Source of the DNA: Stegostoma tigrinum
Taxonomy: Eukaryota
Length of the DNA: 64,000 bases
Assembly: GCF_030684315.1 (NCBI RefSeq)
Contig: NC_081369.1
Location: 9,276,035-9,340,034 of the forward strand
Direction of reading: 5' to 3'
The notes beneath the pieces are model-generated. The model was not told the DNA's origin, made no database searches, and saw only the letters and a program-made list of their open reading frames with translations. The translations under genes and the position numbers were made by a program. This document shows positions 1-64,000 of the stretch, piece by piece. How positions within the stretch are numbered: the stretch's first letter is position 1; each line of letters begins with the position of its first letter.

Positions 1-97
1 AAATATTTAGAGAACTTGCCATGGTTAAATGTGGATGAATGAAATTCTACATCAACAGGAATCATGAAAGAGTGAGATAACTTTTCTTGCTCTTGAC

Positions 98-2232
98 TAT
101 TTTAAAGATTTAGGGAGCATAGGATGGGGAAGGAAACTGCAGGGGATGGGCACATTAGAAATGTGGAGCTTATTCAAGGAAAAGCTCCTGTGTGTCCTAG
201 ATAAGTATGTACCTGTCAGGCAGGGAAGAAGCTGTAGAGTGCGGGAGCCGTGGTTTACGAAGGAGGTGGAATCTCTCTTCAAGAGGAAGAAGAAGACTTA
301 TGTTAGGATGAGATGTGAAGGCTCAGTTAGGGCACTTGAGGGCTACGAGGTAGCCAGGAAAGACACAAAGAGAGAGCTCAGAAGAGCCAGGAGGAGACAT
401 GAAAAGTTGTTGGCGGATAGAATCAGGGTAAACCCTAAGGCTTTCTATAGGTATTTAAGGAGTAAAAGAATGACGAAAGTAAGATTAGGCCCAATCAAGG
501 ATAGTAGTGGTAAGTTGTGTGTGGAGTCAGATGAGATAGGGGAAGCGCTAAATGAATATTTTTCAACAGTATTCACTCTAGAAAATGAAAATGTTGTCGA
601 GGAGTATATTGAGATACAGGCTACTAGACTAGGTGGGATTGAGGTTCACAAGGAAGAGGTATTAGAAATCCTACAGAGAGTGAAGATAGATAAGTCCCCT
701 GGGCCGGATGGGATTTATCCTCGGATCCTCTGGGAAGCCAGGGAGGAGATTGCTGAGCCTTTGGCATTGATCTTTAACTCGTCATTGCCTACAGGAATAG
801 TGTCAGATGACTGGAGGATAGCAAATGTGGTTCCCCTGTTCAAGAAAGGGAGTAGAGACCACCCTGGTAATTATAGACCAGTGAGCCTTATCTCAGTTGT
901 TGTAAAGTGTTGGAAAAGGTTATAAGGGATAGGATTTATAATCATCTAGAAAAGAATAAATTGATTAGGTATAGTCAGCACGGTTTTGCGAAGGGAAGGT
1001 CGTGCCTCACAAACCTTATTGAGTTCTTTGAGAAGGTGACCAAACAGGCAGATGAGAGTAAACCGGTTGATGTGGTGTATATGGATTTGGGCAAGGCGTT
1101 CGATAAGGTTCCCCACAATAGGCTATTGTACAAAATGCGGAGGAATGGATTTGTGGGTGATATAGCAGTTTGGATCGGAAATTGGGTTGCTGAAAGAAGA
1201 CAGTGGGTGGTCGTTGATGGGAAATGTTCATCCTGGAGAGCAGTTACTAGTGGTGTACCGCAAGGGTCAGTGTTGGGTCCACTGCTGTTTGTCATTTTTA
1301 TAAATGACCTGGATGAGGGCGTAGAAGGATGGGTTAGTAAATTTGCAGATGACGCTAAGGTCGGTGGAGTTGTGGATAGTGACGAAGGATGCTATAGGTT
1401 GCAGAGAGACATGGATAAGCTGCAGAGCTGGGCTGAGAGGTGGCAAATGGAGTTTAATGCAGACAAATGTGAGGTGATGCACTTTGGTAGGAGTAACCGG
1501 AAGGCAAATTACAGGGCTAATGGTAAGATTCTTAGTAGTGTAGATGAGCAGAGAGATCTCGGATGTCCATGTACACATATCCTTGAAAGTTGCCACCCAG
1601 GTTGACAGGGCTGTTAAGAAGGCATACAGTGTTTTAGCTTTTATTAATAGAGGGATCGAGTTCCGGAACCAAGAGGTTATGGTGAAGCTGTGCAAAACTC
1701 TGGTGCGGCCGCACTTGGAGTATTGTACACAGTTCTGGTCACTGCATTATAAGAAGGATGTGGAAGCTTTGGAAAGGGTGCAGAGGAGATTTACTAAGAT
1801 GTTGCCTGGTATGGAGGGAAGGTCTTACGAGGAAAGGCTGAGGGACTTGAGGCTGTTTTCATTAGAGAGAAGAAGGTTGAGAGGTGACTTAGTTGAAACA
1901 TATAAAATAATCAGAGGGTTAGATAGGGTGGATAGGGAGAGCCTTTTTCCTGGGATGGTTACGGCGAACACAAGGGGGCATAGCTTTAAATTGAGGGGTG
2001 AAAGGTATAGGACAGATGTCAGAGGTAGTTTCTTTACTCAGAGATTAGTAAGGAAATGGAATGCTTTGCCTGCAACGGTAGTAGATTCGCTAACTTTAGG
2101 TACATTTAAGGCGTCATTGGATAAGCATATGGACGTATATGGAATAGTGTAGGTTAGATGGGCTTGAGATTGGTATGAAAGGTCGGCACAACATCGAGGG
2201 CCGAAGGGCCTGTACTGTGCTGTAATGTTCTA
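98..2232 (+). mobile_element. 5'-truncated CR1-clade LINE (shark HER1-like), ORF2 reverse transcriptase, relatively young
   Basis: Three overlapping ORFs (146-925, 907-1605, 1544-2152) join across two frameshifts into CR1 ORF2, with motifs KSPGPDGIYP, GNYRPVSL, QHGF, GVPQGSVLGP, KFADD, RPHLEYC and TRGH. 3' tail gggccgaagggcctgtactgtgctgtaatgttcta; ctatttt occurs at both ends (possible TSD). Confidence 0.95.
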
Positions 2233-2431
2233 TTTTGCAATATGTTGACACTAATTCGGTCCATATTAAACCATTCATTTTAATGATATGATTTGAACCA
2301 TATGCTCACTTTGTAAAGAAATTGAAACCTCTACGGAGAAAAAGATGCATAAATTTACAGTCAATGGTTTTTCTGTTTGTTTGAGCTTTGTTCGTTCATG
2401 AGTATTATATCATTTCACATTCAAGCATTCT

Positions 2432-2487
2432 TTGTGGGCTGAAGGGCCTGTTCTGTGCTGTACTGTTCTATGTTCTCTATGTTCTAT
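2432..2487 (+). mobile_element. CR1/HE1 3'-tail fragment
   Basis: gggctgaagggcctgttctgtgctgtactgttctatgttct matches the tail at 2200-2232. Confidence 0.75.
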
Positions 2488-3339
2488 ATCATGCCTGGAG
2501 AACTCAGCTATAAGGATCTGATGTATCATGATGTGTATGCATTATTTTGTAAGATTTGCATTGCAATAAATCTTGGACACACTGACTGTATTTGCTAGCC
2601 ATTCGCACAATTACTTAATTCGATACAGAATCTAAAATCACACTGGGTTTTGATGTCATTTTCTCGGAGAAGCCATGCTTTCATCTGACTTCAGTCAAGT
2701 TTTCCTCAAACTGAATCCAGCAGCTTTTAATCATTTAAAAAAAGGACAATGGTCTGCAACAGCTGATGGCCCATTGTTTTCAATATCCAGTGGTAAACTC
2801 CCAATGTCTAAAAAATCATGAGTGCTCCAGACGTTGTTAAACTTTCCTGTTCAGTATAACTCAGGAAGCCCGACTGGAAAGGATCATTGTATTTTGTTGA
2901 ATATTAAAGACGAGCCGATGCTTGGGATATGCAGAGACTACTGCCAAGCCAGAACAGACAATTCTGCAGATGCATTCTGAATCTGCTTCTTTTTTTTCCT
3001 AAAAGAAAGATTAACCTGCTTTTGTAAGCAACATGTTCAGAGATGTTTGTATGCAGCTCGGGAGTAGGTGGGACAAAAAGTTGTGTCTTCTGGTCCAGCA
3101 ATAGGGACATTACCACTGTTCCACCAGAGGGTTCTTCCGTGTCTTTTAAAAAATCTAAATGTCATGCAACAACCATACACCATGAGACAAAAGTAAAACA
3201 CTGATGCCGAAAATCTGAATTAAGCACAAAGAATGTTGGAGAAGCTCAGTGGCTCTGTTGATTTTTCAGTCCATGTGATATATCCCCATTGCTGTGAGGG
3301 AGGTTGTTTTAGCATTCCAGATAACATTTGAATTCATAC

Positions 3340-4325
3340 CTAACAAAGGGTTAATCAAAATGTAAGACCCGTGATGTTGCAGATAGTATATTGGTATGGA
3401 TGGAAAATTGGCTCAAGGGTTGCCAACAGTGATTGGGGAGCAGGTGTTCTATTTCAGGATGTCAACTTGTAATCAGTGGGGCTCTACAAGGATCAGTGCT
3501 AGGACCAAGACTGTTTACAATACATGTTAATAACTTAGAAGAATGAATTGAATACATTGCAACCACATTTTCAGACAACAGAAAAATGGGTAGAACAGGA
3601 GATGATATTGGAATCATCTAGGCCTGAAACATCAGCTTTTCTGCTCCTCTGGTGCTGCTTGGCCTGCTGTGTTCATTCAGCTCTACACCTCATTATCTCA
3701 AGATCATCAGGTAAATAAGTGGGAAAATTCTTGCAAGTAGAGTGTGAAATCAGAAAATGTGAAGCTTTTCATTTTAAAAGGGAGAACAAAAGAACAGATA
3801 ATTCCTCAAGGTGGAACAAAAGGCTCCAAGATGCAGGGATTGGAGGTTACCTGTGCAAAAAACACAGAAAGCAAGTACACAGGTGCAGCAGGTAATTTGG
3901 AAAGTTAATGGAACATTGACCCTTATTCCAAGGGAGTTTGAATATGAGCGTTAGGAAATCTGAATGCAACTGTCCAAGGTGATGATGAGACAATATCTGA
4001 AGTGTTATGAGCGGTGTTGTCTATATATAAAAGGAAAAATATAGTTTCATTGAGGCTAGTTCCGTGAAGGTCCTCTAGGAATATCCCTGTTATAGAGATA
4101 ATGTCTTATGAGCAACCACTAATACAGATTAGGAGTCTATTCACTGCAGTTTGGAAGAATAAGAGATCATCTCATTGAAACACCTAGGACTCTTAAAGGG
4201 CTCGACAGGATCGATTCAGAGATGTTTCTCCTCCTGCGAGAGTCTACATGCAGAGTACTTAGTCTCAGAATAAAGGGGAACAAATTTTAGGGTCAGATAG
4301 GAGGAATTTCTTCTCTCAGAATGTT
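3340..4325 (+). mobile_element. Old, heavily decayed CR1 LINE ORF2 fragment, interrupted by a Penelope-terminal fragment (3619-3700)
   Basis: Degenerate GVPQGSVLGP (caaggatcagtgctaggacc) and 3' 'aggaatttcttctctcaga' signatures; many stops. Confidence 0.7.
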
Positions 4326-5335
4326 GACAGAGCTCCTTTGCTCATCATTTGTTAAAAAATAGTAAACTGAGTCCAGTCCATGTGACAAGAAATTTAAAGA
4401 CTATTAGTAATTACTTCTGGTCATATTGGACATGTGCCAACTGTTCCTTCTAAGTCTCTGGGTCAAACTCCTGGGTCAACTTACAAAATGGAGGACTGCA
4501 GCTTTTCAAGAAGTCAGCTCACCACTGCCTTTTCAAGGGGACCTGGGGACAAGCAAGAAATACTGACCAGCCAGCAGTGCCCATATAATAAAAATGAGAA
4601 ACAAAGTTTGCCATCCCAGATTTTTATTTTATATCAAATTCAAATTTCACCATCAGTCATGACAGAATTCAAATCCGGGTCCATGGCTCATTATCTGATT
4701 TTATGGGTTAATAGTCTAGTGATAATACTACAAAACCAATATCTCCCCAGTGGGTTGCCTGTTCCACCTATCTCCATCCTGCCTCGTCATGTTCTTGTTA
4801 TTGTAAACTGAGACCAAAGGGCTAAATAACATCAATTTTCACAGTGGGCTCCTTGGCTAATTTCATGATCTTGCATATGCACTAATCAATTTTAAACATA
4901 AGGCCTCCAATCTACAATAAAGTGATGCTGTGCCCATTTTGTCCAAGTAGTTTTCCAATGATACTTGTGATAACCTACTGTTGTTTCTTTGTGAGGAGGC
5001 GTTTGTCGGTTATAGATGGCGAAGGATCTTGTCTGAAAACATTGGGCTAGGATTCACTTACAATGCATAGCAATCATCCTACAGTCCTCCGTCATAGTTG
5101 CGTTTGGTGTTGGTGTTAGTGGTGGATCAATCTGTTTCCCAGAGCCCACCTTAAGCAATTCTGTGCTTTCTTCTCATTCTTGCAGACCCTTGTTTTGACT
5201 CTTGTGCCCTTACTTTCTGCTTCATTTCCTGCCCATCAACCAATAATCTGCTCAATTTGTGGCCTAATTCCTTGCAGTTTCGACACTTCAGGTGATGTTT
5301 CTCCTTCTTGTCTTATTCCATAATATTGGATATGC

Positions 5336-5760
5336 AGTCATAGAGTCATATGACAAAAGAGGCCCCTTGGCTGATCGATCTATTTACACTATTGCCGCTT
5401 CAGAGCATTTGGTCCATAGTCTTAAATGTTATGATTTCAAACAGTTATTGAAATACTTTTTAAATGTTGTTTTACCAACTCAAAAGGTTTACCAACTCAA
5501 CTACCCTCCTGGACAGTGGAATCCACAATCCTATCATCCTCTGGTTGAAATTAGTTTCTCCTCAAATGCCACTAAATCCCCCCTTCCTTTTCATTTAAAA
5601 TTATTGCCTCTCCTAACAGAATCTTTCACGAAGAGGAATGCCTGTTTCCTATGCACCCTGTTAATGCCTCTCATAATCTTATACACCTCTGTCAGCAATT
5701 ACCACTATCACCACCACCAGCCCGGATACTGCTGCTCTAACTTAAACAAGACGAGCCTGT
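5336..5760 (-). mobile_element. Decayed CR1 LINE 3' fragment
   Basis: Reverse complement resembles the CR1 ORF2 C-terminus and tail (ctcataatcttatacacctct). This explains the spurious ORF 5292-5807. Confidence 0.65.
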
Positions 5761-6926
5761 TGCAGGGAGAAATAGCGAAGAGTATTCTTGAGATCTGTGT
5801 TCCATAATACAAGCAATTTTTATCTTGTGCGCTTTTGCTACATATGTGGAAGAGGCCAGCGACGAATTTGAAGCTGACTTTCACATGGTACCCAGATGCC
5901 TTCTTAATACAGCCTAGATTGGAAGAGATGTCAATGATGGCCTAGGTTCCAAAACTGAATAGAACAATATTATACGTTTTGTGTTACAATAATCACACAC
6001 GAAATTGATGTCATTGTTAGCCACATCTTCATAATATGAGCATCCAATCTAGTAAACATATGATGAATGATGGATAATTGTATGGAGTCCCACATTCATT
6101 ACCAATAACCTAAATATTTGTTTATCATTAAGAACTTTTCCAAATTTTGTATGAACTTCAGTGTGGCAGACTAGGAACGCCATTAATTTCTAGCATATAT
6201 AACAAAATGTTTGAAATCAATAGTAGTATAAATTTTCTACAATTTTGTGGCACAGATGACAAATTGAGAACAACTTTTCTCTGATTTGAGACGGGGGGGG
6301 GGCGGTCAAGCAAACAGTCCTTCTGACTTGCAGCTGAAGTTTATAACTCCTGCTGTTTGTGTGCTGTAAGTGACTTTTTAAAAAAGTTTCATTTTAAGAT
6401 ACATCTTTACTTTTTCTACACTGAATACTTCCCATTACTAATTATCTTTTCTTAATAGAAAGCATGCATATGAATTCCACTGATGAGGGTGAAATTCAAT
6501 CACTATACAGCTTTAAAAAGCTATTGTATGAAACTTGTTTAGATTGCACAAATAACTAGGGCAGATAACCATATGTTGCTCTGTATTTTGCAATTAAGTC
6601 TCACATGTTTGTTTCTCCTCTGTCGTCACCTCTCTTCTTACAACATTTCTCTGCCCTCCTTCTATGTCAATGGTCACTTGGAGATCATGTTTACACCATT
6701 TATTACTTTTCTCTAATAATGTTATAGGCCTCTTTAGTGCCTACAAACTTGATTACACTAATTTGTTGTTGCATTTCTAATTCTAAAATTACCTTAAAAG
6801 CTCAGAATACTTCAGCATCAACATTTTCCTTTCATTGTTTACAAAATCATAAGTTCAGGACTGTGGTTTAACTGGGTCTTTCAAAAATGCCCCTTACTAA
6901 AATGATTATGTGTTTAGAACTGGTAT

Positions 6927-7513
6927 AGTGATAGTAGGAACTGCTAATGCTGGAGAATCTGAGACAACATGGTGTGAAGCTGGATGAACACAGCAGGCCA
7001 AGCTGTCCAGTTTTGGTCGCCTCATTGCAGGAAAGATGTGGAAGAGGTGTAGAGGAGATTTACCAGGATGTTGCCTGGAATGGAGGGAAGATCTTAAGAG
7101 GAAAGGTTGAGAGAGCTAGGGCTGTTCTCTTTAGAATGGCAAAGGATGAGAGGGGGCTTCATAGAGGTGTACAAAATGATCAAAGGTGTAGATAGTATGG
7201 ACAGCCAGAGGCTTTTTCCTAAGATGGAGGTAGCTATTATGAGGGGCATTGTTTTAAAGTGAGCGGAGGTAGATATAGGGGAGATGTCAAAAGTAGGTTC
7301 TTTATTCAGAGAGTGGTAGGGCTGTGGAATGCATTGCCGGAGAGGGTAGTGGAGTTGGCCTCATTAGGGCATTTAAGCAGCTATTAGACAGGCATATGGA
7401 TGATAGTATATGGTAGAGGTGGAGGTTAGCTAGACCTTAGGTTTAGGATAAAACTTCGGCACAACATTGTGGGCTGAAGGGCCGGTACTGTGCTGTACTG
7501 TTCTATGTTCTAT
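6927..7513 (+). mobile_element. Penelope-terminal fragment (6927-7003) fused to a CR1 3' fragment (7004-7513)
   Basis: gtgaagctggatgaacacagcaggccaag is followed directly by the CR1 ORF2 C-terminus and tail, similar to 1720-2232. Confidence 0.85.
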
Positions 7514-10500
7514 GGACCACACTGGTGCTGTAAACTGAACTCCTCATTCAAAACATTGTTTTTCTTTCAGATTTCCACCACCATAGTTCTTTGAGTTATT
7601 TTTGTGTTTACGCACCTTCAAAATGTTTATAAGGAATCATCACCTCTCTCCTGGTTGGTAGTACAAATGAAATTTCATTTGGTAGTGACTGTTCTCCTTG
7701 ACAATCATATCGGCTTCAGCTTTCTTTTGTATTGTGCCAAATACAACAAACCAATGACTGCTGGTTCTATGAGCCTCCTTTGCATTTACTCTGAAATTGT
7801 CTTTTGTTTTATTTTTAATCTCCGAGACATTGACCAGTTCTGCAGCAACTGTGTTTAGCCTGGCTGCGATTGGGGGCGTATCTCTTCCTAAAGTGTCTGG
7901 GAATCTTTACCCCAACTCTCACATACATGTCATGGAGATTATACATGTATTAATCTTCCATTACCTCAAGTTTATTCCAGAAATCCATATTTAATTTTTA
8001 AGAGTTGAATTGGCGAGCATTCCCATCGCCATCTGTTCCTCAACCAGTGTGAAGGGGGTGGATTCCACCGTTGACTGGCATTAATTACCCCGTTTATATG
8101 TCATTCCTTCTTGTAACATGAGGTGCACATCTGTTAGTGTGTTTGCTTCAGAGAGGCTATAGGAACTACCACATCATTGTTTGATGCTTGCTCCAAATCA
8201 TCACAACATATGTTGTACTCTGTTGTTTATTTTTCTAAAACTTCTACGGCTCAAGTCTTTTTTTTATCAGCAGGCAACAGCAAGATGAGTCACTGTCTTG
8301 TAGTCTTTATAGCACTCATTACATTTTGTCTCATCTCAATTTGATTTTGTCATTTGTTTGATGGATTTTAAGCAGATAGTAATACTTAAAATATTCATAT
8401 CACGCACTTCTGTCCCCTTTTGTCATTTTGAGTTTCTCAATATTCATTCAATTGAACTGGAGATCTTCTGGGCTTTGTTCTCCCTTTTTCAACTGATTTA
8501 TTTGTGTTTTGTTAATGTTGATCTATTATAGATCTGTTTCATGACTCCTAAAGTGATCATACACTATCAATGGTGCTGAACAAAGTTATTTGTCATTGGC
8601 TTGTGCTCATTAACCTTTGGCCACTGTCTCTCCATATGTTTCAATTTCACCCATTTTGCGGGAAGATTTTGCCCAATTTTGAAAACTACTGGCTGCCAAC
8701 TGCACAGATTCTGCATTCTCAGTTCCAGCCAACTCACAGGTTAATGGCTTTTGCAATCTGGGTCACATAATTCCTGATTTACACCTTAACTACATGTGGT
8801 AAAATAACCTGGCTGGTGTCTCCTGCAGTTAGTCTATCAGTTGCCTCAGGGACCTTGCTCATAGTGACAATTGTTGGGAATCTCAAGATACTCTGCAGGA
8901 GTCACTTTTAAATACAAGCAAGAAGCATTTTATTATTTGTGGAATGTATACATTACAGGAACTCTCAAATTTCTCTGAGAGGCATCTCAAGAACTTAACT
9001 CATTTCTAGTGCTTTTTGACCACGCCATGTAAGATTACCCAATGGACCATGATAAACTATATTACCTCGTTCTGACCAGTGCTTAATGTAATCCTAAACC
9101 AGTCACACAGGTAGCATACTGCAGAAGAGAACACAATTGCATGATTTGAGTGATCGTAGGTGTTCAGCATCATTTACCATGACTTTCCAGTGACTAACCC
9201 AGGTTTGTGATTCAATCTCTAGGTGACAGCAGTGATTTGACAATAGATGCATTAGCCAGATGAGAGGAGTGGATTGATGCGCCACAGACTCTAGAAGTTG
9301 GTTGTAACATCCCTGAGCATTTTAATGAAAATAATAATAATAACAGATAGCTGCCCCTAGTGATCTTGACATGTAACAAGGAAGAGGAAGGTGCAGTGAT
9401 TATGTCATTAAACTGAAATTTTTGAGGCTCTGTTGGTGTGGTTCAAATCTAACCAGAGCAGTTGGTAGAGTTTGAAATAACTAAAAATAAACAGGACTAA
9501 CGTGGTTCCCTGGATTTAAGTCATCCTTGTTCAACAGGCTTGTAATGGCCTTTCTAAAAATTGGTTAGGAAGTATTTAAGATTTCACCTCAGTGACTGAC
9601 GATAATGGACAACAAACAAAAGTCTTTGCTGAGAGGCAGTTTCCTAAGGAGATCTGAATCCTTGAACTACCAATGAATCTACCCAAGCTGATTGGCAAGA
9701 ACTATATGACAATTGAAAGAAAAACTTCTTTGTTAACACTTTGCCAGGCACCTGGAAACAGACTTTAAAGGAAGGTTTCGGTGATACGTGATAACAGCAA
9801 TTCGGGACTGGGGTCTGAGGGTGAATGTTCATCATTGGACGAGAATTGTTTCCAATTTAGGTTCAACCAATCATTTCCATTTCCTCCCTTGGCATATTGT
9901 TTCCTGAACTTCAGGTGAGCTACAATGGAAGGTGATGTGGTGAACTCAGCCACTCAGGTTCAAAATGTAATCCTGAGGTGTGGCTGTACAGCCAAACTAG
10001 CGTGTCCACATCTTCAATTCCAGGAAATAAAAGTCAGTATGAAATCTCTTGGGCTGCCATATGAGGCAGACCAGACTTGGCTTTGACCACCCAGTTGGGG
10101 CGAGATATGTCTGTTTACAGTTTTAAGTCCGACACTGGAAATAAATTGTACCTTGGGCTAAATGGGTTAAAAATGCAGAAGTTAATGCTTGAGTTTTCAT
10201 GGATACATGCTATACCAAGCTTGCTGGATTTTTAGAACAATTTAGGGCTAATACCCTGTTAGGTTGTGGGTCATCAAAATAAAGCTGGGAGAGGAAAAGT
10301 GCTCATCTCGGGGGGAGTAGTTCTCCTGATAATAACAGATATCAGGTTCGATTCAGTATCACTTCATTAATCTCAGTCTTGAAATACAACTCAGTGATTC
10401 AAGGAGATGCTAAGGGATTGGATTTTTATTTGAAAGTATGAAGAAAATAATGAAGAATCAAAAGCCAGGTTTAACTTACTTTTTCGGAAAGAAGCGTTTG

Positions 10501-11471
10501 AGGAACAGAGCACTGAGATGTAGTTGTGGGCCATTAATTGATTTTACAAGAAATGTACGTGCATTTGAGAAAATACCAACTTTTTGAGATGTCTGTTGAA
10601 GCTTTCTGAAGTGTTTCCTTTATTTCAATCCCTGCATTCATGTTACATTAGTCGCATTAGTTATCCCACAACAGCCAGTGCCTTGAAAGCTTCCACTGTT
10701 TTTGCCCTGGTAACATTGCATCCATCTCATCTACTCTTGATTCCTAATCAATGTGACATAGATGGCCTTTTCAGTGCCTCCTTGTTATCTATTTTATTTA
10801 ACTAAAATGCACGAAATACCAACCATTTCATTATGAGTAGAGCAGTGCTCTCTTGGTGATAATATTTGCAAAGTACCAATAAGCCGTGCTAACTTCTTCA
10901 ATTGTTCAATCCACTGTTTGGATCGTAATTCATCAGAATCAATCATCCACCAGCCCTTTAGTCATTGTATTTCAACAGTATCTTTTTGGACTGCCTTTTC
11001 ACCTTTCAGTCTCTCTTTTGGTTTCTTTAATCTGTTTTGTTAATTTAACGTAATCTAACATATTTGGGCCTGATTCTTCATTCTGTTAACCACTTGGCTT
11101 CTGTCACATGTTGCTCCATCTGGCTGCTGACAAAGACTCTGGGCCAAGAATTAATAGTGGCATCTAATTGCTTAGTATTCTGAACTTGTCTGCATCATTT
11201 GACATGCTCAACAAAACAGTCATCCATCAATTGTCCTGTGTCACACTCAAAGTGGTTGCACAAATGTGACTTATCAGCAAACAATTCCTTAGCATTTAAA
11301 ATTTAACACTGGCCCACTCCCTTAATGGCTGCTCTATTGTACACTTTTACCTTGCTAGTCATCTTCCTCACACAGCCCCATTTTTGGTTCGAGGAGAAGG
11401 GAGGGTGGGAAGCATCAATGTACTGTTTCAGTTTTAAACACATCTTGATATCAGGTTCTCTCAGACATGCA

Positions 11472-11760
11472 GTACAGTCATGATGACTGTGGCAATGTCT
11501 GCCAGAATTCTACTGTGATGACTCTCAGCTACCCTCTGATTCACTGTGCTTCTTTGCTGGGTCATGCGGTTTGTCCTGTGGAGGTCTCCTGTGTGGTCAT
11601 GATGACTGTGCTGATGTGTCCCCGAATTCCACCATGATGACTCTCAGCTGCTCTCTGATTTGCTGCCCTTCTTCTTCATCTGGCAGAGGGTGTCCTGCAG
11701 ATGTCTACTAAGCAGTCATGATGACTGTGGGGGTGTCTCCCTGACTTCCAATGTGATGAC
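11472..11760 (+). repeat. 119-bp tandem repeat (~2.4 units) with C/D-box snoRNA-like architecture
   Basis: gtcATGATGActgtg recurs at 11477, 11596 and 11715. Each unit reads ATGATGA-16nt-C(A/C/T)GA-8nt-RTGATGA-14nt-CTGA; the third unit is cut by a CR1 fragment. Confidence 0.85.
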
Positions 11761-11769
11761 TGTTTGTCA

Positions 11770-11935
11770 CGCCTCCACAGCCTGCTGTGGCAATGATTCC
11801 ATACATTCTCCTTTCTCTGGATGAAGAAGTCGTGCCTTAATTCCTTTCTAAAGGACTTTTCTCTAAGGCTGTGTCCTCGGGTCCTAGTCTCTCTTGCCTT
11901 CCGGAGCATCTTCTCATTGTCCAGACTGTCCACGC
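11770..11935 (-). mobile_element. CR1 3' fragment
   Basis: The minus ORF contains TRTRGHSL..FRKELRHDFFIQR..NVWN, typical of the CR1 ORF2 end. Confidence 0.8.
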
Positions 11936-12776
11936 ATAACTCACAGCAGACTCCAGCTGCTGTCACACATATGGCCCCTGAGATATGAAGCTAACAGTGC
12001 AGAGGCGAGCCAGCTCTTGATTAAATTATGTAGAATCACAGTGTAAACATTGTAACTGTTACTATTCAGGAAGATTGTTCTCTGAAATCCTCTTGGAAAC
12101 ATCGAGACAAATATTAAAACTAACCTGATTTCTTGTGAATACTTTATATCACCAACGATTGGAAATTCTCTACAAACATTCTTTCTTTTGTATTCCATTG
12201 GTTTTACACAAGAAATTAATTGCAAAGAAACTCCATAAATTCGATCAAAATGTATGTATCTGCACCTGCTTATCATTGATACTTATCTGTCTTGTTTTTG
12301 TGACCACTGCCTGCCATCTTTGCACCCAGGCTATTATAATAAGTTGATATCCTTATGCCTGCACACAGATGTCTCCCAGTGTAGAGTCCAATCTAAAAAG
12401 CAAAACATCACACAAGCAGAGAAGGAATGCTTGAGAATATGATGCCTCTCATTTTCAGAAAATTACAATAACACATTTGTTTTAAAAAAGTGAAAACAAT
12501 GGATTAAGCCACCTGGTTACATAGAATCTGCAATACTGCCATTCAATTTTCAATAGTAATTTTATGAGATTGCCTAACTAGCAATCCCTTTCATAGATTC
12601 TGAACGTGTGTCTCTTTTATGAAGACCTTACATTGAATATTACCTCAAGTATGTTTTTCCATCCGGTTTTATGGCAATTTCAACAGACATACTGAAAACC
12701 CCAATTTAGCTAATCAATGTTGCAATATTTTTCAGGCAACACTCACCATAATGCAATCATTCTTTCACTCTTGTAG

Positions 12777-12890
12777 CTAGTGTAGGAATACTACTTCACT
12801 TTGGGACTATTGGGAGTGTGGCCACTGGACTAATGTTCCTGGCACTCATGATCAATGCTGAAACGTGGTCTCAACTGATGAATAACAATG
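12777..12890 (+). pseudogene. Orphan transmembrane exon remnant of a probable upstream IgSF receptor paralog
   Basis: Acceptor ctttcactcttgtag; phase-1 reading (A)SVGILLHFGTIGSVATGLMFLALMINAETWSQLMNNN; 114 nt, matching TM exons at 26570 (113) and 54220 (115); donor degenerate (G|ttaagt). Confidence 0.45.
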
Positions 12891-14859
12891 TTAAGTTCTA
12901 CTGTACCCTCACCATTTAAATGCAAACTTCAGTGTCAGTGATATCTTCTTACCTGAACTGGAAATGAGAATTCAAATGAAAGTTAACATTGATAACGATA
13001 TTATCTGTCATCAGCGAATGTCAATTATTTTGAAATACAGTTTACGGGAATGGTATGATTGCAGAATATTAAAAAAACTTTCATAGCAATATCGATAGTT
13101 ATTTGTTTGATAAAGATGTCCCTATTGAAAGATGTTAAATTAAGTGTGCCCTCCTCTACAATCAGTTGCTAACTCATTCTGTTGTGGTTCAAACCCGAAA
13201 GTGAAGAAGGACGGGTGTCTGGGAAACGTAAACTGTAAAACAATGCAATATCTCAACTTATCCATCTTACAATGCCAACGGGACTGATCTCCCATACTAA
13301 CTCCAATTCTCTACCTATCTCCATATTTGTTGACACTTTATTCATTTTGTTGTCGTGTGTTTTGCAAGAAAGTTAAATATTTCTCGTTTATCTCGATGTA
13401 CCTGTGAGATATTGGCGATGAGGTGATTGGGCAGGACGGGGTTACAGTCAGAGATTTTTTACGGTCGCCGATGGAATTTAGAATAGAACGGCTGATACTC
13501 AAAATAAGCAGTGTCTCATTCGAACATCTACAACTAAGTTAAGGAGAAACTTACTTGGTTTGAATATCTACAAACTTGACTACCTCAGCCAGTTGCGTTT
13601 GCTCTATTCTTAAATAAATTAAACACTATGATAGAAAATTTCTGAACTTTCAGGAATTAAAGAATCTGTACTGCGTGGCAGTAACTGCAGCTGAGGTGGA
13701 AAACCAGGCATGTTTGCCTGCAGAGGGAGAAACTGTCTTCAGGGGACTTATTATCCGGTCTAGGTCTAAACGGTTACTGTGCTGTGTTTGCTCAGTGCAA
13801 AACCATTTCAGCCAATAATCAAGAGAAACCTCGGCGAACCTTTCTCTGGAGCTACAGAGATATCAGGCAGGCTAAGAACCCCCGAAGTTTATGCAATGAA
13901 GACGTTCAGCAATGAGATGGTTTTCCTTGGTCCGCAAACGATGCTCTCTTATATTTCAAGTAAAATGCAGAACAAAAACCTCCAAGTTGCGATAAGATGC
14001 AGCTTTGCAAAACCCTTGTTGCAATCCAGACTTGTCAATCATTTTTGACATTGCTTTCACGTTTCATGTGTATTTGCATTCGGGAATATGAGAACTAAGT
14101 AATTATTTCAAATATTACTACATTTTATTTATTCCAGGATATGCAAGACATAAACAAGAGCTGGCAGATTCTGAAACGGCAACGAATTTTGCTGTAATAG
14201 AAATAGTATAACATAGTCATTCCAGAATATTTCAATCTACTGGCTGAAATATCGGTCAGCTGACAGTAACTCTTTCAAACTATGGTGAGAAATGATGGTG
14301 CAAGTAATTATTTTTTAATATTTCATGGAAATTTTCCGGGTTACTTAAAGATGTGCCGAGGTACTAACTGATTGTTAATAAAACGATGCTTCCTCAGGTT
14401 TGAGGAAGCATATCTTAATATTGTAAATTTGCTGCTCATGTCAGTAATACTGCCCTCTTGCGTAAACGCTGGCAGTATTATATATTATCTATAGGCAGCA
14501 CAGTGCTCCAATGATTGCATTTGTGTACACATGTATAGGTTATCGTTTGTGCGCCTCATCTCAAATTCTTGTCAACTCTTGTTGCAAATTGGTGAAAACC
14601 CACAGCTGTATATTTGTATTCTGGCACGTGTAGGGATAATGTACTAAGGCCGTGCATTTTATTGCATTGGATTTGATCAGAAGCAAGAAGTTATCCCGCC
14701 ACAAATATGAAGGGGAAAAATACATTTATGCCAAGGTTGATTTATTGGCATAGATCACCAACATACGATTAACATTTATGCAAATATGAAGGCAATGGAT
14801 TCTTGTGGATTGACACTGTTCACAACTGTGGCGTTTTGCAACCCTGCTGATAACAACTT

Positions 14860-14974
14860 CGAAGCACTGCCTAAAGCTGTGAAAATGATAAATTGGGTAT
14901 ATTATTATGAAACATTGGATTTGCAAGAAAGTGCAAAAATTAAGAGAAATATTCGAGAATGTGCCCAATTGTAG
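14860..14974 (+). pseudogene. ITIM-like cytoplasmic exon remnant
   Basis: VYYYETLDLQESAKIKRNIRECAQL* aligns with the last exon of the intact gene (YSPLKFSVSAKK...HAQ). The acceptor was not identified. Confidence 0.4.
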
Positions 14975-15535
14975 ATAAACAAGGGAAAGTGGACTACTGA
15001 CACTGTCCACGTGGAAACAATATAAATGAGTAAAAAACGTATACGCGCAAACGTCATTCTATTGTTGTCGATATTTTCTGATCAATATGTTAATGAATGA
15101 TATTACACAACCTCTTTAGCAGGAGGGACTTGACGCCAAACATCTAGCCCAGTAGCAGCAATACCGACATTTCTCCACAGGAGATTTTGGCTTTATTTCT
15201 GTGTTGTGTCATGTCAACTCAGGTTTGTGAATAGTGGGTGATAACATTCAACAGAGATATAAGACATTACATTGATGTCATTACATGGAACGTTATCTAC
15301 AGTAAAACGAAAATGCATTCAAGTATTTGTTTTATGTTCCGCTAAAGGTTTTTATGAATGAAAACTTTCTCACAAAATCTACTGCTATAATTTTTATATG
15401 AACTGAGTCAATATATTTCTCTGATTGTGGTTTCGCAATACTATGGTATTATCTGGTTTGTACAAAGTTCTGAATTCAACAAACACAGAAGCTATGCTAC
15501 CTGCTAAAAATCAGCATGCTACCTACTGAAAATCA

Positions 15536-15897
15536 GGGTAGCTGATGGCCTGGTGGAATTATCATCAGACTGTTAATCTAGAGACCCAAACCATGTTCGG
15601 GGGACCTGGGTTCGAATTTCCCCACGTCAGATGGTGGAATTTGAACTCGATACGTACTTGGAGTTACGAATCTAATGGCTATGAGTACATTGTCGATGGT
15701 GAGTTGAAAAATCCTTCTGGTTCACTGATGCCCCTTAGGCAATGAAACTACCGTCCTTACCTGGTCTAGTGTACATGTAACTACAGCCCCACAGCAATGT
15801 GGCTGACTCTTAACTGCCCTCTGGACAATTAGGAATGCGTAATAGATGCTGACCTAGCCAGTGATTCTCGCATCGTGTGAATTAATAATAATAATAA
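15536..15897 (+). mobile_element. tRNA-derived SINE (abundant elasmobranch family)
   Basis: A-box-like tggcctggtgg, B-box ggttcgaatttcc, body ctggttcactgatgcccc...gactcttaactgccctctg and an (AAT)n tail. A related minus-strand head lies at ~4610-4750. Confidence 0.75.
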
Positions 15898-17559
15898 ATC
15901 CTGCTTTTTTCCCCTTGGTAAGTGATATTCTCAGGTCAGTGATTTGATTTCTGTTGTATTTTGCAGTCTTGTGACTGCCAGTCTTGTTTATATTACTGAT
16001 ATGAGATGGTTGAAGGTTCAGTCTATGGAACAATCCAAGAATCTCCTGTTTCCGATTCCCCCCCCCCCACCTTTTTGCTAATTTTAACCGTTTACCTAAC
16101 TCTTATGTATTTATGTGGAATCATAAAATATCAAACCTTTTCTGGGATCTGACACTTTTCAAAGAATCATCCAAATGATTCCTCAAACAGCGCAGTTTTC
16201 TAATTTTGAATTTATAACTAATTCTTCACGTATTCTGCTTGCAATAGCGATTACACTTCGGTATTCCTTTGCCCTTTAATTAAAGAATCAATTGAATCGA
16301 CTTAAGTTATGTGCCATTTTAAACTATTGTTAATTCAAAGTTATTATGATACAAAGTAAAACGAAATTTCTTTACTGGAATCTATGAAGCTATGATTTGA
16401 TTGGGCACAGCTCTCTGCCAAAGGTACCGTGTTTTATTTTGCCACAATAGATTTTCCTGTAGCCATCTATTGTTTCAATATCAAAGCGATACAAATCATC
16501 GTGACAATGCATGAACAGAAGTGGTGGTCTACGTTAAAGACCACTGGACCACTGGACATATTGACCACATCAATATGTGGGTGAAATGTTAGCTTGACAG
16601 AATGCTGGATATTTTTTAACTTGATTGACGTAATCATCCGTAAAACCAATATCGACAATGGTCAGATGCTAATCAAGCTTGCTAGTTGCTAACCAACCAA
16701 CACATTTAATGCTAAGTTTAATTTTGTTTATAGCAGGATACTGACAATATGTCTGGTGACGAATAGTAACAGCTTTGCCTCTGCATGTTTTGGTACTATA
16801 TCTACACACACTGTTCAGATCCTACAAATATGCCATTTCATACTTTTCTGTCTAAATTTTCAAAATGTTTTCTTGATATTGCCGAAAATGTGAGTGCTTC
16901 AGCTTATATGATATCGATTTCCATTTTAGACAATCCATTTCCTTGTTCAAAACATTTTGACTGCTTGTGGAGAATTGGTCTGTTTTCTTATCCCAATCCC
17001 AATATTCCTCTGTGCATAGCGTATTTTAAATTTAACCATGTTTGGGTTTGGTTCGTTATATAAATTGCAGCCTCTCTAATATTCGGCGCTGAGGACAAGT
17101 CAGCACATTTCCTTTACTCAACAAGAAATTTTAGAGTAAGACAAAGTACTGACATAAAGAGGGAACGTTATTGACAAGTATCGTATTGTTAACAACAAAC
17201 CTATCCTTAATAAATCTATTACAGGAAGATCAACCTCTTCTGAGGAGAAAAAAGATGAAAAATCAGAAGTCTTTTAACTTTAACACACTTTGTTCAAGTG
17301 ACAGTTTAATGAAAAAAAGTAAGAAATCACAAGTTATCCCATTTACTGTTCTGATTCAGTAATTAATCTACACACACCGAAGCTGCTCGAACTGACTGTC
17401 TTCCTTGAACCACTGCAATTGGCTGATTTCTCTTTACGATGATAATGACCTCGATTTCAAGAGAATCCTCTTTAGGAACCACTTCGCAGCGATAAAAATG
17501 ACTTTTGATGGTCACCAACTCTCACACATATTTGGGAAGAGTTTCAAAGAAGGCAAGTG

Positions 17560-18025
17560 TAATAATTGGCTATTGCATTGAACGTTTTAGGAGGCTTACA
17601 CTCAAATCTGAATATGAGTTTGCTACTTTAACATATTGAGGCAGTTCTTTGCAAGTTCGATTAACGAGAGGACACCTTATGAAAACATTAAGAAAGCGTT
17701 TCTTTGGGAACTTCACGGTACAACGCGAATGCGATGTTTGACTTCGCAAGAGAATTAGGACCAGAGGAGCATAATTTCAGGGTACAGGAATGGTCATTTA
17801 AGACACACATTAGATCTTTTTTTCATCCAGAGGGCAGTGAATCTCTGGAATTCTGTGCCACAGAGCATTACTGAGGCAAACTGAAGGCTGACACAGGCAG
17901 GTATCTGGACCAAGGGCTAAAGGAACATGGCAAAAGGAGAACTCGAGGATTAACAGGCCAACAATGATCTAATTGATTGGAATGATAGAGTCAATGGGTT
18001 GAATGGCTTAATTCGGCTGTTATGA
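17560..18025 (+). mobile_element. Decayed CR1 3' fragment
   Basis: aggaccagaggagcataat (TRGH-like), cagagggcagtgaatctctggaattc and tail gggttgaatggc. Confidence 0.65.
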
Positions 18026-18859
18026 TTTATAATTGATTAAGTTTTGAGCAGGAGGAATAGACAGACATGAGCATTTCATGAGAGAAAAAGCAAATACTGA
18101 CATTACATGATGTAATAAAAATACACTTTAGCTATAGAAATTGGAGAAAATTACAGTCATGAAGTCCATCAAGGAAATTTTAAAGTGTCTATTGATTCTC
18201 CTTATGGAATAGGAAGAAAAGAATGTGAAGGTATTGATATGTCAATTGACATATCATTGGGTGAAATGAAGTGGCAAATGCCACTTGGATATTGCCTCTG
18301 CAGAACAGATGGCAGATAGAATATTTGCAATTTTGTATCCCCATCGAAGAGGTTTATATGAATTGTGATGCAATGAGCAAGCTTGTATCGAGTGCATGCG
18401 TCTTAGTTCCTGAAGCATGCTGGCAAAAATATCGAAATCCAAAGACCGAAAATGTCAGGGATCAACATGAAACGACCTAGACACAATAGCCGACATGATG
18501 CTGTCACCATCTCAATATGGCATAAAAACAATTAATGTACAGCAGCATTGACTGGATGAGTATGGAAGCGATGTATCTCCAAATAAAACACGAGACAAAG
18601 CATGACCAGCAGGTGGTGCTAAGTGCTTTATATCTGGCCATTTGGAACAATCTAAGAAATATCATGAAGAACAACAACTGCAAAACCTCAGTGAAGAAAG
18701 GCCAGGGGAAAGAAAATCCAGTTTAATTGAAATGAATAAAAACAAATATCATTCCGAGGAATTACTGAGACAGGATAAGGAGAAAGACAACTTTCCTAGG
18801 TAAAGTCAAACAGAATGAAACCAGAAAATAGATCATCATCTTAAAGTCGCAGTTTAATT

Positions 18860-19162
18860 TTAGATTACCTACAGTGTGGAAACAGGCCCTTCGGCCCAAC
18901 AAGTCCACACCGCCCCTTGGAACATCCCACCCAGACTCATCCCCCTATAACTCACACACTCCTGAACACTATTAGCAGGGCGAATCCACCTAGCCTGTAC
19001 ATCTTTGGACTGTGGGAGGAAACCGGAGCACCCGTAGGAAGCCCACGCAGACACTAGGAGAATGTGCAAACTCCACACAGACGGTTACCCGAGGCTGGAA
19101 TCGAACCCGGGTCCCTGGTGCTGTGAGGCTGCAGTGCTCACCACTGAGCTACCTTGCCGCCC
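18860..19162 (-). mobile_element. HE1 SINE (shark V-SINE), near full length
   Basis: tRNA-like head (ggttcgattccagcc on the minus strand), V-domain gtgtggagtttgcacattctcc, and a 3' tail shared with the CR1/HER1 LINE ending in (TCTAA)n. Confidence 0.9.
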
Positions 19163-19206
19163 CAAAACGAGATTCCTCGAAGCTCAGCCCTAACCAGGGC
19201 AGTAAC

Positions 19207-19275
19207 TGGCTGCACCCGGAGTTGAACTCGGATCGCAGAGCTCAGAAGCCAGCGTGCTGACCACTATACCACAGC
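19207..19275 (-). tRNA. tRNA-Gln(CTG)-like pseudogene
   Basis: Minus strand agctgTGGTATAGTGGTCAGCACGCTGGCTT-CTG-AGCTCTGCGATCCGAGTTCAACTCCGGGTGCAGCCA aligns with vertebrate tRNA-Gln(CTG). A and B boxes are present, but the anticodon and T stems are mispaired. Confidence 0.6.
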
Positions 19276-19770
19276 TGCCAGATTCTGTCGTACAGGCAAG
19301 CACTTTACCATCGCTGATGTGTGTGACAGTCAGGCAAATTAATACAAAGATAACAAGATAGACGTGTTGAAAATATAAATAGAAATAACTGAACATGAGT
19401 TAGAAGCCAATTCAGGGACATCTTTGCAGAGTGGCCACGTTTGGTAACTCCATATTCAAGGGTTTTCAGTCTCCTGGAAGAATAGGCAAAATTGTAAAGG
19501 AGATGAAGTAGTTTTGTTCACGAAGGCGAGTATCAGTGTACAACCTGGAGTGGATTCAGTTCAAGTGAAAATGCAAAATAGCACGGCAAAGACTTCATGG
19601 CTGGGGCTTTTCTACATGCCACTGATTTGCTTCACTATTGGGCATTTTGCGCTGTAAGTACAGTAGACTAGATTCGGAGAAGCGGTGCTTCACTTGGAAG
19701 GTGTGTCAGAGACCTTGGATATTGAGGAGGAAGGAAGTAAATGGTCAGGCATTACACCTTCTGTGCACAA

Positions 19771-19861
19771 GATGAAGGGTCTAGGCCTGAAACGTCAGCT
19801 TTTGTGCTCCTGAGATGCTGCTTGGCCTGCTGTGTTCATCCAGCTCCACACTTTGTTATCT
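19771..19861 (+). repeat. Penelope-terminal repeat fragment with 5'-truncated hammerhead core
   Basis: gatgaagggtctaggcctgaaacgtcagcttttgtgctcctgagatgctgc; the CT of CTGATGA is missing. Confidence 0.75.
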
Positions 19862-19994
19862 GGCACGTAAGTAAGCGACTGGTTCTCGCATCCTGTTGAA
19901 CGGAGTGGAAATGGCAGTTTACAGACCTTTGGGTGTGGGTTCTGGTGATCACAATGTCGTCGCCTCTACATTGCAGAGATTTTTTAATGATTGA

Positions 19995-20092
19995 GATTAG
20001 ATTAGATTCCCTACAGTGTGGAAACAGGCCCTTTGGGCCAACAAGTCCACACTGCCGGTTGAAGCATCCCACCCAGACCCATCCCCCATAAC
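19995..20092 (-). mobile_element. HE1 SINE 3' fragment
   Basis: Highly similar to 18860-18950. Confidence 0.85.
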
Positions 20093-21179
20093 CTGAAGCG
20101 CAGACTGAGGAATTGATTTGAAGAACATGTGCGTTTTGTCTGCAAAAATGATCTTGAACTTGCTGTTGCCGATCACTTCAATACGCGAGTGTTCGCTTGC
20201 GAGTATCTTTGAATCGGGCTTGCTGCAGAGCTCCAGCGAAGTTATTGCAAGCTGGATGAGTAACATCTCATTTTCTGTCTTGGGACACTGGAGCCCTCAG
20301 AACTCAATATAGACTTCAATCCTTTAAAAGGATAAGTACCTTCTCCCCTCTCCTTACCCCAAACTGCAAACAACATGAGCTGCTATCATAACCAACCCAT
20401 TGTAAGCTACCAATGGTCCAGGTCATGAGGAAGAAGCTGATTTTGGAAGAAATGCTGACAAGAGTGTACAAAGTTATTAGAAGTTTTAGTAAAATTGAAA
20501 CAAAAGAATCACAATGCTCTGTAAAATAGTCTAACGCACCTGCTTGCATTGTGCCAGGAATTTCCACATTGCTTGATTACAATGAAGATTTTTTCCTGAG
20601 CAGGATATTTTGTGATCTAGGTAGTTTAAAATCAATATTGTCAGGGGCATTGATGCACACATGTAGAGCAGATGAGCCGCGAAGCTGGCCTGCCTGGCTT
20701 ACAGTTAAGGAAGCTATTGTGCAACACTAGATCGCTACCCCATGTCCTCCATTGCATCTACACAAATTAAGTGCACGTGTTTTTATGGTTGCATAATTTA
20801 GCAAATATTTCGAATTAATGATTCTCCAAAGGGAGAGTCACCCTTTATTTGGACGGAGTGCTTCGCACCACTTCTCATAAGGAAAACATGCAGGTTGCGC
20901 CCTCGAGATGCAACGTACCGCTGCATTTTGTCTTTTTTTTCTTTTTCACTATTACTTCATCAGAATTTGTTGCATTTCTCCGCTCAATTCAACGTGTTTT
21001 CTGCTCAGTTTTCAGTCTGTCACATCAAACTCAAATGACTCCATTCGAAGGCGCATGTCTGTTATAAATCCCTATGACAGTGGCTGGTAATATAATCACC
21101 ATTTCTCGATGGATCCTGCCCTTCGGCATTTCAAACTATTGATAATGCTCTGCAGCTTCTCCTCTATTATCCATTACAA

Positions 21180-21458
21180 TCAGGTTGCATTCATTGTCAG
21201 GCCGTGGAACAATATCAGAAAGTATAGTTCTGAGAGAAGTTTGTTCACCCAGACATTGTGAGCCTGTGGAATATTCTGTAACAGAAAGCAGTTGAATGTT
21301 TTCATGAAGGCGTTAGATCCCCTTTTCTGAGGGATAAAGAGGTCAAAGAGTGTGGGAAGGAAACAGGAACAGGGTATGAATTGGATCATCGGCCACGATC
21401 ATATTGGATGGAAGAGCAGGCTTGCAGAGCCAAATGGCCTTAACCCTGCTCCTATCTG
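21180..21458 (+). mobile_element. Decayed CR1 3' fragment
   Basis: acccagacattgtgagcctgtggaat...gccaaatggccttaaccctgctcctat tail. Confidence 0.65.
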
Positions 21459-22868
21459 TACCAACCTGGGTTTCGAAAAGGCAGAACATATCTAATTTAT
21501 ATGATTATGACTTTACTAAAGAATGGGCAATGTTGATGAGGACAATGCGAGTGTTTTGGTATCTGTGTAATTTCTAAACATTTCAAACACTGTTACAAAA
21601 TAGGGCAGATAACAGGCCCGTTATTCATGGAATCAAAGCAAAATGGTCGTAGTCGCAGCAATGTCAGATACCAGAGAGAATCGCAAGCATACAATGTCAA
21701 ATTAAAGGAACACTTTCAAATGGAGTTCTGCAATTGGGAGGACCTGAGACTATCTGCGCACTGCTTGGTGAAATTGGCAATGTTCAGAGAGCAAATGATT
21801 AGTGTGATATCCAATTTCAACGGCGTTACTATAATGATAATAACAGTGTACCAAGGCAAGGATATTGTGGCGCAGAATTTGCAAGAATGATAAAAAGAAT
21901 TGAAATTCTTGGCGTTTTGTGGAACGATTTAAATTCCAACTTCAAGCTGCACTCAATTGATTATTTTAGAAGTGCATTCATTGTCATTAAAAAGAAACGC
22001 GGCAATCGACGTGCGCTGCCAAAATCTGCGAAAAGCAATCAGCTAAAAATATCAGGGAGTCTCTGTTTTTATGATGATCGGAGCATAAATACTAGAAAGA
22101 ACGCCAATAATTCCACAACTCTACTTTCATAAAATGAACTCAATGGATTGCTTAACATTTGTTCGACCTTGCACAAAGTTTAAAGTTGCATTGGAAATCC
22201 GGCATCCCTGCCGTTACAGCGTGCCAACGTGTCTGTCCTGGTTTTTGTGTTGCTTTACAGAACTGTATCTTCCACCCAGAAAATTTTAGCACTGAGGAAA
22301 AATTCCAACTCACTGAGAGATTACTTCCCAAAAATTTGCCTGATTCCATGGATGGAAATGAGTGGTGAAGCCCCGTCTATTGCCGTTCAAGACGAAAAAG
22401 TTGAGAATTCAAACCACGAGAGTTCTGAAGGGAATGCATAATGGCCAACTGAGCCCATTGACAGAAACTCCAAGCATCAAAGCCTCCGATTATCGAAAAC
22501 GTGAAAACGATGCTACGTGATCAACATCTGTGGTCAAGACCTGGATGTCCTCATTAAAACAGTGATGGAGCCAGATCTACCTGCGTTTAGAAAGAATATG
22601 GGCATTAGCAGCGTTAGTTAACTCTGCATTTGAAAATCAAATGTCTTTTGCTCTTTTGCATTACTTGATAAACACGATTTCAGACGTGACATACACACAG
22701 AAACTGCAAAATAGCATTGACCATACGAGACTCAAATTACCGACCGCACTCACAGGATGTTAAACGTCATTGCCACGTATCTGATACAGTGAGCAAACTG
22801 GAAACCCGTCTTAGCAGTTACTAAAGCGCGTAGCTGCACAGCGTGGTTAGAACAAACCATCATTAATA

Positions 22869-22923
22869 ATGCCAGCGAGGATGATTTTTTTCTGCCTGAC
22901 ACTACTCGAGTTTATTCTTGCTG
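22869..22923 (+). CDS. Exon 1: signal peptide MPARMIFFCLTLLEFILA
   Basis: ATG at 22869, hydrophobic 18-mer, phase-1 donor G|gtactt, compatible with the V-exon acceptor. Confidence 0.8.
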
Positions 22924-25900
22924 GTACTTTGGTTTTTGATTCACAGAACTGCTTTAATTCATTAAAGACTTTCGATGCAGCTCCTCCTTCCATTAAATAA
23001 TCTTAATTCATCTATCTTGTTAAGAACTTAACTCTCCTATCTTTATGCCGAATACGACAGTTAACTATGTTTTATTTTGTTTCTGACAGCTGCGGACCAC
23101 ACTTGTTTTAGGGTTACTCAAATACCTAAAAGAGCAGCTGCGAACAGACGGGAAGACATTACCTTCTACTGTACATTCTCCATTTGTCAGCAAAGTTCAA
23201 AGCCAAATGTAATTTGGTGGAAGCAGGTTGGGAATGAACGTGTTCAGATTGAAGCCAGTGGTAGACAACAATTTGGATTTGAAAATGAAGCAACAGCGTT
23301 CCTTAGCTTGCTGCGCGTTGATATCCAAGATTCTGGACATTATCACTGCACGGTGAATTACCAAGGAATCGGTCAAAGAAGCGGAACCCCGTCCCAGCTA
23401 TTTGTGCGTGGTAAGTGAGAGCGACACTGTCTGAAATAATTTGAAATAACAAGATATTTCCTGATCGCTGATTTCACCAATATTCGCGGTTAAATCGTGT
23501 CCAGTTATCATTTATACAGGAACCTACCCTTGATATTTCAGTTCCGTTGAAAAAAAGTAAAATTACACGATCAATATCACCGGTAGAAAACTGAAGCTTT
23601 TATAAATATTAACAATTTACGCTGTAATTCTAAAGACAGCCTATACACTATGTGCTTTTTGCCGATATACAAAACTTCCGATGTACATAGGCAACAAGAA
23701 ACCGCTTTGTCAGGCTATTCGTCCACAATTCTTAGTCCCTGGTATGTTATTGAAGTCGTGTGACTGCCCGACAATTATTTTTTCTGAGATTGAAGATTCT
23801 AGAAATTTATTCTCACATTAATTTCACGTCATAATTTGAAAATCAGCATGAACTTATTTCATGAGTGAAGGAATCGATGCAAAAGAAACACAGTTTGACA
23901 GATACAAGTAGGTTGAATCACTGACCTAGAATAAATAAAACAACGCAGAGAATCTGTAGCAATAACAAATTTGCTGGAAAAGCTCAGCAGGTCTGGCAGC
24001 ATCTGTGGAGGACAAAACAGAGTTAACGTTTCGGGTCCGGCGACCCTTCCTCAGAACTTAAAGTTCAACTGATTCAATGTGTTTTGTCAATTGAAATGCC
24101 TTGTTTTTGAAATCCGACTGATACAGTGATCTTGGGGTAATCGGCAATCTGCAACTTCACCGCCGTTATGCACTTGAGCTTAAAAAAAACACCAGGGCAG
24201 ACGAGCACAATTTGCTTTGTTCCTTTCTTGTGCGCAAGCTCAATTTAATTAATTTATTCAAATATGCGACATAAGCATTGCGAAGCATTTTGTAGTTTTG
24301 TTCTGCCGAGGAAGGCCAAGTATTGGATTTGATAATTCAAGTAAAAATGGATAAAAGCCGCTGCCTGGAGAGCTATTTGTTTCATTAACTGAATGCTTGT
24401 GCATAAAATTAAGTTGAGAAGAAACTGCACTTCTGAGCATTGTATTTCTAGGAAAGCATAGCGTCTGTAAATCAGCCTCAAATTTAACAATTTCTGATTT
24501 GTTCCAGTAACTTGGCTTTGTTCAATCTCTGCTTGCAGTTGCTCCAGTCCCACTGAAAATTACGCCCAAGTTTCACGAAGAAAATTCACTTGTGTCTTTG
24601 ACCCTTCTGTGTGAAACAGCTGCATTTTATCCGGAGGATTTCACCCTCGCCTGGTATAAAAACGGCACGAAAACTACAGTCGGTATAAATACGAGCAAGG
24701 TGCAGAACAGTGAGGGACTGTATGAAGTATCCAGTTCTTTGGTTGATCCTCATCCTCCCTCAAGTAATCTCAAGTATACCTGTGAAATATCTCACATCTC
24801 CCTCAAGACGCCTGCTGTTGTAACCCACAGTATTTCCACATTTGGCGGATTCCAAAAAGGCGAGTTAGTTGCTGTCAGTTTTGTTACGAAATGCATCGTA
24901 GAATAGTGCAACGTGTGGGCCTAATCCGCAGTGGTTTCATGGAGATGTATTTAAATGTATTATACTAAGTTGACATCTCTGTTGTAAGAGCATCAAAACT
25001 TATTTGGTATTCTATTTCTTTGACTTTTGAAATAGTAATTATGTTCAGAATTGAGCTGATCTATCCATTTGTTTCTTCCTATCATTTTGTCCACGTTCAC
25101 CTTCTTTGCCCAAGCTATGCCTACCTCTTTGTAGGTTACGTGGCACAATCCCTCTTCTGTACCTACACTGGTCCTAAACATCACTTTTTCCTCTGTTACA
25201 TTGATGACTGCATTGCCATCTCCTTGTGCTCCCATGAGGAGCTCGAGCAGTTCATCCACTTCACCCACAGACTCCCACAGCTACCTGGAATACACCTCCT
25301 CCCACCCACCTTCCTGCAAAAATGCCATTCCCTCCTCCCAATTCCTTTGTCTCTGCCACATCTGCTCCGAGGATGAGGCATTCCACTCCCGTACATCTCT
25401 GATGTCCTCGTTTTTCAAGGATCGCAACTTCCCTGCTCAATGGTTGAGAATGCCCTCGACGGTGTCTCCCGCATTTCCCACAACTCATCCCTCACACATC
25501 CTCCCTGCAAAAACAACCAAAACAGAATCCCCCTCATCCTCATGTACCACCTCACCAACCTCCTGATCCAATGCATCATCTTCCGACACTTCCGCCATCT
25601 GCAATCCGACCCCACCCTTAAAGACGTTTTTCCCACCCTCATCTGCTTTTTGGAGGGACCACTCTCTCCATGAATCCCTCGTCCGCTCCACACTCCCCTC
25701 CAGCGCTACCACACCGACACTTTTCCCTGCAACCACAGGAAGTGCTACACCTGCCCCTACACCTCCCCCTTCACCCTCATCTCAGGTCCCAAGAAGACTA
25801 TCCACATCAAGCAGATGTTCACCTGCACATCTGCTAATGTGGTATACTGATCCACTGTTCCTGTTGTTGCCTCATCTACATCGGGGAAACCACGCGGAGG

Positions 25901-28900
25901 CTTGGGGACCACTTTGCAGAACACCTATTCTCTGTTCGCACTAAACAACTGCACCTCCCAGTTGCGAATCTTTTCAACTTCCACTCCCGTTCCGCAGGTG
26001 ACATGTCCATCCTGGGCCTCCTGCAGTGCCGCAACGATGCTACCTGAAGGTTGCAGGAACAGCGTCCTATATTTCACTTGGGAACCCTGCAGCCCAATGG
26101 TATCAATGTGGACTTCACAGGCTTCAAAATCTCCCTCCCCCACTGCATCCCCAAACCAGTCACTTTCTGGATTACCCCAATCCAGAAATTGAAGTGGACA
26201 GTTGAGAAAATGCTTGTGATATCATTCCTCTAAATTTAAGAAAGCATAATTAGTAAGTAAGAAAGCTCGAGAACAACAGTATTTTGATTCATGGGGAATT
26301 GACTTATCTCATATTCCTACCTTTCCGAAACAGTCCTTTGTGTTCCATAAATTGACAATCTATTCCAGAGATTGATTCAGAATTTGCCATGTTGGATCAA
26401 GAATTCACTTCGATATTTAACAGAAATAATCTTTGGCAGTTCAGCTTTTTCATTGTCCTTGAATAGCGCTGTGCAGTTGAAAGTATCATCACATTTTAAG
26501 CAAAGAACTAAAGTGACAATATTTTTAATTTAATGATCACATGCAAATAATGTCTTCTTTATCCTGCAGACAGTATCAACAATTCACTGGTCATCTGGCC
26601 TTCAGTTCGTTATGTGATTTTCTCGGCGCTTGTTGTAATTCTGTTCGTGTTTGGGACTACAAAGTACTTGAGGATATCAGAAGTAAGGTCTACTATCAAA
26701 GCTTGCTTTTCGCACAGGGCCTGGGTTCATTTGCCATTTCTGGAAAACAAGCAGGATACTTATTAGGGATAATTCGAATTGGTTTAAGACTGAAAAATGC
26801 AATCATTTTGTTCTTTTTTCCCCCGCAAACGTGGATTGCTCCAAAGCCACTTAAAAACACAAGAAGGTTCTTGGAAACATGAGTGAACCATTCAGCCCCT
26901 TTGGGCCTGTTCTGCCATTCAAAGAGATCATGGTTGATGAATGGCTTAACTCTATATCCTTGTCCCTAAACACTTTGCTTAACAAAAATAAATCGATCCC
27001 AGATTTAAAATTAAAATTAACTTCTATTTGTTGAAAAGTCTTGCAAACATGTGCATAGAAGAGCTTCCTCACATCTTTCTTGAATGATCTTGTTGCAAGT
27101 TTTAGAGTATGACCACCAGTTCTAGAATCCACAACCAGCAGAAGTAGTATATGTTACTGACAAAGTGTGAAGAGGGTCTTCGGTCCGCCTCCTCCTCTTT
27201 CCCTATTTATTTCAGAACCCTCACCCCATCCCCCTCTCTGATGAAGGGTCTAGGCCCGAGACATCAGCTTTTGTGCTCCTGAGATGCTGCTTGGCCTGCT
27301 GTGCTCATCCAGCTTCACACTTTGTTATTTGGATTCTCCAGCATCTGCAGTTCCCATTATCACTGATACTATATTACTGACACTCTCTTTTGCTGTTAAT
27401 GTCGTAAAGCCTTCAATTAGATCATCTCTCAACCTTCTAAATTAGAGAGAAAATAGTCTTAGTTTGTATAATCCCTCCATGTAATTAAATCCCTAAAGTC
27501 CACAATTATCATTCTGGTAATTGTACATCATACTCCTTCCAAGGTCAATGCACCTTTCCTGTGGTATGCTGCTCAGAACCGTTCACAGCTCACCAAAATG
27601 TTTTCAAATGTAAACAATGCTCACGTGTGTTAATTTCCAAAGGCACATTTCAGTTTTCAACATGAGAAATGAAATTTATCACAATAAATATGAAGTAGGT
27701 AATTCGATGCTTCTGTCAAGTAATGATTGCTCCTTGAAAGAATGGAGGATTAATAGCAGATTCTGATGTTGCAACCGTCTGATCTCTGCGAGCAACATAA
27801 TCAAATGTATTCTGCCTCAACGGAACATTCACATCCTTTCTCTAATACTTTGATTCAGAAAAATGCGCTCATTTTCTGCATGGAAACTGAGTCAATATTT
27901 TCATCACTCAATGCAATTATATTTCATTGGTTTGCAGGTAAAGAAGAATGCACAAGGCAATCAGACTGCCATGTCAATGTGGTAAGTTCATATCATCATC
28001 ATGCTTGGAGTTTGAAATGTTTGGATCAATGGCAATAATGGAAGAAATATACATTAATAATGACAGAACATTTTATATCTATTTATTGAAAGACTATTCA
28101 TCTGGTATGTGTGTGTTTCAGAGCCAGGTTTGAAGCGCAATTTGTACAACTTGTATTACTGATGAAGGTTGGCAAGTGGATCTTCTTTAAAAAAAAACCG
28201 TAATCATATCTTTGAGAATGTTGCAAGATTGAGTCACGTTTTAGGGTTGAGAACAAATTTACTGTCTAAACCCATTGCATCTAACACTTAACATTATGTT
28301 TCAGCATGAATATGAGGAAGTTTGAATTGTTGCATTGAACACTGAGATTAACATTGTCTTCATGCAGATATATCTATAATATGGATTCTGCAAGGGATGT
28401 CGAGTCTTGGTTAAATATGCTTAGTCCTTGATGTAGAAAATCTTCGAGACAATGAAAAGGACACTTATTGAAGTGTTGTTCTTGTCCTCACAGGAAGCCA
28501 TGGCGGAGGTTTCCTGCAATAGACTTAGGCAAAAACAGGAGAACTCCTAGACATACGTTTGAAATAGAGAAAAACATGCCTATTGAGGTAGGGCGGAGTG
28601 GGAGAACACAAAATCAGGATAAAATTGTGATTCAAGATAATAAAATGTGAGGCTGGATGAACACAGCAGGCCAAGCAGCATCTCAGGAGCACAAAAGCTA
28701 ATAAAATGTGAGGCTGGATGAACACAGCAGGCCAAGCAGCATCTCAGGAGCACAAAAGCTACTTGGCCTGCTGTGTTCATCCAGCCTCACATTTTATTAT
28801 CTTGGATTCTCCAGCATCTGCAGTTCCCATTATCTCTAAAATTGTGATTCAGCCTGACAATGAAGGCATTTGCTTCTATGGACATTAGCCAAATGTCATT

Positions 28901-29148
28901 TTGAAGCCGATTTTTGTGTCCTTCTGATTAGTGCTTTGCAGAAAGTTTATAAAAAAGGCCAATTAATAACATTTCCAAATAATATCTTTACAGCTCTCCA
29001 TGTTGCTATCGGCAGTAAGATGACATACAGTCCTCTAAAGTTCTCTGTTTCTGCGAAGAAGGCACAGAGATTGCTTGAGCTGCAGACTGAAAAACAAAAC
29101 AAAGTAACAGAAGATATCCATGCACAAGCAAGAAATAACAAGGCTTAA
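22869..29148 (+). CDS. Non-rearranging Ig-superfamily membrane receptor gene: leader + V(J-like) + C1 + TM + cytoplasmic exons (antigen-receptor-like, SIRP/NKp30-like architecture)
   Basis: Exons 22869-22923, 23090-23410, 24539-24859 and 26570-26682 all join in phase 1 into one open frame. Candidate tail exons are 27938-27981, 28494-28587 and 28994/29016-29148. AATAAA at 29241 and 29257. Confidence 0.85.
23090..23410 (+). CDS. Exon 2: IgV domain with germline-encoded G strand
   Basis: Acceptor ttttattttgtttctgacag, donor G|gtaagt, 321 nt. Motifs RVTQ.P, ITFYC, VIWWKQ, LSLLRV, DSGHYHC and SGTPSQLFV. Confidence 0.95.
23960..24058 (-). repeat. Penelope-derived short repeat with minimal hammerhead ribozyme core
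   Basis: Minus strand gtt-CTGAGGA-a-GGGTC-gccg-GACCC-GAAA-CGTT-aac at 24057-24022. Confidence 0.75.
24539..24859 (+). CDS. Exon 3: C1-set Ig domain
   Basis: Acceptor tctctgcttgcag; LTLLCETAAFYPEDFTLAWYKNG ... GLYEVSSSL ... YTCEISHISL shows C1 hallmarks (C-x-x-x-x-FYP, W, Y-x-C-x-x-x-H). 321 nt; donor AAG|gcgagt. Confidence 0.95.
25108..26160 (+). mobile_element. Penelope-like retroelement (Neptune-type), truncated; RT + Cys-knuckle + GIY-YIG; intronic
   Basis: PSYAYLFVGYV..FFLCYIDDCI (RT), PTDSHSYLEYTSSHP..CKNAIP (thumb), FPCNHRKCYTCPY knuckle, and FTCTSANVVY..IYIGET (GIY-YIG). An internal deletion lies near 25263. Confidence 0.9.
26570..26682 (+). CDS. Exon 4: stalk + transmembrane helix with Arg
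   Basis: Acceptor tcttctttatcctgcag; phase-1 reading DSINNSLVIWPSVRYVIFSALVVILFVFGTTKYLRISE; donor GAA|gtaagg. Read-through would stop at 26764-26766. Confidence 0.85.
26860..27600 (-). mobile_element. Decayed CR1 3' fragment interrupted by a Penelope-terminal insertion (~27160-27368)
   Basis: Minus ORF DSRTGGHTLKL..FKKDVRK; the insertion is flanked by tat(g/a)ttactgaca repeats. Confidence 0.75.
27938..27981 (+). CDS. Candidate short cytoplasmic exon (44 nt)
   Basis: Acceptor atttcattggtttgcag and strong donor G|gtaagt. Open as VKKNAQGNQTAMSM (phase 0) or GKEECTRQSDCHVNV (phase 1). Confidence 0.6.
28494..28587 (+). CDS. Candidate cytoplasmic exon (94 nt), reading frame uncertain
   Basis: Acceptor gttgttcttgtcctcacag, donor GAG|gtaggg. 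Open after phase-2 entry (WKPWRRFP...PIE); three stops in the phase-0 frame. Confidence 0.45.
28620..28851. repeat. Penelope-terminal insertion: perfect 61-bp tandem duplication + inverted copy, 15-bp TSD
   Basis: taaaattgtgattca at 28620-28634 and 28837-28851; duplicated unit 28638-28759; inverted arm from 28762. Confidence 0.85.
28994..29148 (+). CDS. Candidate terminal cytoplasmic exon with ITIM-like MTYSPL
   Basis: Acceptors end at 28993 (atctttacag) and 29015 (ctatcggcag). Frame ..KMTYSPLKFSVSAKK..DIHAQARNNKA*, followed by two AATAAA. Confidence 0.6.
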
Positions 29149-29240
29149 ATATTTCAAGGCAAAAGATTATTCTTGGACTTGGACTGATCACAATCGTTGG
29201 CACTTAGAGCTTCAGGCCTGCACAGTCTCACCTCTGTGCG

Positions 29241-29262
29241 AATAAAGCATTACCGCAATAAA
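29241..29262 (+). terminator. Tandem polyadenylation signals
   Basis: AATAAA at 29241-29246 and 29257-29262, about 100 nt after the stop at 29148. Confidence 0.55.
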
Positions 29263-29398
29263 GCAGATAGACATAGCGAGTACCTATCCTTTTAATGGCC
29301 AATTAATCCCTATTATTGGTTTTTAAGAACACCAACAACCTGCTTTGAAAGTATGTTTGAAAGACACTTTGCTTGAAGCAGAGTAAATGAGAATTGCA

Positions 29399-29702
29399 GG
29401 AGAATCCAAGATAACAAAGCATGAAGCTGGATGAACACAGCAGGCCCAGCAGCATCTCAGGAGCACAAAAGCTGGCATTTTGGGCCTAGACCCTTCATCA
29501 GAGAGGGGGATGGGGAGAGAGTTAGGGTTAGAGTTAAACCCTAACCCTATCGCCTGTCCCCGTCCCCCTCTCTGAAGAAGGGTCTAGGCCTGAAACGTCA
29601 GCTTTTGTGCTCCTAAGATGCTGCTGGGCCTGCTGTGTTCATCCAGCTTCACACTTTGTTATCTTGGATTCTCCAGCATCTGCAGTTCTCATTATCTCTG
29701 AT
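29399..29702. repeat. Penelope-terminal inverted repeat (~117-bp arms) with telomere-repeat apex and hammerhead core
   Basis: Arms 29399-29515 and 29557-29674; centre gTTAGGGTTAGAGttaaaCCCTAACCCTA. Confidence 0.85.
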
Positions 29703-32700
29703 CACAATTTTAACCGCACTGTGAAGCCTCTTCCAGGGATGCCTAACCTGAAGAAGTTACCTTCCTCTCTCTGGACCAACCTTAGGGAATCTCTCTCCAA
29801 CTGCAACTCTCTTGTCCACCTATCTTCTCCTCTATCCATCTTCAGAAGTTGCTTGAAGCAATTGGCTGCCTCTCAGAGCTTCTTGCTTGCTCTTATTGCA
29901 TTTGTCTAATCAGAATCTAGTTGCTTGCTGTCTGCATCCATGCCTTGCCTTGATTTGTACTGTGTTTGCAGAGCCACACAGCTACCTTGCAAGTGAATAC
30001 TTCATAGTCAATGAGGTACGCAACCTGTAATACGCAATGTGTGACATGAGTGTCGCAGCTGCGACTTGTGTCAGCAGTTTATGCACCAAACACACATCAT
30101 GTGTAGCCAACAGGCAGCCATGTCTCAAAGTCAAAGGGAAAGAGACGGGTGTGACATCCTTGGAGGTACCTATCAATTACAGTGACCCAGGAGAGTAATG
30201 AACAGCTGTCTCCCATCCCAGTCCAACCATCTGCGGAAGGTCAGGCGTTTGGCCAGGGTGGTGTTGGTCAGGGTCTGCAATCCGGGGACTGGGTTATGGT
30301 CAGTCCAGTGCCTCCATAGCACTTAGGACAGTGGGAAGTGCAAAAGACAGAAGGGAAGGCAGTGATATGAGAGGAGGACTTAATCCCCAGTCAGGATCAC
30401 ACTGGCATTTAGGGGTGAGAGGTGGGGAGTGAGAGACGGGTCTATGACCACTCCTGGCAAGGTCACCTCATATGGCAATGGTGTGGTGATGATCGTAATT
30501 GGCACAAGCAGACTCGAGAAGATGGGCTGCTTGTGGACCTCTGCAGGTGTAAAGCCTATGGGGTTCATGAGATGGGCAAGCAGTGAGAGAATGCAGACGT
30601 TCAGAGGCTCACAAACGTTCAAATGGAATCTAGAAGCCATTGGCCTAGATTGATCATTGACAGCTTCCATCCTAGTGGAATTTTAATGTGTGCAATGTGA
30701 AGCCAAATGGCAGAAAATTATACTTGGATGAAGTTCGTAAGTTTATTGAACTGTGAAGGAAGGGGCTGCAGGACTCACCAGTTTGAGACTTTTTAATTGG
30801 AAACTATATTACTTGCAGACCAATGAATGTTACAAGGCAGAGATTTGCAAACTCCTTGATCCTGGGCAATAGGCATGCACTGATCATACGTGTGAACTGT
30901 ATGTCACTGTCTTGGATATGAATGATTAGCTTATTTATGCCAGCACCTTTGCACTCAGGTGCGAGGGTGTTAATATCGTAACATTTCACCTCGGGAGGCG
31001 ACGGTATCAGCAGAACCCTGTGCTTAATTCTCAACTCTTCATTTTGTCTCAATAGTTTCCCTTTGTCTTTCTGCCCCTCCGACAGCTTGTCTGTGCTGTC
31101 CTTGGTAACATAATTGGGTGGAGCGTACCTGCTTGGCAATGGATTCCATTGACAATGACGATTTGGGTCAGGCAATCCTGAGAGCATTTATATCTGATAT
31201 GAATACCATTTCCATTGTATTGTTTGTACCTTGAGTAACTCAGTAGCACTGTAACAATCATATAAATTAGAAAAATTGTTCATGGCATTTCAGTTACACA
31301 TCTAAAAGGCACATATCGTTGAAACGTCAACATTGATGTTAGTCATTTTTGAATCTTACGTCCCTGCTCATAGTTTTAATGAATAGTGAACTTCAATTTC
31401 GTGAAGCATTTGCATGTCCCAAAAGGCTTGAAACCATCTGATGGTATTTAACACATCCACTCACTTGCCACTTCGTGATGTGTTGCAACAATTTCGTCAT
31501 AGCAAATTTTTATTCGCAACAATTAGATCATTCTGTCTCTGATATTCTTCACTGAATTACCATATCTATGTAGGTTTGTAAGTTTCTTCTGTAGGTCTTT
31601 ATGTGACCGAGTACGCTGCCTCATTCATGATTGGCAGAGTCTATGTGAACTCTCGAATAACGATAACATAATTAGCAAAAACATCTGGAAAATAAATAAT
31701 TGTCAAAGCTCAGTGGCAATAAAAATACAGTTGGTTGAATGCTGTCATAAGATAATTGATGTTTCCTTACATATATTCATAACATTTTCCAACTTCTTAT
31801 TTGACTCTCTGAGATCCATTCAAGCTCATTCTCATACAACTAAGATCACTAATTTTGGCCTTTATCGTACTGAATATCTTCTCCAGCGTCAAGTTTCCTC
31901 TGTACCAGCTGAACCATCATCTGTGATTTAATTCACCTGTGCTCAACGATTCCAGTACACACATAGCTGAACTCCCATATTTTATCTTCTGTAAACTGCA
32001 GCTAAACCTTTGTTTTTAATGTTTTAACAAATATGGGAGGTATGCTGCTAGATATTTTGGCTCCCAGTCAAGTGTAATATTAATTTTACAATTCCTATCA
32101 TCGTTAAAAACTGCCATTTAATTGCCTCTCCTCATCTCTCTAATTGCTCTACCACTGGCAGCTATCCAAAAATAGTCTCAGCATCTAAGTTATGGAAACA
32201 TCCTTACATCTCTCCACTCTTATCATTGCGTTAATCCGTAAATGCTTTTTAAAAGGTACCCATTTCAACGAGTGTTTGGCAGTGTAACCTTACACACCCT
32301 GATTTGTTCAATCAATGCTTCGTTTTGTGTTCATTTGATCTGTTTTGGGAGGCTTAAACATAGGTTTGTCTTCAGATATGCTTTCTTTCCACAGCTCTGA
32401 AAGGTCAACCGTGTGAAACCTGAATGGCTCACAAAATAAACAACCTCTTCAAAGAGAGGCACGTGTGCTTACCGCTAAACTACTGCTGACCATGTATTCT
32501 CCTTATGGGTAACAGAAGCCCATTCTTAAGGTAATTTGGTCAACCAATTGAATTTGCGACAGCACAAGTTCGCTGTAAAGTGTGGACATTTAATTTACTG
32601 ACACCATTATTTTTCGATTATGAAAATTTATTCTTATTTTGTCAATATAACCTCTGGAGTTAAAGAGTCAACCATTATTAAAGTTATGAACTTTAGTGTA

Positions 32701-33972
32701 TATCCGCACTGTAAACAGTGAAAATACAGCAAAGAAAAAACACTTGTACTCCCAACCATTACTTCTGACTAATCTACCTCAACTGTTCGAATAATCAATT
32801 TAGACACTGGTTTATTGCTTCAACAAAAGACTTCCCGATCTATTAACAACATAATAACCACAATTGAGCGAAACCGAGCAACAAAATAATCCAATCTGTC
32901 TGTTTTACTAATTCAAAACCCTTTGTTTTTCGCACCATTCATACAAAGGGCAAACAGACAAACAAGCACAGCTAAGGGACAAATACAATCTACAAGCAAA
33001 ACTAGCGAGATTACTTCAGTGATTTCCGTGATGTGTTGTTCCCTGAGCATAGGTGATGTTTTCTTATTTATTTTCTGAACGCGCTGATCAAGGTCAGCTT
33101 TCAGTTTAATCAGATAAAGGCAGTAAAACTTTATACCTGAGTTCAGAGGAAGAGTCACTCGCTCCCGAATATTAAGTCTGATTTCTCTCCACAGTTGCTG
33201 CCACACCTGCCAAGCTTTTCGCCAATTTCTCCTATTGTCTCATAATTTAAACTTAGTTTTCTATCCTGCAAGCGTTCACGGACTGCTCATTTGAGGTGAG
33301 GCAGCGAAGTTTTTTAAAAAAATGTCTTCATTCTGAAACATCAACGGTAAGATTCCTTTTCGCAGAAAAATGAACAGAAGCCCAGAATCCAATTGAAACT
33401 CTGTCCATTCCTTGACTGGCTGACAGGCTTTTGCACGAGGCCCCAGACTCCATTCAATATCTAACATGTTTTGAAAACAGGGTCTTTACCAGGCCTATTG
33501 GAACCAGCAGTGATCGAGTTGATAGTCACCTTCGGCGGACTGTTTAAGCATAATGCTCCTCCCCGCTCATAAAAAAACTGCAACTCTAAAGTAAAAACAA
33601 CACAAATGGTCAGCTGATCCCAAGTCTTTCTAATCTGTCGAGTGAAAGACTGTTTATCAGTTAATGAATTAGGTAAAGTAATGCAAGCTATCTTTAATTT
33701 TGGCTATTTATTGAGAAGTCTCACAGACAATCATATACTGAAGGAATTATTGTAACTTTGTTGCATACAGCAACCGAAATAACACTCCTCAAATAAGCCA
33801 TTTATACCTCACAGTGTAGTTCTCCAGACATTTGCTACTGAAGAATTCTAGAGTTAAAATTTTACAGCGTTCTATTTTTCAAAGTGAATGATTGATCTCA
33901 GGTATGATTCCAATCAATGGCGTCTGGCCCTTGGTGGGTCCAGTTTCGATTCTGATATACAGTAGTTACTCA

Positions 33973-34232
33973 ATAGACAATAGGTGCTGGAGTAGGTCAT
34001 TCGACCCTTCGAGCCAGCACCACCATTCATTATGATCATGGCTGATCATCCACTATCAGTATCCTGTTCCTGCCTTATCCCCATAACCCTTGATTCCACT
34101 ATCTTTAAGAGCTCTATCCATCACTTTCTTGAAAGTATCCAGAGACTTGGCCTCCACTGCCTTCTGGGGCAGAGCACTCCACATATCCACCACTCTCTGG
34201 GTGAAGAAGTTTTTCCTCAACTCTTGTTCTAA
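33973..34232 (-). mobile_element. CR1 3' fragment
   Basis: Minus ORF ELRKNFFTQRVVDMWSALPQKAVEAKSLDTFKK..GIKGYG. Confidence 0.9.
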
Positions 34233-35050
34233 ATAGCTTTCACTGAAGATGGAAAACTTAGAAACGTTTTCGACTTTAAATACCGAAAGTGTAAAGTGTG
34301 GGGAAAAAGCCAAAACGTTAGGTCTGTGATAATTTGAGAGGCAGCAGAGATTAAACAGTAAAAAGAGAGTTGGCCTTGCAAGGCCAGTCGGTCACATTAA
34401 AGTGGTATAGTTGGAAGTATAAGAACATGAGCAACTGCAGTCTTATCAGGAAAACCTGAGTGGAATATCGGGAAAATGGGTCAGTTGAAAAGATTGTGTA
34501 GAAGGGCTGTTAATGGGAGACCAATGAATATTTACTTTACAAACCAAAAGAAAGGTGTGGACGACCACAACAGCAACAACAAGCTTGCCATGTGAAAGGA
34601 AATGAATTGGGAGTGCGATTTGGAGATTATCTTTTGCTCCGTGTTTCCCATTTTTATGAGGGAACATTGCCAAGCTGCTGTGCAGCTCTGTAAGGTGGCG
34701 GCAATAGACATCAAGGCGTCATTTACTTTTGCTTTCCACTGAGTGACAGTAATGGCCACTGTGATACCTTTAAATTGGCCCGTGTTTTAATCTCTGACCT
34801 CTCCCCTCTGTTGTGTCACTTACTTGCCGCTAAACCTGTCCTCCAATCAGTCAGGGCCAACTTCAGGGGACATTGTGCCTAAAGATGCCTTCCTTCTCAG
34901 CATGCCGTATGGACCCAGAAAGTGTTCCGATGCAAATGCAAGTGAAAATCCTCAATGTATAATATCTGTTCAACATTTGTCATTTTCTTATTTCCTATGA
35001 TAACATTTTAAACTGTGTGATAGCACTGCGTTATTAAATAACTTCACAGA

Positions 35051-35190
35051 TGCCGGTACCACGTCAGCAAGTCACCCTTATTCAAAAGTGCATAATACTT
35101 GACACAGACCCGGCTCCCTGACAGCCAGCTCTCAGAGTCCACATAATATCCGACACTCCATTCTGCTCTGCTAGCTCAGAGCCAGTCGAT
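35051..35190 (-). mobile_element. LTR fragment related to the adjacent Gypsy element
   Basis: gtcagcaagtcacccttatt...cagccagctctcagag recognised by eye as shark Gypsy LTR-type sequence; short and degraded. Confidence 0.4.
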
Positions 35191-35599
35191 AGAGTTAAGA
35201 AAACTTGAGACCGTTTTTTGCTCTTTTTATGGTTTCCTACATTACCAAAGAACCTAAAGGGGGTTAGCAGTACTACTTATATTTCCGCACCGCCCCCGAA
35301 ATCATACGTATCTCTGCGTGTATGGACAGTGGCGCAGGGAAAAGTGAAAACATGGCGCAACAACTTTGTTACGCTGCCCATCACAAGGAAAACCCCCATT
35401 GGCTTGTGAAACGGTAACAAGGAAGTCCTAATAAGGGCAATGCATGCATCAAAATGTGAAGGGGAGAAGAGCAGAATTATATCCAAATTGTTTTAGAGGG
35501 AGAATTAAAGTAGTGTATCCCCAGCAGTGTTCATCTCTCCATAAAGGCATGGAGAGCATTGGTAGACAATATATTTCCTCTTCAATGACACCTGGGCTC

Positions 35600-38500
35600 A
35601 AATGGAACTGTGGGCGGGGGACAGAGAGTTCACAGAGATGACCCCACCCACAGCCTACTGCCTGGACATGTTTCCAGCCAGCCTCACCAGGCCAATGCCC
35701 CTGCTTATATCTGTCAGCCCCAGCTCCCTTATTGGAGTAGATTTAGAGCCCCAATCAGGGAAGTCATATTCAACAAGGTCCACCTGGCTGACCTCATTAC
35801 AATTGTTACATTCTCCACCCCACCCCCACCAAATCCAGGGACATAGGCCTGTTCTTTGTCTTGTAGCCTCTCATGGGGCATTTTTGCACCAGGTCTGGTT
35901 CCTCCAATTTGGCCTCAGGAATGGGTAGCATGTACCAGGCCATGGCCTACCTCTTAAATCTGGAGCGTCTCAGAACAAGTTCATTCTCTTCCTCAGCTGG
36001 TGAAGGTGTGAGTCTGTGACATTCACTGTGTCCATCTGAGTGTCCAGGTTGCTTTGATGCTAGACAGAAAGGGAGAACTCACAGGCTTTGACAGCCTTTC
36101 TGGCTGTCCTGAGGTGCCAGGTATGATTTGATCCTGCCATGTTTATGAGTTTGCAGCTTTCATGTGGTCCATGTGCTTGTTTAGGACTGCTTCACCTCCG
36201 TGAACTTTGTACGTCATGGTTCCTGGCTTTAGGTTAACCATGACTTTTACCAACACAGGGCTATTCCCATGGTTCGGTACTAAACTTAGTTCCCTGAAGT
36301 AAACCTTTTCCCTCACTTAGAGGACCCTTGTGTCTGGCATTGGCATTCCTGATGTTATTTTACCGTCCCCCATGGTCCAGGAAGACCAGATTTAACCTGG
36401 GTGTGGAGTCTTCTCCCTGTTAGCAACTCTGCAGGAGCTATGCTGGTAATTGCATGAGGGGTTGTCTGAAAATCAAACAGGAACTGGGACAGCTTACTAT
36501 CCTGTGAAGATGTAGGCTGTTCTGTAATCTTAACTTCAAAGTTTGAACTGCTCTTTCTGTCAGATCATGGCTGTCCTTATATGCTTAATGCCATTTGTCT
36601 TTATGAAATACGTGAGTTCCTTGCTGGTACTTGATGGCCCATTGTCAGTGACCAACACTTCTGAAGCCCATGCATTGCAGAAGATGCCTGAAACCTTTCC
36701 ATCATCATCTTTGTATTTGAAAAATGAACTCAAGGCACATTCAACCACTTTGAGTGGGCATCCACAATGACTAAGAAAGTTGAGAACATGAAAGGGCCAG
36801 CAGAGTCAATGTATAACTGAGCCCACAGGTCATTCTCACGGATGTGGGGGAGCTGCTGGCAGTAATTATTATCCTTGTTGGTACTTTGGTTGCTGCCCTA
36901 TCAACACAGCCATGTCTGGATCCGATCTTGCCCACCAGACATAATATCTTGTCAACAACTTCAGTTGGAATTTGCCTGATGACCCTGGTGGAGTTCCCCC
37001 AGTATCTGGCAGCAACCTTTGCTTGGGACAATCGGTCTTGCTCCTCATAATAAAATGCCATTCTCGACAGTAATAGGGGCTCGCCAGGTCTAGTTTCAAT
37101 TATGCAATGACCCTTCTGTTTCCCCTATCACCACCAGCTGTTTTAGTTTTGCAGATCTGTTCACAATCTGATATTGTCAGCGGAGACCAGAAGGGTTCCT
37201 GAAAATTTACAACCAGAATGGTCTCTTCAAGTAGCAGCAACATCGGTGGTCTATCTACCAGCTGGAGGCAGCTCAAGGCGTTCACATGTGCTACTTGGCC
37301 TCTTGGACAGTGTTCCAACTTGTAATTGTATCCACTTAGCATGAGAACCCACCACTGAATTAGAGGTGATGTAATGGGCTGCTTGGCCTTGTCCTCTTTG
37401 AATAGCCCTAGAAGGGGTTAGTGGCCTGTTAGTATTACAAATTTACTTCCATAAGGATATTAGTGCACCTTTCTCACACAAAAGATGACTGTCAAATCCG
37501 TTTTCTTTATGTACGAGTATATATGCTCTACGTCAGCCAAAGTCTGGGAACCATGTGGTAGTGAGCATTCCTCTCCATTCGGCAATCTGTGAGTCAACAG
37601 CACCCTGATACAATATGTGGAGGCATTGCAAATCTGTGCAAGATGTTACTTGGGATCATAGTGTGCCAACACCTCAGATGATGATAACAGCTTCTTCCCT
37701 TTCTTGAAGGTGACATCTTGGCTGTGAGACAATTTTCTAGGCTGATCCTTTGTCAATAGTAAACGTAAGGGTCGCAGATTGAAGGTCAGATTACTTTGGA
37801 ATTTTTCAACATAATTCACCAATCGCAGGGCAGCACTAATCTCCATTGTAGATGTTAAAGATGGGCCACTTTGATTGTCCTCACTTTTCTTCCCAGGTTT
37901 TGTAAGCTGGTGTTGTCAACTGCGTACCACAAATAGAACACTTGGGATATCTGAAACACACATTTAGTTCCTTTCTAAATGATACAGTCAGCTTAGAGAA
38001 ATATCTAAAGACTGCGTCCAAGTTCTCTAAGTGCACCTTTTGGCCTTCTCTGTTATTAGCATGAGACAGGTGAACTGGAGTAGGCCTTGTGAAATGTTCT
38101 CCATTGTCTTCTGAAAAATAGGCTGATGACTCCCAAATTAGCAGTCTTGTATATTTGTGGGTACAAATTGCATCATATGTCTCAGAATCCTCATTTAACC
38201 AAAATAGCAGGTACGTGTGACTCATGTCCAGGCTCATGGAGGACAGCCCCCACCAAAACACACCAAATTTCCGTATATGTCTTCCATGTGAAGGATTGGG
38301 TATTGAGAAGAAATTTATCCATTGTTTAAAATCCTCACTGGTGGAATGATTCTTTCACTTTCCAGCCTCCTGATTTCTGCCTCTACTTCTGCACATAAGG
38401 CAAACAACACTAGATGGGCCTTGTGGAATCATTGAATTGTTTTCTGGTCAACATGCAAGGTGGTCTTAGCTCTTTTGATAGTCTTCGGACAGCCCTGAAA

Positions 38501-38695
38501 ATTTAATTATGACTTCTATGAGCCAGCCATTTTCTAATCAAACAATGTTGAGCCGATCATGCTGAATCTTTCTCAACAAATTTCAACCGACCAGATTTGG
38601 GGCTGAGCGTTTTATGTCAATCACTGGTAACTTAAGCAATCAGTTCTCATAGGACAATGGAGCTGACTTGTACCCTGGATCTGTAAATTATCTTG
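35600..38695 (-). mobile_element. Degenerate Ty3/Gypsy LTR retrotransposon (RT-RNaseH-integrase, PPT and 3' LTR)
   Basis: Integrase LVTDNGP..TS.E..YFIKTNGIKHIRTA (36560-36748), YVWW zinc-finger region, and RNaseH/RT remnants (LSSSEVLAHYDPK, LSGYNYKLEH). The LTR starts TGTAACA at 35810 right after a polypurine tract (35811-35830). Confidence 0.88.
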
Positions 38696-38699
38696 TCAG

Positions 38700-39350
38700 A
38701 TTGAATTTAAAGTGGAAAGATGTGAGCTTATTTACTTTTGTTGGAGAAACAGATTTTCAGAGCATCATTTGAAAAGTAAGATAAAGAAGGACAAAGAACA
38801 AAGAAAATTACAGCACAGGAACAGTCCCTTCGGCCCTCCAAGCCTGTGCCATGTGGGGGATGGTACCGATATACACTGGGGCCTGAGTTTCTTTGTCTGT
38901 AAGTACTGAAGGCTAACGTAGAGCTGCAGCAAACCATTGTGAAAGCCAACAGAATATTAGTTGTTTTTCCAAGGCAATACAGTGGGGGTGGGGCGGGGGG
39001 GTGCAGGGGGGATGGGGAAAAGTATTGCTTGAATTCTCTAGGAGTTTGTTTAAACTCAACCTGAAGTATTGTGTGTTGTTTTGGTCTCTATATGTCAGGA
39101 AACATATTATGGCCACGGAGGGAGTACAACAAAACATCACCAAATTTGTTCATGACTGTCCTGTGAAAAAAGATTGGTCAAAATGGGCTGGTATTCTCTA
39201 GGGTTTTGCAGAATAAGATCTCATTGAAGGGTACAGAATACTTAAAAGAATGGACCAGCTAGATGCAGGTAAGATATTTCCTTTGGTTGGGGAATTAAAA
39301 ACCAGATGGCACTATTTTAAAATCAGAAGAATGCTTCTTGGGTCCAAGGT
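38700..39350 (+). mobile_element. Decayed CR1 ORF2 fragment(s)
   Basis: LKYCVLFWSLYVRK..EGVQQNITK motif; nested inverted CR1-tail piece at ~38790-38850. Confidence 0.7.
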
Positions 39351-39369
39351 GTTGATCAACATCACCCAG

Positions 39370-41873
39370 TCATGATGCAACACCATCTGTACTCTTAGAA
39401 TCAATCGCAAGATTGTCATTTAACCAGCAGACAAAGGAGGAGCCCATTGTCATACAGAATATAATGGACTAATGAAAGGAGGTGCACTGGCAGCTGAACA
39501 ACCAGGAACAAGATAGATGACTACCTGCTGATTCAAACAAAGAATACACCGGTCAACTGAACAGACTAGTCAAGACTTTTGATTCAGTCATTCAGAGTGC
39601 CCTGCACACTCTCCTCCCATGTAATTCCCATGTAGGGGATTTATACTGCATTTAAAAAGATGCTCAAAGCCAACACACCTGGACGTCCCATCGTATCAGG
39701 CAAAGGCACCTTATGAGAGAAATTCTCTGGCTGTGTTGAGGGCATCTCAAAACCAACTGTACAGGCAACATCCAGCTTCAGTTGCAACCCTACAGATTTC
39801 TTACAGAAATGCAGTACCATAGATCAGAAAACCAGGAACCTTCCCCATCACAGTGGACGTTTTGTGACTCTACGCCAGCATCCCTCACAATGATGGCATT
39901 ACTGCAGAAGCCTCAGTCCTCAATACAACCAACTCTCCGTTTCCAAACGCTATCCTACAACTCATCCACTTCAAGCTTGATCAGAACAGCTTCACCTTTG
40001 ACAGCCAGTTCTTCAGTGAGACACACAGAACAGCCATGGGACCACATTTGCTCCCCAATGTGTGAACACTTTTATGCATATGTTCAAAAAAGACATCTTT
40101 GCTGCACAGAACTTCCAACCAACGCTATACACCAGATACATTGATGACATTTTTTGCCTTCAGCCTCATGGCAAGAAATCACTGGAAAAATTATATTGTG
40201 ATGTCAATATTTTTCATCCCAACATCAGACTTTTTATGGCCGATTCTTTAGAATCAATCTCATTCTTGGAAACACACATCTCCAACAGGGATGGACATCT
40301 TGGTACAGCACTCTACTGCTAGCCTATGGTTAATCTGACAATGCTGCGCTTCTCTAGTTTCCATCCTGAATGTATTAAAACAGCCATCCCCAATGGACAG
40401 GCCCTATACATACACAGAATCTGTTCAGATATGGAGTAACAAGATGGACACCTGAAAGTGTTGAAGAATGCCCTCATGTGAACAGGATACAATACTCAAC
40501 TCATCAATCACCTGTTTCAACATGCCACAGTGAAAAAATTTAATGACAGACACGAAATGCTTCCAATAGAGTGCCCATCATCTACATGTACTTGCTGGGA
40601 GCGGAGAATCTATGCAATGTTCTTTGCAGCCTTCAATGCATTGTCGATGACAATGAGCTCCTCGACTTATCTTCCCCACACCTCTACCTCTCGCTTTCAA
40701 ACAACCACCAAATATTAAATGCACCATTGTTAACAGAAAACTACCCAGCCTTCGGGACAACATTGACCACAACACTATACAACACTGTCAGGGTAGTCTA
40801 TGCAAGACACGTCTGACACTGGAAATGGACACAAACATTGTACACTAGGTGCACGGCAATTACTCAAGTGACTTGGCCAACATCGTATGTCTCACATGCT
40901 GCAGGCAAGGATGCCCTGAGGGATGGTAAACATTGGCAAAAGTGTGCTGACGCCATGACAATGGCTGGTTGAACATCACACAACAATTGACAGACAGGAA
41001 TGTTCCCTCCCAGTGGGGGAACACTTCCCCAGTCAAGGACATTCGGCCTAAGGTCTTCAGGTAAATATCCTCCAAGGCAGGCTTCAGGGCACACAACAAT
41101 GCAGTGTCACTGAGCAGAGGCTGATAGCCATGTTTCGCACCCATGAGGACAGCCTCAGCTGGGATCTTGGGTTCACATTGCAGTACAGGTGACTGCACCA
41201 CATTATACAAACACAAGCAGGCATACATAGACACGCACGCACATACACACACAAAGAAACAAACTGCCCCCCACACACACAGTCTCTTCCCCCTCACACA
41301 CACTCTCTCCCTCCTTCACTCTCACACACTCGGTCTCTTCCCCCTCACTCTGTCTCTCTTACACACACACACAAGCACAAGTCTATGGGGTGAATTTGTG
41401 TTTGCAGATACATTTTATTTCGTTCAAAAGCACACAATTTATACACAGTGAATATGGCGCTTTATAATTTCCTACTTTAGTCATAGCCAATTTGACTTCA
41501 AACTAAGACACAAACAGATTCTAAACGAGGCCTCATACTTAACATACAGTGTCTGACCTAAAATGTCACCTCTTTTTTGCACTGATAAAAGCATTAGTTC
41601 TATCAGGGCAGCGACTTGAAAGAAATTCAGGGATTTCCATATACATAGTAATCAATTAAAACCTTCTAACTGATTAAAGGTTTAACAGCATCTTTGCTTT
41701 GTTTAGTATATCCTCATCAATGGTGTGAAGCTTTGAACTTTTGATTATGAATCCTGTGTCTGATATTACCTCTCTCATGAACACCTGACGAAGGACTGAG
41801 GCTCCCAAACCTTCTGCTGTCAAATAAACCTGTTGGACTATAGCCTGGTGTCAGGTGATTTCTGACCTTGTCC
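39370..41873 (+). mobile_element. Second Penelope-like element, decayed, with (CA)n-rich 3' region and terminal repeat
   Basis: PADKGG, GRPIVSG, LYTRYIDDIF, FHPNIRL..SISFLET and a GIY-YIG region (NIVCLTCCRQGCPEGW). Terminal cctgacgaagga..ctcccaaacc..aataaacctgttggactat (decayed hammerhead). Confidence 0.88.
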
Positions 41874-41995
41874 CTTTGTTAAGACAGAGGGTGGATGATT
41901 TATTGGCCATCCACAGCCATTTTTGCTTGGGAGCAGGAAGGTATAAAAGTAGCTAGGCTTAAACTGCTTCTTCGCCTTATTCTTCACTCTGTTAT

Positions 41996-42190
41996 GTGGG
42001 TTGGTAGCTCAGTTGGTTGGATGGCCAGTTAGTGATACAATTTGATGGCAACTTTGCAGGTTCAGTTCTCGCACTGGTTGAAGTTGTATAAGGTCCTGGC
42101 CTCTCAGCCTAACCTGAGGTGTAGTGTCCTCAGGTGAAACCAATCATTTGTCATCTCCCTGATGAGAGAGACTATGATGACTTTTTTTTA
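41996..42190 (+). mobile_element. tRNA-derived SINE, decayed
   Basis: tagctcagttgg A-box, ggttcagttc B-box and a cctgagg..cctcagg hairpin. Confidence 0.55.
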
Positions 42191-43329
42191 ACATAAACAT
42201 TAGATATTCAAGTAAGTCAAATTGAGAGCATCATTCAGGATCAGGAAGGATAATTGGCCAAGGTAATATATGTCTCTCCAATCTGTGTGGGGAATAAGAA
42301 TTCTGAGGTTGCGATTTCAAATAAGGAAATTGCCTGTCCTGCAATTCCTCATGCTGCTTTTTGATGCACAAAATGCTAGAGATATTTGACTCATTTCTTG
42401 TTTTCATCGTTTGCAATGGTGACTTATTATCATAGCTATCTATACACAATGAAGACCGTATCAATACACAACTCATGATTTCAAACAGAATTTTTTGAAT
42501 AGAAAGTGGGGTTTGTACAGATTGGGAATGAGTACAAGACAAAGAACATACTTTGAACCAAATCAATGGCCTAGCTTTCTTGTATGCTTTTATCCTATAT
42601 TCAGCAAGATTTACTCAACAATGATGCAAAGTTTACTGACAGGCAGTTTGAAATGTTGTTGGCAAATATGCATACACTCTTCGAAATAATGTAACAACCA
42701 AAACAGAGCCACACTGCTTTAAAGAGAAAGAAAGTTATTGTTTTCTACATTGGTCAACTTTAGTTCAAAAAATTTTTGGTGAAATAGTTATGAATCCTTA
42801 AAGAAATGGAAGCATTCATATCAATTCACAGAATAAGTATTTGAATGTTAGTGGATCACTAATATTTATTGCAATTAGTTGGAGTACAACATCAGAGACA
42901 TCTACTGCATTCATACAGGGCATTGGTGTGAACTACCTCAAGCATTTGGTTTCCTATCCAATGCAGAAAAAACTTGTCTGAAAGGTTCACTGGATTGATT
43001 CCAGAGATGACAGGTAATTCTATGAACTAAAATTGTGATTGTGAGTATGAAGCCCTCCTATATTCTCATGTTTCAGAGAAATGTTGTCTGCTTTCATTGA
43101 AATTTATGAAATGCTTGATAATACCAAGGTAAATTAGGAAAGGGGGCAAGACACTCAACACCTTTACCCTGTTCTGTCATTGAATAAATCATGATTGATC
43201 TAATTGCTCTGAATTCTTGCCTACCTTTCACTTTCTCCATCTCTGCTTCACTTGCCTTTTGAGTTCAGAGTTGTGAAGTGTCATGACTCTGAGGAAATAT
43301 CCTCCTTGCCTCTGTTCAAATGCATGAGA

Positions 43330-43917
43330 CATATAGGATATCATGTTGACCTTGTGCAGAAGATTGATGAGGCCACTTTTGTATCACTGTGTACAATTCT
43401 GGCCACCCTGCTACAGGAAGATATTAGTAAATTAGAGAGGGTTCAGAAAAGATTCAGCAGGATTTTGCCAGGACCGGAGGGTTTGAGTTATATGGATAGG
43501 CTGAGACTTTTATTTCTCTGGCGCATAAGATGTGAAGGGGTAGTCTGATTATTGTTTATGAAATCATGAGTGGTATTGACAAGGTGAATATCGAACAGCT
43601 TTTCCCATGGATGGTGAGTTCAAAACTAGGGGTCATATTTTTAAAGTGAGTGGAAAAAAATTTAAAGAGGGACTCGAGAGGCAACTTCTTTCACACAAAG
43701 CTTCTTTCTTATGTGGAAATAACTGCCAGAGGAAACGGTAGACGTAGGTAGAGTTACATATTTATTGCACATTTGAATATGTACATGAATAGTAAAATAT
43801 ATCGAGGGACATTGGCCAAACCCTAGCAAGTGAGACTGTTAGATTGGGAAATTTAATTGACATTGACGAGTTGGACTGAATGGCTTGTTTCTGTGCTGCA
43901 TCACTCTTTGAATCTAT
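43330..43917 (+). mobile_element. CR1 3' fragment, nested within other CR1 debris (42840-44250)
   Basis: DISKLERVQKRFSRILPG motif and CR1 tail. Confidence 0.85.
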
Positions 43918-45845
43918 GTGACCACCAGTTTTAGGATCTCACGCAACAGGCACTACATTTTGCACATGCACCTTATCAAGACTGTCAGGATCTTGTATGT
44001 TTCTATCAAGTTGCCTCCACCTATCCTAAACTCATAGTAAAAGAAGGAAGCAGTCTACCAATGAGAACTGAAATGAGAATTTTTTTTTATCCTTGATATC
44101 TTCTGCCTCTGGATGTTCAATTATTGAGTATATTCAAGATTAAAAATATAAAAAAAAGTTTGAGATCTAAGGTAGTAATTTGCTGTGGAAACAGAATGGG
44201 GGTGCATAGTTAATGTGACAGCTTAGCCATGATCTTTCTGAATGTGCATCTGGAAGGCATTGTCTTAAGAATATAAATGTGTCAAGATAGTCACAGTCAA
44301 GGAGTGACAGAGTCTACTCTTCTTAATTGTGGTACATAATGACAGTTCGATTCTCAACAAGTAGTTTCTGTGACAGCGGTCATTCATAAACTTCCACAAG
44401 GACCAAAAAAGTGGGGCATTTATTGAATAAGGAGAAGAAATTAGAGATTCAAGAGGATGCTTGTTTCCAGTTCTGACACTTGTAATGAAAGAGATATTTG
44501 ACCTCAAACTACAGATCAAGTTCAAGTTTGTGAAACCATTCTCAGGTAGAAATGCAAAAAAAAATCTGTATGACCTGTTGGATGGTTTGTTGGATAAAAA
44601 TGGCTTGCAATGGTCATTTTGTGATAGCTTTTCTTTCACATTATGGTCCAGAGAATGCTGTCGTATGTCAATGAAGGGAAAAAAAAGACAAACTATGGGA
44701 TGATTACTGAATTTTGTTTGGGCTCATTGGAGCTGCATGCTGGTGAGACAATCATTCACAGCCTGGACAGAAGGGAAATGTGCTGATTCCTCCTGAGAAT
44801 CATGTGGCATAATGATAGTATTCCTACCTCTGAACTAGGAAACCCAGATTCACTACCAGCTCCGGAGGCATGTAGTATCATCTCTTATCGTGGTGAACTC
44901 GGGCAAGATACTGAAAATCATGATATGTACTTGTGAGTGCTGCAAAGCTCCCCCAGAGCAGTGGATATATTGCTTGAGGCATCTTGTTATTAATCCAACC
45001 TTGGTTCTTCTGAAAGTATGTTCAATATCCCTATGGTTAATATTTGGTTGTATTGCAGACTGGATTCATGAGACATGTTATCAGATTTCCCTCTTTAGCT
45101 GTTGATTTGATCCGTTGGCTTAAAAATTGAGCCTACTTCTATTGATAAGAAATAATGCTATCTATCACCTCTTTGCATTACGTGTATCAGTTAACACACT
45201 TGCACAGCAATTGACGACAAACTAGGATATTTTAAAGCAATTGTCGGCTCTATTTTGCAAGGATTCTGATATTAGACATTCATGGGCATTGCCACTTGGT
45301 GTAAATTCCAGGCCTTCTCTGAGATTTCTTGTCTGCTTATGCAAAGTGCTTGATTGCTGCGAGTAACTTCTTAGAATGGAAACATTGCCCAAACGCTTCC
45401 TCATCAACGAGTTTAGTGTTCTCTGAATACAATTTGAACTTCTCCCTCAAATACTTTGTCTGTTTCCCCAAGCAGCTTTTCCTTCCCTGTGCCATTTCTA
45501 ATGACTCTCCTGTCGTGTCAGGAGGTCATTGCTTGAACAGAATCCTTGAAATGAGCGCCAAGGCATTCAGCATGTACTGTATCCATCTCAGCGGACTCAC
45601 CAGCTTTAAGTAACAATATAATCCACCAAATGCTTCTACGAGCTCAGTAACAATTAGAAGATACAGTCAGCAACTACTGTGAAAATAGTTGATTCCTTTT
45701 AATCCTGCTGTTAGTGGATACTTCCCATCACTGTATGCTTGTTAAATCAGGTGAAGTTAAGAACGGGTATTGAATAAATTCTTGAGTTCAAAAGTGATGC
45801 TTCATGCTGATGGATACCAAGATCTATCTACTTATGAAAGCCTTT

Positions 45846-46153
45846 GATTAGATTAGATTCCCTACAGTGTGGAAACAGGTCCTTTGGCCCAATAAGTCCA
45901 CACCGCTCCTTGGGCAATCCCACCTAGACCTCCCCCCCCCTCCCACCCCGATAACTCACACACCCCTGAACACTACGGACAATTTAGCATGGCCGATCCA
46001 TCTAGCCTGCACATCTTTGGACTGTGGGAGGAAACCGGAGCACCCAAAGGAAACCCACTCAGACACAGGGAGAATGTGCAAACTCCGCACAGACAGTTAC
46101 CCAAGGCTGGAATCGAACCCAGGTCCCTGGTTCTGTGAGCCAGTGTGCCGCCC
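45846..46153 (-). mobile_element. HE1 SINE
   Basis: Colinear with 18860-19162. Confidence 0.9.
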
Positions 46154-48179
46154 TTAGAATGTGTTAACGATATCACTAAAATGAAGTATGACATGGGCTG
46201 TATCGTAAGACTGTGTGCGTCACCATATTCAAGTACTTAAAAAAGGGTGTTTTCCTCATTTAACAACTATTCAACAACATTAAAGTCAGCAACATGTTTA
46301 TTTCATTGGCATGCACAGGGCATTGCTGTGTTCATTCCGACTATAATGTCTACCTAGAATGTACTCCATACATTTCAAAAAGTAACTGCTTTTAAGAAAA
46401 TTTACGAGTTCTTGAGTTGCGAAATGTTGCACATTTCTATTTGCTGTTTTTGCAGACCAAATACTGTGGAGAATATGCTGAAATCTTAAATTAATTTAAA
46501 AATCATTGCGTTGATCCAACTGGAGTATGGCTGTGGTTTTCTAGATGCCTGTCAGTTAAGTTAGACCAATTACTTTCATTTGCATCTACTTTATGAAGAG
46601 CATTCCTTAGGTCTGGAGTACCACCTCACACTGTAATGAAGCAACCATAAGTTAGTGTAACCAACAGTTCCATCAGTGACAAATTTGGTTGGCCTGTGCT
46701 TTGAGCTAGGAGCTAAATTACGATTGCACAATTAAGTTCACGAATGATTATTTTAGTTAATGATGTGATACTGTGTTTACCCCATTAACTCATGCAGTTT
46801 GAAGAAATTAGTTAAAGGTTAAAGCCCATGCTCGAAACTATTTCAAACCAACGTTGGTTCTTTCCATGTAATTTTAACGGAAACCTCAACTTCCCTATCA
46901 TGGCTATAACTTAAGACTGTGCTGAGATACTGTGACGTAAGAGATATGTTGGGCATTGTGTTTGATTTTCATTACTGTCTCTTGGAGCCATGTTTTGATT
47001 ATGTTTGGCTGTTGCAGAAATATTTCTTTCGTTCCCCTTGAATTATCTTAAATTTTTTTCCTATTATCTCCACTTCTTTGGAGAATAGCTGACTTTTGTT
47101 GGAAGATGATGATTTGCATACATAGATGCTTAATTAGCAACTTCCCTTATTTTGATTGATCTTTCTAGTGTGTACTGGTCTCCATGCTGCAGTAACCGCT
47201 ACCTGCTACAAATTGACCATGGAACGCAAAATGCTGACTGAGCAATGTCTAATATCCCTTCAGAATTCCCATGGGTATTTTGGTGCATCACACAACTTGG
47301 GCACAGGAACACATCATTTAGTCCAAAGATCAATGCTCCACATATATTTCCTCACATTACTTCATCTCATCTCACCAGAACCAGATCCTTCTATTTCCTG
47401 CTCCTTTATACTTAGCTAGTTCCAACTTAAATATATCATTTCACATCGTTGAACCACGCCACAAAAAGCTTAATTATCCCTTTTGCAATATTTTCTAACA
47501 GATATATATCAAGTGAAAAAAAAAATAAAGTTTGGGAAATTTTGTCTTCTCCTTGTCATCCCTTTTGGCGCTAATCAGGAAATGAATCTTCAATTGCTGG
47601 AGAACTTCATGACAATCTAGGAAAGTTGCCAATTCTCAGGTATTCTAATTTTGCTTCTGTTTGGATGAAAAATGACCAAGTACCGCCTTCGTTACGAAAG
47701 ACTTGAATATTGGAAAGCTCAAAATAAAGGAAGTTAATATTAAAATTACAACATTCTGTGCTAACACACACTCAGCAGCGCCTGAAAAGCTCAACACAAT
47801 CCACTAAAATTAAAATGAGAAACATAATTGCTGGATATTTGAAATAAGTGAAAATTATAGAAGATTATGGAGATATCGGTGAAGATCTGAAAAATAATAG
47901 GTCGGTTTGATTTTCGCCATCCTAATTCCCCCTTCATTTTAGGGACTCGTTGAAAACTGTTTGGAAATGTTTCATCTTCTGAAATTCTACAATTGTTAAT
48001 CCTGCTTCATTTTATGGTGGTTATTTCATATAGTCTTTTCGAGAGCTTTCTCTTTCAGTTCAGTTTTAGTGACATGATTTCCTCATGTTTCTGTTTACAG
48101 AAAGGGCTGTTCTCTATTTCAAGCAAATCCCGTCCTTATATCAAACAATGTTTGCGAAGCCTGAGGCGTGATTTGATAA

Positions 48180-48500
48180 ACAATTAAAATCAGTAAGACT
48201 AAAACTGTTTCAGAAGACATTACCACGTATGGGGCTGCAGGTCTAGAGGGCATAAATACGAATCCTACGGGTAACTCTGGAGAAACTTCTTCATCTCGAG
48301 AGTGGAATGTAGAATTCCTTACCATACGTTGAGGTGAATAGAATGGGTACATTTCACAAGAAAATCTATTTGAATGGACGAAGGAAATTTTAAGAGAATT
48401 TTCTTTCAAAAGATTTGGAAGGTGGCTTGTACGGAGCATAAACATGTGGACTGATTCGTCCGAATGACGTGCTTTTGATGAAGTAAATTGTAAAAGCACA
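48180..48500 (+). mobile_element. Decayed CR1 3' fragment
   Basis: gtctagagggcataaatac (SRGHKY) and gagaaacttcttc..gtggaatgtagaattccttacc. Confidence 0.6.
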
Positions 48501-49577
48501 CTGAAACAGTGAATGCAAAAGATGGTGTGTAAGAAGTCTGAGTAATGGTGGGACCTGAAATGTCCCCATTGTTTGAATTACTTCTCTTTTAATCGAAAAA
48601 TTAAGTCATTTCTCCCTTTGCCTTCCAGTCTGTTGGTGAGAGGAGTAAATGGGCGTGTGCATGTGCTTGATGAAGGGGTTGCTTGCATATTTTGCTTAGT
48701 TCAAGTTTAACCCTTCCGTTCTGAGGTAGCTGGCCGAAAAGTATCAAGGGTTACGGTGGCGTTACCAGGTATTTTGAATTGGTATTGAGGAAATTCCACG
48801 TTGGGTGGAGGTGGGGGTACTCCAGTGTGTGCAGCTTTTGTGAAGCATTAGGTGTGAAAATCTTCTGTCTGGAGTTAGCACAACACACTCGTGAGTAAAG
48901 GAATTTTGGCTGGAAAACACAGTTCGTTCCTTTTTCTTTCTTAGTACACCCCGAGACACCTATTGCTGTCACAAAAAAACGTAAACATTGACTTCAGTTA
49001 CAGATAAAAAAAATTCAGTGTGTGCTACAAAATAAAACCGCTGTTATTTCTGCTTCCAACGCATATCATGATCTGTAGATCTTGCCTACCAACTCAGCAT
49101 TGAAACCACAAGACATGCAAGCGTGATGGTGAATGATTGCACTTCACATGAGCTTGAGAGAGTGAAAAAAAAAGTGATCGCCCTGGCCCTGCCGTCCAGC
49201 TCAAACCAGCCGGGGATCTGTTGCTCAGCTGGGGTTAGGTTCAAACTATCAGTACGTCCCAAGAAACACAACTTCACCCTATTCTCACCTTGATCCTTCC
49301 TTGTACAGGTACATGTCTTCAATTCAACAACTGCTAGATAGAAAAAGCTGTAAAATGTGTAGGTGATATTAACTATGTATGGGCATGACTATTTATGCTG
49401 ATGTTGCGACAAGCTCTTTATGGAGTTTCTGGCCTTTCAGTGGAAGGGATACATCTGTGCAATCATAACTGCTGCTCCTGAGCCCTAGTTGTTCCCTTGT
49501 TTGCTGCTACAAGTTCCCGACACTCTGTCGTTCTCTTGTAAATAAATGTTTCGTATTTTTGTTTGTTTTTGCAACAG

Positions 49578-49865
49578 TTGCCGCTCGTATGACTCAATTT
49601 CTGCGATCGCCCAATGTAACAGTAAGACAGACCGTGACTTTTCACTGCTCGTTGCTGCTATTCCGAGGTAGGAACCAAGTCGTGGTGCGTTGGTGGAAAG
49701 CTGGTGACCAGGAATTCTTGAACTCAAAACAAGATTCCTGGAGAGTGTTTCACATTGAGAACGAAGCCAGCGCAAACCCACAATGTGCGTTTTAGAAATG
49801 TTGGCATCTGTTATTGCAGTTTGAACAGACTGGAAATGGAATCGGCATACAGCTGAATGTAAGCG
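49578..49865 (+). pseudogene. IgV pseudo-exon with J-like G strand
   Basis: Acceptor gtttttgcaacag; RMTQF..VTFHC..VVVRWWKAG..FHIENEASA, then +1 frame NVRFRNVGICYC, then back in frame TGNGIGIQLNVS. Confidence 0.9.
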
Positions 49866-52399
49866 GAGAGTAATCAACCCCAGCGACTTTGAAAATACGG
49901 CAGTTAGATGGACAGGAAGTTTGAAATGGCAGCTCTTCTGCTAATGATAATGCAAATGATTATTAATTTCTCCCCTATTACGGTAGGCTGAGAGAACACC
50001 CAGTGTGCAGCGGGCTAATGTATATGGAAAGGTGGAACAGCTTGGGTGCAGCATTCCCCAACATTACTCAGTGGCCGCAGGAAGTTGGCGCTCTTGTTGC
50101 TAAAATTTCAAATCGAAAAACTAGATGTTCAGCAATTGTCAGTGCAAAGCAAGAGGGGAAGTTGGCTACCACATGCTTCTGCTTAAGCTGCTATTTCGAA
50201 ATCTTATACCGCTGGTAGTCAAATGCATTTTTCAAAATGTACAACTCACAGCCTTCTCTGACTCACAATTCGAATTGTGATCTTAAATTAAGTGACCCAT
50301 TATCGCCCACCATCCACCCAGTGAAATCGCCAACTTATTCCAGACCATCCTTTACATGAGAATGAAACCCGCGACTTTCGAATACAATTCAAACATTTCA
50401 TTGCTAACCCCTTGTTGGGGATGTCCGAAATGAAAGTCACACACTTACCAATACCACAGCTAGATGTCTGCGGATCAGAATTATTTGAAACCCTATGCGT
50501 TCAACATTCCATCAGTTTTGCAAGAAAAGTTGAAAAGATTTCTGCAGGTTGGCGGCTTCGATAAATCCACTCACGTTGAATTATGCAATCCTGCATCCGA
50601 ACCATTCTGCAAGAGGGAGGGAAGGAAACATACATACGAAGTTCGTGAGATCGTGAAAAATTCGGTTTCTTGCCAAGGAAACATTTAACAGAGTTAGAAA
50701 AACAGAAGCGAGAATAAGCGGTATTGTTAAAACCCAAACAAATAACCTGGGCGCGGCGGGTGAAGACTATTTGATTTTATTTTTTTCTCTCGTTGTGACC
50801 ATAGAAACAAATGGAGATTTTCTTTTTTCTCTTGTTGGGTATCTGGAGCGAAATGTTTTTTTTAATTTCTCAACGTGTCACTCCAGCTAGCCAGCTATAT
50901 TATTCTCAGGAATTCATAGGAAACATACACAGGAACATGAAGGAGTTTCAAAGTAATTATGGCCAGATTATGGCAATCAGACAATCTTGGTTATTGCTCA
51001 CTTCTTGACCATCAAGCATCGACTATATGAACTGTACCTGTCGCTCTGCTGTCTTGATTTCATTTTTTAACCTGGATTTGCATCTTGGCGCAGGATCCAA
51101 CATGGTTCGTGTAACACCAAGTGTAACGATTCAATTACTCTTTGTATGGCCAAAATACAATAACGAACCTCTGTGCTCACTTTGCATCTGTCCCAAGTAG
51201 CATTGTAATTGAGATTATCCATTTAACGCAACTGCAAAAATTCAGAAAATCTTCCTGTCACTCTTAACTGTTATTGTGAAATATTGAAGAAACCGTACTC
51301 CATTGACTGCCCAAAGCTGTGTGTTAAAGTAGTCATTTGACCAAACACAGAGATTATACGTGAGAGAATTGCCTCTTTAACTAAAGGTATAAACACTATT
51401 TGAAGCCTTGCTGAAGCCGTCATTTTGGGAGTGACAATTATGGGTGAGTCGTCCTGTGTGAGAAGGGTTTGCAAGTCTTTAGTTCTTAAGAAGGCATCAC
51501 TGGACTCGAAACATCAAATGGTGCCAAACCAGTTGAGTTTCGCCAGCAATGTCTTCTTTTGCTTCAGATCTTTGGCATTCACAGTTCTTTGTTTTGTTTA
51601 TTTAAAGTTTTCTTCACCACATGCGAGCGTTTCTGCATGTGTTGTCAGTGAAACACCAATTGGATGGGCTTCAAATCTCGGTTGTTTTTTTTAGAAAAGA
51701 AATCTTCAGGGTCGTAGCACATAGCATTCCAATCAGAATATTTAGTACCTAAATGACAAAAATGTTTAACCATACAGCTTCCAGTCAAATATGCAGTCAT
51801 TCCAAATTTGCAGCAATTCAGAATGTTCAACTCTAACCACATTTTTCACAGCATTTCAAAGCTTGAATGAATTGAACAGTTCAAATGACCAGGCAATGAT
51901 TAGGGAAGAAAGATCAAGAACTGATTTTGAGAACTTGTAGTTTTAATCATCACGATCAAGCTGGCTATTTCATTTGTGATACACACCTTTTGGTGTGTAT
52001 TTTTTATATAAGCTGACAACTAGTTTTTCTTTTCACTCCCATAATACGTTTTGATGCTGGTGTCTCTTAAAATACTGTCAGTACAATGTCTGGAAGCTAA
52101 CCATATCAAATTCACCCATCATTAAATTGCAGGATCTGATCAGATTATCCAGGCTTCAGTATTTCCATTTTATTGGCAGGGTTGGAATGTATATAATTAA
52201 TAGTATCAGTAATCAGCCCAATAATTCATCTCTTGTCCATGGTTCCAAGCTATTGTTTCATCGAAGAATGTTTTGCATTGCTGAGAGTGTAGCTTGCAAA
52301 GCCTAGAATTTGCATAGATGCAATGGGGAAATAGACTGTTCAGCTCCCCTAGATATTGTTAAATGTAAGGACGTAAAAAGCAGAAACTGCTGCATAGCA

Positions 52400-52960
52400 T
52401 TTAATGCTACAATTCTTTTCAATATCCATTCATTCCTTTGGTCCCACTGAGATTATTGATCTCAATCTTGACTAAATTCAACAAATGGACATCCACGACC
52501 CCTAGGATTCGAAACTGTCTGGCCTTTGATCAGAGATCACAGCCATGGGGAATACTTTCCAATCTAACCATTCCCTCAAAATATTTTGCATGTTTCAATT
52601 AGATCAACTCTAAATCTTGCCAATTCTGGGCAGTAAAGGAGCAATTTGCACAAACTTTTCAAAGGACAGAGATAGTAGAAACTGCCAGTTCTGGAGAATC
52701 TGAGATAACACGGTGTGAAGCTGGATGAACACAGCAGGCCAAGCAGCTTCAGAGGAGTCGGAAATTTTGACATTTCGGGTCTCGACGCTCCTCTGATGCT
52801 GCTTGACCTGCTGTGTTCATCCAGCCTCACGCCATGTTAGCTCTTTTCAAAGGACAGTTGCCTTCTCTTGTGAGCCCTAGAGTCTTTCTTTGAGTAAGAT
52901 GGCCAAAGCTGTATGCAGTACCTCAGGTCCGAGCTGATCAGTGCCCTTTGTAGCTGTGGG
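52400..52960 (-). mobile_element. Decayed CR1 fragment with nested palindromic Penelope-terminal repeat (52670-52842)
   Basis: Inverted gctggatgaacacagcagg / cctgctgtgttcatccagc; cttttcaaaggacag is duplicated on both sides. Confidence 0.7.
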
Positions 52961-53599
52961 AAGGCATTTTTATTTCAGACTTAATTAAATAATTGAATTT
53001 AAATCCATACTTTTGTATAATCTGTCCTAACTTAGTTGTCTGCTTTGGCTATTACACGAGCTGCCTGCTTGAAGTACGAATCTCAGAAGATGAGAACAGA
53101 GAGGCACAACAAATAATTGACATAATAATTTGTAATAAGTGGCAATTAAAAAAAAATAAAACAGCACAGGCTACGGGTAACTGAGAAATGCTGTCTTCCT
53201 ATCCATTCAAATTCTTTCAAGTCACAAAAATGCACTATGTAATTGAAATCAGTGGATGGTGCTCCTTTATGAGATTTAGTGTGTAAATATCGTTGCCATA
53301 CACTAATCACATAGCATAAGCAAACAGGAACAATCAGCTTTAATGTTTGATTGCACTTACTATTACAGGATTAAGATTTAATAATTTAGCAAGCAAAAGG
53401 TAAAATAAATTCCCAGTTACAATAGCCATGTGTTTTCTTACCTTTCCCATGATCTTCTAAAGCTATTTGGCAAGTCCATATCAGTAGTTATAGAACATAG
53501 AATAATACAGCGCAGAATGTCCTTAAATTTTAAATTAATTTAGACAGAATCTGTCATCAGAGATTTAAGACACAGAAGCTCTGAAACATAATGTGGTCC

Positions 53600-53700
53600 C
53601 TCAAGGAATTGTAAAGGATTCCTTGATCTTTTTATAAACAAGAGCAGAGGAAGTCTCGCAGTGTCCTGGCCACCACATTTCTCTCAACTCATCTTGTTGA
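53600..53700 (+). mobile_element. DeuSINE-like (SacSINE1/AmnSINE1-type) fragment
   Basis: gtaaaggattcc..aagagcagaggaagtctc..gtgtcctggcca resembles the Deu domain; a longer decayed copy lies at ~59705-59940. Confidence 0.5.
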
Positions 53701-54219
53701 GGCAAATGAACGTACTTTTATCCAGGTGAATGCTCTGGAAAAGAACATTTTCTTTATTTGAGCATTGAATACATCCAATTCAAATATGATGCGGATAATA
53801 TCAAAAGCGTAACTGTCTTACCTCCATCTTTAGAAAAGTGCCATCATCAAAGCATTAACTCACCAGTTTTTTTCACTGCTGTTCATGTGGAATGTGTAAA
53901 TTTTAAAACAAATCAATTGCTATGCTAATTGTTTTGGTGCACAGCATACAGGAGCTAGAATCAAATGTTCAAACTCACAACTCGGCTACTTAAAGAGGAA
54001 GTTCACGGATTTGAAGTTGTAGCCTGGTCCATATTGGAATATTGAATATCTGATGTGTTTTTGTACAGGCAGTTTATACTGCTTATACTTCACAACATCA
54101 TCTGTATAGTGCCATCAGTACAAACTGGGATATTGAAGTTCATTAAGCACCTGTCGATCTAAAGCATGATCATTTTCCTTCTAAAATTAAATTTCTTTTT
54201 TTTTGTGTGCCTCTTGCAG

Positions 54220-54334
54220 ATTGTAGTCCCAATGCATCCATTCTTTGCCGGACGTACTTCTGTGTAGCAACATCTTTCTTATTACTGATTAGTCTTGCAC
54301 ATTTACAGTAGTTGTAAATGCTGAAAATATAAAG
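54220..54334 (+). pseudogene. Transmembrane pseudo-exon of the second paralog
   Basis: Strong acceptor (T-run..ctcttgcag) and donor AAG|gtaaga; reads (D)CSPNASILCRTYFCVATSFLLLISLAHL then frameshift/stops; 115 nt. Confidence 0.6.
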
Positions 54335-55129
54335 GTAAGACAGGCGTATAGTTACATTAATAGTTGGATTTCTAGACCTAATATTAATGAGTAATGTAAA
54401 TACACAAATGATATCAAGTAGAAAAGTCACTTGAAACTAAAATTAATCTGCAGTAACTCATTTTTGGAAACAAATGCATTCCTTAACCTTGTAGTTCACA
54501 TTCAATTCAACTTATTTTTGAGTTCATCAGAGTATAACATTACTGTTGTAAACATCAAGAACATCCAGATTAGATGAGCGCATTTACAGGCAGAGAAAAG
54601 TTCCTCCCACAGTCTGCACTGATATCATACAACTCAAAGGGTCAGAATTCCAGGTGCCGATGCAGGCAAGATTAGTCGTGGGAAACGCAGATGACTTGTC
54701 AGTTTTAGAGTTCCACTAGATTACATTGCTATTTCTCAAGTAAATGTAGTGCTAAAGTAAGTGGAAAAATGTAAACCTTCAATAAACAATAAGAACACTA
54801 GAACTAGGGGCAGTCATAGGCCATCTGGTTTGTATGGCCTGCTTTGCCACTCAATAGAATTATGACATATCTTGATTTTTTACTTTATCTTTCTGGTAGT
54901 TCACCTAATAGCTTGATTCCATGAAACACCAAAAATCTAGCTTTAAACATTTTTGAAGATGCCACACCCACAACCCTCTGGGAAGAAAATTCCCAATATT
55001 CAAAACCCATACTGAGGAATCACTATGGGAAACAGCCCGTTTAAAATTTATGCAAACGGAGAGCTAGGCACAGAACTCTTCCATCACCTACAAATGCATT
55101 CATCTTAAAGTAGCCATGTACAGGGATAG

Positions 55130-56860
55130 TAATAATGAGTTGTATCCTAACGTTAGGCTGGGCAGCTTTTGCTACCTACATGCAATTCAGGCCTATGATA
55201 AGATGGTAACATAGTATAGAGAACATTGCAGGCAGCATCATGACAAATTAGTTTGCTATCATACGAGAGAGTAATATTTTCATGGAGAGATTCCGCAGAA
55301 TGCTTGTGGTACAGAAGGTTCTGAGTTTTTGTATGTACGAATCAAAAATAATTAACACATGGATACAAAGATAATTAGAATGTTCTCCCTTATTGTGAGA
55401 AGTGTGGAGTGTAAAAGTAGAGGCATGTTCTGTAGTTGTGCAAGCCATTGGTGAGACACATCGAGTACCCCGTACAATTTAGTCTCATAACTTAATTAGA
55501 TGATATTTGCAGTGGTGGAAGTAGAGAGAACATTTATTAGCTTTAATCCTGATATGTACGGGCTGCCTTGAGATTGAACATTGAGCAAGTTGGATTTGTA
55601 GTCATTGGATTTTAAAAAAATGAAATCTGATGTTATTAAATTATGTAAGATTCTGGGGTAGTTTACAGAATAGTTGCTGAAAGGATATCACCACAGCAGA
55701 GAATCAACAAAAAAGGACAGAGTTTTAAAAGAAATGGGTGTTCCATTTAAGATTGGCATGTGGAAGATTTGTTTTCTTGTCAGAAGGTAAGTTAATGTTT
55801 GGAATCTTTTACTTAGGAAGCTGTGGGGGTCAAATAATTGATTAGACAGATTTTTGATGTACAAGCCAGTATGAGGTTAATGTCCATTGTGAGTTGGGTG
55901 TGGGGCATAGTGATTGTAATCAAGCATTGAAGTCATAGACTCAATCAGATTAACCTTGATTTTATTGAATAGTACTGCAGGCTTGAAAAACCAAACGGCT
56001 TACTCCTTCTCCTATTTCATTTGTTTTTATGAGGGAACGGGTATTTCTATTCCCACAATTTGCCTGCAGGCTCAAGACATGCCTACAGTTCCATTCTAAA
56101 AAAAAATTTCAAACCTTTTATTAATCCCTTTGCCCTAAGCTTTGCCAAAGGTTTCTAAATGCCTGAAATGGCTTTCCGAACTTTCAAACTTTCCGAATAT
56201 TTGGCATCAATTGTGACTTTGCACTTAATTCTTCCTTTCAATCTGAGTGCATAAATGTTCTCCTTCCACTATTACTTGTCTTTTCCATCTGCTTGACTCT
56301 AAACATTCCTGTGAATAGTTATGCAGATAAGTTCACATCAGAACTTTCAATGCAAAAGAACGCTTCTTAACACTTCTTAGAACTCATGTTGCCAAGTTTG
56401 GAGTTTTTGAGCTATTGGGACAGGCTGAATGGCCTGAGGCTATTTTGCCTGGAGCATTGGAGGTTGAGAGTTGACTTTATAGAAGATTATAAAATCATGA
56501 GGGGCATGGATAGAGTAAATAGATAAAGTCTTAACTGCGGAGTGGGGGGAGTCCAAAACTAGAGGCAATCTGTTTAAGATGAGACGGGAAAGATTTAAAA
56601 GGGATGTAAGGGACATCATTTCATGCAGATCATGTGGCTTGTATGGAATGAACTGTCAGAGGATATGGTAGAGATTGGTCCAATTACAACATTTAAAAGG
56701 CATCTGGATGAATACATGAACAGGAGGGTTGAGAGAAATATGTGCCAAATGATGGTAAATGGGACTAGATTAATTTAGAATATCTGGTTGGCGTGCAAGT
56801 GTTGGACTGAAAGGCCTGTTTCCGTGCTGTTTATTTCTATAACTCCACGACTCTATAACT
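55130..56860 (+). mobile_element. Two decayed CR1 3' fragments (55130-56030, 56380-56860)
   Basis: CR1 ORF2 C-terminal signatures and tails (ggactgaaaggcctgtttccgtgctg). Confidence 0.75.
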
Positions 56861-58309
56861 AGGTTTTCTTTTATGCTTCTTGCAATAAACCAAGTCTAGC
56901 CTCTTGTTTGATTGTGCAATTCATAGGCCTTCATGCACTGAATTATCTTGTCACCATTGGTCACTGAGTCTCCCAGAAGTCAGCCCGAAATGTTGCTTTC
57001 AAGAAGGTCATTTCCACTTTAAGACTGAATGTATATGTTGCTTTCAGCAGTTCCTTGTTTTAAATATTATCTTGGATTCATATCAATATAGGCTCCTCTA
57101 CGTCTAATTATACAGTTCTCTCTTTTTCTACTTCATGTGTGAGATGTGGGCCTCACTGGATGGCCTATATTATCACCAGTCGCCAGCTGCCCCTGAACTG
57201 AATGGTTCACTAAGTATTTTGAACGGAAGTTGAGACTCAACAACATTACCTAAGATTGTTTGTATTTAAACCTGATTTATTTCAACTTTAGTTCATTTTC
57301 AGTTAAAATCTGTGAACTAAAATATCCAATGCTCCATTTATCTTTGGCTCGTAGCTGAAGCATCTCAAATTGATTATAATTAATGCAGTTTGATTTTCAC
57401 TTTTGCATGTAATTTTTCTCCTGCATCTATTGTAACTTTCATAACTAATGAGTTATGGAAGTTACTGCATGATACAAGTATGATGTGTTCTCAATTATGT
57501 CACTATATCATAGATATATGTTAATGTTTTATATACACACATCTTTTATTTACATATTTGTTTATTTTATTGTATATCGGCAGTGTACTGTTAAAATGTC
57601 TTAAACTAAGGACATATTTGGAGAAGGTGTACGTTTTTATGAGTTTTCTCCCTCTTGCATCTGTAGCTTTTAGGGCAATTTATTTAAAAACACGTTGATA
57701 AACCTTTCTCCCCCCCCGAATCTCTGTGGTTCATTTGTCCTTTGACTTCAGTATAGTAGAAGATTGTCAAGGCTAGGTCATTAAGTGCATTCAAGGCTGT
57801 GATAAATACATTTTTAATCAGGAAGTGAATTAAAGGTTTGGGTGATGACATTAGCTGGCAAGCTTACAATTAACTTGCAGACTCAGGGAATCAATGGGTG
57901 GATGGTGATCAAAAGGCCCCTGGTTTTCAATTCACTCATCAGGCTCAAACACACCTGCATTGGGAATAGATAATGCAGCTCCCAGCTGGTGTAGTATAAG
58001 TTAGGATTTGAAATGTGTTTGTAGCCAAGTTTTCGAAACAATCAAACAAATTATATCAACCTGCTCACTAAGCTCTGTTTAATATCTCCCATCGCTGGAG
58101 CCAATGAATGGATAGCCAAGCTAGACAACACAATATAAGCTTCTCCCATAACATAATAGTAATAGATTTATGGAGAACTGTAAGAGCATTAATCAGTGTA
58201 TCCTTGATTTATGTTTGTTGAAATCCAAATGCTTTCAGTATACTTTAACAGCAAATAAGAAGGTTTTATATAACTGTTTCTTTTATACAAACGGTAGCAT
58301 TTTATATTT

Positions 58310-59080
58310 TAATGGGATGGGAAATCAATAATAAGGCCAACATTTGCAGACCAGACCTTTTTGCTCTTGACAAACTTGTAGCATGCCGCATTTCTGTACT
58401 TCTGCAGACTATTTGATGTAGATAGGCACACTACTGTTTTTAGGAAATGAGTTCCAGGATCTCGCCTACCAACAGTGAAGGAATGATGATATAGTTCAAA
58501 AGCAGGATGGTGTGAAAAGGAACTTCCAGGCAGTGTTCTCCAGGGTATGATACCCAGTCCTTGTTGACCTTAAAAGCTACAAGTTTTTAGTTAGTGAATG
58601 TATCTTTCATATAGTACACAATACTGCCAGTGCTGTTTTCTGTGGTGCACATATTATCAATGTCAGGAGGATTGAATATTCGATTTGGTAGAAGACAGGG
58701 TTTATTGGCCTGAATGATGACAAACCTCATGAGTGGGAATACTGCAACATACAGCCAGACAAGTGGAGAATATTCCATTACACTTCTGAATTGTGCCATG
58801 CAGACTGTGGATGTGCTTTGGGAAATCAGGACGTGAGTTACTTGCTACAGTCTTCCGGGCTTCTGACTTTCTCTTCCAGCTACGATAATTAAATGGCTGG
58901 TGCAGTTAAGTTTCTGGTCAATGCTAACCCCCAGGTTTTTGATGGTAGGATATTAGCTGATGCTAATGCCATTGCAGTTCAAAGTGAAATGCTTTGATGC
59001 TCTCTTATTGGAGATGGCCATTGCCTGGCATTTGTGTAATAAAAACTGTTATTGCCATTTAGAAGTCCAAGTCTGAATGT
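58310..59080 (-). mobile_element. Decayed LINE 3' fragment of a second CR1/L2-type family
   Basis: Minus ORF AQFRSVMEYSPLVW resembles the conserved RS.MEY...W motif; a matching + strand tail is at ~4400-4597. Confidence 0.7.
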
Positions 59081-59184
59081 TAGATCTGATAAGATGCTAA
59101 TGTTACACATTTTAACAAATTAAACATAGTGATACTTGGTTTATAGATTAATGTATGAATTCATAATGCAGTTATGCAAACCAA

Positions 59185-59370
59185 GCCGTGTAGAAACTCA
59201 GCAGCTCTGGCAGCTTCTGTGGACAGAGAAACAGAGTTAGTGTTTCAAGTCTGGTATGACTCTTTGGAAGTTCTGAAGGAGAGTCATGTTTGAGTCAAAC
59301 CATCAACTTCACTTTTTTCACCACAGATGTTTCCAAACCTTCTGAGTTTCTTCAAGAACTTTTGTTCCCA
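59185..59370. repeat. Old palindromic Penelope-derived repeat (same family as 23960-24058)
   Basis: Inverted arms aaactcagcag..ctgtgga / ccacagatg..ctgagtttc around a decayed ctgaagga..caaac core. Confidence 0.6.
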
Positions 59371-60899
59371 TTCCAAATTCAGCCAGATCCACAGTGTTTT
59401 GCTTTTGATTCAAGCTATGCATTGACTGGATTTTCTGTTTTATAATATTCCACTTAAAAATATTATGTTTATAGTATCTCCACTGCAACATTATTTTAAT
59501 TTGATATTCTGTATCAATTATCTTTCATGGGGAAGGTTGATTCCCTTATAATTTTTTGACTAATTTACTTTTCCATGTTATATCACAGTTAATTAGAAAG
59601 AGACTTGGGTACACAATCCACAATGAAATGCCAATGTGAGCAATTGGTTCAATGCTCAAAATGCCAAAATTCTGTAGTGCATTATAAAGAAAGTCCATCT
59701 ACTCTGTAAGATGTACTTAAAAGACCCCAGAACAAAATTTTAAGAAGAGCAGAGATGCTATTCTTAGCGCTCCAATTGATATCTATCAATAGAAATGATG
59801 AAAATAGATAAATCACCATCATCTTATTTCTGGTTCAAAAGCAATTCTGTCGGCAAGTTGACTGTTTGTACTCTTACAATGTTGACTGTGTTTCCAAAAT
59901 TATTTCATAGGATGTGGAGTACTTTCGGATAAACGCATCCATTCATTATTTTGACAATGCTAGCACTGCATCTTGATCAACACAGTCAAATACCATTCCA
60001 GGTTTTAAAACTGTTGGCATGTTAAATGTGTTCCCTGGATACTCTGTTCATATTAATTTTTGTTTTCCTTCCAGCTCCCAAATATGATATTCCAAAGACG
60101 CAATGCATTTGAAGATCTGCAGCAATAACAGTGAATCTGAAATGCAAAGTGAAAGGTTGAAATCAAAGCAGTACTCTAGTGCGAGCCGTGAGCTCAGACA
60201 AAACATCAAATGTTAACCAACCTGCATCAAAATGTAAGAATCAGTGTAAGAATAGGAGGGAACTTGTGCATCCCAGATGGTTGAAGAAGAAATCTGAAGT
60301 GTATTCCATAACAGCCATAGGTTCTCTTTGCAGAACACCTACATTGTTTTGAGCAGCATAGTTCATAAGTGTGTTCATAAAATAATTCCAGGGAGCAGCA
60401 ATATCATAAAATCACTGTATTTCATCATATTTGCTTACTCATACAAAACATTATTTTTGTGAATGAAAATCTCTGAATTGACAATACTCTTACCTCTGAT
60501 CAGTTTTGGTAGTTAGGCCAATGTTTTCAATTGGATTTTCACATTTTCCTGTAATCATTGTGGGTTTATTAATTGTTAAAGGAAGCCCATACATAGGAAA
60601 GTACCATGAGCACAAATCAAATTTATTTCCTGTTGGGTAATTGGGAAATTGTATGATAATTTAAAATGGCTGATAGGGAATTGACAGCCGATTATCCATG
60701 TCTGAATTTGTATTTACCAAGGCTAGGTAGAATATGCACAGCAAGAGCTCCTTCAATTATTGATACAGGAATAGAAAGTCACTGAAATGTACATTTTTCC
60801 TTTAGAGAATGTGAATTGGGAGTTAAAAAAATGGATAAATGGTGGTCCAATTCAACAAATATTTTGCTTCTAATTTCGTTATTGAGAATATACAACCAT

Positions 60900-62075
60900 T
60901 GCAGAAATAGCTGCTAATTAGAAGGCCGAGAGGAAAAGAGGAAATTTGTGAAATTATAATCATGACAGAAGCTGTGCTGAGAAAGCTATTGGATTTATAG
61001 GTTGAACTTCATCCTGTGGTCATAAAAGAGGCACCTAATGATGAAGTTGATTAAAGTACTCAAGATTCTGGGAAGATTCCATCAGACTGGAAAGTCAAAA
61101 ATGAATTGTCAACAGATTTTCATACTTTAAATGTGTGGGCAAAAATCTGACATAGATCATAGAATTCCTACTGTGTAGAAATAGTTCCTTCTGACCAACA
61201 ATTCCACACCACCCCTCAGAGCATCGGATCCAGACCCACCCCACTTAATCTATACATCCCTGAAAACTACGGGCAGTTTAGCACGGCCAATCCACCTACC
61301 CTGCACATCTTTGGACTGTGGGAGAAAACCGAGGAAACCCATGCAGACTAGGGGAGAATATACAAACTCCATACAGATAGTTGCCCAAGAACTTCTACTC
61401 CCTGATCAGGAAAATGTGAAGTTGTTCATTTTGGGACAATAAAAATGTGTATTATAAATACAGAAATAATGGAGAAATCTACAGCGGGGAGGGGTCCAGG
61501 TGCTCTGATTCACAAATCAAAAATGGTAATGCAAAGATACAGCAAGTATTCAAGACCAATGGAATGGCATCCTTCACTATGAGAAAAAAAGTTAACATTA
61601 AAGTAAGCATGTTATGCATCGGTTACTTAGGGCATTTATAAGACCACATTTCAAATGCAATGTGTAATTTTTGTCTCTTTATTTAAGGGTGCAAGCATGT
61701 AAGTACATTGGAGATGGTTCTGAGGAGATTTAACATATTGACAACTTTCAACGCCGATTGTCCTTTGGGGATATATCGGACAGGCTGGGCTTGTTTCCTC
61801 CAGGGTTTAAAAGAGCGAATGTCACTTTATTAAAGCTAATTCGTTTTTTCCTGGGATGGGGTTGTGTAACTCTGGTAATCTCTGTCTTAGAAATTAGTCA
61901 CCAGTGTCATTGCATATATTTTTAAGTGGAGTTAGGTAGATTCTTGTCAGACAAAGAAATCAAATGCAATCGAGAGGAGATAGGAATATGGAATTTAAAG
62001 CAAGCAAACCAGCCATTAACTTATTGAGAGGTGAAACACATTTGAGGAACTGATTGGGCTTCTGCTACAATTTCA
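60900..62075 (+). mobile_element. Decayed CR1 with nested HE1 SINE fragment (61155-61390, minus)
   Basis: CR1 motifs (tcagactggaaag, agaccacatttc) flank HE1 sequence cacatctttggactgtgggag. Confidence 0.75.
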
Positions 62076-64000
62076 TACAAGTGTACATTCTTATTTTCAT
62101 ACAACATTTGGAACATCATGAGCTCTTTCGTATCCAGTGCGCAGAATTCAGCTGATTATTCAGCTACTTTACATTGTGCATCATTTCATGCCCCAGTCAT
62201 TTACACTTTGTAGAATTTCATTTTCTTTTTATGTTCAATTGATTAATTTGTACGCAGACTTATAATATCCATGCACATCACTGCCTAGAATCTTCTACCC
62301 TTTATTTTCAGTATGCCCGATCTAATGCTCAATATTTTTAACACATTCAACTATGAATTTCTGTGTCCTCACCAAATTCACACATTCTATTGCATTCAAA
62401 AGCTGAATGATGCAACTACTTACATTGCTGTGATAAAAATCATATTATGTGATTATGTTAACTTAATATTCAAGCCTAATTAAAATAATTTTTTAACAAC
62501 ATGTTGACCTTAACAAAGAGTTCAACAAACAGACCACATGGAATTATTTCAGCAGAATAATTAGAAAGGAGATGACAAAAGATTGTTTTCACCCCGAGGC
62601 CGGTAAGAATCTTAATATCACTGCTAGTAAGTGTGGTTGAGACCAGCAACTTACACACTTGAAAAGTCTTTGGATGTCTGTTTTAACACCTATAACCTGC
62701 AAGGCAAGTGAACACATGCAGGAAGGTGTGATAATGCTAAGGAGCTTCTCGTTGACTGGCACAGACAAGATATGCACTGATGTTTATCAGTTGCTTGAGT
62801 CGTGTCTTATGACAATACTGCCTGGTTCTTGCCTCCAAACATTAGAACTCACGTTCTCTGGCCATTTACTGTTAATTCATTCTTAACATGACTCCTGAGG
62901 GCCTGGTGCCTTGTAACATAATAATGCTAGCCTCCTGCCTATCCCCGTCACTACTGACCCCAGCAATGCAGTTTTCAACTTGGAATCCTACCTCCTTTTC
63001 AATCATTTCATCTCCTCTGATGTTATTCAGTGAAACCACTGTGAAAGAGTGGAGAGCTGACTGTACCGCATGAGTTTAGCATGATTCAGTTCAGCTTCAG
63101 GCTGAATGCAGACAAAACAAACAGTCTTGGGAAAATCATTCAGCTTCATGCTATAGTCATGCTAATAAAGGTCTCTGGTGGAATGGGTTTGGGTAAGTCA
63201 TGAGGCCTGTACCCGAGCCTTGGGGAAGCAAATTGTTCAGCCATAAAAAAAAACTCAACATTTGGAAATTTGCAGATCAAGGTGTCAAAATCTTAAATAC
63301 AGCTGACTACATTTTAAAAAAGCAGGTTCTAAACTAGATATTACTGTATATTATAATGCTAGTGAATCAATTCCCTTCAGCATACATACTGAAGCCATTT
63401 GTAATGATGAGGCTAAGAACTTAATTCATTCACAAAACATATTGTCTTCCCATATCATAAGGAACGTCAAGAGTAATTGAATCTCTCTTTGCTTCTCCAC
63501 ACAGAAAGGTGACATGTGGGGATAAGATATTACACGACTAAATTTACTTGAGTAGCATTGCTCTTGACTCAGTGTTGGCAATCAATATCATGTGACACAT
63601 CAATAATGTGTGCTGTTATTGTCAATCTTGGCCTTGTTTCCTTTTAAGTGTTTTCATTGAATGGAAAATTTGTCGTTTGGTTACTTTTAGATATGTTGGC
63701 GCTGTAAATAAATGAAACCACCTGAAATATTTCAGTTATTGTGTGAAATTAGTAGCATGAGAGATTGTGCAATTCTAATGGTTTTCAAAATGTGTTGTGC
63801 AACTGAGCAATTGTAGGTCAGATATGAAGCTACTGCTTCCTGCCATTCTACTCCAAAGACTGACTGATAAAAATCACGAAGGCATGTTTCTAACCTCGAA
63901 GGGTATGCAATAATACTTAGCTTATTGTTTTAATGGAGAAATTTGTCATGTCGTAGCTTAACTTAGGCCCAACATAATTAGGATCTTCTGCATCAAGATT

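Follow-up and report, generated by a model that had tools for sequence, protein, structure and literature searches.

What does a V exon that carries its own J-like G strand and runs directly into a splice donor represent in a shark genome: a relative of the gene from which rearranging antigen receptors were built, or a receptor of another kind? We addressed this question in a window of 64 kb of zebra shark (Stegostoma tigrinum) DNA, the whole stretch that was analyzed, in which an initial annotation had proposed a primordial-type VJ-C1 chain. With a probability of about 0.7, the exon is the complete, nonrearranging V domain of a leader-V-C1-TM gene from a family that is large in cartilaginous fish and likely consists of paired innate receptors; the window copy is predicted to activate and is the likely product of a recent unequal crossover. 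Judged from its sequence, the gene probably serves as the activating half of an innate receptor pair and not as an ancestor of antibodies; the status of antigen-receptor relic is the lower-odds reading.

The V exon (positions 23090 to 23410) is 321 nt long, lies between the acceptor ...ctgacag/ and the donor /gtaagt, and is in phase 1/1. Its translation ends ...YHCTVNYQGIGQRSGTPSQLFVR right at the donor, and the initial annotation was correct that the V domain, including the G strand, occupies exactly one exon. It was also correct that no recombination signal sequence (RSS) follows. Under one rule applied to both sets (heptamer start ≤75 nt after Cys2, ≤3 mismatches in total), an RSS was found after 0 of 34 family V exons and after 11 of 13 rearranging Ig and TCR V genes of the same genome. 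A consensus scan of the whole window for RSSs with 12-nt spacers gave 3 matches versus 1.0 expected, a number reached in 7 of 100 shuffles, and none of these matches lies at the V exon; the scan for 23-nt spacers gave 0 matches. The J-like motif of the window gene is degenerate (G-T-P). G-x-G is found at the J-like position in 21 of 34 family V exons (a script flagged 22, and L112 was removed because its match was off-position), while F/W-G-x-G, the motif of real J segments, is found in 0 of 34. The distance from Cys2 to the exon end is fixed at 19 to 21 residues in all 34 exons (21 in 28, 20 in 4, and 19 in 2). FGxGT is present in germline-joined IgL genes of the same genome (L114, L115, and L117). 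PMC11599192 already lists CD79, NITR, SIRP, CD8, NKp30, and PRARP as joined-VJ genes, which makes the single-exon VJ domain an established type. The observation on the V exon is real, yet ordinary for its class.

A paralog with the residues GNGIGIQLNVS, nearer to the GxG of J segments, had also been cited. These residues are present at 49832 to 49864, but the exon around them is broken. Relative to the intact relative L062, deletions of 8 nt and 7 nt leave the Cys2 region out of frame with a stop, and the donor is lost. No C1 exon for this paralog was found within the window.

The predicted gene has the layout leader-V-C1-TM-tail, and its spliced frame is open for 325 aa (Table 1). The TM exon and three cytoplasmic exons were defined by alignment to paralogs, with splicing predicted from sequence. 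All acceptors and the remaining donors are canonical, the GC donor of the C1 exon being the exception. The C1 exon encodes a true C1-set domain (Pfam C1-set, E = 1.1e-10), which bears out the earlier description of a VJ-type V followed by C1: a nonrearranging single-exon V precedes a true C1-set exon. Two further candidate exons were dropped, one at 28369 that has a stop at the junction and one at 31585 that became superfluous once the exons at 28494 and 28994 were aligned to the ITIM exons of paralogs.

Table 1. Exons of the window gene, stretches held in common with genes A and B, and the broken paralog exon
Feature	Positions	Strand	Remarks
Leader exon	22869..22923	+	MPARMIFFCLTLLEFILA; phase-1 donor; agrees with NCBI model P0001
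V exon	23090..23410	+	Strands A to G in a single exon; Cys-Cys spacing 59; no predicted C'' strand; G-T-P end; no RSS
C1-set exon	24539..24859	+	Ends at predicted GC donor AG/gcgagt; GT in paralogs L056 and L061
TM exon with Arg	26570..26682	+	LVIWPSVRYVIFSALVVILFVFG; 113 nt, 1 base shorter than paralogs
First cytoplasmic exon	27938..27981	+	44 nt; predicted shifted reading frame
Second cytoplasmic exon	28494..28587	+	8-nt deletion takes out the ITIM tyrosine of paralogs (VQYSAV, AQYDAV)
Last coding exon	28994..29023	+	Up to predicted stop; relic MTYSPL out of frame
Stretch common with inhibitory gene B (L055 locus)	2869..24867	+	99.69% over 22,001 nt, ending just past C1; start is the upstream extent compared
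Stretch common with Arg-TM gene A (L051 locus)	24063..41375	+	Two blocks, 98.8% and 99.3%; end is the downstream extent of DNA compared
Broken paralog V exon	49578..49865	+	Stop, two deletions, GT donor lost

AlphaFold predicted two confident Ig domains (pLDDT 85.6); V alone (pLDDT 91.5) lacks C'' and is modeled with strands A, A', B, C, C', D, E, F, and a split G. The spacing between the cysteines is 59 in the window gene and 54 to 60 in the family (23 of 23 rows listed) versus 65 to 73 in Ig and TCR (13 of 13 rows listed). B7-H6 (Z 16.7, rmsd 3.4, 193 aligned) and VNAR (Z 16.3, rmsd 1.8, 101 aligned) are tied as structural neighbors of the whole model, with CD79b at 15.2. Foldseek ranked TCR and Fab chains first at 17 to 24% identity, and with V alone it returned VNAR and TCR alpha V at 20 to 27% identity (TM-score 0.80 to 0.85). 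SIRP was the third match in a PDB search with C1. Long multi-Ig proteins dominated a profile search of 1.84 billion representatives, as did multidomain chains the PDB profile searches, and neither named a nearest family.

V and C1 trees were built separately, using outgroups from the same genome, which we labeled by RSS, motifs, and sequence likeness without use of database names. The careful C1 tree contains 28 of 64 rows and the careful V tree 33 rows; with about 100 columns their deep forks are weak, and SIRP and PRARP are absent from them. In the C1 tree, the family forms one side of a 96/98 branch and lies weakly beside B7H6-like genes on contig C20 (83/78). AU tests rejected grouping C1 of the window gene with IgL C (P = 3.9e-7) or TCR C (P = 2.9e-5); for C1 of the whole family, grouping with IgL, kappa, and TCR was not rejected (P = 0.287, 0.191, and 0.195). 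In the V tree, a 96/85 branch has the family on one side, along with BTN- and B7H6-like V domains that sit on a long branch, and the V domains of Ig, TCR, VNAR, UrIg, NKp30-like, and CD28H-like genes on the other; grouping with IgL was rejected both for V of the window gene (P = 2.7e-5) and for the whole family (P = 0.0044). Both trees lean weakly to B7H6-like genes. By these AU tests (C1 with IgL and TCR, V with IgL), the window gene nests in neither IgL nor TCR, and with this rejection, a shorter V, and no FGxG, the view that it is not a germline-joined IgL or TCR gene holds. The label "primordial-type" is not borne out, given the Cys-Cys spacing and the 96/85 branch.

The window gene is one of dozens, in two clusters on contig C19. 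Family V matches in the zebra shark genome number at least 35, all on C19, and C1 matches number at least 80, at least 52 of them on C19; family locations on this contig are 2.1 to 3.0 Mb, 9.18 to 10.26 Mb, and 13.68 Mb. A profile search returned 47 family-like proteins and one weak, unrelated fish match; those of the 47 with a stated species come from sharks, rays, and Callorhinchus. Their automatic names are inconsistent (SIRP-like, tapasin-related-like, NCR3LG1-like, and Ig lambda-like). A TM is present in 35 of the 47 database models; 21 of these 35 have an ITIM/ITSM pattern, 10 have a TM Arg (scored by eye), and 2 have both. ITIM-bearing and Arg-TM genes adjoin one another on C19. No description of the family was found among the papers searched, which included few from subscription journals, and supplementary gene tables could list the loci; this chondrichthyan paired-receptor family is apparently unnamed.

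The assembly has six near-identical V exons at intervals of about 78 kb, in the order gene A, four hybrids, gene B. Gene A (L051), the first of the array, has an Arg TM and a tail like those of the window gene, and its V differs (92%, G-T-G). Gene B (L055), the last, shares its leader and V with the window gene and has a neutral TM and a tail with VQYSAV, VTYTTL, and TEYAAL in an intact predicted frame of 363 aa. The V exon of the window gene is letter-for-letter identical to that of this ITIM-bearing gene. The array thus contains what characterizes paired receptors, namely, near-identical ectodomains in clustered genes, one with an ITIM tail and another with a charged TM and no ITIM. Identity between the window gene and gene A is 88.9% over the leader and V and 98.8 to 99.3% from 24063 on. 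At diagnostic sites, the window copy and L052 to L054 are B-type through V and the intron and A-type past C1, and we infer a crossover zone at 24063 to 24867, in the V-C1 intron/C1 region. A misaligned crossover in this zone would have put the upstream region, leader, and V of gene B before the TM and tail of gene A, and the order of A, four hybrids, and B is the outcome that would be expected of unequal crossover followed by re-expansion. Mixed B- and A-type sites occur at a few positions inside V and C1 (e.g., 23181, 23426, 24628, and 24666), so there has been conversion too, and one crossover alone oversimplifies the history. Among the contigs listed from independent DNA runs, none joined a B-type V to an A-type TM; contigs of three DNA runs (one sample) carried the V exon without a listed difference. 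Contig depth in three runs of one sample was about 10 to 20 over the window gene versus about 3 to 8 over the single neighbor L056, at likeness settings that differed, which is a weak hint of about three copies and not a copy number.

The TM Arg of the window gene lies near the outer end of the TM. Compared to paralogs, the tail region has deletions of 1 nt (TM exon), 8 nt (first ITIM tyrosine), and 1 nt (last exon), and the tyrosine motifs of the family were absent from the tail in each of five splice orders tried. TKYLRI beside the TM fits TxYxxI; it is not kept in L051 or L052 and was taken as chance. In the sister Arg-TM gene L057, an overlapping deletion has likewise removed the ITIM tyrosine that the window gene lacks. 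Of the TM and signaling tail that the initial annotation had attributed to the chain, the gene does have its own TM exon with an Arg, but tyrosine motifs have been lost from the tail of this copy, and the ITIM tails are those of its paralogs. Since indels removed the ITIMs and the TM has an Arg, the window gene likely activates via FcRγ/CD3ζ. Two adaptors with a TM Asp, which we take to be CD3zeta-like and FcRgamma-like, were both found in the genome, and the window-gene Arg would pair with the TM Asp of FcRgamma or CD3zeta. Such Arg-Asp coupling to adaptors is established for NKp30 and NKp46 (PMC6514059). The Arg of the window gene, near the outer end of the TM, may fail to recruit an adaptor, and the three tail-exon indels might also reflect decay. 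With a B-type V and an Arg TM, the hybrid protein would therefore see the ligand of gene B and signal the opposite way, and it might act as a counter to pathogens that exploit gene B.

MHC-like genes were located on C44 and IgH/TCR alpha-delta-like genes on C55. C19 contains markers for Not1 (4.75 Mb), NDRG (10.46 to 10.49 Mb), MT-MMP (11.37 Mb), and an ATBF1/ZFHX3 match (43.56 Mb), as well as copines, a CEBP pair, and an IRF, and marker paralogs are found on C5 and C23. An IRF pair on C55 groups with the IRFs of C19 and C2 (82/86). C55 has a member in only 1 of 5 marker families tested, and the fourth NDRG is on the unplaced contig C255. An RHD search gave no match on C19, C23, C5, or C55, and a search for the opioid-precursor family, run without a working control, gave no match. 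Read with the human positions that we assume for these markers, C19 is presumably the 16q/19q12 chromosome. In humans, TCR alpha/delta sits between NDRG2 and MMP14. On this marker paralogy, SIRP (presumably on human chromosome 20) and the antigen-receptor complex may both be 2R paralogs of the family, with C19 suggestively resembling a 2R sister of human regions 14q11 and 20. MMP14, MMP15, MMP16, and MMP24 lie in the paralogous regions 14q11-12, 16q13-21, 8q21, and 20q11 (PMC1867822).

These data bear on several other explanations of the locus. The window hybrid might be a secreted V-C1 decoy or a decaying copy, in which the GC donor is skipped and C1 is read through or the frameshifted tail is nonfunctional. 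This is what the S. tigrinum NCBI model P0001 depicts, since it reads through C1 to a stop and gives 247 aa without a TM, a product that would be secreted, and the noncanonical donor and the three deletions in the TM and tail exons point the same way. We consider it unlikely: the identical GC donor follows C1 in gene B, where the downstream exons give an intact ITIM frame, the acceptors and other donors of the window gene are canonical, its spliced frame is open, and the loss of the same ITIM tyrosine recurs in L057. A germline-joined IgL or TCR gene is suggested by the V-C1 layout, by the TCR and Fab chains ranked first in Foldseek, and by the three such IgL genes of this genome, yet it is extremely improbable given the AU rejections, a family without F/W-G-x-G and with a fixed Cys2-to-exon-end length, no C-terminal interchain Cys, a contig other than those of the IgL and TCR loci, and the TM and ITIM tails of the family.

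Two further explanations concern ancestry. It is quite unlikely that the window gene is the shark SIRP ortholog, an activating member of SIRP-beta type with a CD47-like self marker as its ligand. In its favor are the SIRP-like names of many NCBI models, the third place of SIRP among the PDB matches of C1, and the Atlas search with the inhibitory relative P0007, in which SIRP-alpha clusters rank first and second (0.97; a lead only), but V alone has no SIRP match at E = 0.001. SIRP has two C1 domains and the TM charge of SIRP-beta is a mid-TM Lys, where the window gene has one C1 and an outer TM Arg. A syntaphilin-family marker is on C5 and C23 and not on C19, no C1 match on C23 was among the matches listed, and the C19 markers are 16q-like (one SIRP-synteny marker; human positions in part assumed). 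A search for the CD47 family, run without a working control, gave no match. Paralogy to SIRP through 2R fits better than orthology. The remaining explanation, which we regard as doubtful, is that the family is a surviving relative of a pre-RAG VJ-C1 antigen-receptor precursor, retained on a chromosome that is a 2R sister to that of the TCR alpha/delta-IgH complex, with paired-receptor tails added later. The rarity of V with a true C1, the recurrent G-x-G, the C19 markers with paralogs on C5 and C23, the IRF grouping of C55 (the IgH/TCR contig), the paralogous MMP regions, C1 trees compatible with IgL or TCR as a sister group, and the likeness of the predicted V to VNAR and TCR alpha V are consistent with it. 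Against it stand the V tree, which parts the family from Ig, TCR, VNAR, UrIg, and NKp30, the weak lean of both trees to B7H6-like genes, the single marker family with a C55 member, and the published candidates, UrIg/UrIg2, which have MHC and AgR-complex linkage (PMC12227049). On an equally doubtful extension, the ancestral chromosome of human 8q/14q11/16q/20 would have carried the pre-RAG VJ-C1 gene, and the proto-MHC would not have been its (only) site. Two genome duplications later, RAG would have split one copy to give the TCR alpha/delta-IgH complex, a second would have given rise to SIRP, and the 16q copy to the chondrichthyan family beside NDRG4- and MMP15-like genes, an arrangement much like that of human TCR alpha/delta between NDRG2 and MMP14. 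If this is true, sharks would have in this family their missing KIR/SIRP-like system of self-sensing, and it would still be making activating hybrids via crossover. The 16q-like position of the family offers a model of antigen-receptor origin that can be tested as an alternative, or an addition, to the proto-MHC one.

We favor an activating hybrid within a family of paired innate receptors. Several dozen braking and activating V-C1 receptors in sharks, rays, and a chimaera are concrete candidates for innate self/non-self sensors. The apparently intact hybrid would show an activating receptor at the moment of its origin, and because its V is identical to that of its inhibitory neighbor, the idea of a counterbalance to pathogens becomes testable in the oldest jawed lineage.

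Among known systems, B7-H6 (NCR3LG1) and other B7 proteins resemble the window gene in having a V-C1 ectodomain, and B7-H6 is both its best whole-model structural match, tied with VNAR, and a weak tree neighbor for both domains. However, the B7-H6-like genes are on C20 and lack the G-x-G end, whereas the C19 family has receptor-type ITIM or Arg-TM ends. Three V exons on C44, presumably NKp30-like from their sequence likeness, form their own clade apart from the C19 family. NKp30 (NCR3) has no C1, whereas the window gene has one and is on C19 and not on the MHC contig C44. The two have in common a single-exon VJ domain and a TM Arg, which in NKp30 couples to CD3zeta/FcRgamma (PMC6514059). The nonrearranging VJ-C1 genes UrIg/UrIg2 and PRARP, the latter named in PMC10751288 and PMC11599192, likewise have an unsplit VJ exon followed by one or more C1 exons. 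UrIgs, however, have several (three or more) C1 domains and lie in the MHC or AgR complex, in contrast to the single C1 and C19 position of the window gene. In the V tree UrIgs group with antigen receptors, and the UrIg-like C44 locus is apart from the family in both trees. UrIg2 is a RAG-target candidate in PMC12227049, the available text of which does not mention SIRP.

Closer likenesses are found among paired receptors. SIRP also combines a germline VJ-type V and C1-set domains in clustered genes, with ITIM/ITSM members beside charged-TM members; apart from its C1 number and TM residue, the window gene differs from it in a shorter V and in a cluster on a 16q-like contig. FCGR2C, grouped with Siglec-14 and activating KIR/Ly49, is among the closest known hybrids. 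Its domains are unrelated to those of the window gene and it carries its own ITAM, whereas the window gene, its tail lacking motifs, would depend on an adaptor. FCGR2C arose by crossover inside 82-kb repeats and, like the proposed window hybrid, is a hybrid by unequal crossover that joins an inhibitory ectodomain to an activating tail in a segmental repeat of about 80 kb with copy-number variation (PMC6786274). Siglec-5 and Siglec-14 show the same (homogenized) ectodomains with opposite signaling (PMC4042635). By analogy, the window gene is best read as working like SIRP-beta or FCGR2C, without SIRP identity being implied.

The window lies inside one copy of a ~78-kb unit that is repeated at 98 to 99.9% identity across 9.22 to 9.61 Mb of contig C19 in the zebra-shark genome (G000). 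Contig depth in one independent sample hinted at fewer copies in this array than are assembled, a difference that could stem from copy-number variation or from over-assembly. High-copy SINE and LINE pieces occupy the introns of the window gene. The insertion at 23940-24060 is a marker of the B type by sequence comparison and is missing from gene A, the relative with an arginine-bearing TM segment. The V exons of gene B (the ITIM-bearing relative) and of all hybrids, which are B-type upstream and A-type downstream, share three adjacent base changes (window 23389-23391) that convert the second glycine of the J motif to proline. These V domains also carry an additional Cys24 and Cys51 that could form a second disulfide.

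A decayed relative of gene L062/L063 spans window 48990-56850, retaining 65 to 73% DNA identity in blocks; its V exon and a TM-like exon are both broken. The V also occurs in two further repeat units that were checked.

Features in the window and in the zebra-shark genome (G000; Mb positions)
Feature	Loci	Location	Remarks
Intronic SINE/LINE pieces, high-copy		window 23940-24060, 25130-26170, 27150-27370, 28640-28840, 29390-29680	very high contig depth
Broken TM-like exon		window ~54220-54334	decayed L062/L063 relative
TCR gamma-like V + C exons		C5:3.0-3.13	
IRF9-like genes (2)		C55:7.17 and 7.22	within IgH/TCR contig
Single-exon VJ domains, presumably NKp30-like (3)	L138, L139, L141	C44:11.3 and 20.2-20.3	MHC contig
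Unsplit VJ exon cluster	L142-L144	C11:96-97	no RSS
Unsplit VJ exon cluster	L145-L146	C60:7.8-8.5	no RSS; end FGNGS
UrIg-like V-C1-C1 genes (2)	L081, L082	C15:76.96-76.98	V ends WCACG/WCGCA
B7H6-like V, then many C1-like exons	L080, L176-L178	C20:34.36-34.39	
Second small V-C1 family	L074, L075, L183	C14:31.99-32.14	V end EIPPP...GKG; true C1 exon

The TCR gamma-like exons share their contig with 8q-type paralogs and are not on the Hox-bearing contig C2. One of the two IRF9-like genes is markedly diverged.

The three VJ domains on the MHC contig, which we take to be NKp30-like, form one clade in a V tree (98 SH-aLRT). In the 33-row V tree, the VJ exons on C11 group with an IgL sigma-like V (95/91). 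The UrIg-like genes are on neither the MHC contig nor the antigen-receptor contig. The exon series on C20 suggests a long multi-C1 gene. The second V-C1 family was placed outside the C19 family in both the V and C1 trees, and its V end corresponds to the CD28H-like motif presented in PMC11599192.

Follow-up and report, generated by a model that had tools for sequence, protein, structure and literature searches.

A zebra shark V-C1 receptor gene with a transmembrane arginine and a damaged inhibitory-type tail: a candidate activating member of a paired-receptor family

Layout of the V-C1 gene and its neighbours

The window analysed here, a stretch of 64,000 nucleotides of the zebra shark (Stegostoma tigrinum) genome, contains on its forward strand a receptor gene with one V and one C1 immunoglobulin exon, further called the V-C1 gene, and two broken genes of the same family. 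The following features were identified (positions are those of the window; TM, transmembrane).

22869..22923, + strand: leader exon; first ATG at 22869, second ATG at 22881; phase-1 GT donor
23090..23410, + strand: V domain in a single exon with a J-like last strand (Pfam, match to P0003, family consensus, structure model)
24539..24859, + strand: C1-set Ig exon with a GC donor (Pfam C1-set, E 1e-10)
26570..26682, + strand: TM exon of 113 nt, ending in phase 0 (family exon 114 nt, phase 1-1)
26608..26610, + strand: Arg codon CGT, 18 residues ahead of the first cytoplasmic Lys
27938..27981, + strand: tail exon 1, 44 nt (9/14 residues match the paralog P0006, family frame)
28494..28587, + strand: tail exon 2, 94 nt (102 in the family)
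28994..29148, + strand: terminal tail exon; acceptor at the family position; one base short of phase 0
29020..29037, + strand: MTYSPL, homolog of the membrane-distal ITIM of the family (by homology of the terminal exon)
29241..29262, + strand: two AATAAA signals (29241 and 29257)
12777..15016, + strand: upstream relic, TM exon (12777-12890, TT donor) and tail exons (tail exon 2 at 14634-14735)
49578..60262, + strand: P0046-class pseudogene farther downstream, with a broken V exon (from 49578) and a tail at about 60074-60262

The leader exon matches residues 1-18 of the zebra shark RefSeq protein P0003 at 100% (tblastn), and the V exon is 100% identical to the same protein. The V exon is recognized by Pfam both as I-set (E 7e-8) and as V-set (E 2.5e-4), a V fold is present in the predicted structure model of the ectodomain, and the J-like strand carries the family motif GNGTG with Pro replacing the second Gly. 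Only one C1 exon lies between the V and TM exons; its GC donor matches 8/9 consensus positions and has the correct phase. Zebra shark RefSeq proteins are matched by both the V and C1 exons, and their models ignore the GC donor and thus stop just after 24903. Neither AATAAA nor ATTAAA occurs after the C1 exon in 24860-25400, and both AATAAA signals lie downstream of the terminal exon. The leader, V, C1, and TM exons are all open, with usable splice sites. A protein search with the TM exon, weak given its short query, matched none of 17 candidates with an E cutoff of 10.

Contigs of four public runs from one sample were examined, apparently of DNA since they continue through introns. The contigs cover the V-C1 gene sites without a gap at any junction and contain no splice joints. 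When the listed differences were assigned to long contigs by depth, with a further 146 differences outside the listing, the Arg codon, the GC donor, both tail exons, and both acceptors were unchanged in this sample. Contig depth, which is not equivalent to copy number, is flat over the V, C1, TM, and tail exons.

Both neighbouring family genes are broken. Tail exon 2 of the upstream relic has an in-frame stop, and no C1 exon was found in the downstream pseudogene. The TM exon of the latter (54220-54334) encodes ILCRTYF, as the earlier note on this DNA had observed, with the Arg codon CGG at 54249-54251. That note listed this Arg beside the one of the V-C1 gene; as support for an activating signature it was rejected, since the exon is frameshifted and contains a stop, and since the residue aligns to Trp of the Arg-free P0046 class (weak pairwise alignment, E 0.013).

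A near-identical ectodomain is found in the zebra shark paralog P0006 (XP_059507523.1), in which 209/212 ectodomain residues are identical to the V-C1 gene (V, 106/106; C1, 103/106), whereas the signalling exons have diverged (TM, 10/37; tail exon 1, 9/14; tail exon 2, 8/25). P0006 has an uncharged TM segment and three tyrosine motifs, VQYSAV, VTYTTL, and TEYAAL, and is spliced after C1 at the same residue as the GC donor of the V-C1 gene. In this predicted protein model, from which the joining of ectodomain and tail is taken, a close paralog of the V-C1 gene combines an ectodomain much like its own with ITIMs in the tail.

Transmembrane arginine and tail exons

The TM exon is one base shorter than that of the family, the upstream relic having 114 nt, and it is still open and hydrophobic despite 27% identity to the twin P0006. 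The Arg codon had been assigned to the predicted membrane span from the letters, and both its identity and its coordinates were reproduced: the residue is included in the best Kyte-Doolittle windows of 17, 19, 21, and 23 residues, at position 2 in the 17-residue window and at position 8 in the windows of 19-23 residues, and a 15-residue hydropathy core is the only window that excludes it. By hydropathy, a basic residue sits within the predicted TM segment of the V-C1 gene.

When TM residues are placed by anchoring on the cytoplasmic end, this Arg falls in the Cys column of the family, and CGT is one transition from TGT, which suggests derivation from a Cys codon by that single change. Anchored on the conserved Gly, it lies deeper by one residue than the Arg of most such members, and in a gapped MAFFT alignment of TM segments, which the end-anchored placement replaced, it stands four columns away from the Arg of the family. 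The exon itself is of the inhibitory type, different from the separate Arg...Asp-His class of the family, and lacks the NxxR motif, which is described as a feature of FcR-gamma partners (PMC2413239).

Family exon boundaries in the tail were taken from the naturally exon-skipped P0011, P0139, and P0048 (3/27 rows) and from the upstream relic. The whole-tail profile scores the tail exons of the V-C1 gene low (3.5 and -2.1 bits), and their homology is based instead on a scan with the twin and on tblastn. Following the phase-0 TM donor, tail exon 1 is translated in a frame shifted from that of the family. Tail exon 2 ranks first of 127,846 frame positions against the exon of the twin (score 45; next, 29), stops exactly on a GT, and also aligns at the DNA level to the upstream relic; the family profile gives it just 5.1 bits, and Phe occupies the place of the first ITIM tyrosine. 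The terminal exon follows the family-position acceptor AG at 28992-28993, aligns to the terminal ITIM exon of the family (tblastn with P0024, E 2.7e-4, 37% identity), and has 50 open codons in the family frame with a stop near the family's end; its ITSM segment is deleted and its last Tyr is replaced by His. In total, the tail has lost one base at each of two junctions and 8 bases in tail exon 2, and of the family tyrosines only that of MTYSPL is retained.

MTYSPL was found at the position that the earlier note had reported. By homology of its exon it is a real motif; the pattern by itself is weak, since by chance 258 of 1000 frames of 44 codons without a stop, taken from the window, contain a loose Yxx[LIV]. 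With Met at -2, it fails the strict ITIM consensus (S/I/V/L)xYxx(I/V/L) quoted in PMC12151841.

On the path that uses all exons at family-equivalent sites, MTYSPL is out of frame and translation ends at a TGA stop at 29021-29023. The earlier gene layout was right in the parts it gave and omitted tail exon 2 and the 28994 acceptor; since these two place MTYSPL out of frame, a dual function is weakened. The splice proposed there, from 27981 to 29016, does leave the YxxL in frame. Of 54 enumerated splice paths, 9 retain MTYSPL; an in-frame motif requires either exon skipping together with another acceptor (29016 or 28932) or a weak donor (28597 or 26687).

If, in a main or regulated isoform, tail exon 2 were skipped and the 29016 acceptor used (or else the 28597 donor used), the Arg and MTYSPL would be united in one protein, to which an ITAM adaptor as well as an SHP phosphatase could be recruited. 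We regard such a receptor as unlikely, although several observations besides the nine paths are in its favour: (i) tail exon 2 is missing from 3/27 family tails, (ii) P0048 of Mustelus asterias (XP_078066431.1) has just such a layout, with a TM Arg, no tail exon 2, LAYASL kept, and His at the ITSM tyrosine, (iii) Met at -2 has a precedent in two long inhibitory-type tails, P0014 and P0039, (iv) the N-SH2 domain of SHP-2 is reported to accept Met at -2 and to prefer Phe at +5, which MTYSPL has (PMC12151841), and (v) the last exon, read in the family frame, stays open until near the family's end. However, two simultaneous departures from the family pattern are required, as the splice must both skip a homologous exon and bypass the AG at 28992-28993. 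The sites it needs are weak: the 29016 acceptor is preceded by another AG at a distance of 22 bases and has 6/10 pyrimidines, and the 28597 donor matches 4/9 consensus positions versus 6/9 for 28587. The SHP-2 preferences quoted in PMC12151841 do not include Pro at +2, which also occurs in none of the 35 family motifs tallied, the partner ITSM is deleted, and in one study the in-frame ITIM of NKp44-1 recruited no SHP-1, SHP-2, or SHIP (PMC6514059).

The family in cartilaginous fishes

Members of the V-C1 receptor family were found in sharks, rays, and chimaera. In RefSeq they are labeled MHC class II beta-like, tapasin-related-like, and, for many relatives, SHPS1-like. The MHC class II beta label was rejected for the V-C1 gene, its N-terminal domain being an Ig V/I-set domain by Pfam and the structure model, not beta-1. 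We found no description of the family in the literature, although it may be covered in subscription-only work on PRARP/VJ-C1 genes and shark NCR3.

Among 65 non-redundant members with a TM segment, at least two tyrosine motifs are present in 0/14 members with a basic TM residue (Arg or Lys 14-19 residues before the cytoplasmic end) versus 26/51 others (Fisher p 3.7e-4); 25 of these 51 Arg-free members have fewer than two motifs, and truncated gene models may be among the many short tails. The fixed-position rule missed the Arg rows P0043, P0048, P0050, P0054, and P0078 and included the doubtful rows P0034, P0081, P0094, and P0118, corrected in a later count; with the five Arg rows reassigned, the numbers are 0/19 versus 26/46 (p 1e-5). 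On the ectodomain tree, none of seven independent pairs runs counter to this pattern, the two features being in opposition in 5.5/7 on average, with a median sign-test p of 0.06, above 0.05. A single clade of Arg members is rejected on the same tree (p-AU 4e-81). These counts support the recurrence across the family of a basic residue at the TM depth seen in the V-C1 gene, accompanied by short tails.

Interpretation and relation to known receptors

With a probability of roughly 0.55, we read the V-C1 gene as a descendant of an inhibitory gene and as an activating member of its paired-receptor family. Activation is its likely signal because MTYSPL is out of frame in the likeliest spliced message. 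The earlier proposal of an activating or dual-function receptor thus stands in its first half, favoured by the family pattern and the inhibitory twin, and its second half is possible and not favoured.

The proposed course is as follows. An inhibitory ancestor would have gained the TM Arg, and its tail would have lost its tyrosine signals. The main message would include all exons at family-equivalent sites and encode a 62-residue tail without MTYSPL. The Arg would pair with an acidic residue of an ITAM adaptor, either CD3-zeta or, if present in sharks, FcR-gamma, so that ligand binding would activate the cell. Of the adaptors that had been named for this receptor, CD3-zeta is reported as expressed in sharks (PMC10768021), and a 2014 survey reports shark genomes without FcR-gamma (PMC4016189). 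Ectodomain exchange would keep the receptor matched to its inhibitory twin, both probably recognizing the same ligand; such a matched pair plausibly counters pathogens that exploit the inhibitory form. There are precedents for both steps: in KIRs, gain of a TM charge and a tail stop turned inhibitory into activating receptors (PMC2213150), and homogenization of ectodomains between opposing receptors is known (PMC3210942).

Several observations were counted against the activating reading: the RefSeq models of the V-C1 ectodomain have no TM segment; the open terminal exon retains a Tyr; the TM exon is of the inhibitory type with a deeper Arg and no NxxR; and the family count is open to truncated models, short-tailed Arg-free members, and the median p of the pairs test.

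It is quite unlikely that the gene is simply decaying, with a neutral Cys-to-Arg transition, a tail shaped by pseudogene drift, and an ectodomain recently copied from a working paralog. In favour are the broken state of both family genes beside it in the window, three frame-shifting losses in the tail, an Arg codon a single transition away from TGT, and the Arg of the pseudogene, which shows that such changes occur by chance; against this, the four upstream exons are open with usable splice sites and remain intact in the public sample, the damage is limited to the tail and hits its tyrosines, and an Arg at the same depth recurs in other lineages. Slightly less likely still is a secreted V-C1 decoy that ends shortly after C1 and makes little use of the TM and tail exons, as suggested by the five RefSeq accessions (P0003 three times, P0004, P0005) that read through the GC donor and by the weak search with the TM exon, since that donor is near consensus, in phase, and used at the same residue by the twin, the polyadenylation signals lie past the last tail exon, and the TM exon is intact.

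The activating reading was compared with known receptor systems. SIRP-alpha and SIRP-beta resemble the family in a joined VJ-type V domain followed by C1 and in tails with ITIM and ITSM, and the family profile matches SIRP-alpha 2wng (E 3e-31) and SIRP-gamma 4i2x (E 2e-26); in the same search, IgA, UrIg2, and an antibody construct outscore SIRP-alpha, and immunoglobulin chains score equal or higher. SIRPs have a V-C1-C1 ectodomain and Lys as the TM basic residue, unlike the V-C1 gene with its Arg, and SIRP membership was rejected given the single C1 exon between V and TM. KIR2DL4, with a TM basic residue plus a tyrosine motif in one gene, is likewise similar to the V-C1 gene. The same combination is found in NKp44-1 and the rat bifunctional Ly49 (PMC6514059, PMC3210942); in such bifunctional receptors the motif is in a documented frame, whereas the family-equivalent path of the V-C1 gene leaves it out of frame. 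The activating KIR2DS and Ly49 receptors recurrently, in separate lineages, gained a TM basic residue and lost the tail ITIMs from inhibitory ancestors (PMC2213150), as proposed here, yet they have another ectodomain and a DAP12-binding Lys, in contrast to the Arg near the outer leaflet.

PIR-A/PIR-B, KLRI1/2, and NKG2A/C show the same near-identical ectodomains with diverged signalling exons as the V-C1 gene and its twin, and in PIR and KLRI the activating forms carry a TM Arg but lack an ITIM (PMC3210942); these pairs have other ectodomain types and are backed by DNA tracts and function, whereas the V-C1 pair is backed by protein models. NKp30 (NCR3) shares a single-exon VJ domain and a TM Arg, which pairs with CD3-zeta or FcR-gamma (PMC6514059), but it has one Ig domain, whereas the V-C1 gene has V and C1 with a three-exon inhibitory-type tail; membership was rejected given the intact C1 exon between V and TM, NKp30 is not among the five PDB matches of the V domain, and the window yielded no marker gene for linkage to the MHC. 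UrIg and UrIg2 share an elasmobranch non-rearranging VJ exon followed by C1, and UrIg2 is the second-best PDB sequence match, mainly by generic C1 similarity. They form Ig-like dimers with three C1 domains in UrIg and nine in nurse shark UrIg2 (PMC12227049), and membership was rejected, the V-C1 gene having one C1 versus three or more. In structural comparisons, the top VIA-align match is 4zso_E of the B7-H6/B7 comparison (Z 16.6, rmsd 3.6, 193 aligned, 20% identity), tied with IgNAR V, Rst, and PD-L2; neither NKp30 nor SIRP is among the 50 matches listed, which excludes neither, and Foldseek matched only generic Fab and TCR chains.

Receptors that pair a TM charge with a remnant ITIM are already known, and this feature alone is ordinary. 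More tentatively, and with the balance against it, the V-C1 gene might belong to a large cluster of VJ-C1 paired receptors, non-rearranging and so far undescribed, extending from chimaera to rays and sharks and filling the role of KIR, LILR, or SIRP; its activating members would have repeatedly arisen or been re-matched by ectodomain exchange, and the V-C1 gene would be caught midway in the switch from inhibitory to activating, with splice choice at the last intron perhaps toggling the remaining ITIM. The RefSeq labels and the dropped TM segment of the V-C1 gene conceal such genes. The 2014 survey reports sharks without KIR/LILR-type genes (PMC4016189), and the V-C1 family supplies concrete activating and inhibitory shark candidates with an antigen-receptor-like V-C1 ectodomain. 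As the P0003/P0006 pair differs almost solely in its signalling exons, the adaptor, the phosphatase, and the shared ligand would be directly testable.

Structure and annotation of the receptor gene

The feature described in the earlier note, a transmembrane (TM) Arg codon at 26608-26610 and the ITIM-like motif MTYSPL at 29020-29037, spans the 3' half of a plus-strand receptor gene.

Exons of the receptor gene
22869-22923, +, leader exon
about 23090-23410, +, V domain in a single exon (Pfam Ig V domain)
24539-24859, +, C1 exon, with a GC donor at its end
26570-26682, +, TM exon
27938-27981, +, tail exon 1
28494-28587, +, tail exon 2
28994-29148, +, tail exon 3 (terminal), followed by two AATAAA signals

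The Stegostoma tigrinum RefSeq entry P0003 (XP_059507815.1, 818.1, 819.1) has V and C1 domains identical to those of this gene. The label MHC class II beta-like that it carries is mistaken: Pfam and a confident structural model (mean pLDDT 88.9) both identify the first domain as an Ig V domain. Every RefSeq model carrying exactly this ectodomain continues past the GC donor (24860-24861) and loses the TM segment; the twin, the inhibitory-type paralog P0006, itself a predicted model, splices at the same residue. The domain layout does not match that of NKp30, SIRP, UrIg or MHC class II beta; by fold, B7-H6 was not separable from other V-C molecules.

The V domain carries two extra Cys, one near the N-terminus and one after the B-strand Cys, and its J-like GxG motif contains Pro where the paralog P0004 retains Gly. 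High-copy repeats occupy the introns (25040-26140, 27200-27370, 28630-28850), and a reverse-transcriptase-like LINE fragment, typed by eye from its ORFs, lies at the window start (68-2149).

Transmembrane arginine and the twin

The Arg codon, MTYSPL, the Arg of the downstream pseudogene and the in-frame splice from 27981 to 29016, from which an activating or dual-function receptor had been proposed, all agree with the window sequence. In hydropathy scans over 17 to 23 residues, the best segments include the TM Arg, which lies 18 residues ahead of the first cytoplasmic Lys. Public contigs from four runs of one sample, apparently DNA and uninformative on splicing, cover the region with no gap at the exon junctions, which argues against an assembly error. 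These contigs differ within the TM exon at 26599 (Pro-to-Ser) and 26659 (Thr-to-Ala), the Arg between them being unchanged. The exon closes with TKYLRI (26659-26676), which fits the TxYxxI ITSM consensus right at the membrane edge and is included in every TM-containing splice form; the aligned position of the twin is not Tyr.

The pseudogene Arg (ILCRTYF) lends no support, as the closest relative, P0046, has Trp at this position and the exon is broken. The pseudogene (49578-60262) belongs to the P0046 class, in which the tail is non-ITIM and rich in Cys and Lys; members of this class from Hemiscyllium and two Chiloscyllium species fall in a single 90% cluster. The window copy yielded no C1 exon.

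The twin (XP_059507523.1, 363 aa) falls in the 90% cluster of P0003. It matches the window gene at 106/106 residues in the V exon and 103/106 in the C1 exon, and at 10/37, 9/14 and 8/25 residues in the TM exon and tail exons 1 and 2, respectively; its TM segment is uncharged and its tail has three tyrosine motifs. As far as this predicted model holds, the pair combines near-identical ligand-binding exons with diverged signalling exons, as reported for paired receptors of opposing function (PMC3210942).

The receptor is most likely activating rather than dual, and by analogy it would work as activating paired receptors do, signalling through an ITAM adaptor bound by the TM Arg. Exon structure, Arg, twin and tail damage are read directly from sequence; the mechanism would further involve expression, splicing, adaptor binding and a ligand shared with the twin. 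In NKp46 and NKp30, the partner of the TM Arg is an Asp in CD3-zeta or FcR-gamma (PMC6514059). CD3-zeta is expressed in sharks (PMC10768021); FcR-gamma was not found in shark genomes in a 2014 survey (PMC4016189), a result that may change with newer assemblies. The NxxR motif, described as typical of many FcR-gamma partners (PMC2413239), is absent from the TM segment of this gene.

Tail exons and the position of MTYSPL

Three of 27 family rows naturally lack tail exon 2 and thereby fix the family boundaries, with a phase-0 end for tail exon 1 and a start of the last exon 11 codons before the ITIM tyrosine. This start corresponds to 28993 in the window, where the exon begins one base later because of the AG at 28992-28993. 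The tail drawn in the earlier note omitted tail exon 2, an exon homologous to a segment of the twin: it scores highest among 127,846 frame positions compared with that segment (45 vs 29 for the next) and ends on GT. Compared with the upstream relic, a broken family gene, tail exon 2 has 94 rather than 102 nt and the TM exon 113 rather than 114 nt. Tail exon 2 has Phe at the place of the first ITIM tyrosine, and the last exon aligns to the family terminal exon with an 8-residue gap spanning the ITSM tyrosine and with the final tyrosine replaced by His.

Because three inhibitory-type tail exons are damaged, the gene appears to derive from an inhibitory ancestor. Activating KIRs are described as originating by gain of a TM charge and loss of ITIMs (PMC2213150), and the evolution of activating forms is usually proposed to be driven by the need to offset pathogens that engage the inhibitory receptor (PMC3974974). 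The relic (12777-15016) retains TM and tail exons with a TT donor and an in-frame stop, and shares the Phe at the first ITIM tyrosine; no V or C1 exon was found for it in the window.

With all exons joined at family-equivalent sites, the tail has 62 residues and ends at a TGA stop (29021-29023), so that MTYSPL is not included; skipping of exon 2 onto 28994 also gives an early stop. MTYSPL is kept in 9 of 54 enumerated splice paths (site strength being judged by consensus counts only), each of which depends on an acceptor outside the family pattern or on a donor of lower strength; a protein combining the TM Arg with MTYSPL is unlikely. This dual-function reading is nevertheless retained, since the last exon, read in the family frame, has 50 open codons and keeps its tyrosine, two long family tails also have Met at motif position -2, SHP-2 tolerates this residue and favours the Phe found at +5 (PMC12151841), and one member, P0048, has the proposed layout: its TM segment carries Arg, tail exon 2 is missing, LAYASL is intact and the ITSM tyrosine is lost. 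P0048 (Mustelus asterias XP_078066431.1), in which one RefSeq model joins the TM Arg to one intact ITIM, is the better candidate in the family for a dual-motif receptor. Of the original proposal, the activating part is strengthened by the twin and by the Arg and tail counts, whereas the dual part is weakened by the position of MTYSPL off the family-site path.

The V-C1 receptor family

With P0006 as query, a full scan returned 903 proteins with E values up to 0.001, and the analysis drew on the best 150 of these. All 20 representatives looked up by name, and likewise 6 named members, come from sharks, rays or chimaera. From 97 proteins shorter than 520 aa whose C1 match scored over 55 bits, removal of 10 (the window's own or duplicates) and of 22 without a TM segment left 65 members. 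Fourteen of them have a basic residue located 14-19 positions ahead of the cytoplasmic end, and none of these 14 has two or more tyrosine motifs, compared with 26 of the 51 others (p 3.7e-4), the short-tail class being inflated by truncated gene models in Arg and non-Arg groups alike. The counts are 0/19 vs 26/46 with five rule-missed Arg rows added, and 0/15 vs 26/50 (p 1.6e-4) when four doubtful rows are also removed.

On a phylogeny of 52 ectodomains, 9 changes are needed to account for the 11 Arg rows (106 of 500 shuffles were as low), which are often sister to long-tailed members; a single Arg clade is rejected (p-AU 4e-81). The tree is rooted at midpoint only, so it does not give the direction of change. 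In 7 independent pairs, a long tail never occurs with Arg (sign test, median p 0.06). A long branch (0.68) leads to the zebra shark trio. Six members (P0023, P0036, P0044, P0047, P0056, P0082) share a distinct TM class in which Arg stands close to the outer end and Asp-His or Glu-His at the inner one, although their ectodomains belong to unrelated lineages; in P0038, Gln replaces the Arg of this class.

Joined-VJ genes, including SIRP, NITR, NKp30 and PRARP, are grouped together in PMC11599192, and VJ-C1 genes are discussed in PMC10751288 and PMC12227049. Literature listings and abstract openings, drawn mostly from open-access papers, contained no account of the V-C1 family; its genes may be listed in supplements to the papers on shark MHC and on UrIg2. 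The presence of a TM Arg codon and of MTYSPL in the gene is real and the kind of receptor is already known; the surrounding family is a more interesting lead than the feature itself.

Follow-up and report, generated by a model that had tools for sequence, protein, structure and literature searches.

A palindrome with telomere-like repeats at its centre

What placed a mirrored tract of telomere-like repeats at the middle of a retroelement palindrome in the shark Stegostoma tigrinum, and does it tie the element to telomerase? We analysed a window of 64,000 nucleotides (contig NC_081369.1, positions 9,276,035 to 9,340,034) in which the palindrome, with gaps, extends over 320 bp (29380-29700). The apex letters at 29522-29549 are TTAGGG TTAGAG TTAAA CCCTAA CCCTA, exactly as a sequence-only reading of the locus had reported, including the strand flip at the centre. 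That reading also saw inverted arms, which are present, and put them at about 117 bp; they measure 125 nt without gaps, at 91% likeness (29395-29519 and 29554-29678). The palindrome mirrors about the A at 29536, with pairing at 12 of the 13 positions closest to that axis, and its folding gives z = -28.9 against 100 shuffles.

Of the three telomeric runs of at least 9 nt in the window, the apex has those of 13 and 11 nt, which exceed the third in length. An order-3 Markov model predicts 0.003 runs of 13 nt per window and 1e-6 per 34-bp apex, figures that overstate the surprise because the hexamer with which each half starts comes from the element itself. From either side the G-rich strand of the head-to-head tract, about 38 bp overall, runs 5' to 3' toward the centre, as expected of addition to cDNA 3' ends. 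Given that the two halves of the apex mirror each other, they probably reflect one event and not two.

The arms derive from an endonuclease-positive Penelope-like element

By sequence comparison, the arms are the pLTR of an endonuclease-positive (EN+) Penelope-like element (PLE) with elasmobranch relatives. The shark protein P0005 comprises the C-terminal part of an RT followed by GIY-YIG and reads on into a C-terminus like the arms (16/20 and 17/21 residues); its 3'-end peptide also matches the window copy at 27178-27279. The sequence-only reading had taken the arms for a Penelope end with a typical inverted 5' copy, and both this match and the known PLE layout bear it out. In P0001, GIY-YIG scores 23.2 bits (Pfam cut-off 22.6) and RVT_1 stays below its cut-off (E 9e-5), while P0011 has RVT_1 above the Pfam cut-off. 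The diagnostic EN+ PLE pattern is found in P0001, P0005 and P0008, with the histidines assigned by eye. RT and GIY-YIG are thus tied to the terminal repeat via relatives, the insertion itself being without RT. A CX4CX2C linker is present in P0001 and in a broken window copy near 25735; the CX2-5CxxC linker between RT and EN defines the Neptune and Nematis clades (PMC8557442), to which the sequence here points. PLE RTs are described as the sister group of TERT (PMC8557442).

A broken RT/GIY-YIG frame at about 25080-26160 (+) has 19 relatives, 13 of them named from sharks or rays, and corresponds to an RT-thumb-GIY-YIG region of the same family with frameshifts and deletions. A full HMMER search returned four proteins, of which two (P0021 and P0023) are relevant and two lack a tblastn match to the window. 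Tail or arm translations gave no matches in word-indexed protein searches, and Pfam found no family in six PLE-derived window fragments. The family's DNA patterns had no matches among viral, metagenome and prokaryote genome contigs, and none of the 74 pattern matches from a protein-based metagenome scan was confirmed.

The insertion has the EN+ PLE layout, with a pLTR leading into an ORF start, an inverted 5'-truncated copy and a target duplication. Rotifer PLEs have been described with inverted pLTRs as well as target duplications and palindromes at the junction (PMC3846280). Among eight window copies of the family, four are flanked by direct repeats of 9-15 bp and four by none of at least 7. 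Their outer ends cluster at two sites, equivalent to about 29664 and 29700; the same spacing of about 36 nt appears in the mapping of public runs, where loose ends pile up behind 29661-29665 and depth falls after 29704. The two outer ends suggest an optional tail of 30-40 bp and two RT start sites, a reading that follows the description of the PLE tail in PMC11167929.

Anatomy of the insertion

A 12-bp exact target-site duplication (29369-29380 and 29849-29860, both +) encloses the whole insertion at 29380-29848, both arms included; the final base of its left copy is common with the start of the arm. At least 12 exact bases occurred as a direct repeat in 7 of 2000 random placements. The left arm (29380-29523, -) is an inverted, 5'-truncated pLTR copy that agrees with the right arm at 127 of 144 aligned bases. 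Its outer end is the family's main boundary (equivalent to 29700), and its inner end is the element's own AGGGTT hexamer, which here reads AGAGTT. The left half of the apex tract (29518-29535, +) consists of three hexamers in AGGGTT phase (variant, canonical, variant), the first being the element's own. A single unpaired A at 29536 forms the symmetry centre of the window allele, and the right half (29537-29555, -) holds a perfect 13-nt telomeric run (29537-29549) followed by a degenerate unit at the site of the element's own hexamer. The right arm (29556-29700, +) is a sense pLTR segment that stops at the family's main boundary.

The right arm carries a minimal hammerhead-like core (CTGA.GA ... 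GAAAC, 29572-29599, +), a regex motif match only, which is decayed in the left arm. Minimal hammerheads are described in fish PLEs (PMC4209133). Rfam gave no hammerhead match for the core at 29572, though the regex core fits, and no family at the gathering threshold. We rejected the 47 sub-threshold Rfam matches in 29300-29900, mostly microRNA hairpin models of the kind that any palindrome attracts; none of them is a hammerhead or a telomerase RNA.

Element sequence 3' of the pLTR continues at 29701-29816 (+) and is repetitive (depth 3-8e5 in run X2). It likely holds the ORF start, with an ATG at 29739, from which point to 29816 the translation follows the N-terminus of P0021 as far as NSLV. 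The piece that follows (29817-29843, +) comes from just upstream of the pLTR segment, out of the normal order seen in P0005, and therefore reflects a template switch, which may have used short imperfect homology at about 29806-29816. In the public-run mapping, a joint 29843->29553 and loose ends behind 29843 are found. Two minority states of the family are common to both arms, 29689 T versus C (11.5M/12.2M depth) and 29626 G versus T (21.8M/26.7M depth), so that the arms come from a single template molecule or underwent later arm-to-arm conversion. Two independent insertions around an older telomeric tract were rejected, given the one target duplication and these common minority states.

The multi-unit tract is rare in the family

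Public runs (four of the eight listed) were mapped on 29505-30104 at 80% likeness, with 131,322 contig pieces for X2 and 125,206 for X3. Summed arm depth exceeds 1e7. This value is not a measure of copy number, and the mapping leaves part of the joints and loose ends uncounted. Family depth peaks over the right arm and drops about 30-fold after 29704 (X2). Over 29525-29544, a measure blind to tracts at other fold-back positions, depth is 78.6 (X2) and 25.8 (X3), against 79.5 and 23.5 in unique-flank contigs. The resulting ratios of 0.99 and 1.10 are those of a single-copy sequence, with the qualification that mismatches at 29550-29562 may clip other copies from the mapping and that the assembly may have been built from X2 or X3. 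The relative X1 (1,260 pieces) has depth 0 over the tract. In bisulfite raw reads (X6) the tract reaches a depth of about 3.5, compared with 0-2 for the unique flank and about 5,000 for the arm.

Where the tract would lie, the loose-end consensus of X1 before 29553 (six contigs, agreement 0.93) shows ordinary element sequence, as do the window copy at 27166-27364 and the P0005 translation, which are without a multi-unit tract. The tract is absent from both other long family palindromes in the window, and no telomeric letters occur among the 12 of 145 rows of letters between joined ends that were listed; joints and loose ends are likewise known from the 15 of 262 and 24 of 1135 listed. From these sequences, the element consensus does not include the multi-unit tract, which is rare, with about one copy per genome, and probably the only one at this position. 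That the hexamers were added, as the sequence-only reading inferred, therefore fits the multi-unit tract; the first hexamer belongs to the element, which goes part of the way to what that reading had named as its refutation. The further proposal of a direct retroelement-telomerase link does not survive at the level of the family, because tract depth is single-copy and neither of the two other palindromes has a tract. A single ambiguous locus does not establish such a link, and there is no evidence of a systematic one.

The element consensus carries one AGGGTT exactly at the start of the tract, a feature that the sequence-only reading did not note, and in the window's longest pLTR copy, at 27 kb, this is the sole 6-nt in-register 3' end among 199 positions. 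About two hexamers (~12 nt) per arm are therefore new, and they are in register. The right side has two perfect units and a degenerate third; parsed differently, it can be joined to an in-register site of 5 nt that lies 15 nt farther on in the element. In X2 (depth 16.9 of 115.8) and in X3 (12.4 of 33.1), a single contig carries five extra bases behind 29536, which add a fourth, variant unit and leave no unpaired centre. With about half the single-copy depth in X3, this longer form is likely an allele, possibly a paralogue. The window form and the longer form may each be one slip away from a perfect three-plus-three palindrome.

Origin of the apex tract

We read the locus as an ordinary PLE insertion with a rare junction scar, likely a one-off repair accident and not a step of the element's cycle. 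Our preferred account, held tentatively, is that telomerase added repeats in register to an exposed cDNA 3' end during integration; action of telomerase at this single site is possible. The likelihoods that we attach to the mechanisms are judgements and not computed values. The endonuclease would have cut the two strands about 12 bp apart, cDNA synthesis would have halted at the AGGGTT hexamer, and telomerase would have extended that end once by telomeric repeats, about two hexamers per arm. Fold-back would then have mirrored the extended end, or that end would have been linked with a second one like it by pairing at TA, the sole self-complementary dinucleotide of the repeat, giving the centre GGGT-TA-ACCC, and later slippage may have spread the AGAGTT variant and so produced the two length forms. 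The tract begins at the best in-register end (6 nt) of 199 positions, on each side its G-rich strand is directed at the centre, with a perfect 13-nt run on the right, it is not consensus (27166-27364 copy, X1 loose ends, P0005), and the common minority states of the arms fit one template or later conversion. In-register seeds are a published hallmark of telomerase-made short interstitial telomeric sequences, present at 31 of 40 such loci in the horse (PMC7215372) and at 67-80% in rodents and primates (PMC2246262), and short head-to-head tracts ascribed to telomerase are known from 3 of 41 TERC-ITS loci (PMC8537989). Against telomerase at integration, the new letters (about 12 nt per arm) all reiterate the adjacent hexamer; two of the three left units are AGAGTT, which telomerase does not write; and nothing dates the tract of this single case to the moment of integration. 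The family also often duplicates or jumps, with a 61-bp tandem at the apex of the 28630-28837 palindrome, many joints that go back 86-98 nt among those listed and a template switch in this very insertion.

It is almost as probable that telomerase had no part, and that the lone AGGGTT was reiterated locally at the junction, by RT stutter, a templated end-joining insertion and then replication slippage, before being mirrored by fold-back or palindrome correction. The product would only look telomeric, because AGGGTT is a rotation of TTAGGG. The new letters are indeed exact copies of the neighbouring hexamer in its own phase, the left variant unit is repeated, the probable length allele has one extra variant unit, and junction duplications are common in the family; moreover, scanning selects just those reiterations that resemble a telomere. 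Local duplication requires, however, that the reiterated unit be the sole telomeric hexamer among 199 end positions, the lone hexamer has no flanking repeat on which slippage could start, and a 6-nt reiteration is absent among the 12 of 145 rows of intervening letters listed. Priming of telomerase on the seed and local duplication of the seed yield identical letters, which makes the two inseparable here. The flank of the telomerase RNA template favours the latter: by eye, the apex does not match the template flanks of TERC from the catshark Scyliorhinus torazame, another species (PMC8537989 supplement), which also tells against the copying from telomerase RNA that the sequence-only reading had offered. 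A TERC-like flank occurs at 1 of 66 horse loci, and most known tracts lack one (PMC7215372).

We regard it as unlikely that the palindrome came first and that a later double-strand break near its centre exposed two like ends in AGGGTT, which telomerase extended and end-joining closed, leaving an ordinary short head-to-head interstitial telomeric sequence that lies within a retroelement by chance. Such a break would account for two arms that end on one and the same base, where the apexes at 28.7 and 52.8 kb are asymmetric, and it has precedents in a horse locus with head-to-head tracts and an inverted duplication (PMC7215372) and in TERC-ITS inside transposable elements at 6 of 27 loci, where there is no enrichment (PMC8537989). 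It requires two rare events at one site, and a tract-free form is absent from the two indel rows listed, some differences being uncounted. The PLE RT itself, sister to TERT (PMC8557442) and seen to switch templates here, is very unlikely to have made the repeats by recopying AACCCU or by jumping to telomerase RNA or a C-rich telomeric transcript. An activity inherent in the RT would be expected to leave repeated cases, but tract depth is single-copy, and the element has no one-and-a-half-repeat template for realignment, nor the apex a TERC flank. Least probable is that the tract is a subfamily consensus, as in the telomere-targeting Athena and Coprina, or a product of chance or of assembly. 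One hexamer is consensus, and the X6 depth (about 3.5 against 0-2 on the flank) leaves room for a few further copies, but the single-copy depth in X2 and X3 and the zero in X1 largely refute this, and the subfamily consensus was rejected on the depth of the public runs. Since the runs of two samples cover the tract, it can be an assembly artefact only if both samples went into the assembly.

TERRA is G-rich, and no G-rich RNA can serve as template for adding G-rich letters to the cDNA strand. Copied, it would give cDNA rich in C, which is the wrong strand if the template is sense, so we dropped the copying from TERRA that had also been suggested. A relic of chromosome fusion was rejected as well, the tract being too short and lying within a target duplication.

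Comparison with known systems

The closest counterparts are EN+ PLEs with an inverted 5' pLTR (Neptune and Nematis; Pen2 and Pen3 of Adineta vaga), which have the same layout (PMC3846280, PMC8557442): a pLTR followed by the ORF start, an inverted 5'-truncated head-to-head copy, a target duplication, a tail seen as two 3' boundaries that lie about 36 nt from each other, and a palindrome at the inverted junction. They also share the RT with a C-terminal GIY-YIG and a CX4CX2C linker, here found in relatives. Target duplications are 9-15 bp here and 8-10 bp in A. vaga (PMC3846280). Unlike the known EN+ PLEs, the present insertion has a telomere-like reiteration at the junction. In the open-licence literature we found no account of an EN+ PLE whose inversion junction carries telomeric repeats; subscription papers and supplements may differ.

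The present tract behaves like a short head-to-head ITS. In short ITS and TERC-ITS (PMC2246262, PMC7215372, PMC8537989), the tract is absent from the ancestral sequence, as it is here from the consensus; they share the in-register start, head-to-head tracts with inverted duplication are known among them, and so are shark cases. The in-register start found here (6 nt, best of 199) is equally demanded by local duplication. About two new units per side are present here, whereas the query of PMC2246262 was (TTAGGG)4, and the longest perfect run, 13 nt, falls short of the about four or more TTAGGG units that mark short ITS. Unlike short ITS and TERC-ITS, this tract lies at the retroelement's own junction and has no TERC fragment.

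The EN-minus Athena and Coprina have telomeric repeats at a truncated 5' PLE end in the same polarity (PMC3846280) and a hammerhead-like motif nearby. They differ from the shark family, which has GIY-YIG (in relatives) and target duplications at internal sites; in contrast to their reverse-complement telomeric stretches, its consensus holds one hexamer and the tract was seen once. Fusion ITS of the human 2q13 type share the head-to-head orientation; the present tract, by contrast, is about 38 bp long, lies inside a retroelement with a target duplication and has no long array or subtelomeric flanks.

As a single locus the tract is a curiosity, inverted PLE ends and short head-to-head telomeric tracts at repaired breaks each being known. 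There is a small chance that telomeric repeats are rarely but recurrently added to EN+ PLE integration intermediates, leaving head-to-head tracts at many apexes that the single mapped stretch would miss, either because the PLE RT recopies AACCCU or jumps to telomerase RNA or because host telomerase caps cDNA ends in register. If the telomerase reading were true and the event recurrent, telomerase would act on free cDNA ends of PLEs within chromosomes, in parallel with EN-minus PLEs at chromosome ends. The very abundant shark family would then be a natural assay: at several hundred thousand copies per genome, repeat addition by, or on, a TERT-sister RT would be directly countable. The family is in any case a good record of the PLE mechanism, with its two end positions, 9-15-bp target duplications and frequent template switches.

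Other family copies and the surrounding region

A second head-to-head palindrome of the family lies at 28620-28851, in an intron of an Ig-domain gene, with a 15-bp target duplication; the asymmetric apex of the palindrome (28630-28837), with its tandem duplication, has no telomeric repeats. The third (52655-52857), of a related subfamily, also has a 15-bp target duplication and an asymmetric apex free of telomeric repeats. The window's longest pLTR copy (27154-27382) has a 9-bp direct repeat at its ends and, by eye, an apparent inverted arm of ~11 nt at 27160-27170, which is the same layout with a very short left arm. Among the joints listed, strand switches are frequent at 29573-29593 (29573 versus 29583, 29592 and 29593), around the quasi-palindromic stem of the hammerhead-like motif, and tandem re-starts of 86-98 nt are also common.

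The host gene (24511-29262, +) contains an exon with an Ig C1-set domain (Pfam E 2e-10) and, near 26570-26683, one that is likely transmembrane; it further has three short exons and a stop near 29147. AATAAA signals are present at 29241 and 29257, and the palindrome begins about 120 bp past the second, so that read-through RNA of the gene could, by prediction, form a long hairpin.

Decayed distant PLEs are found at 39358-41126 (+) and 20096-20377 (+), with about 30% and 37% identity to P0001 (tblastn). The end of another repeat at 23973-24055 (-), with a hammerhead-like core and 72% likeness to the arm, probably belongs to another family of PLEs. At 68-2152 (+), long reading frames that contain RT-like motifs may come from a CR1/L2-type LINE, and a tandem repeat of 119 bp is present in 2.4 copies at 11475-11761.
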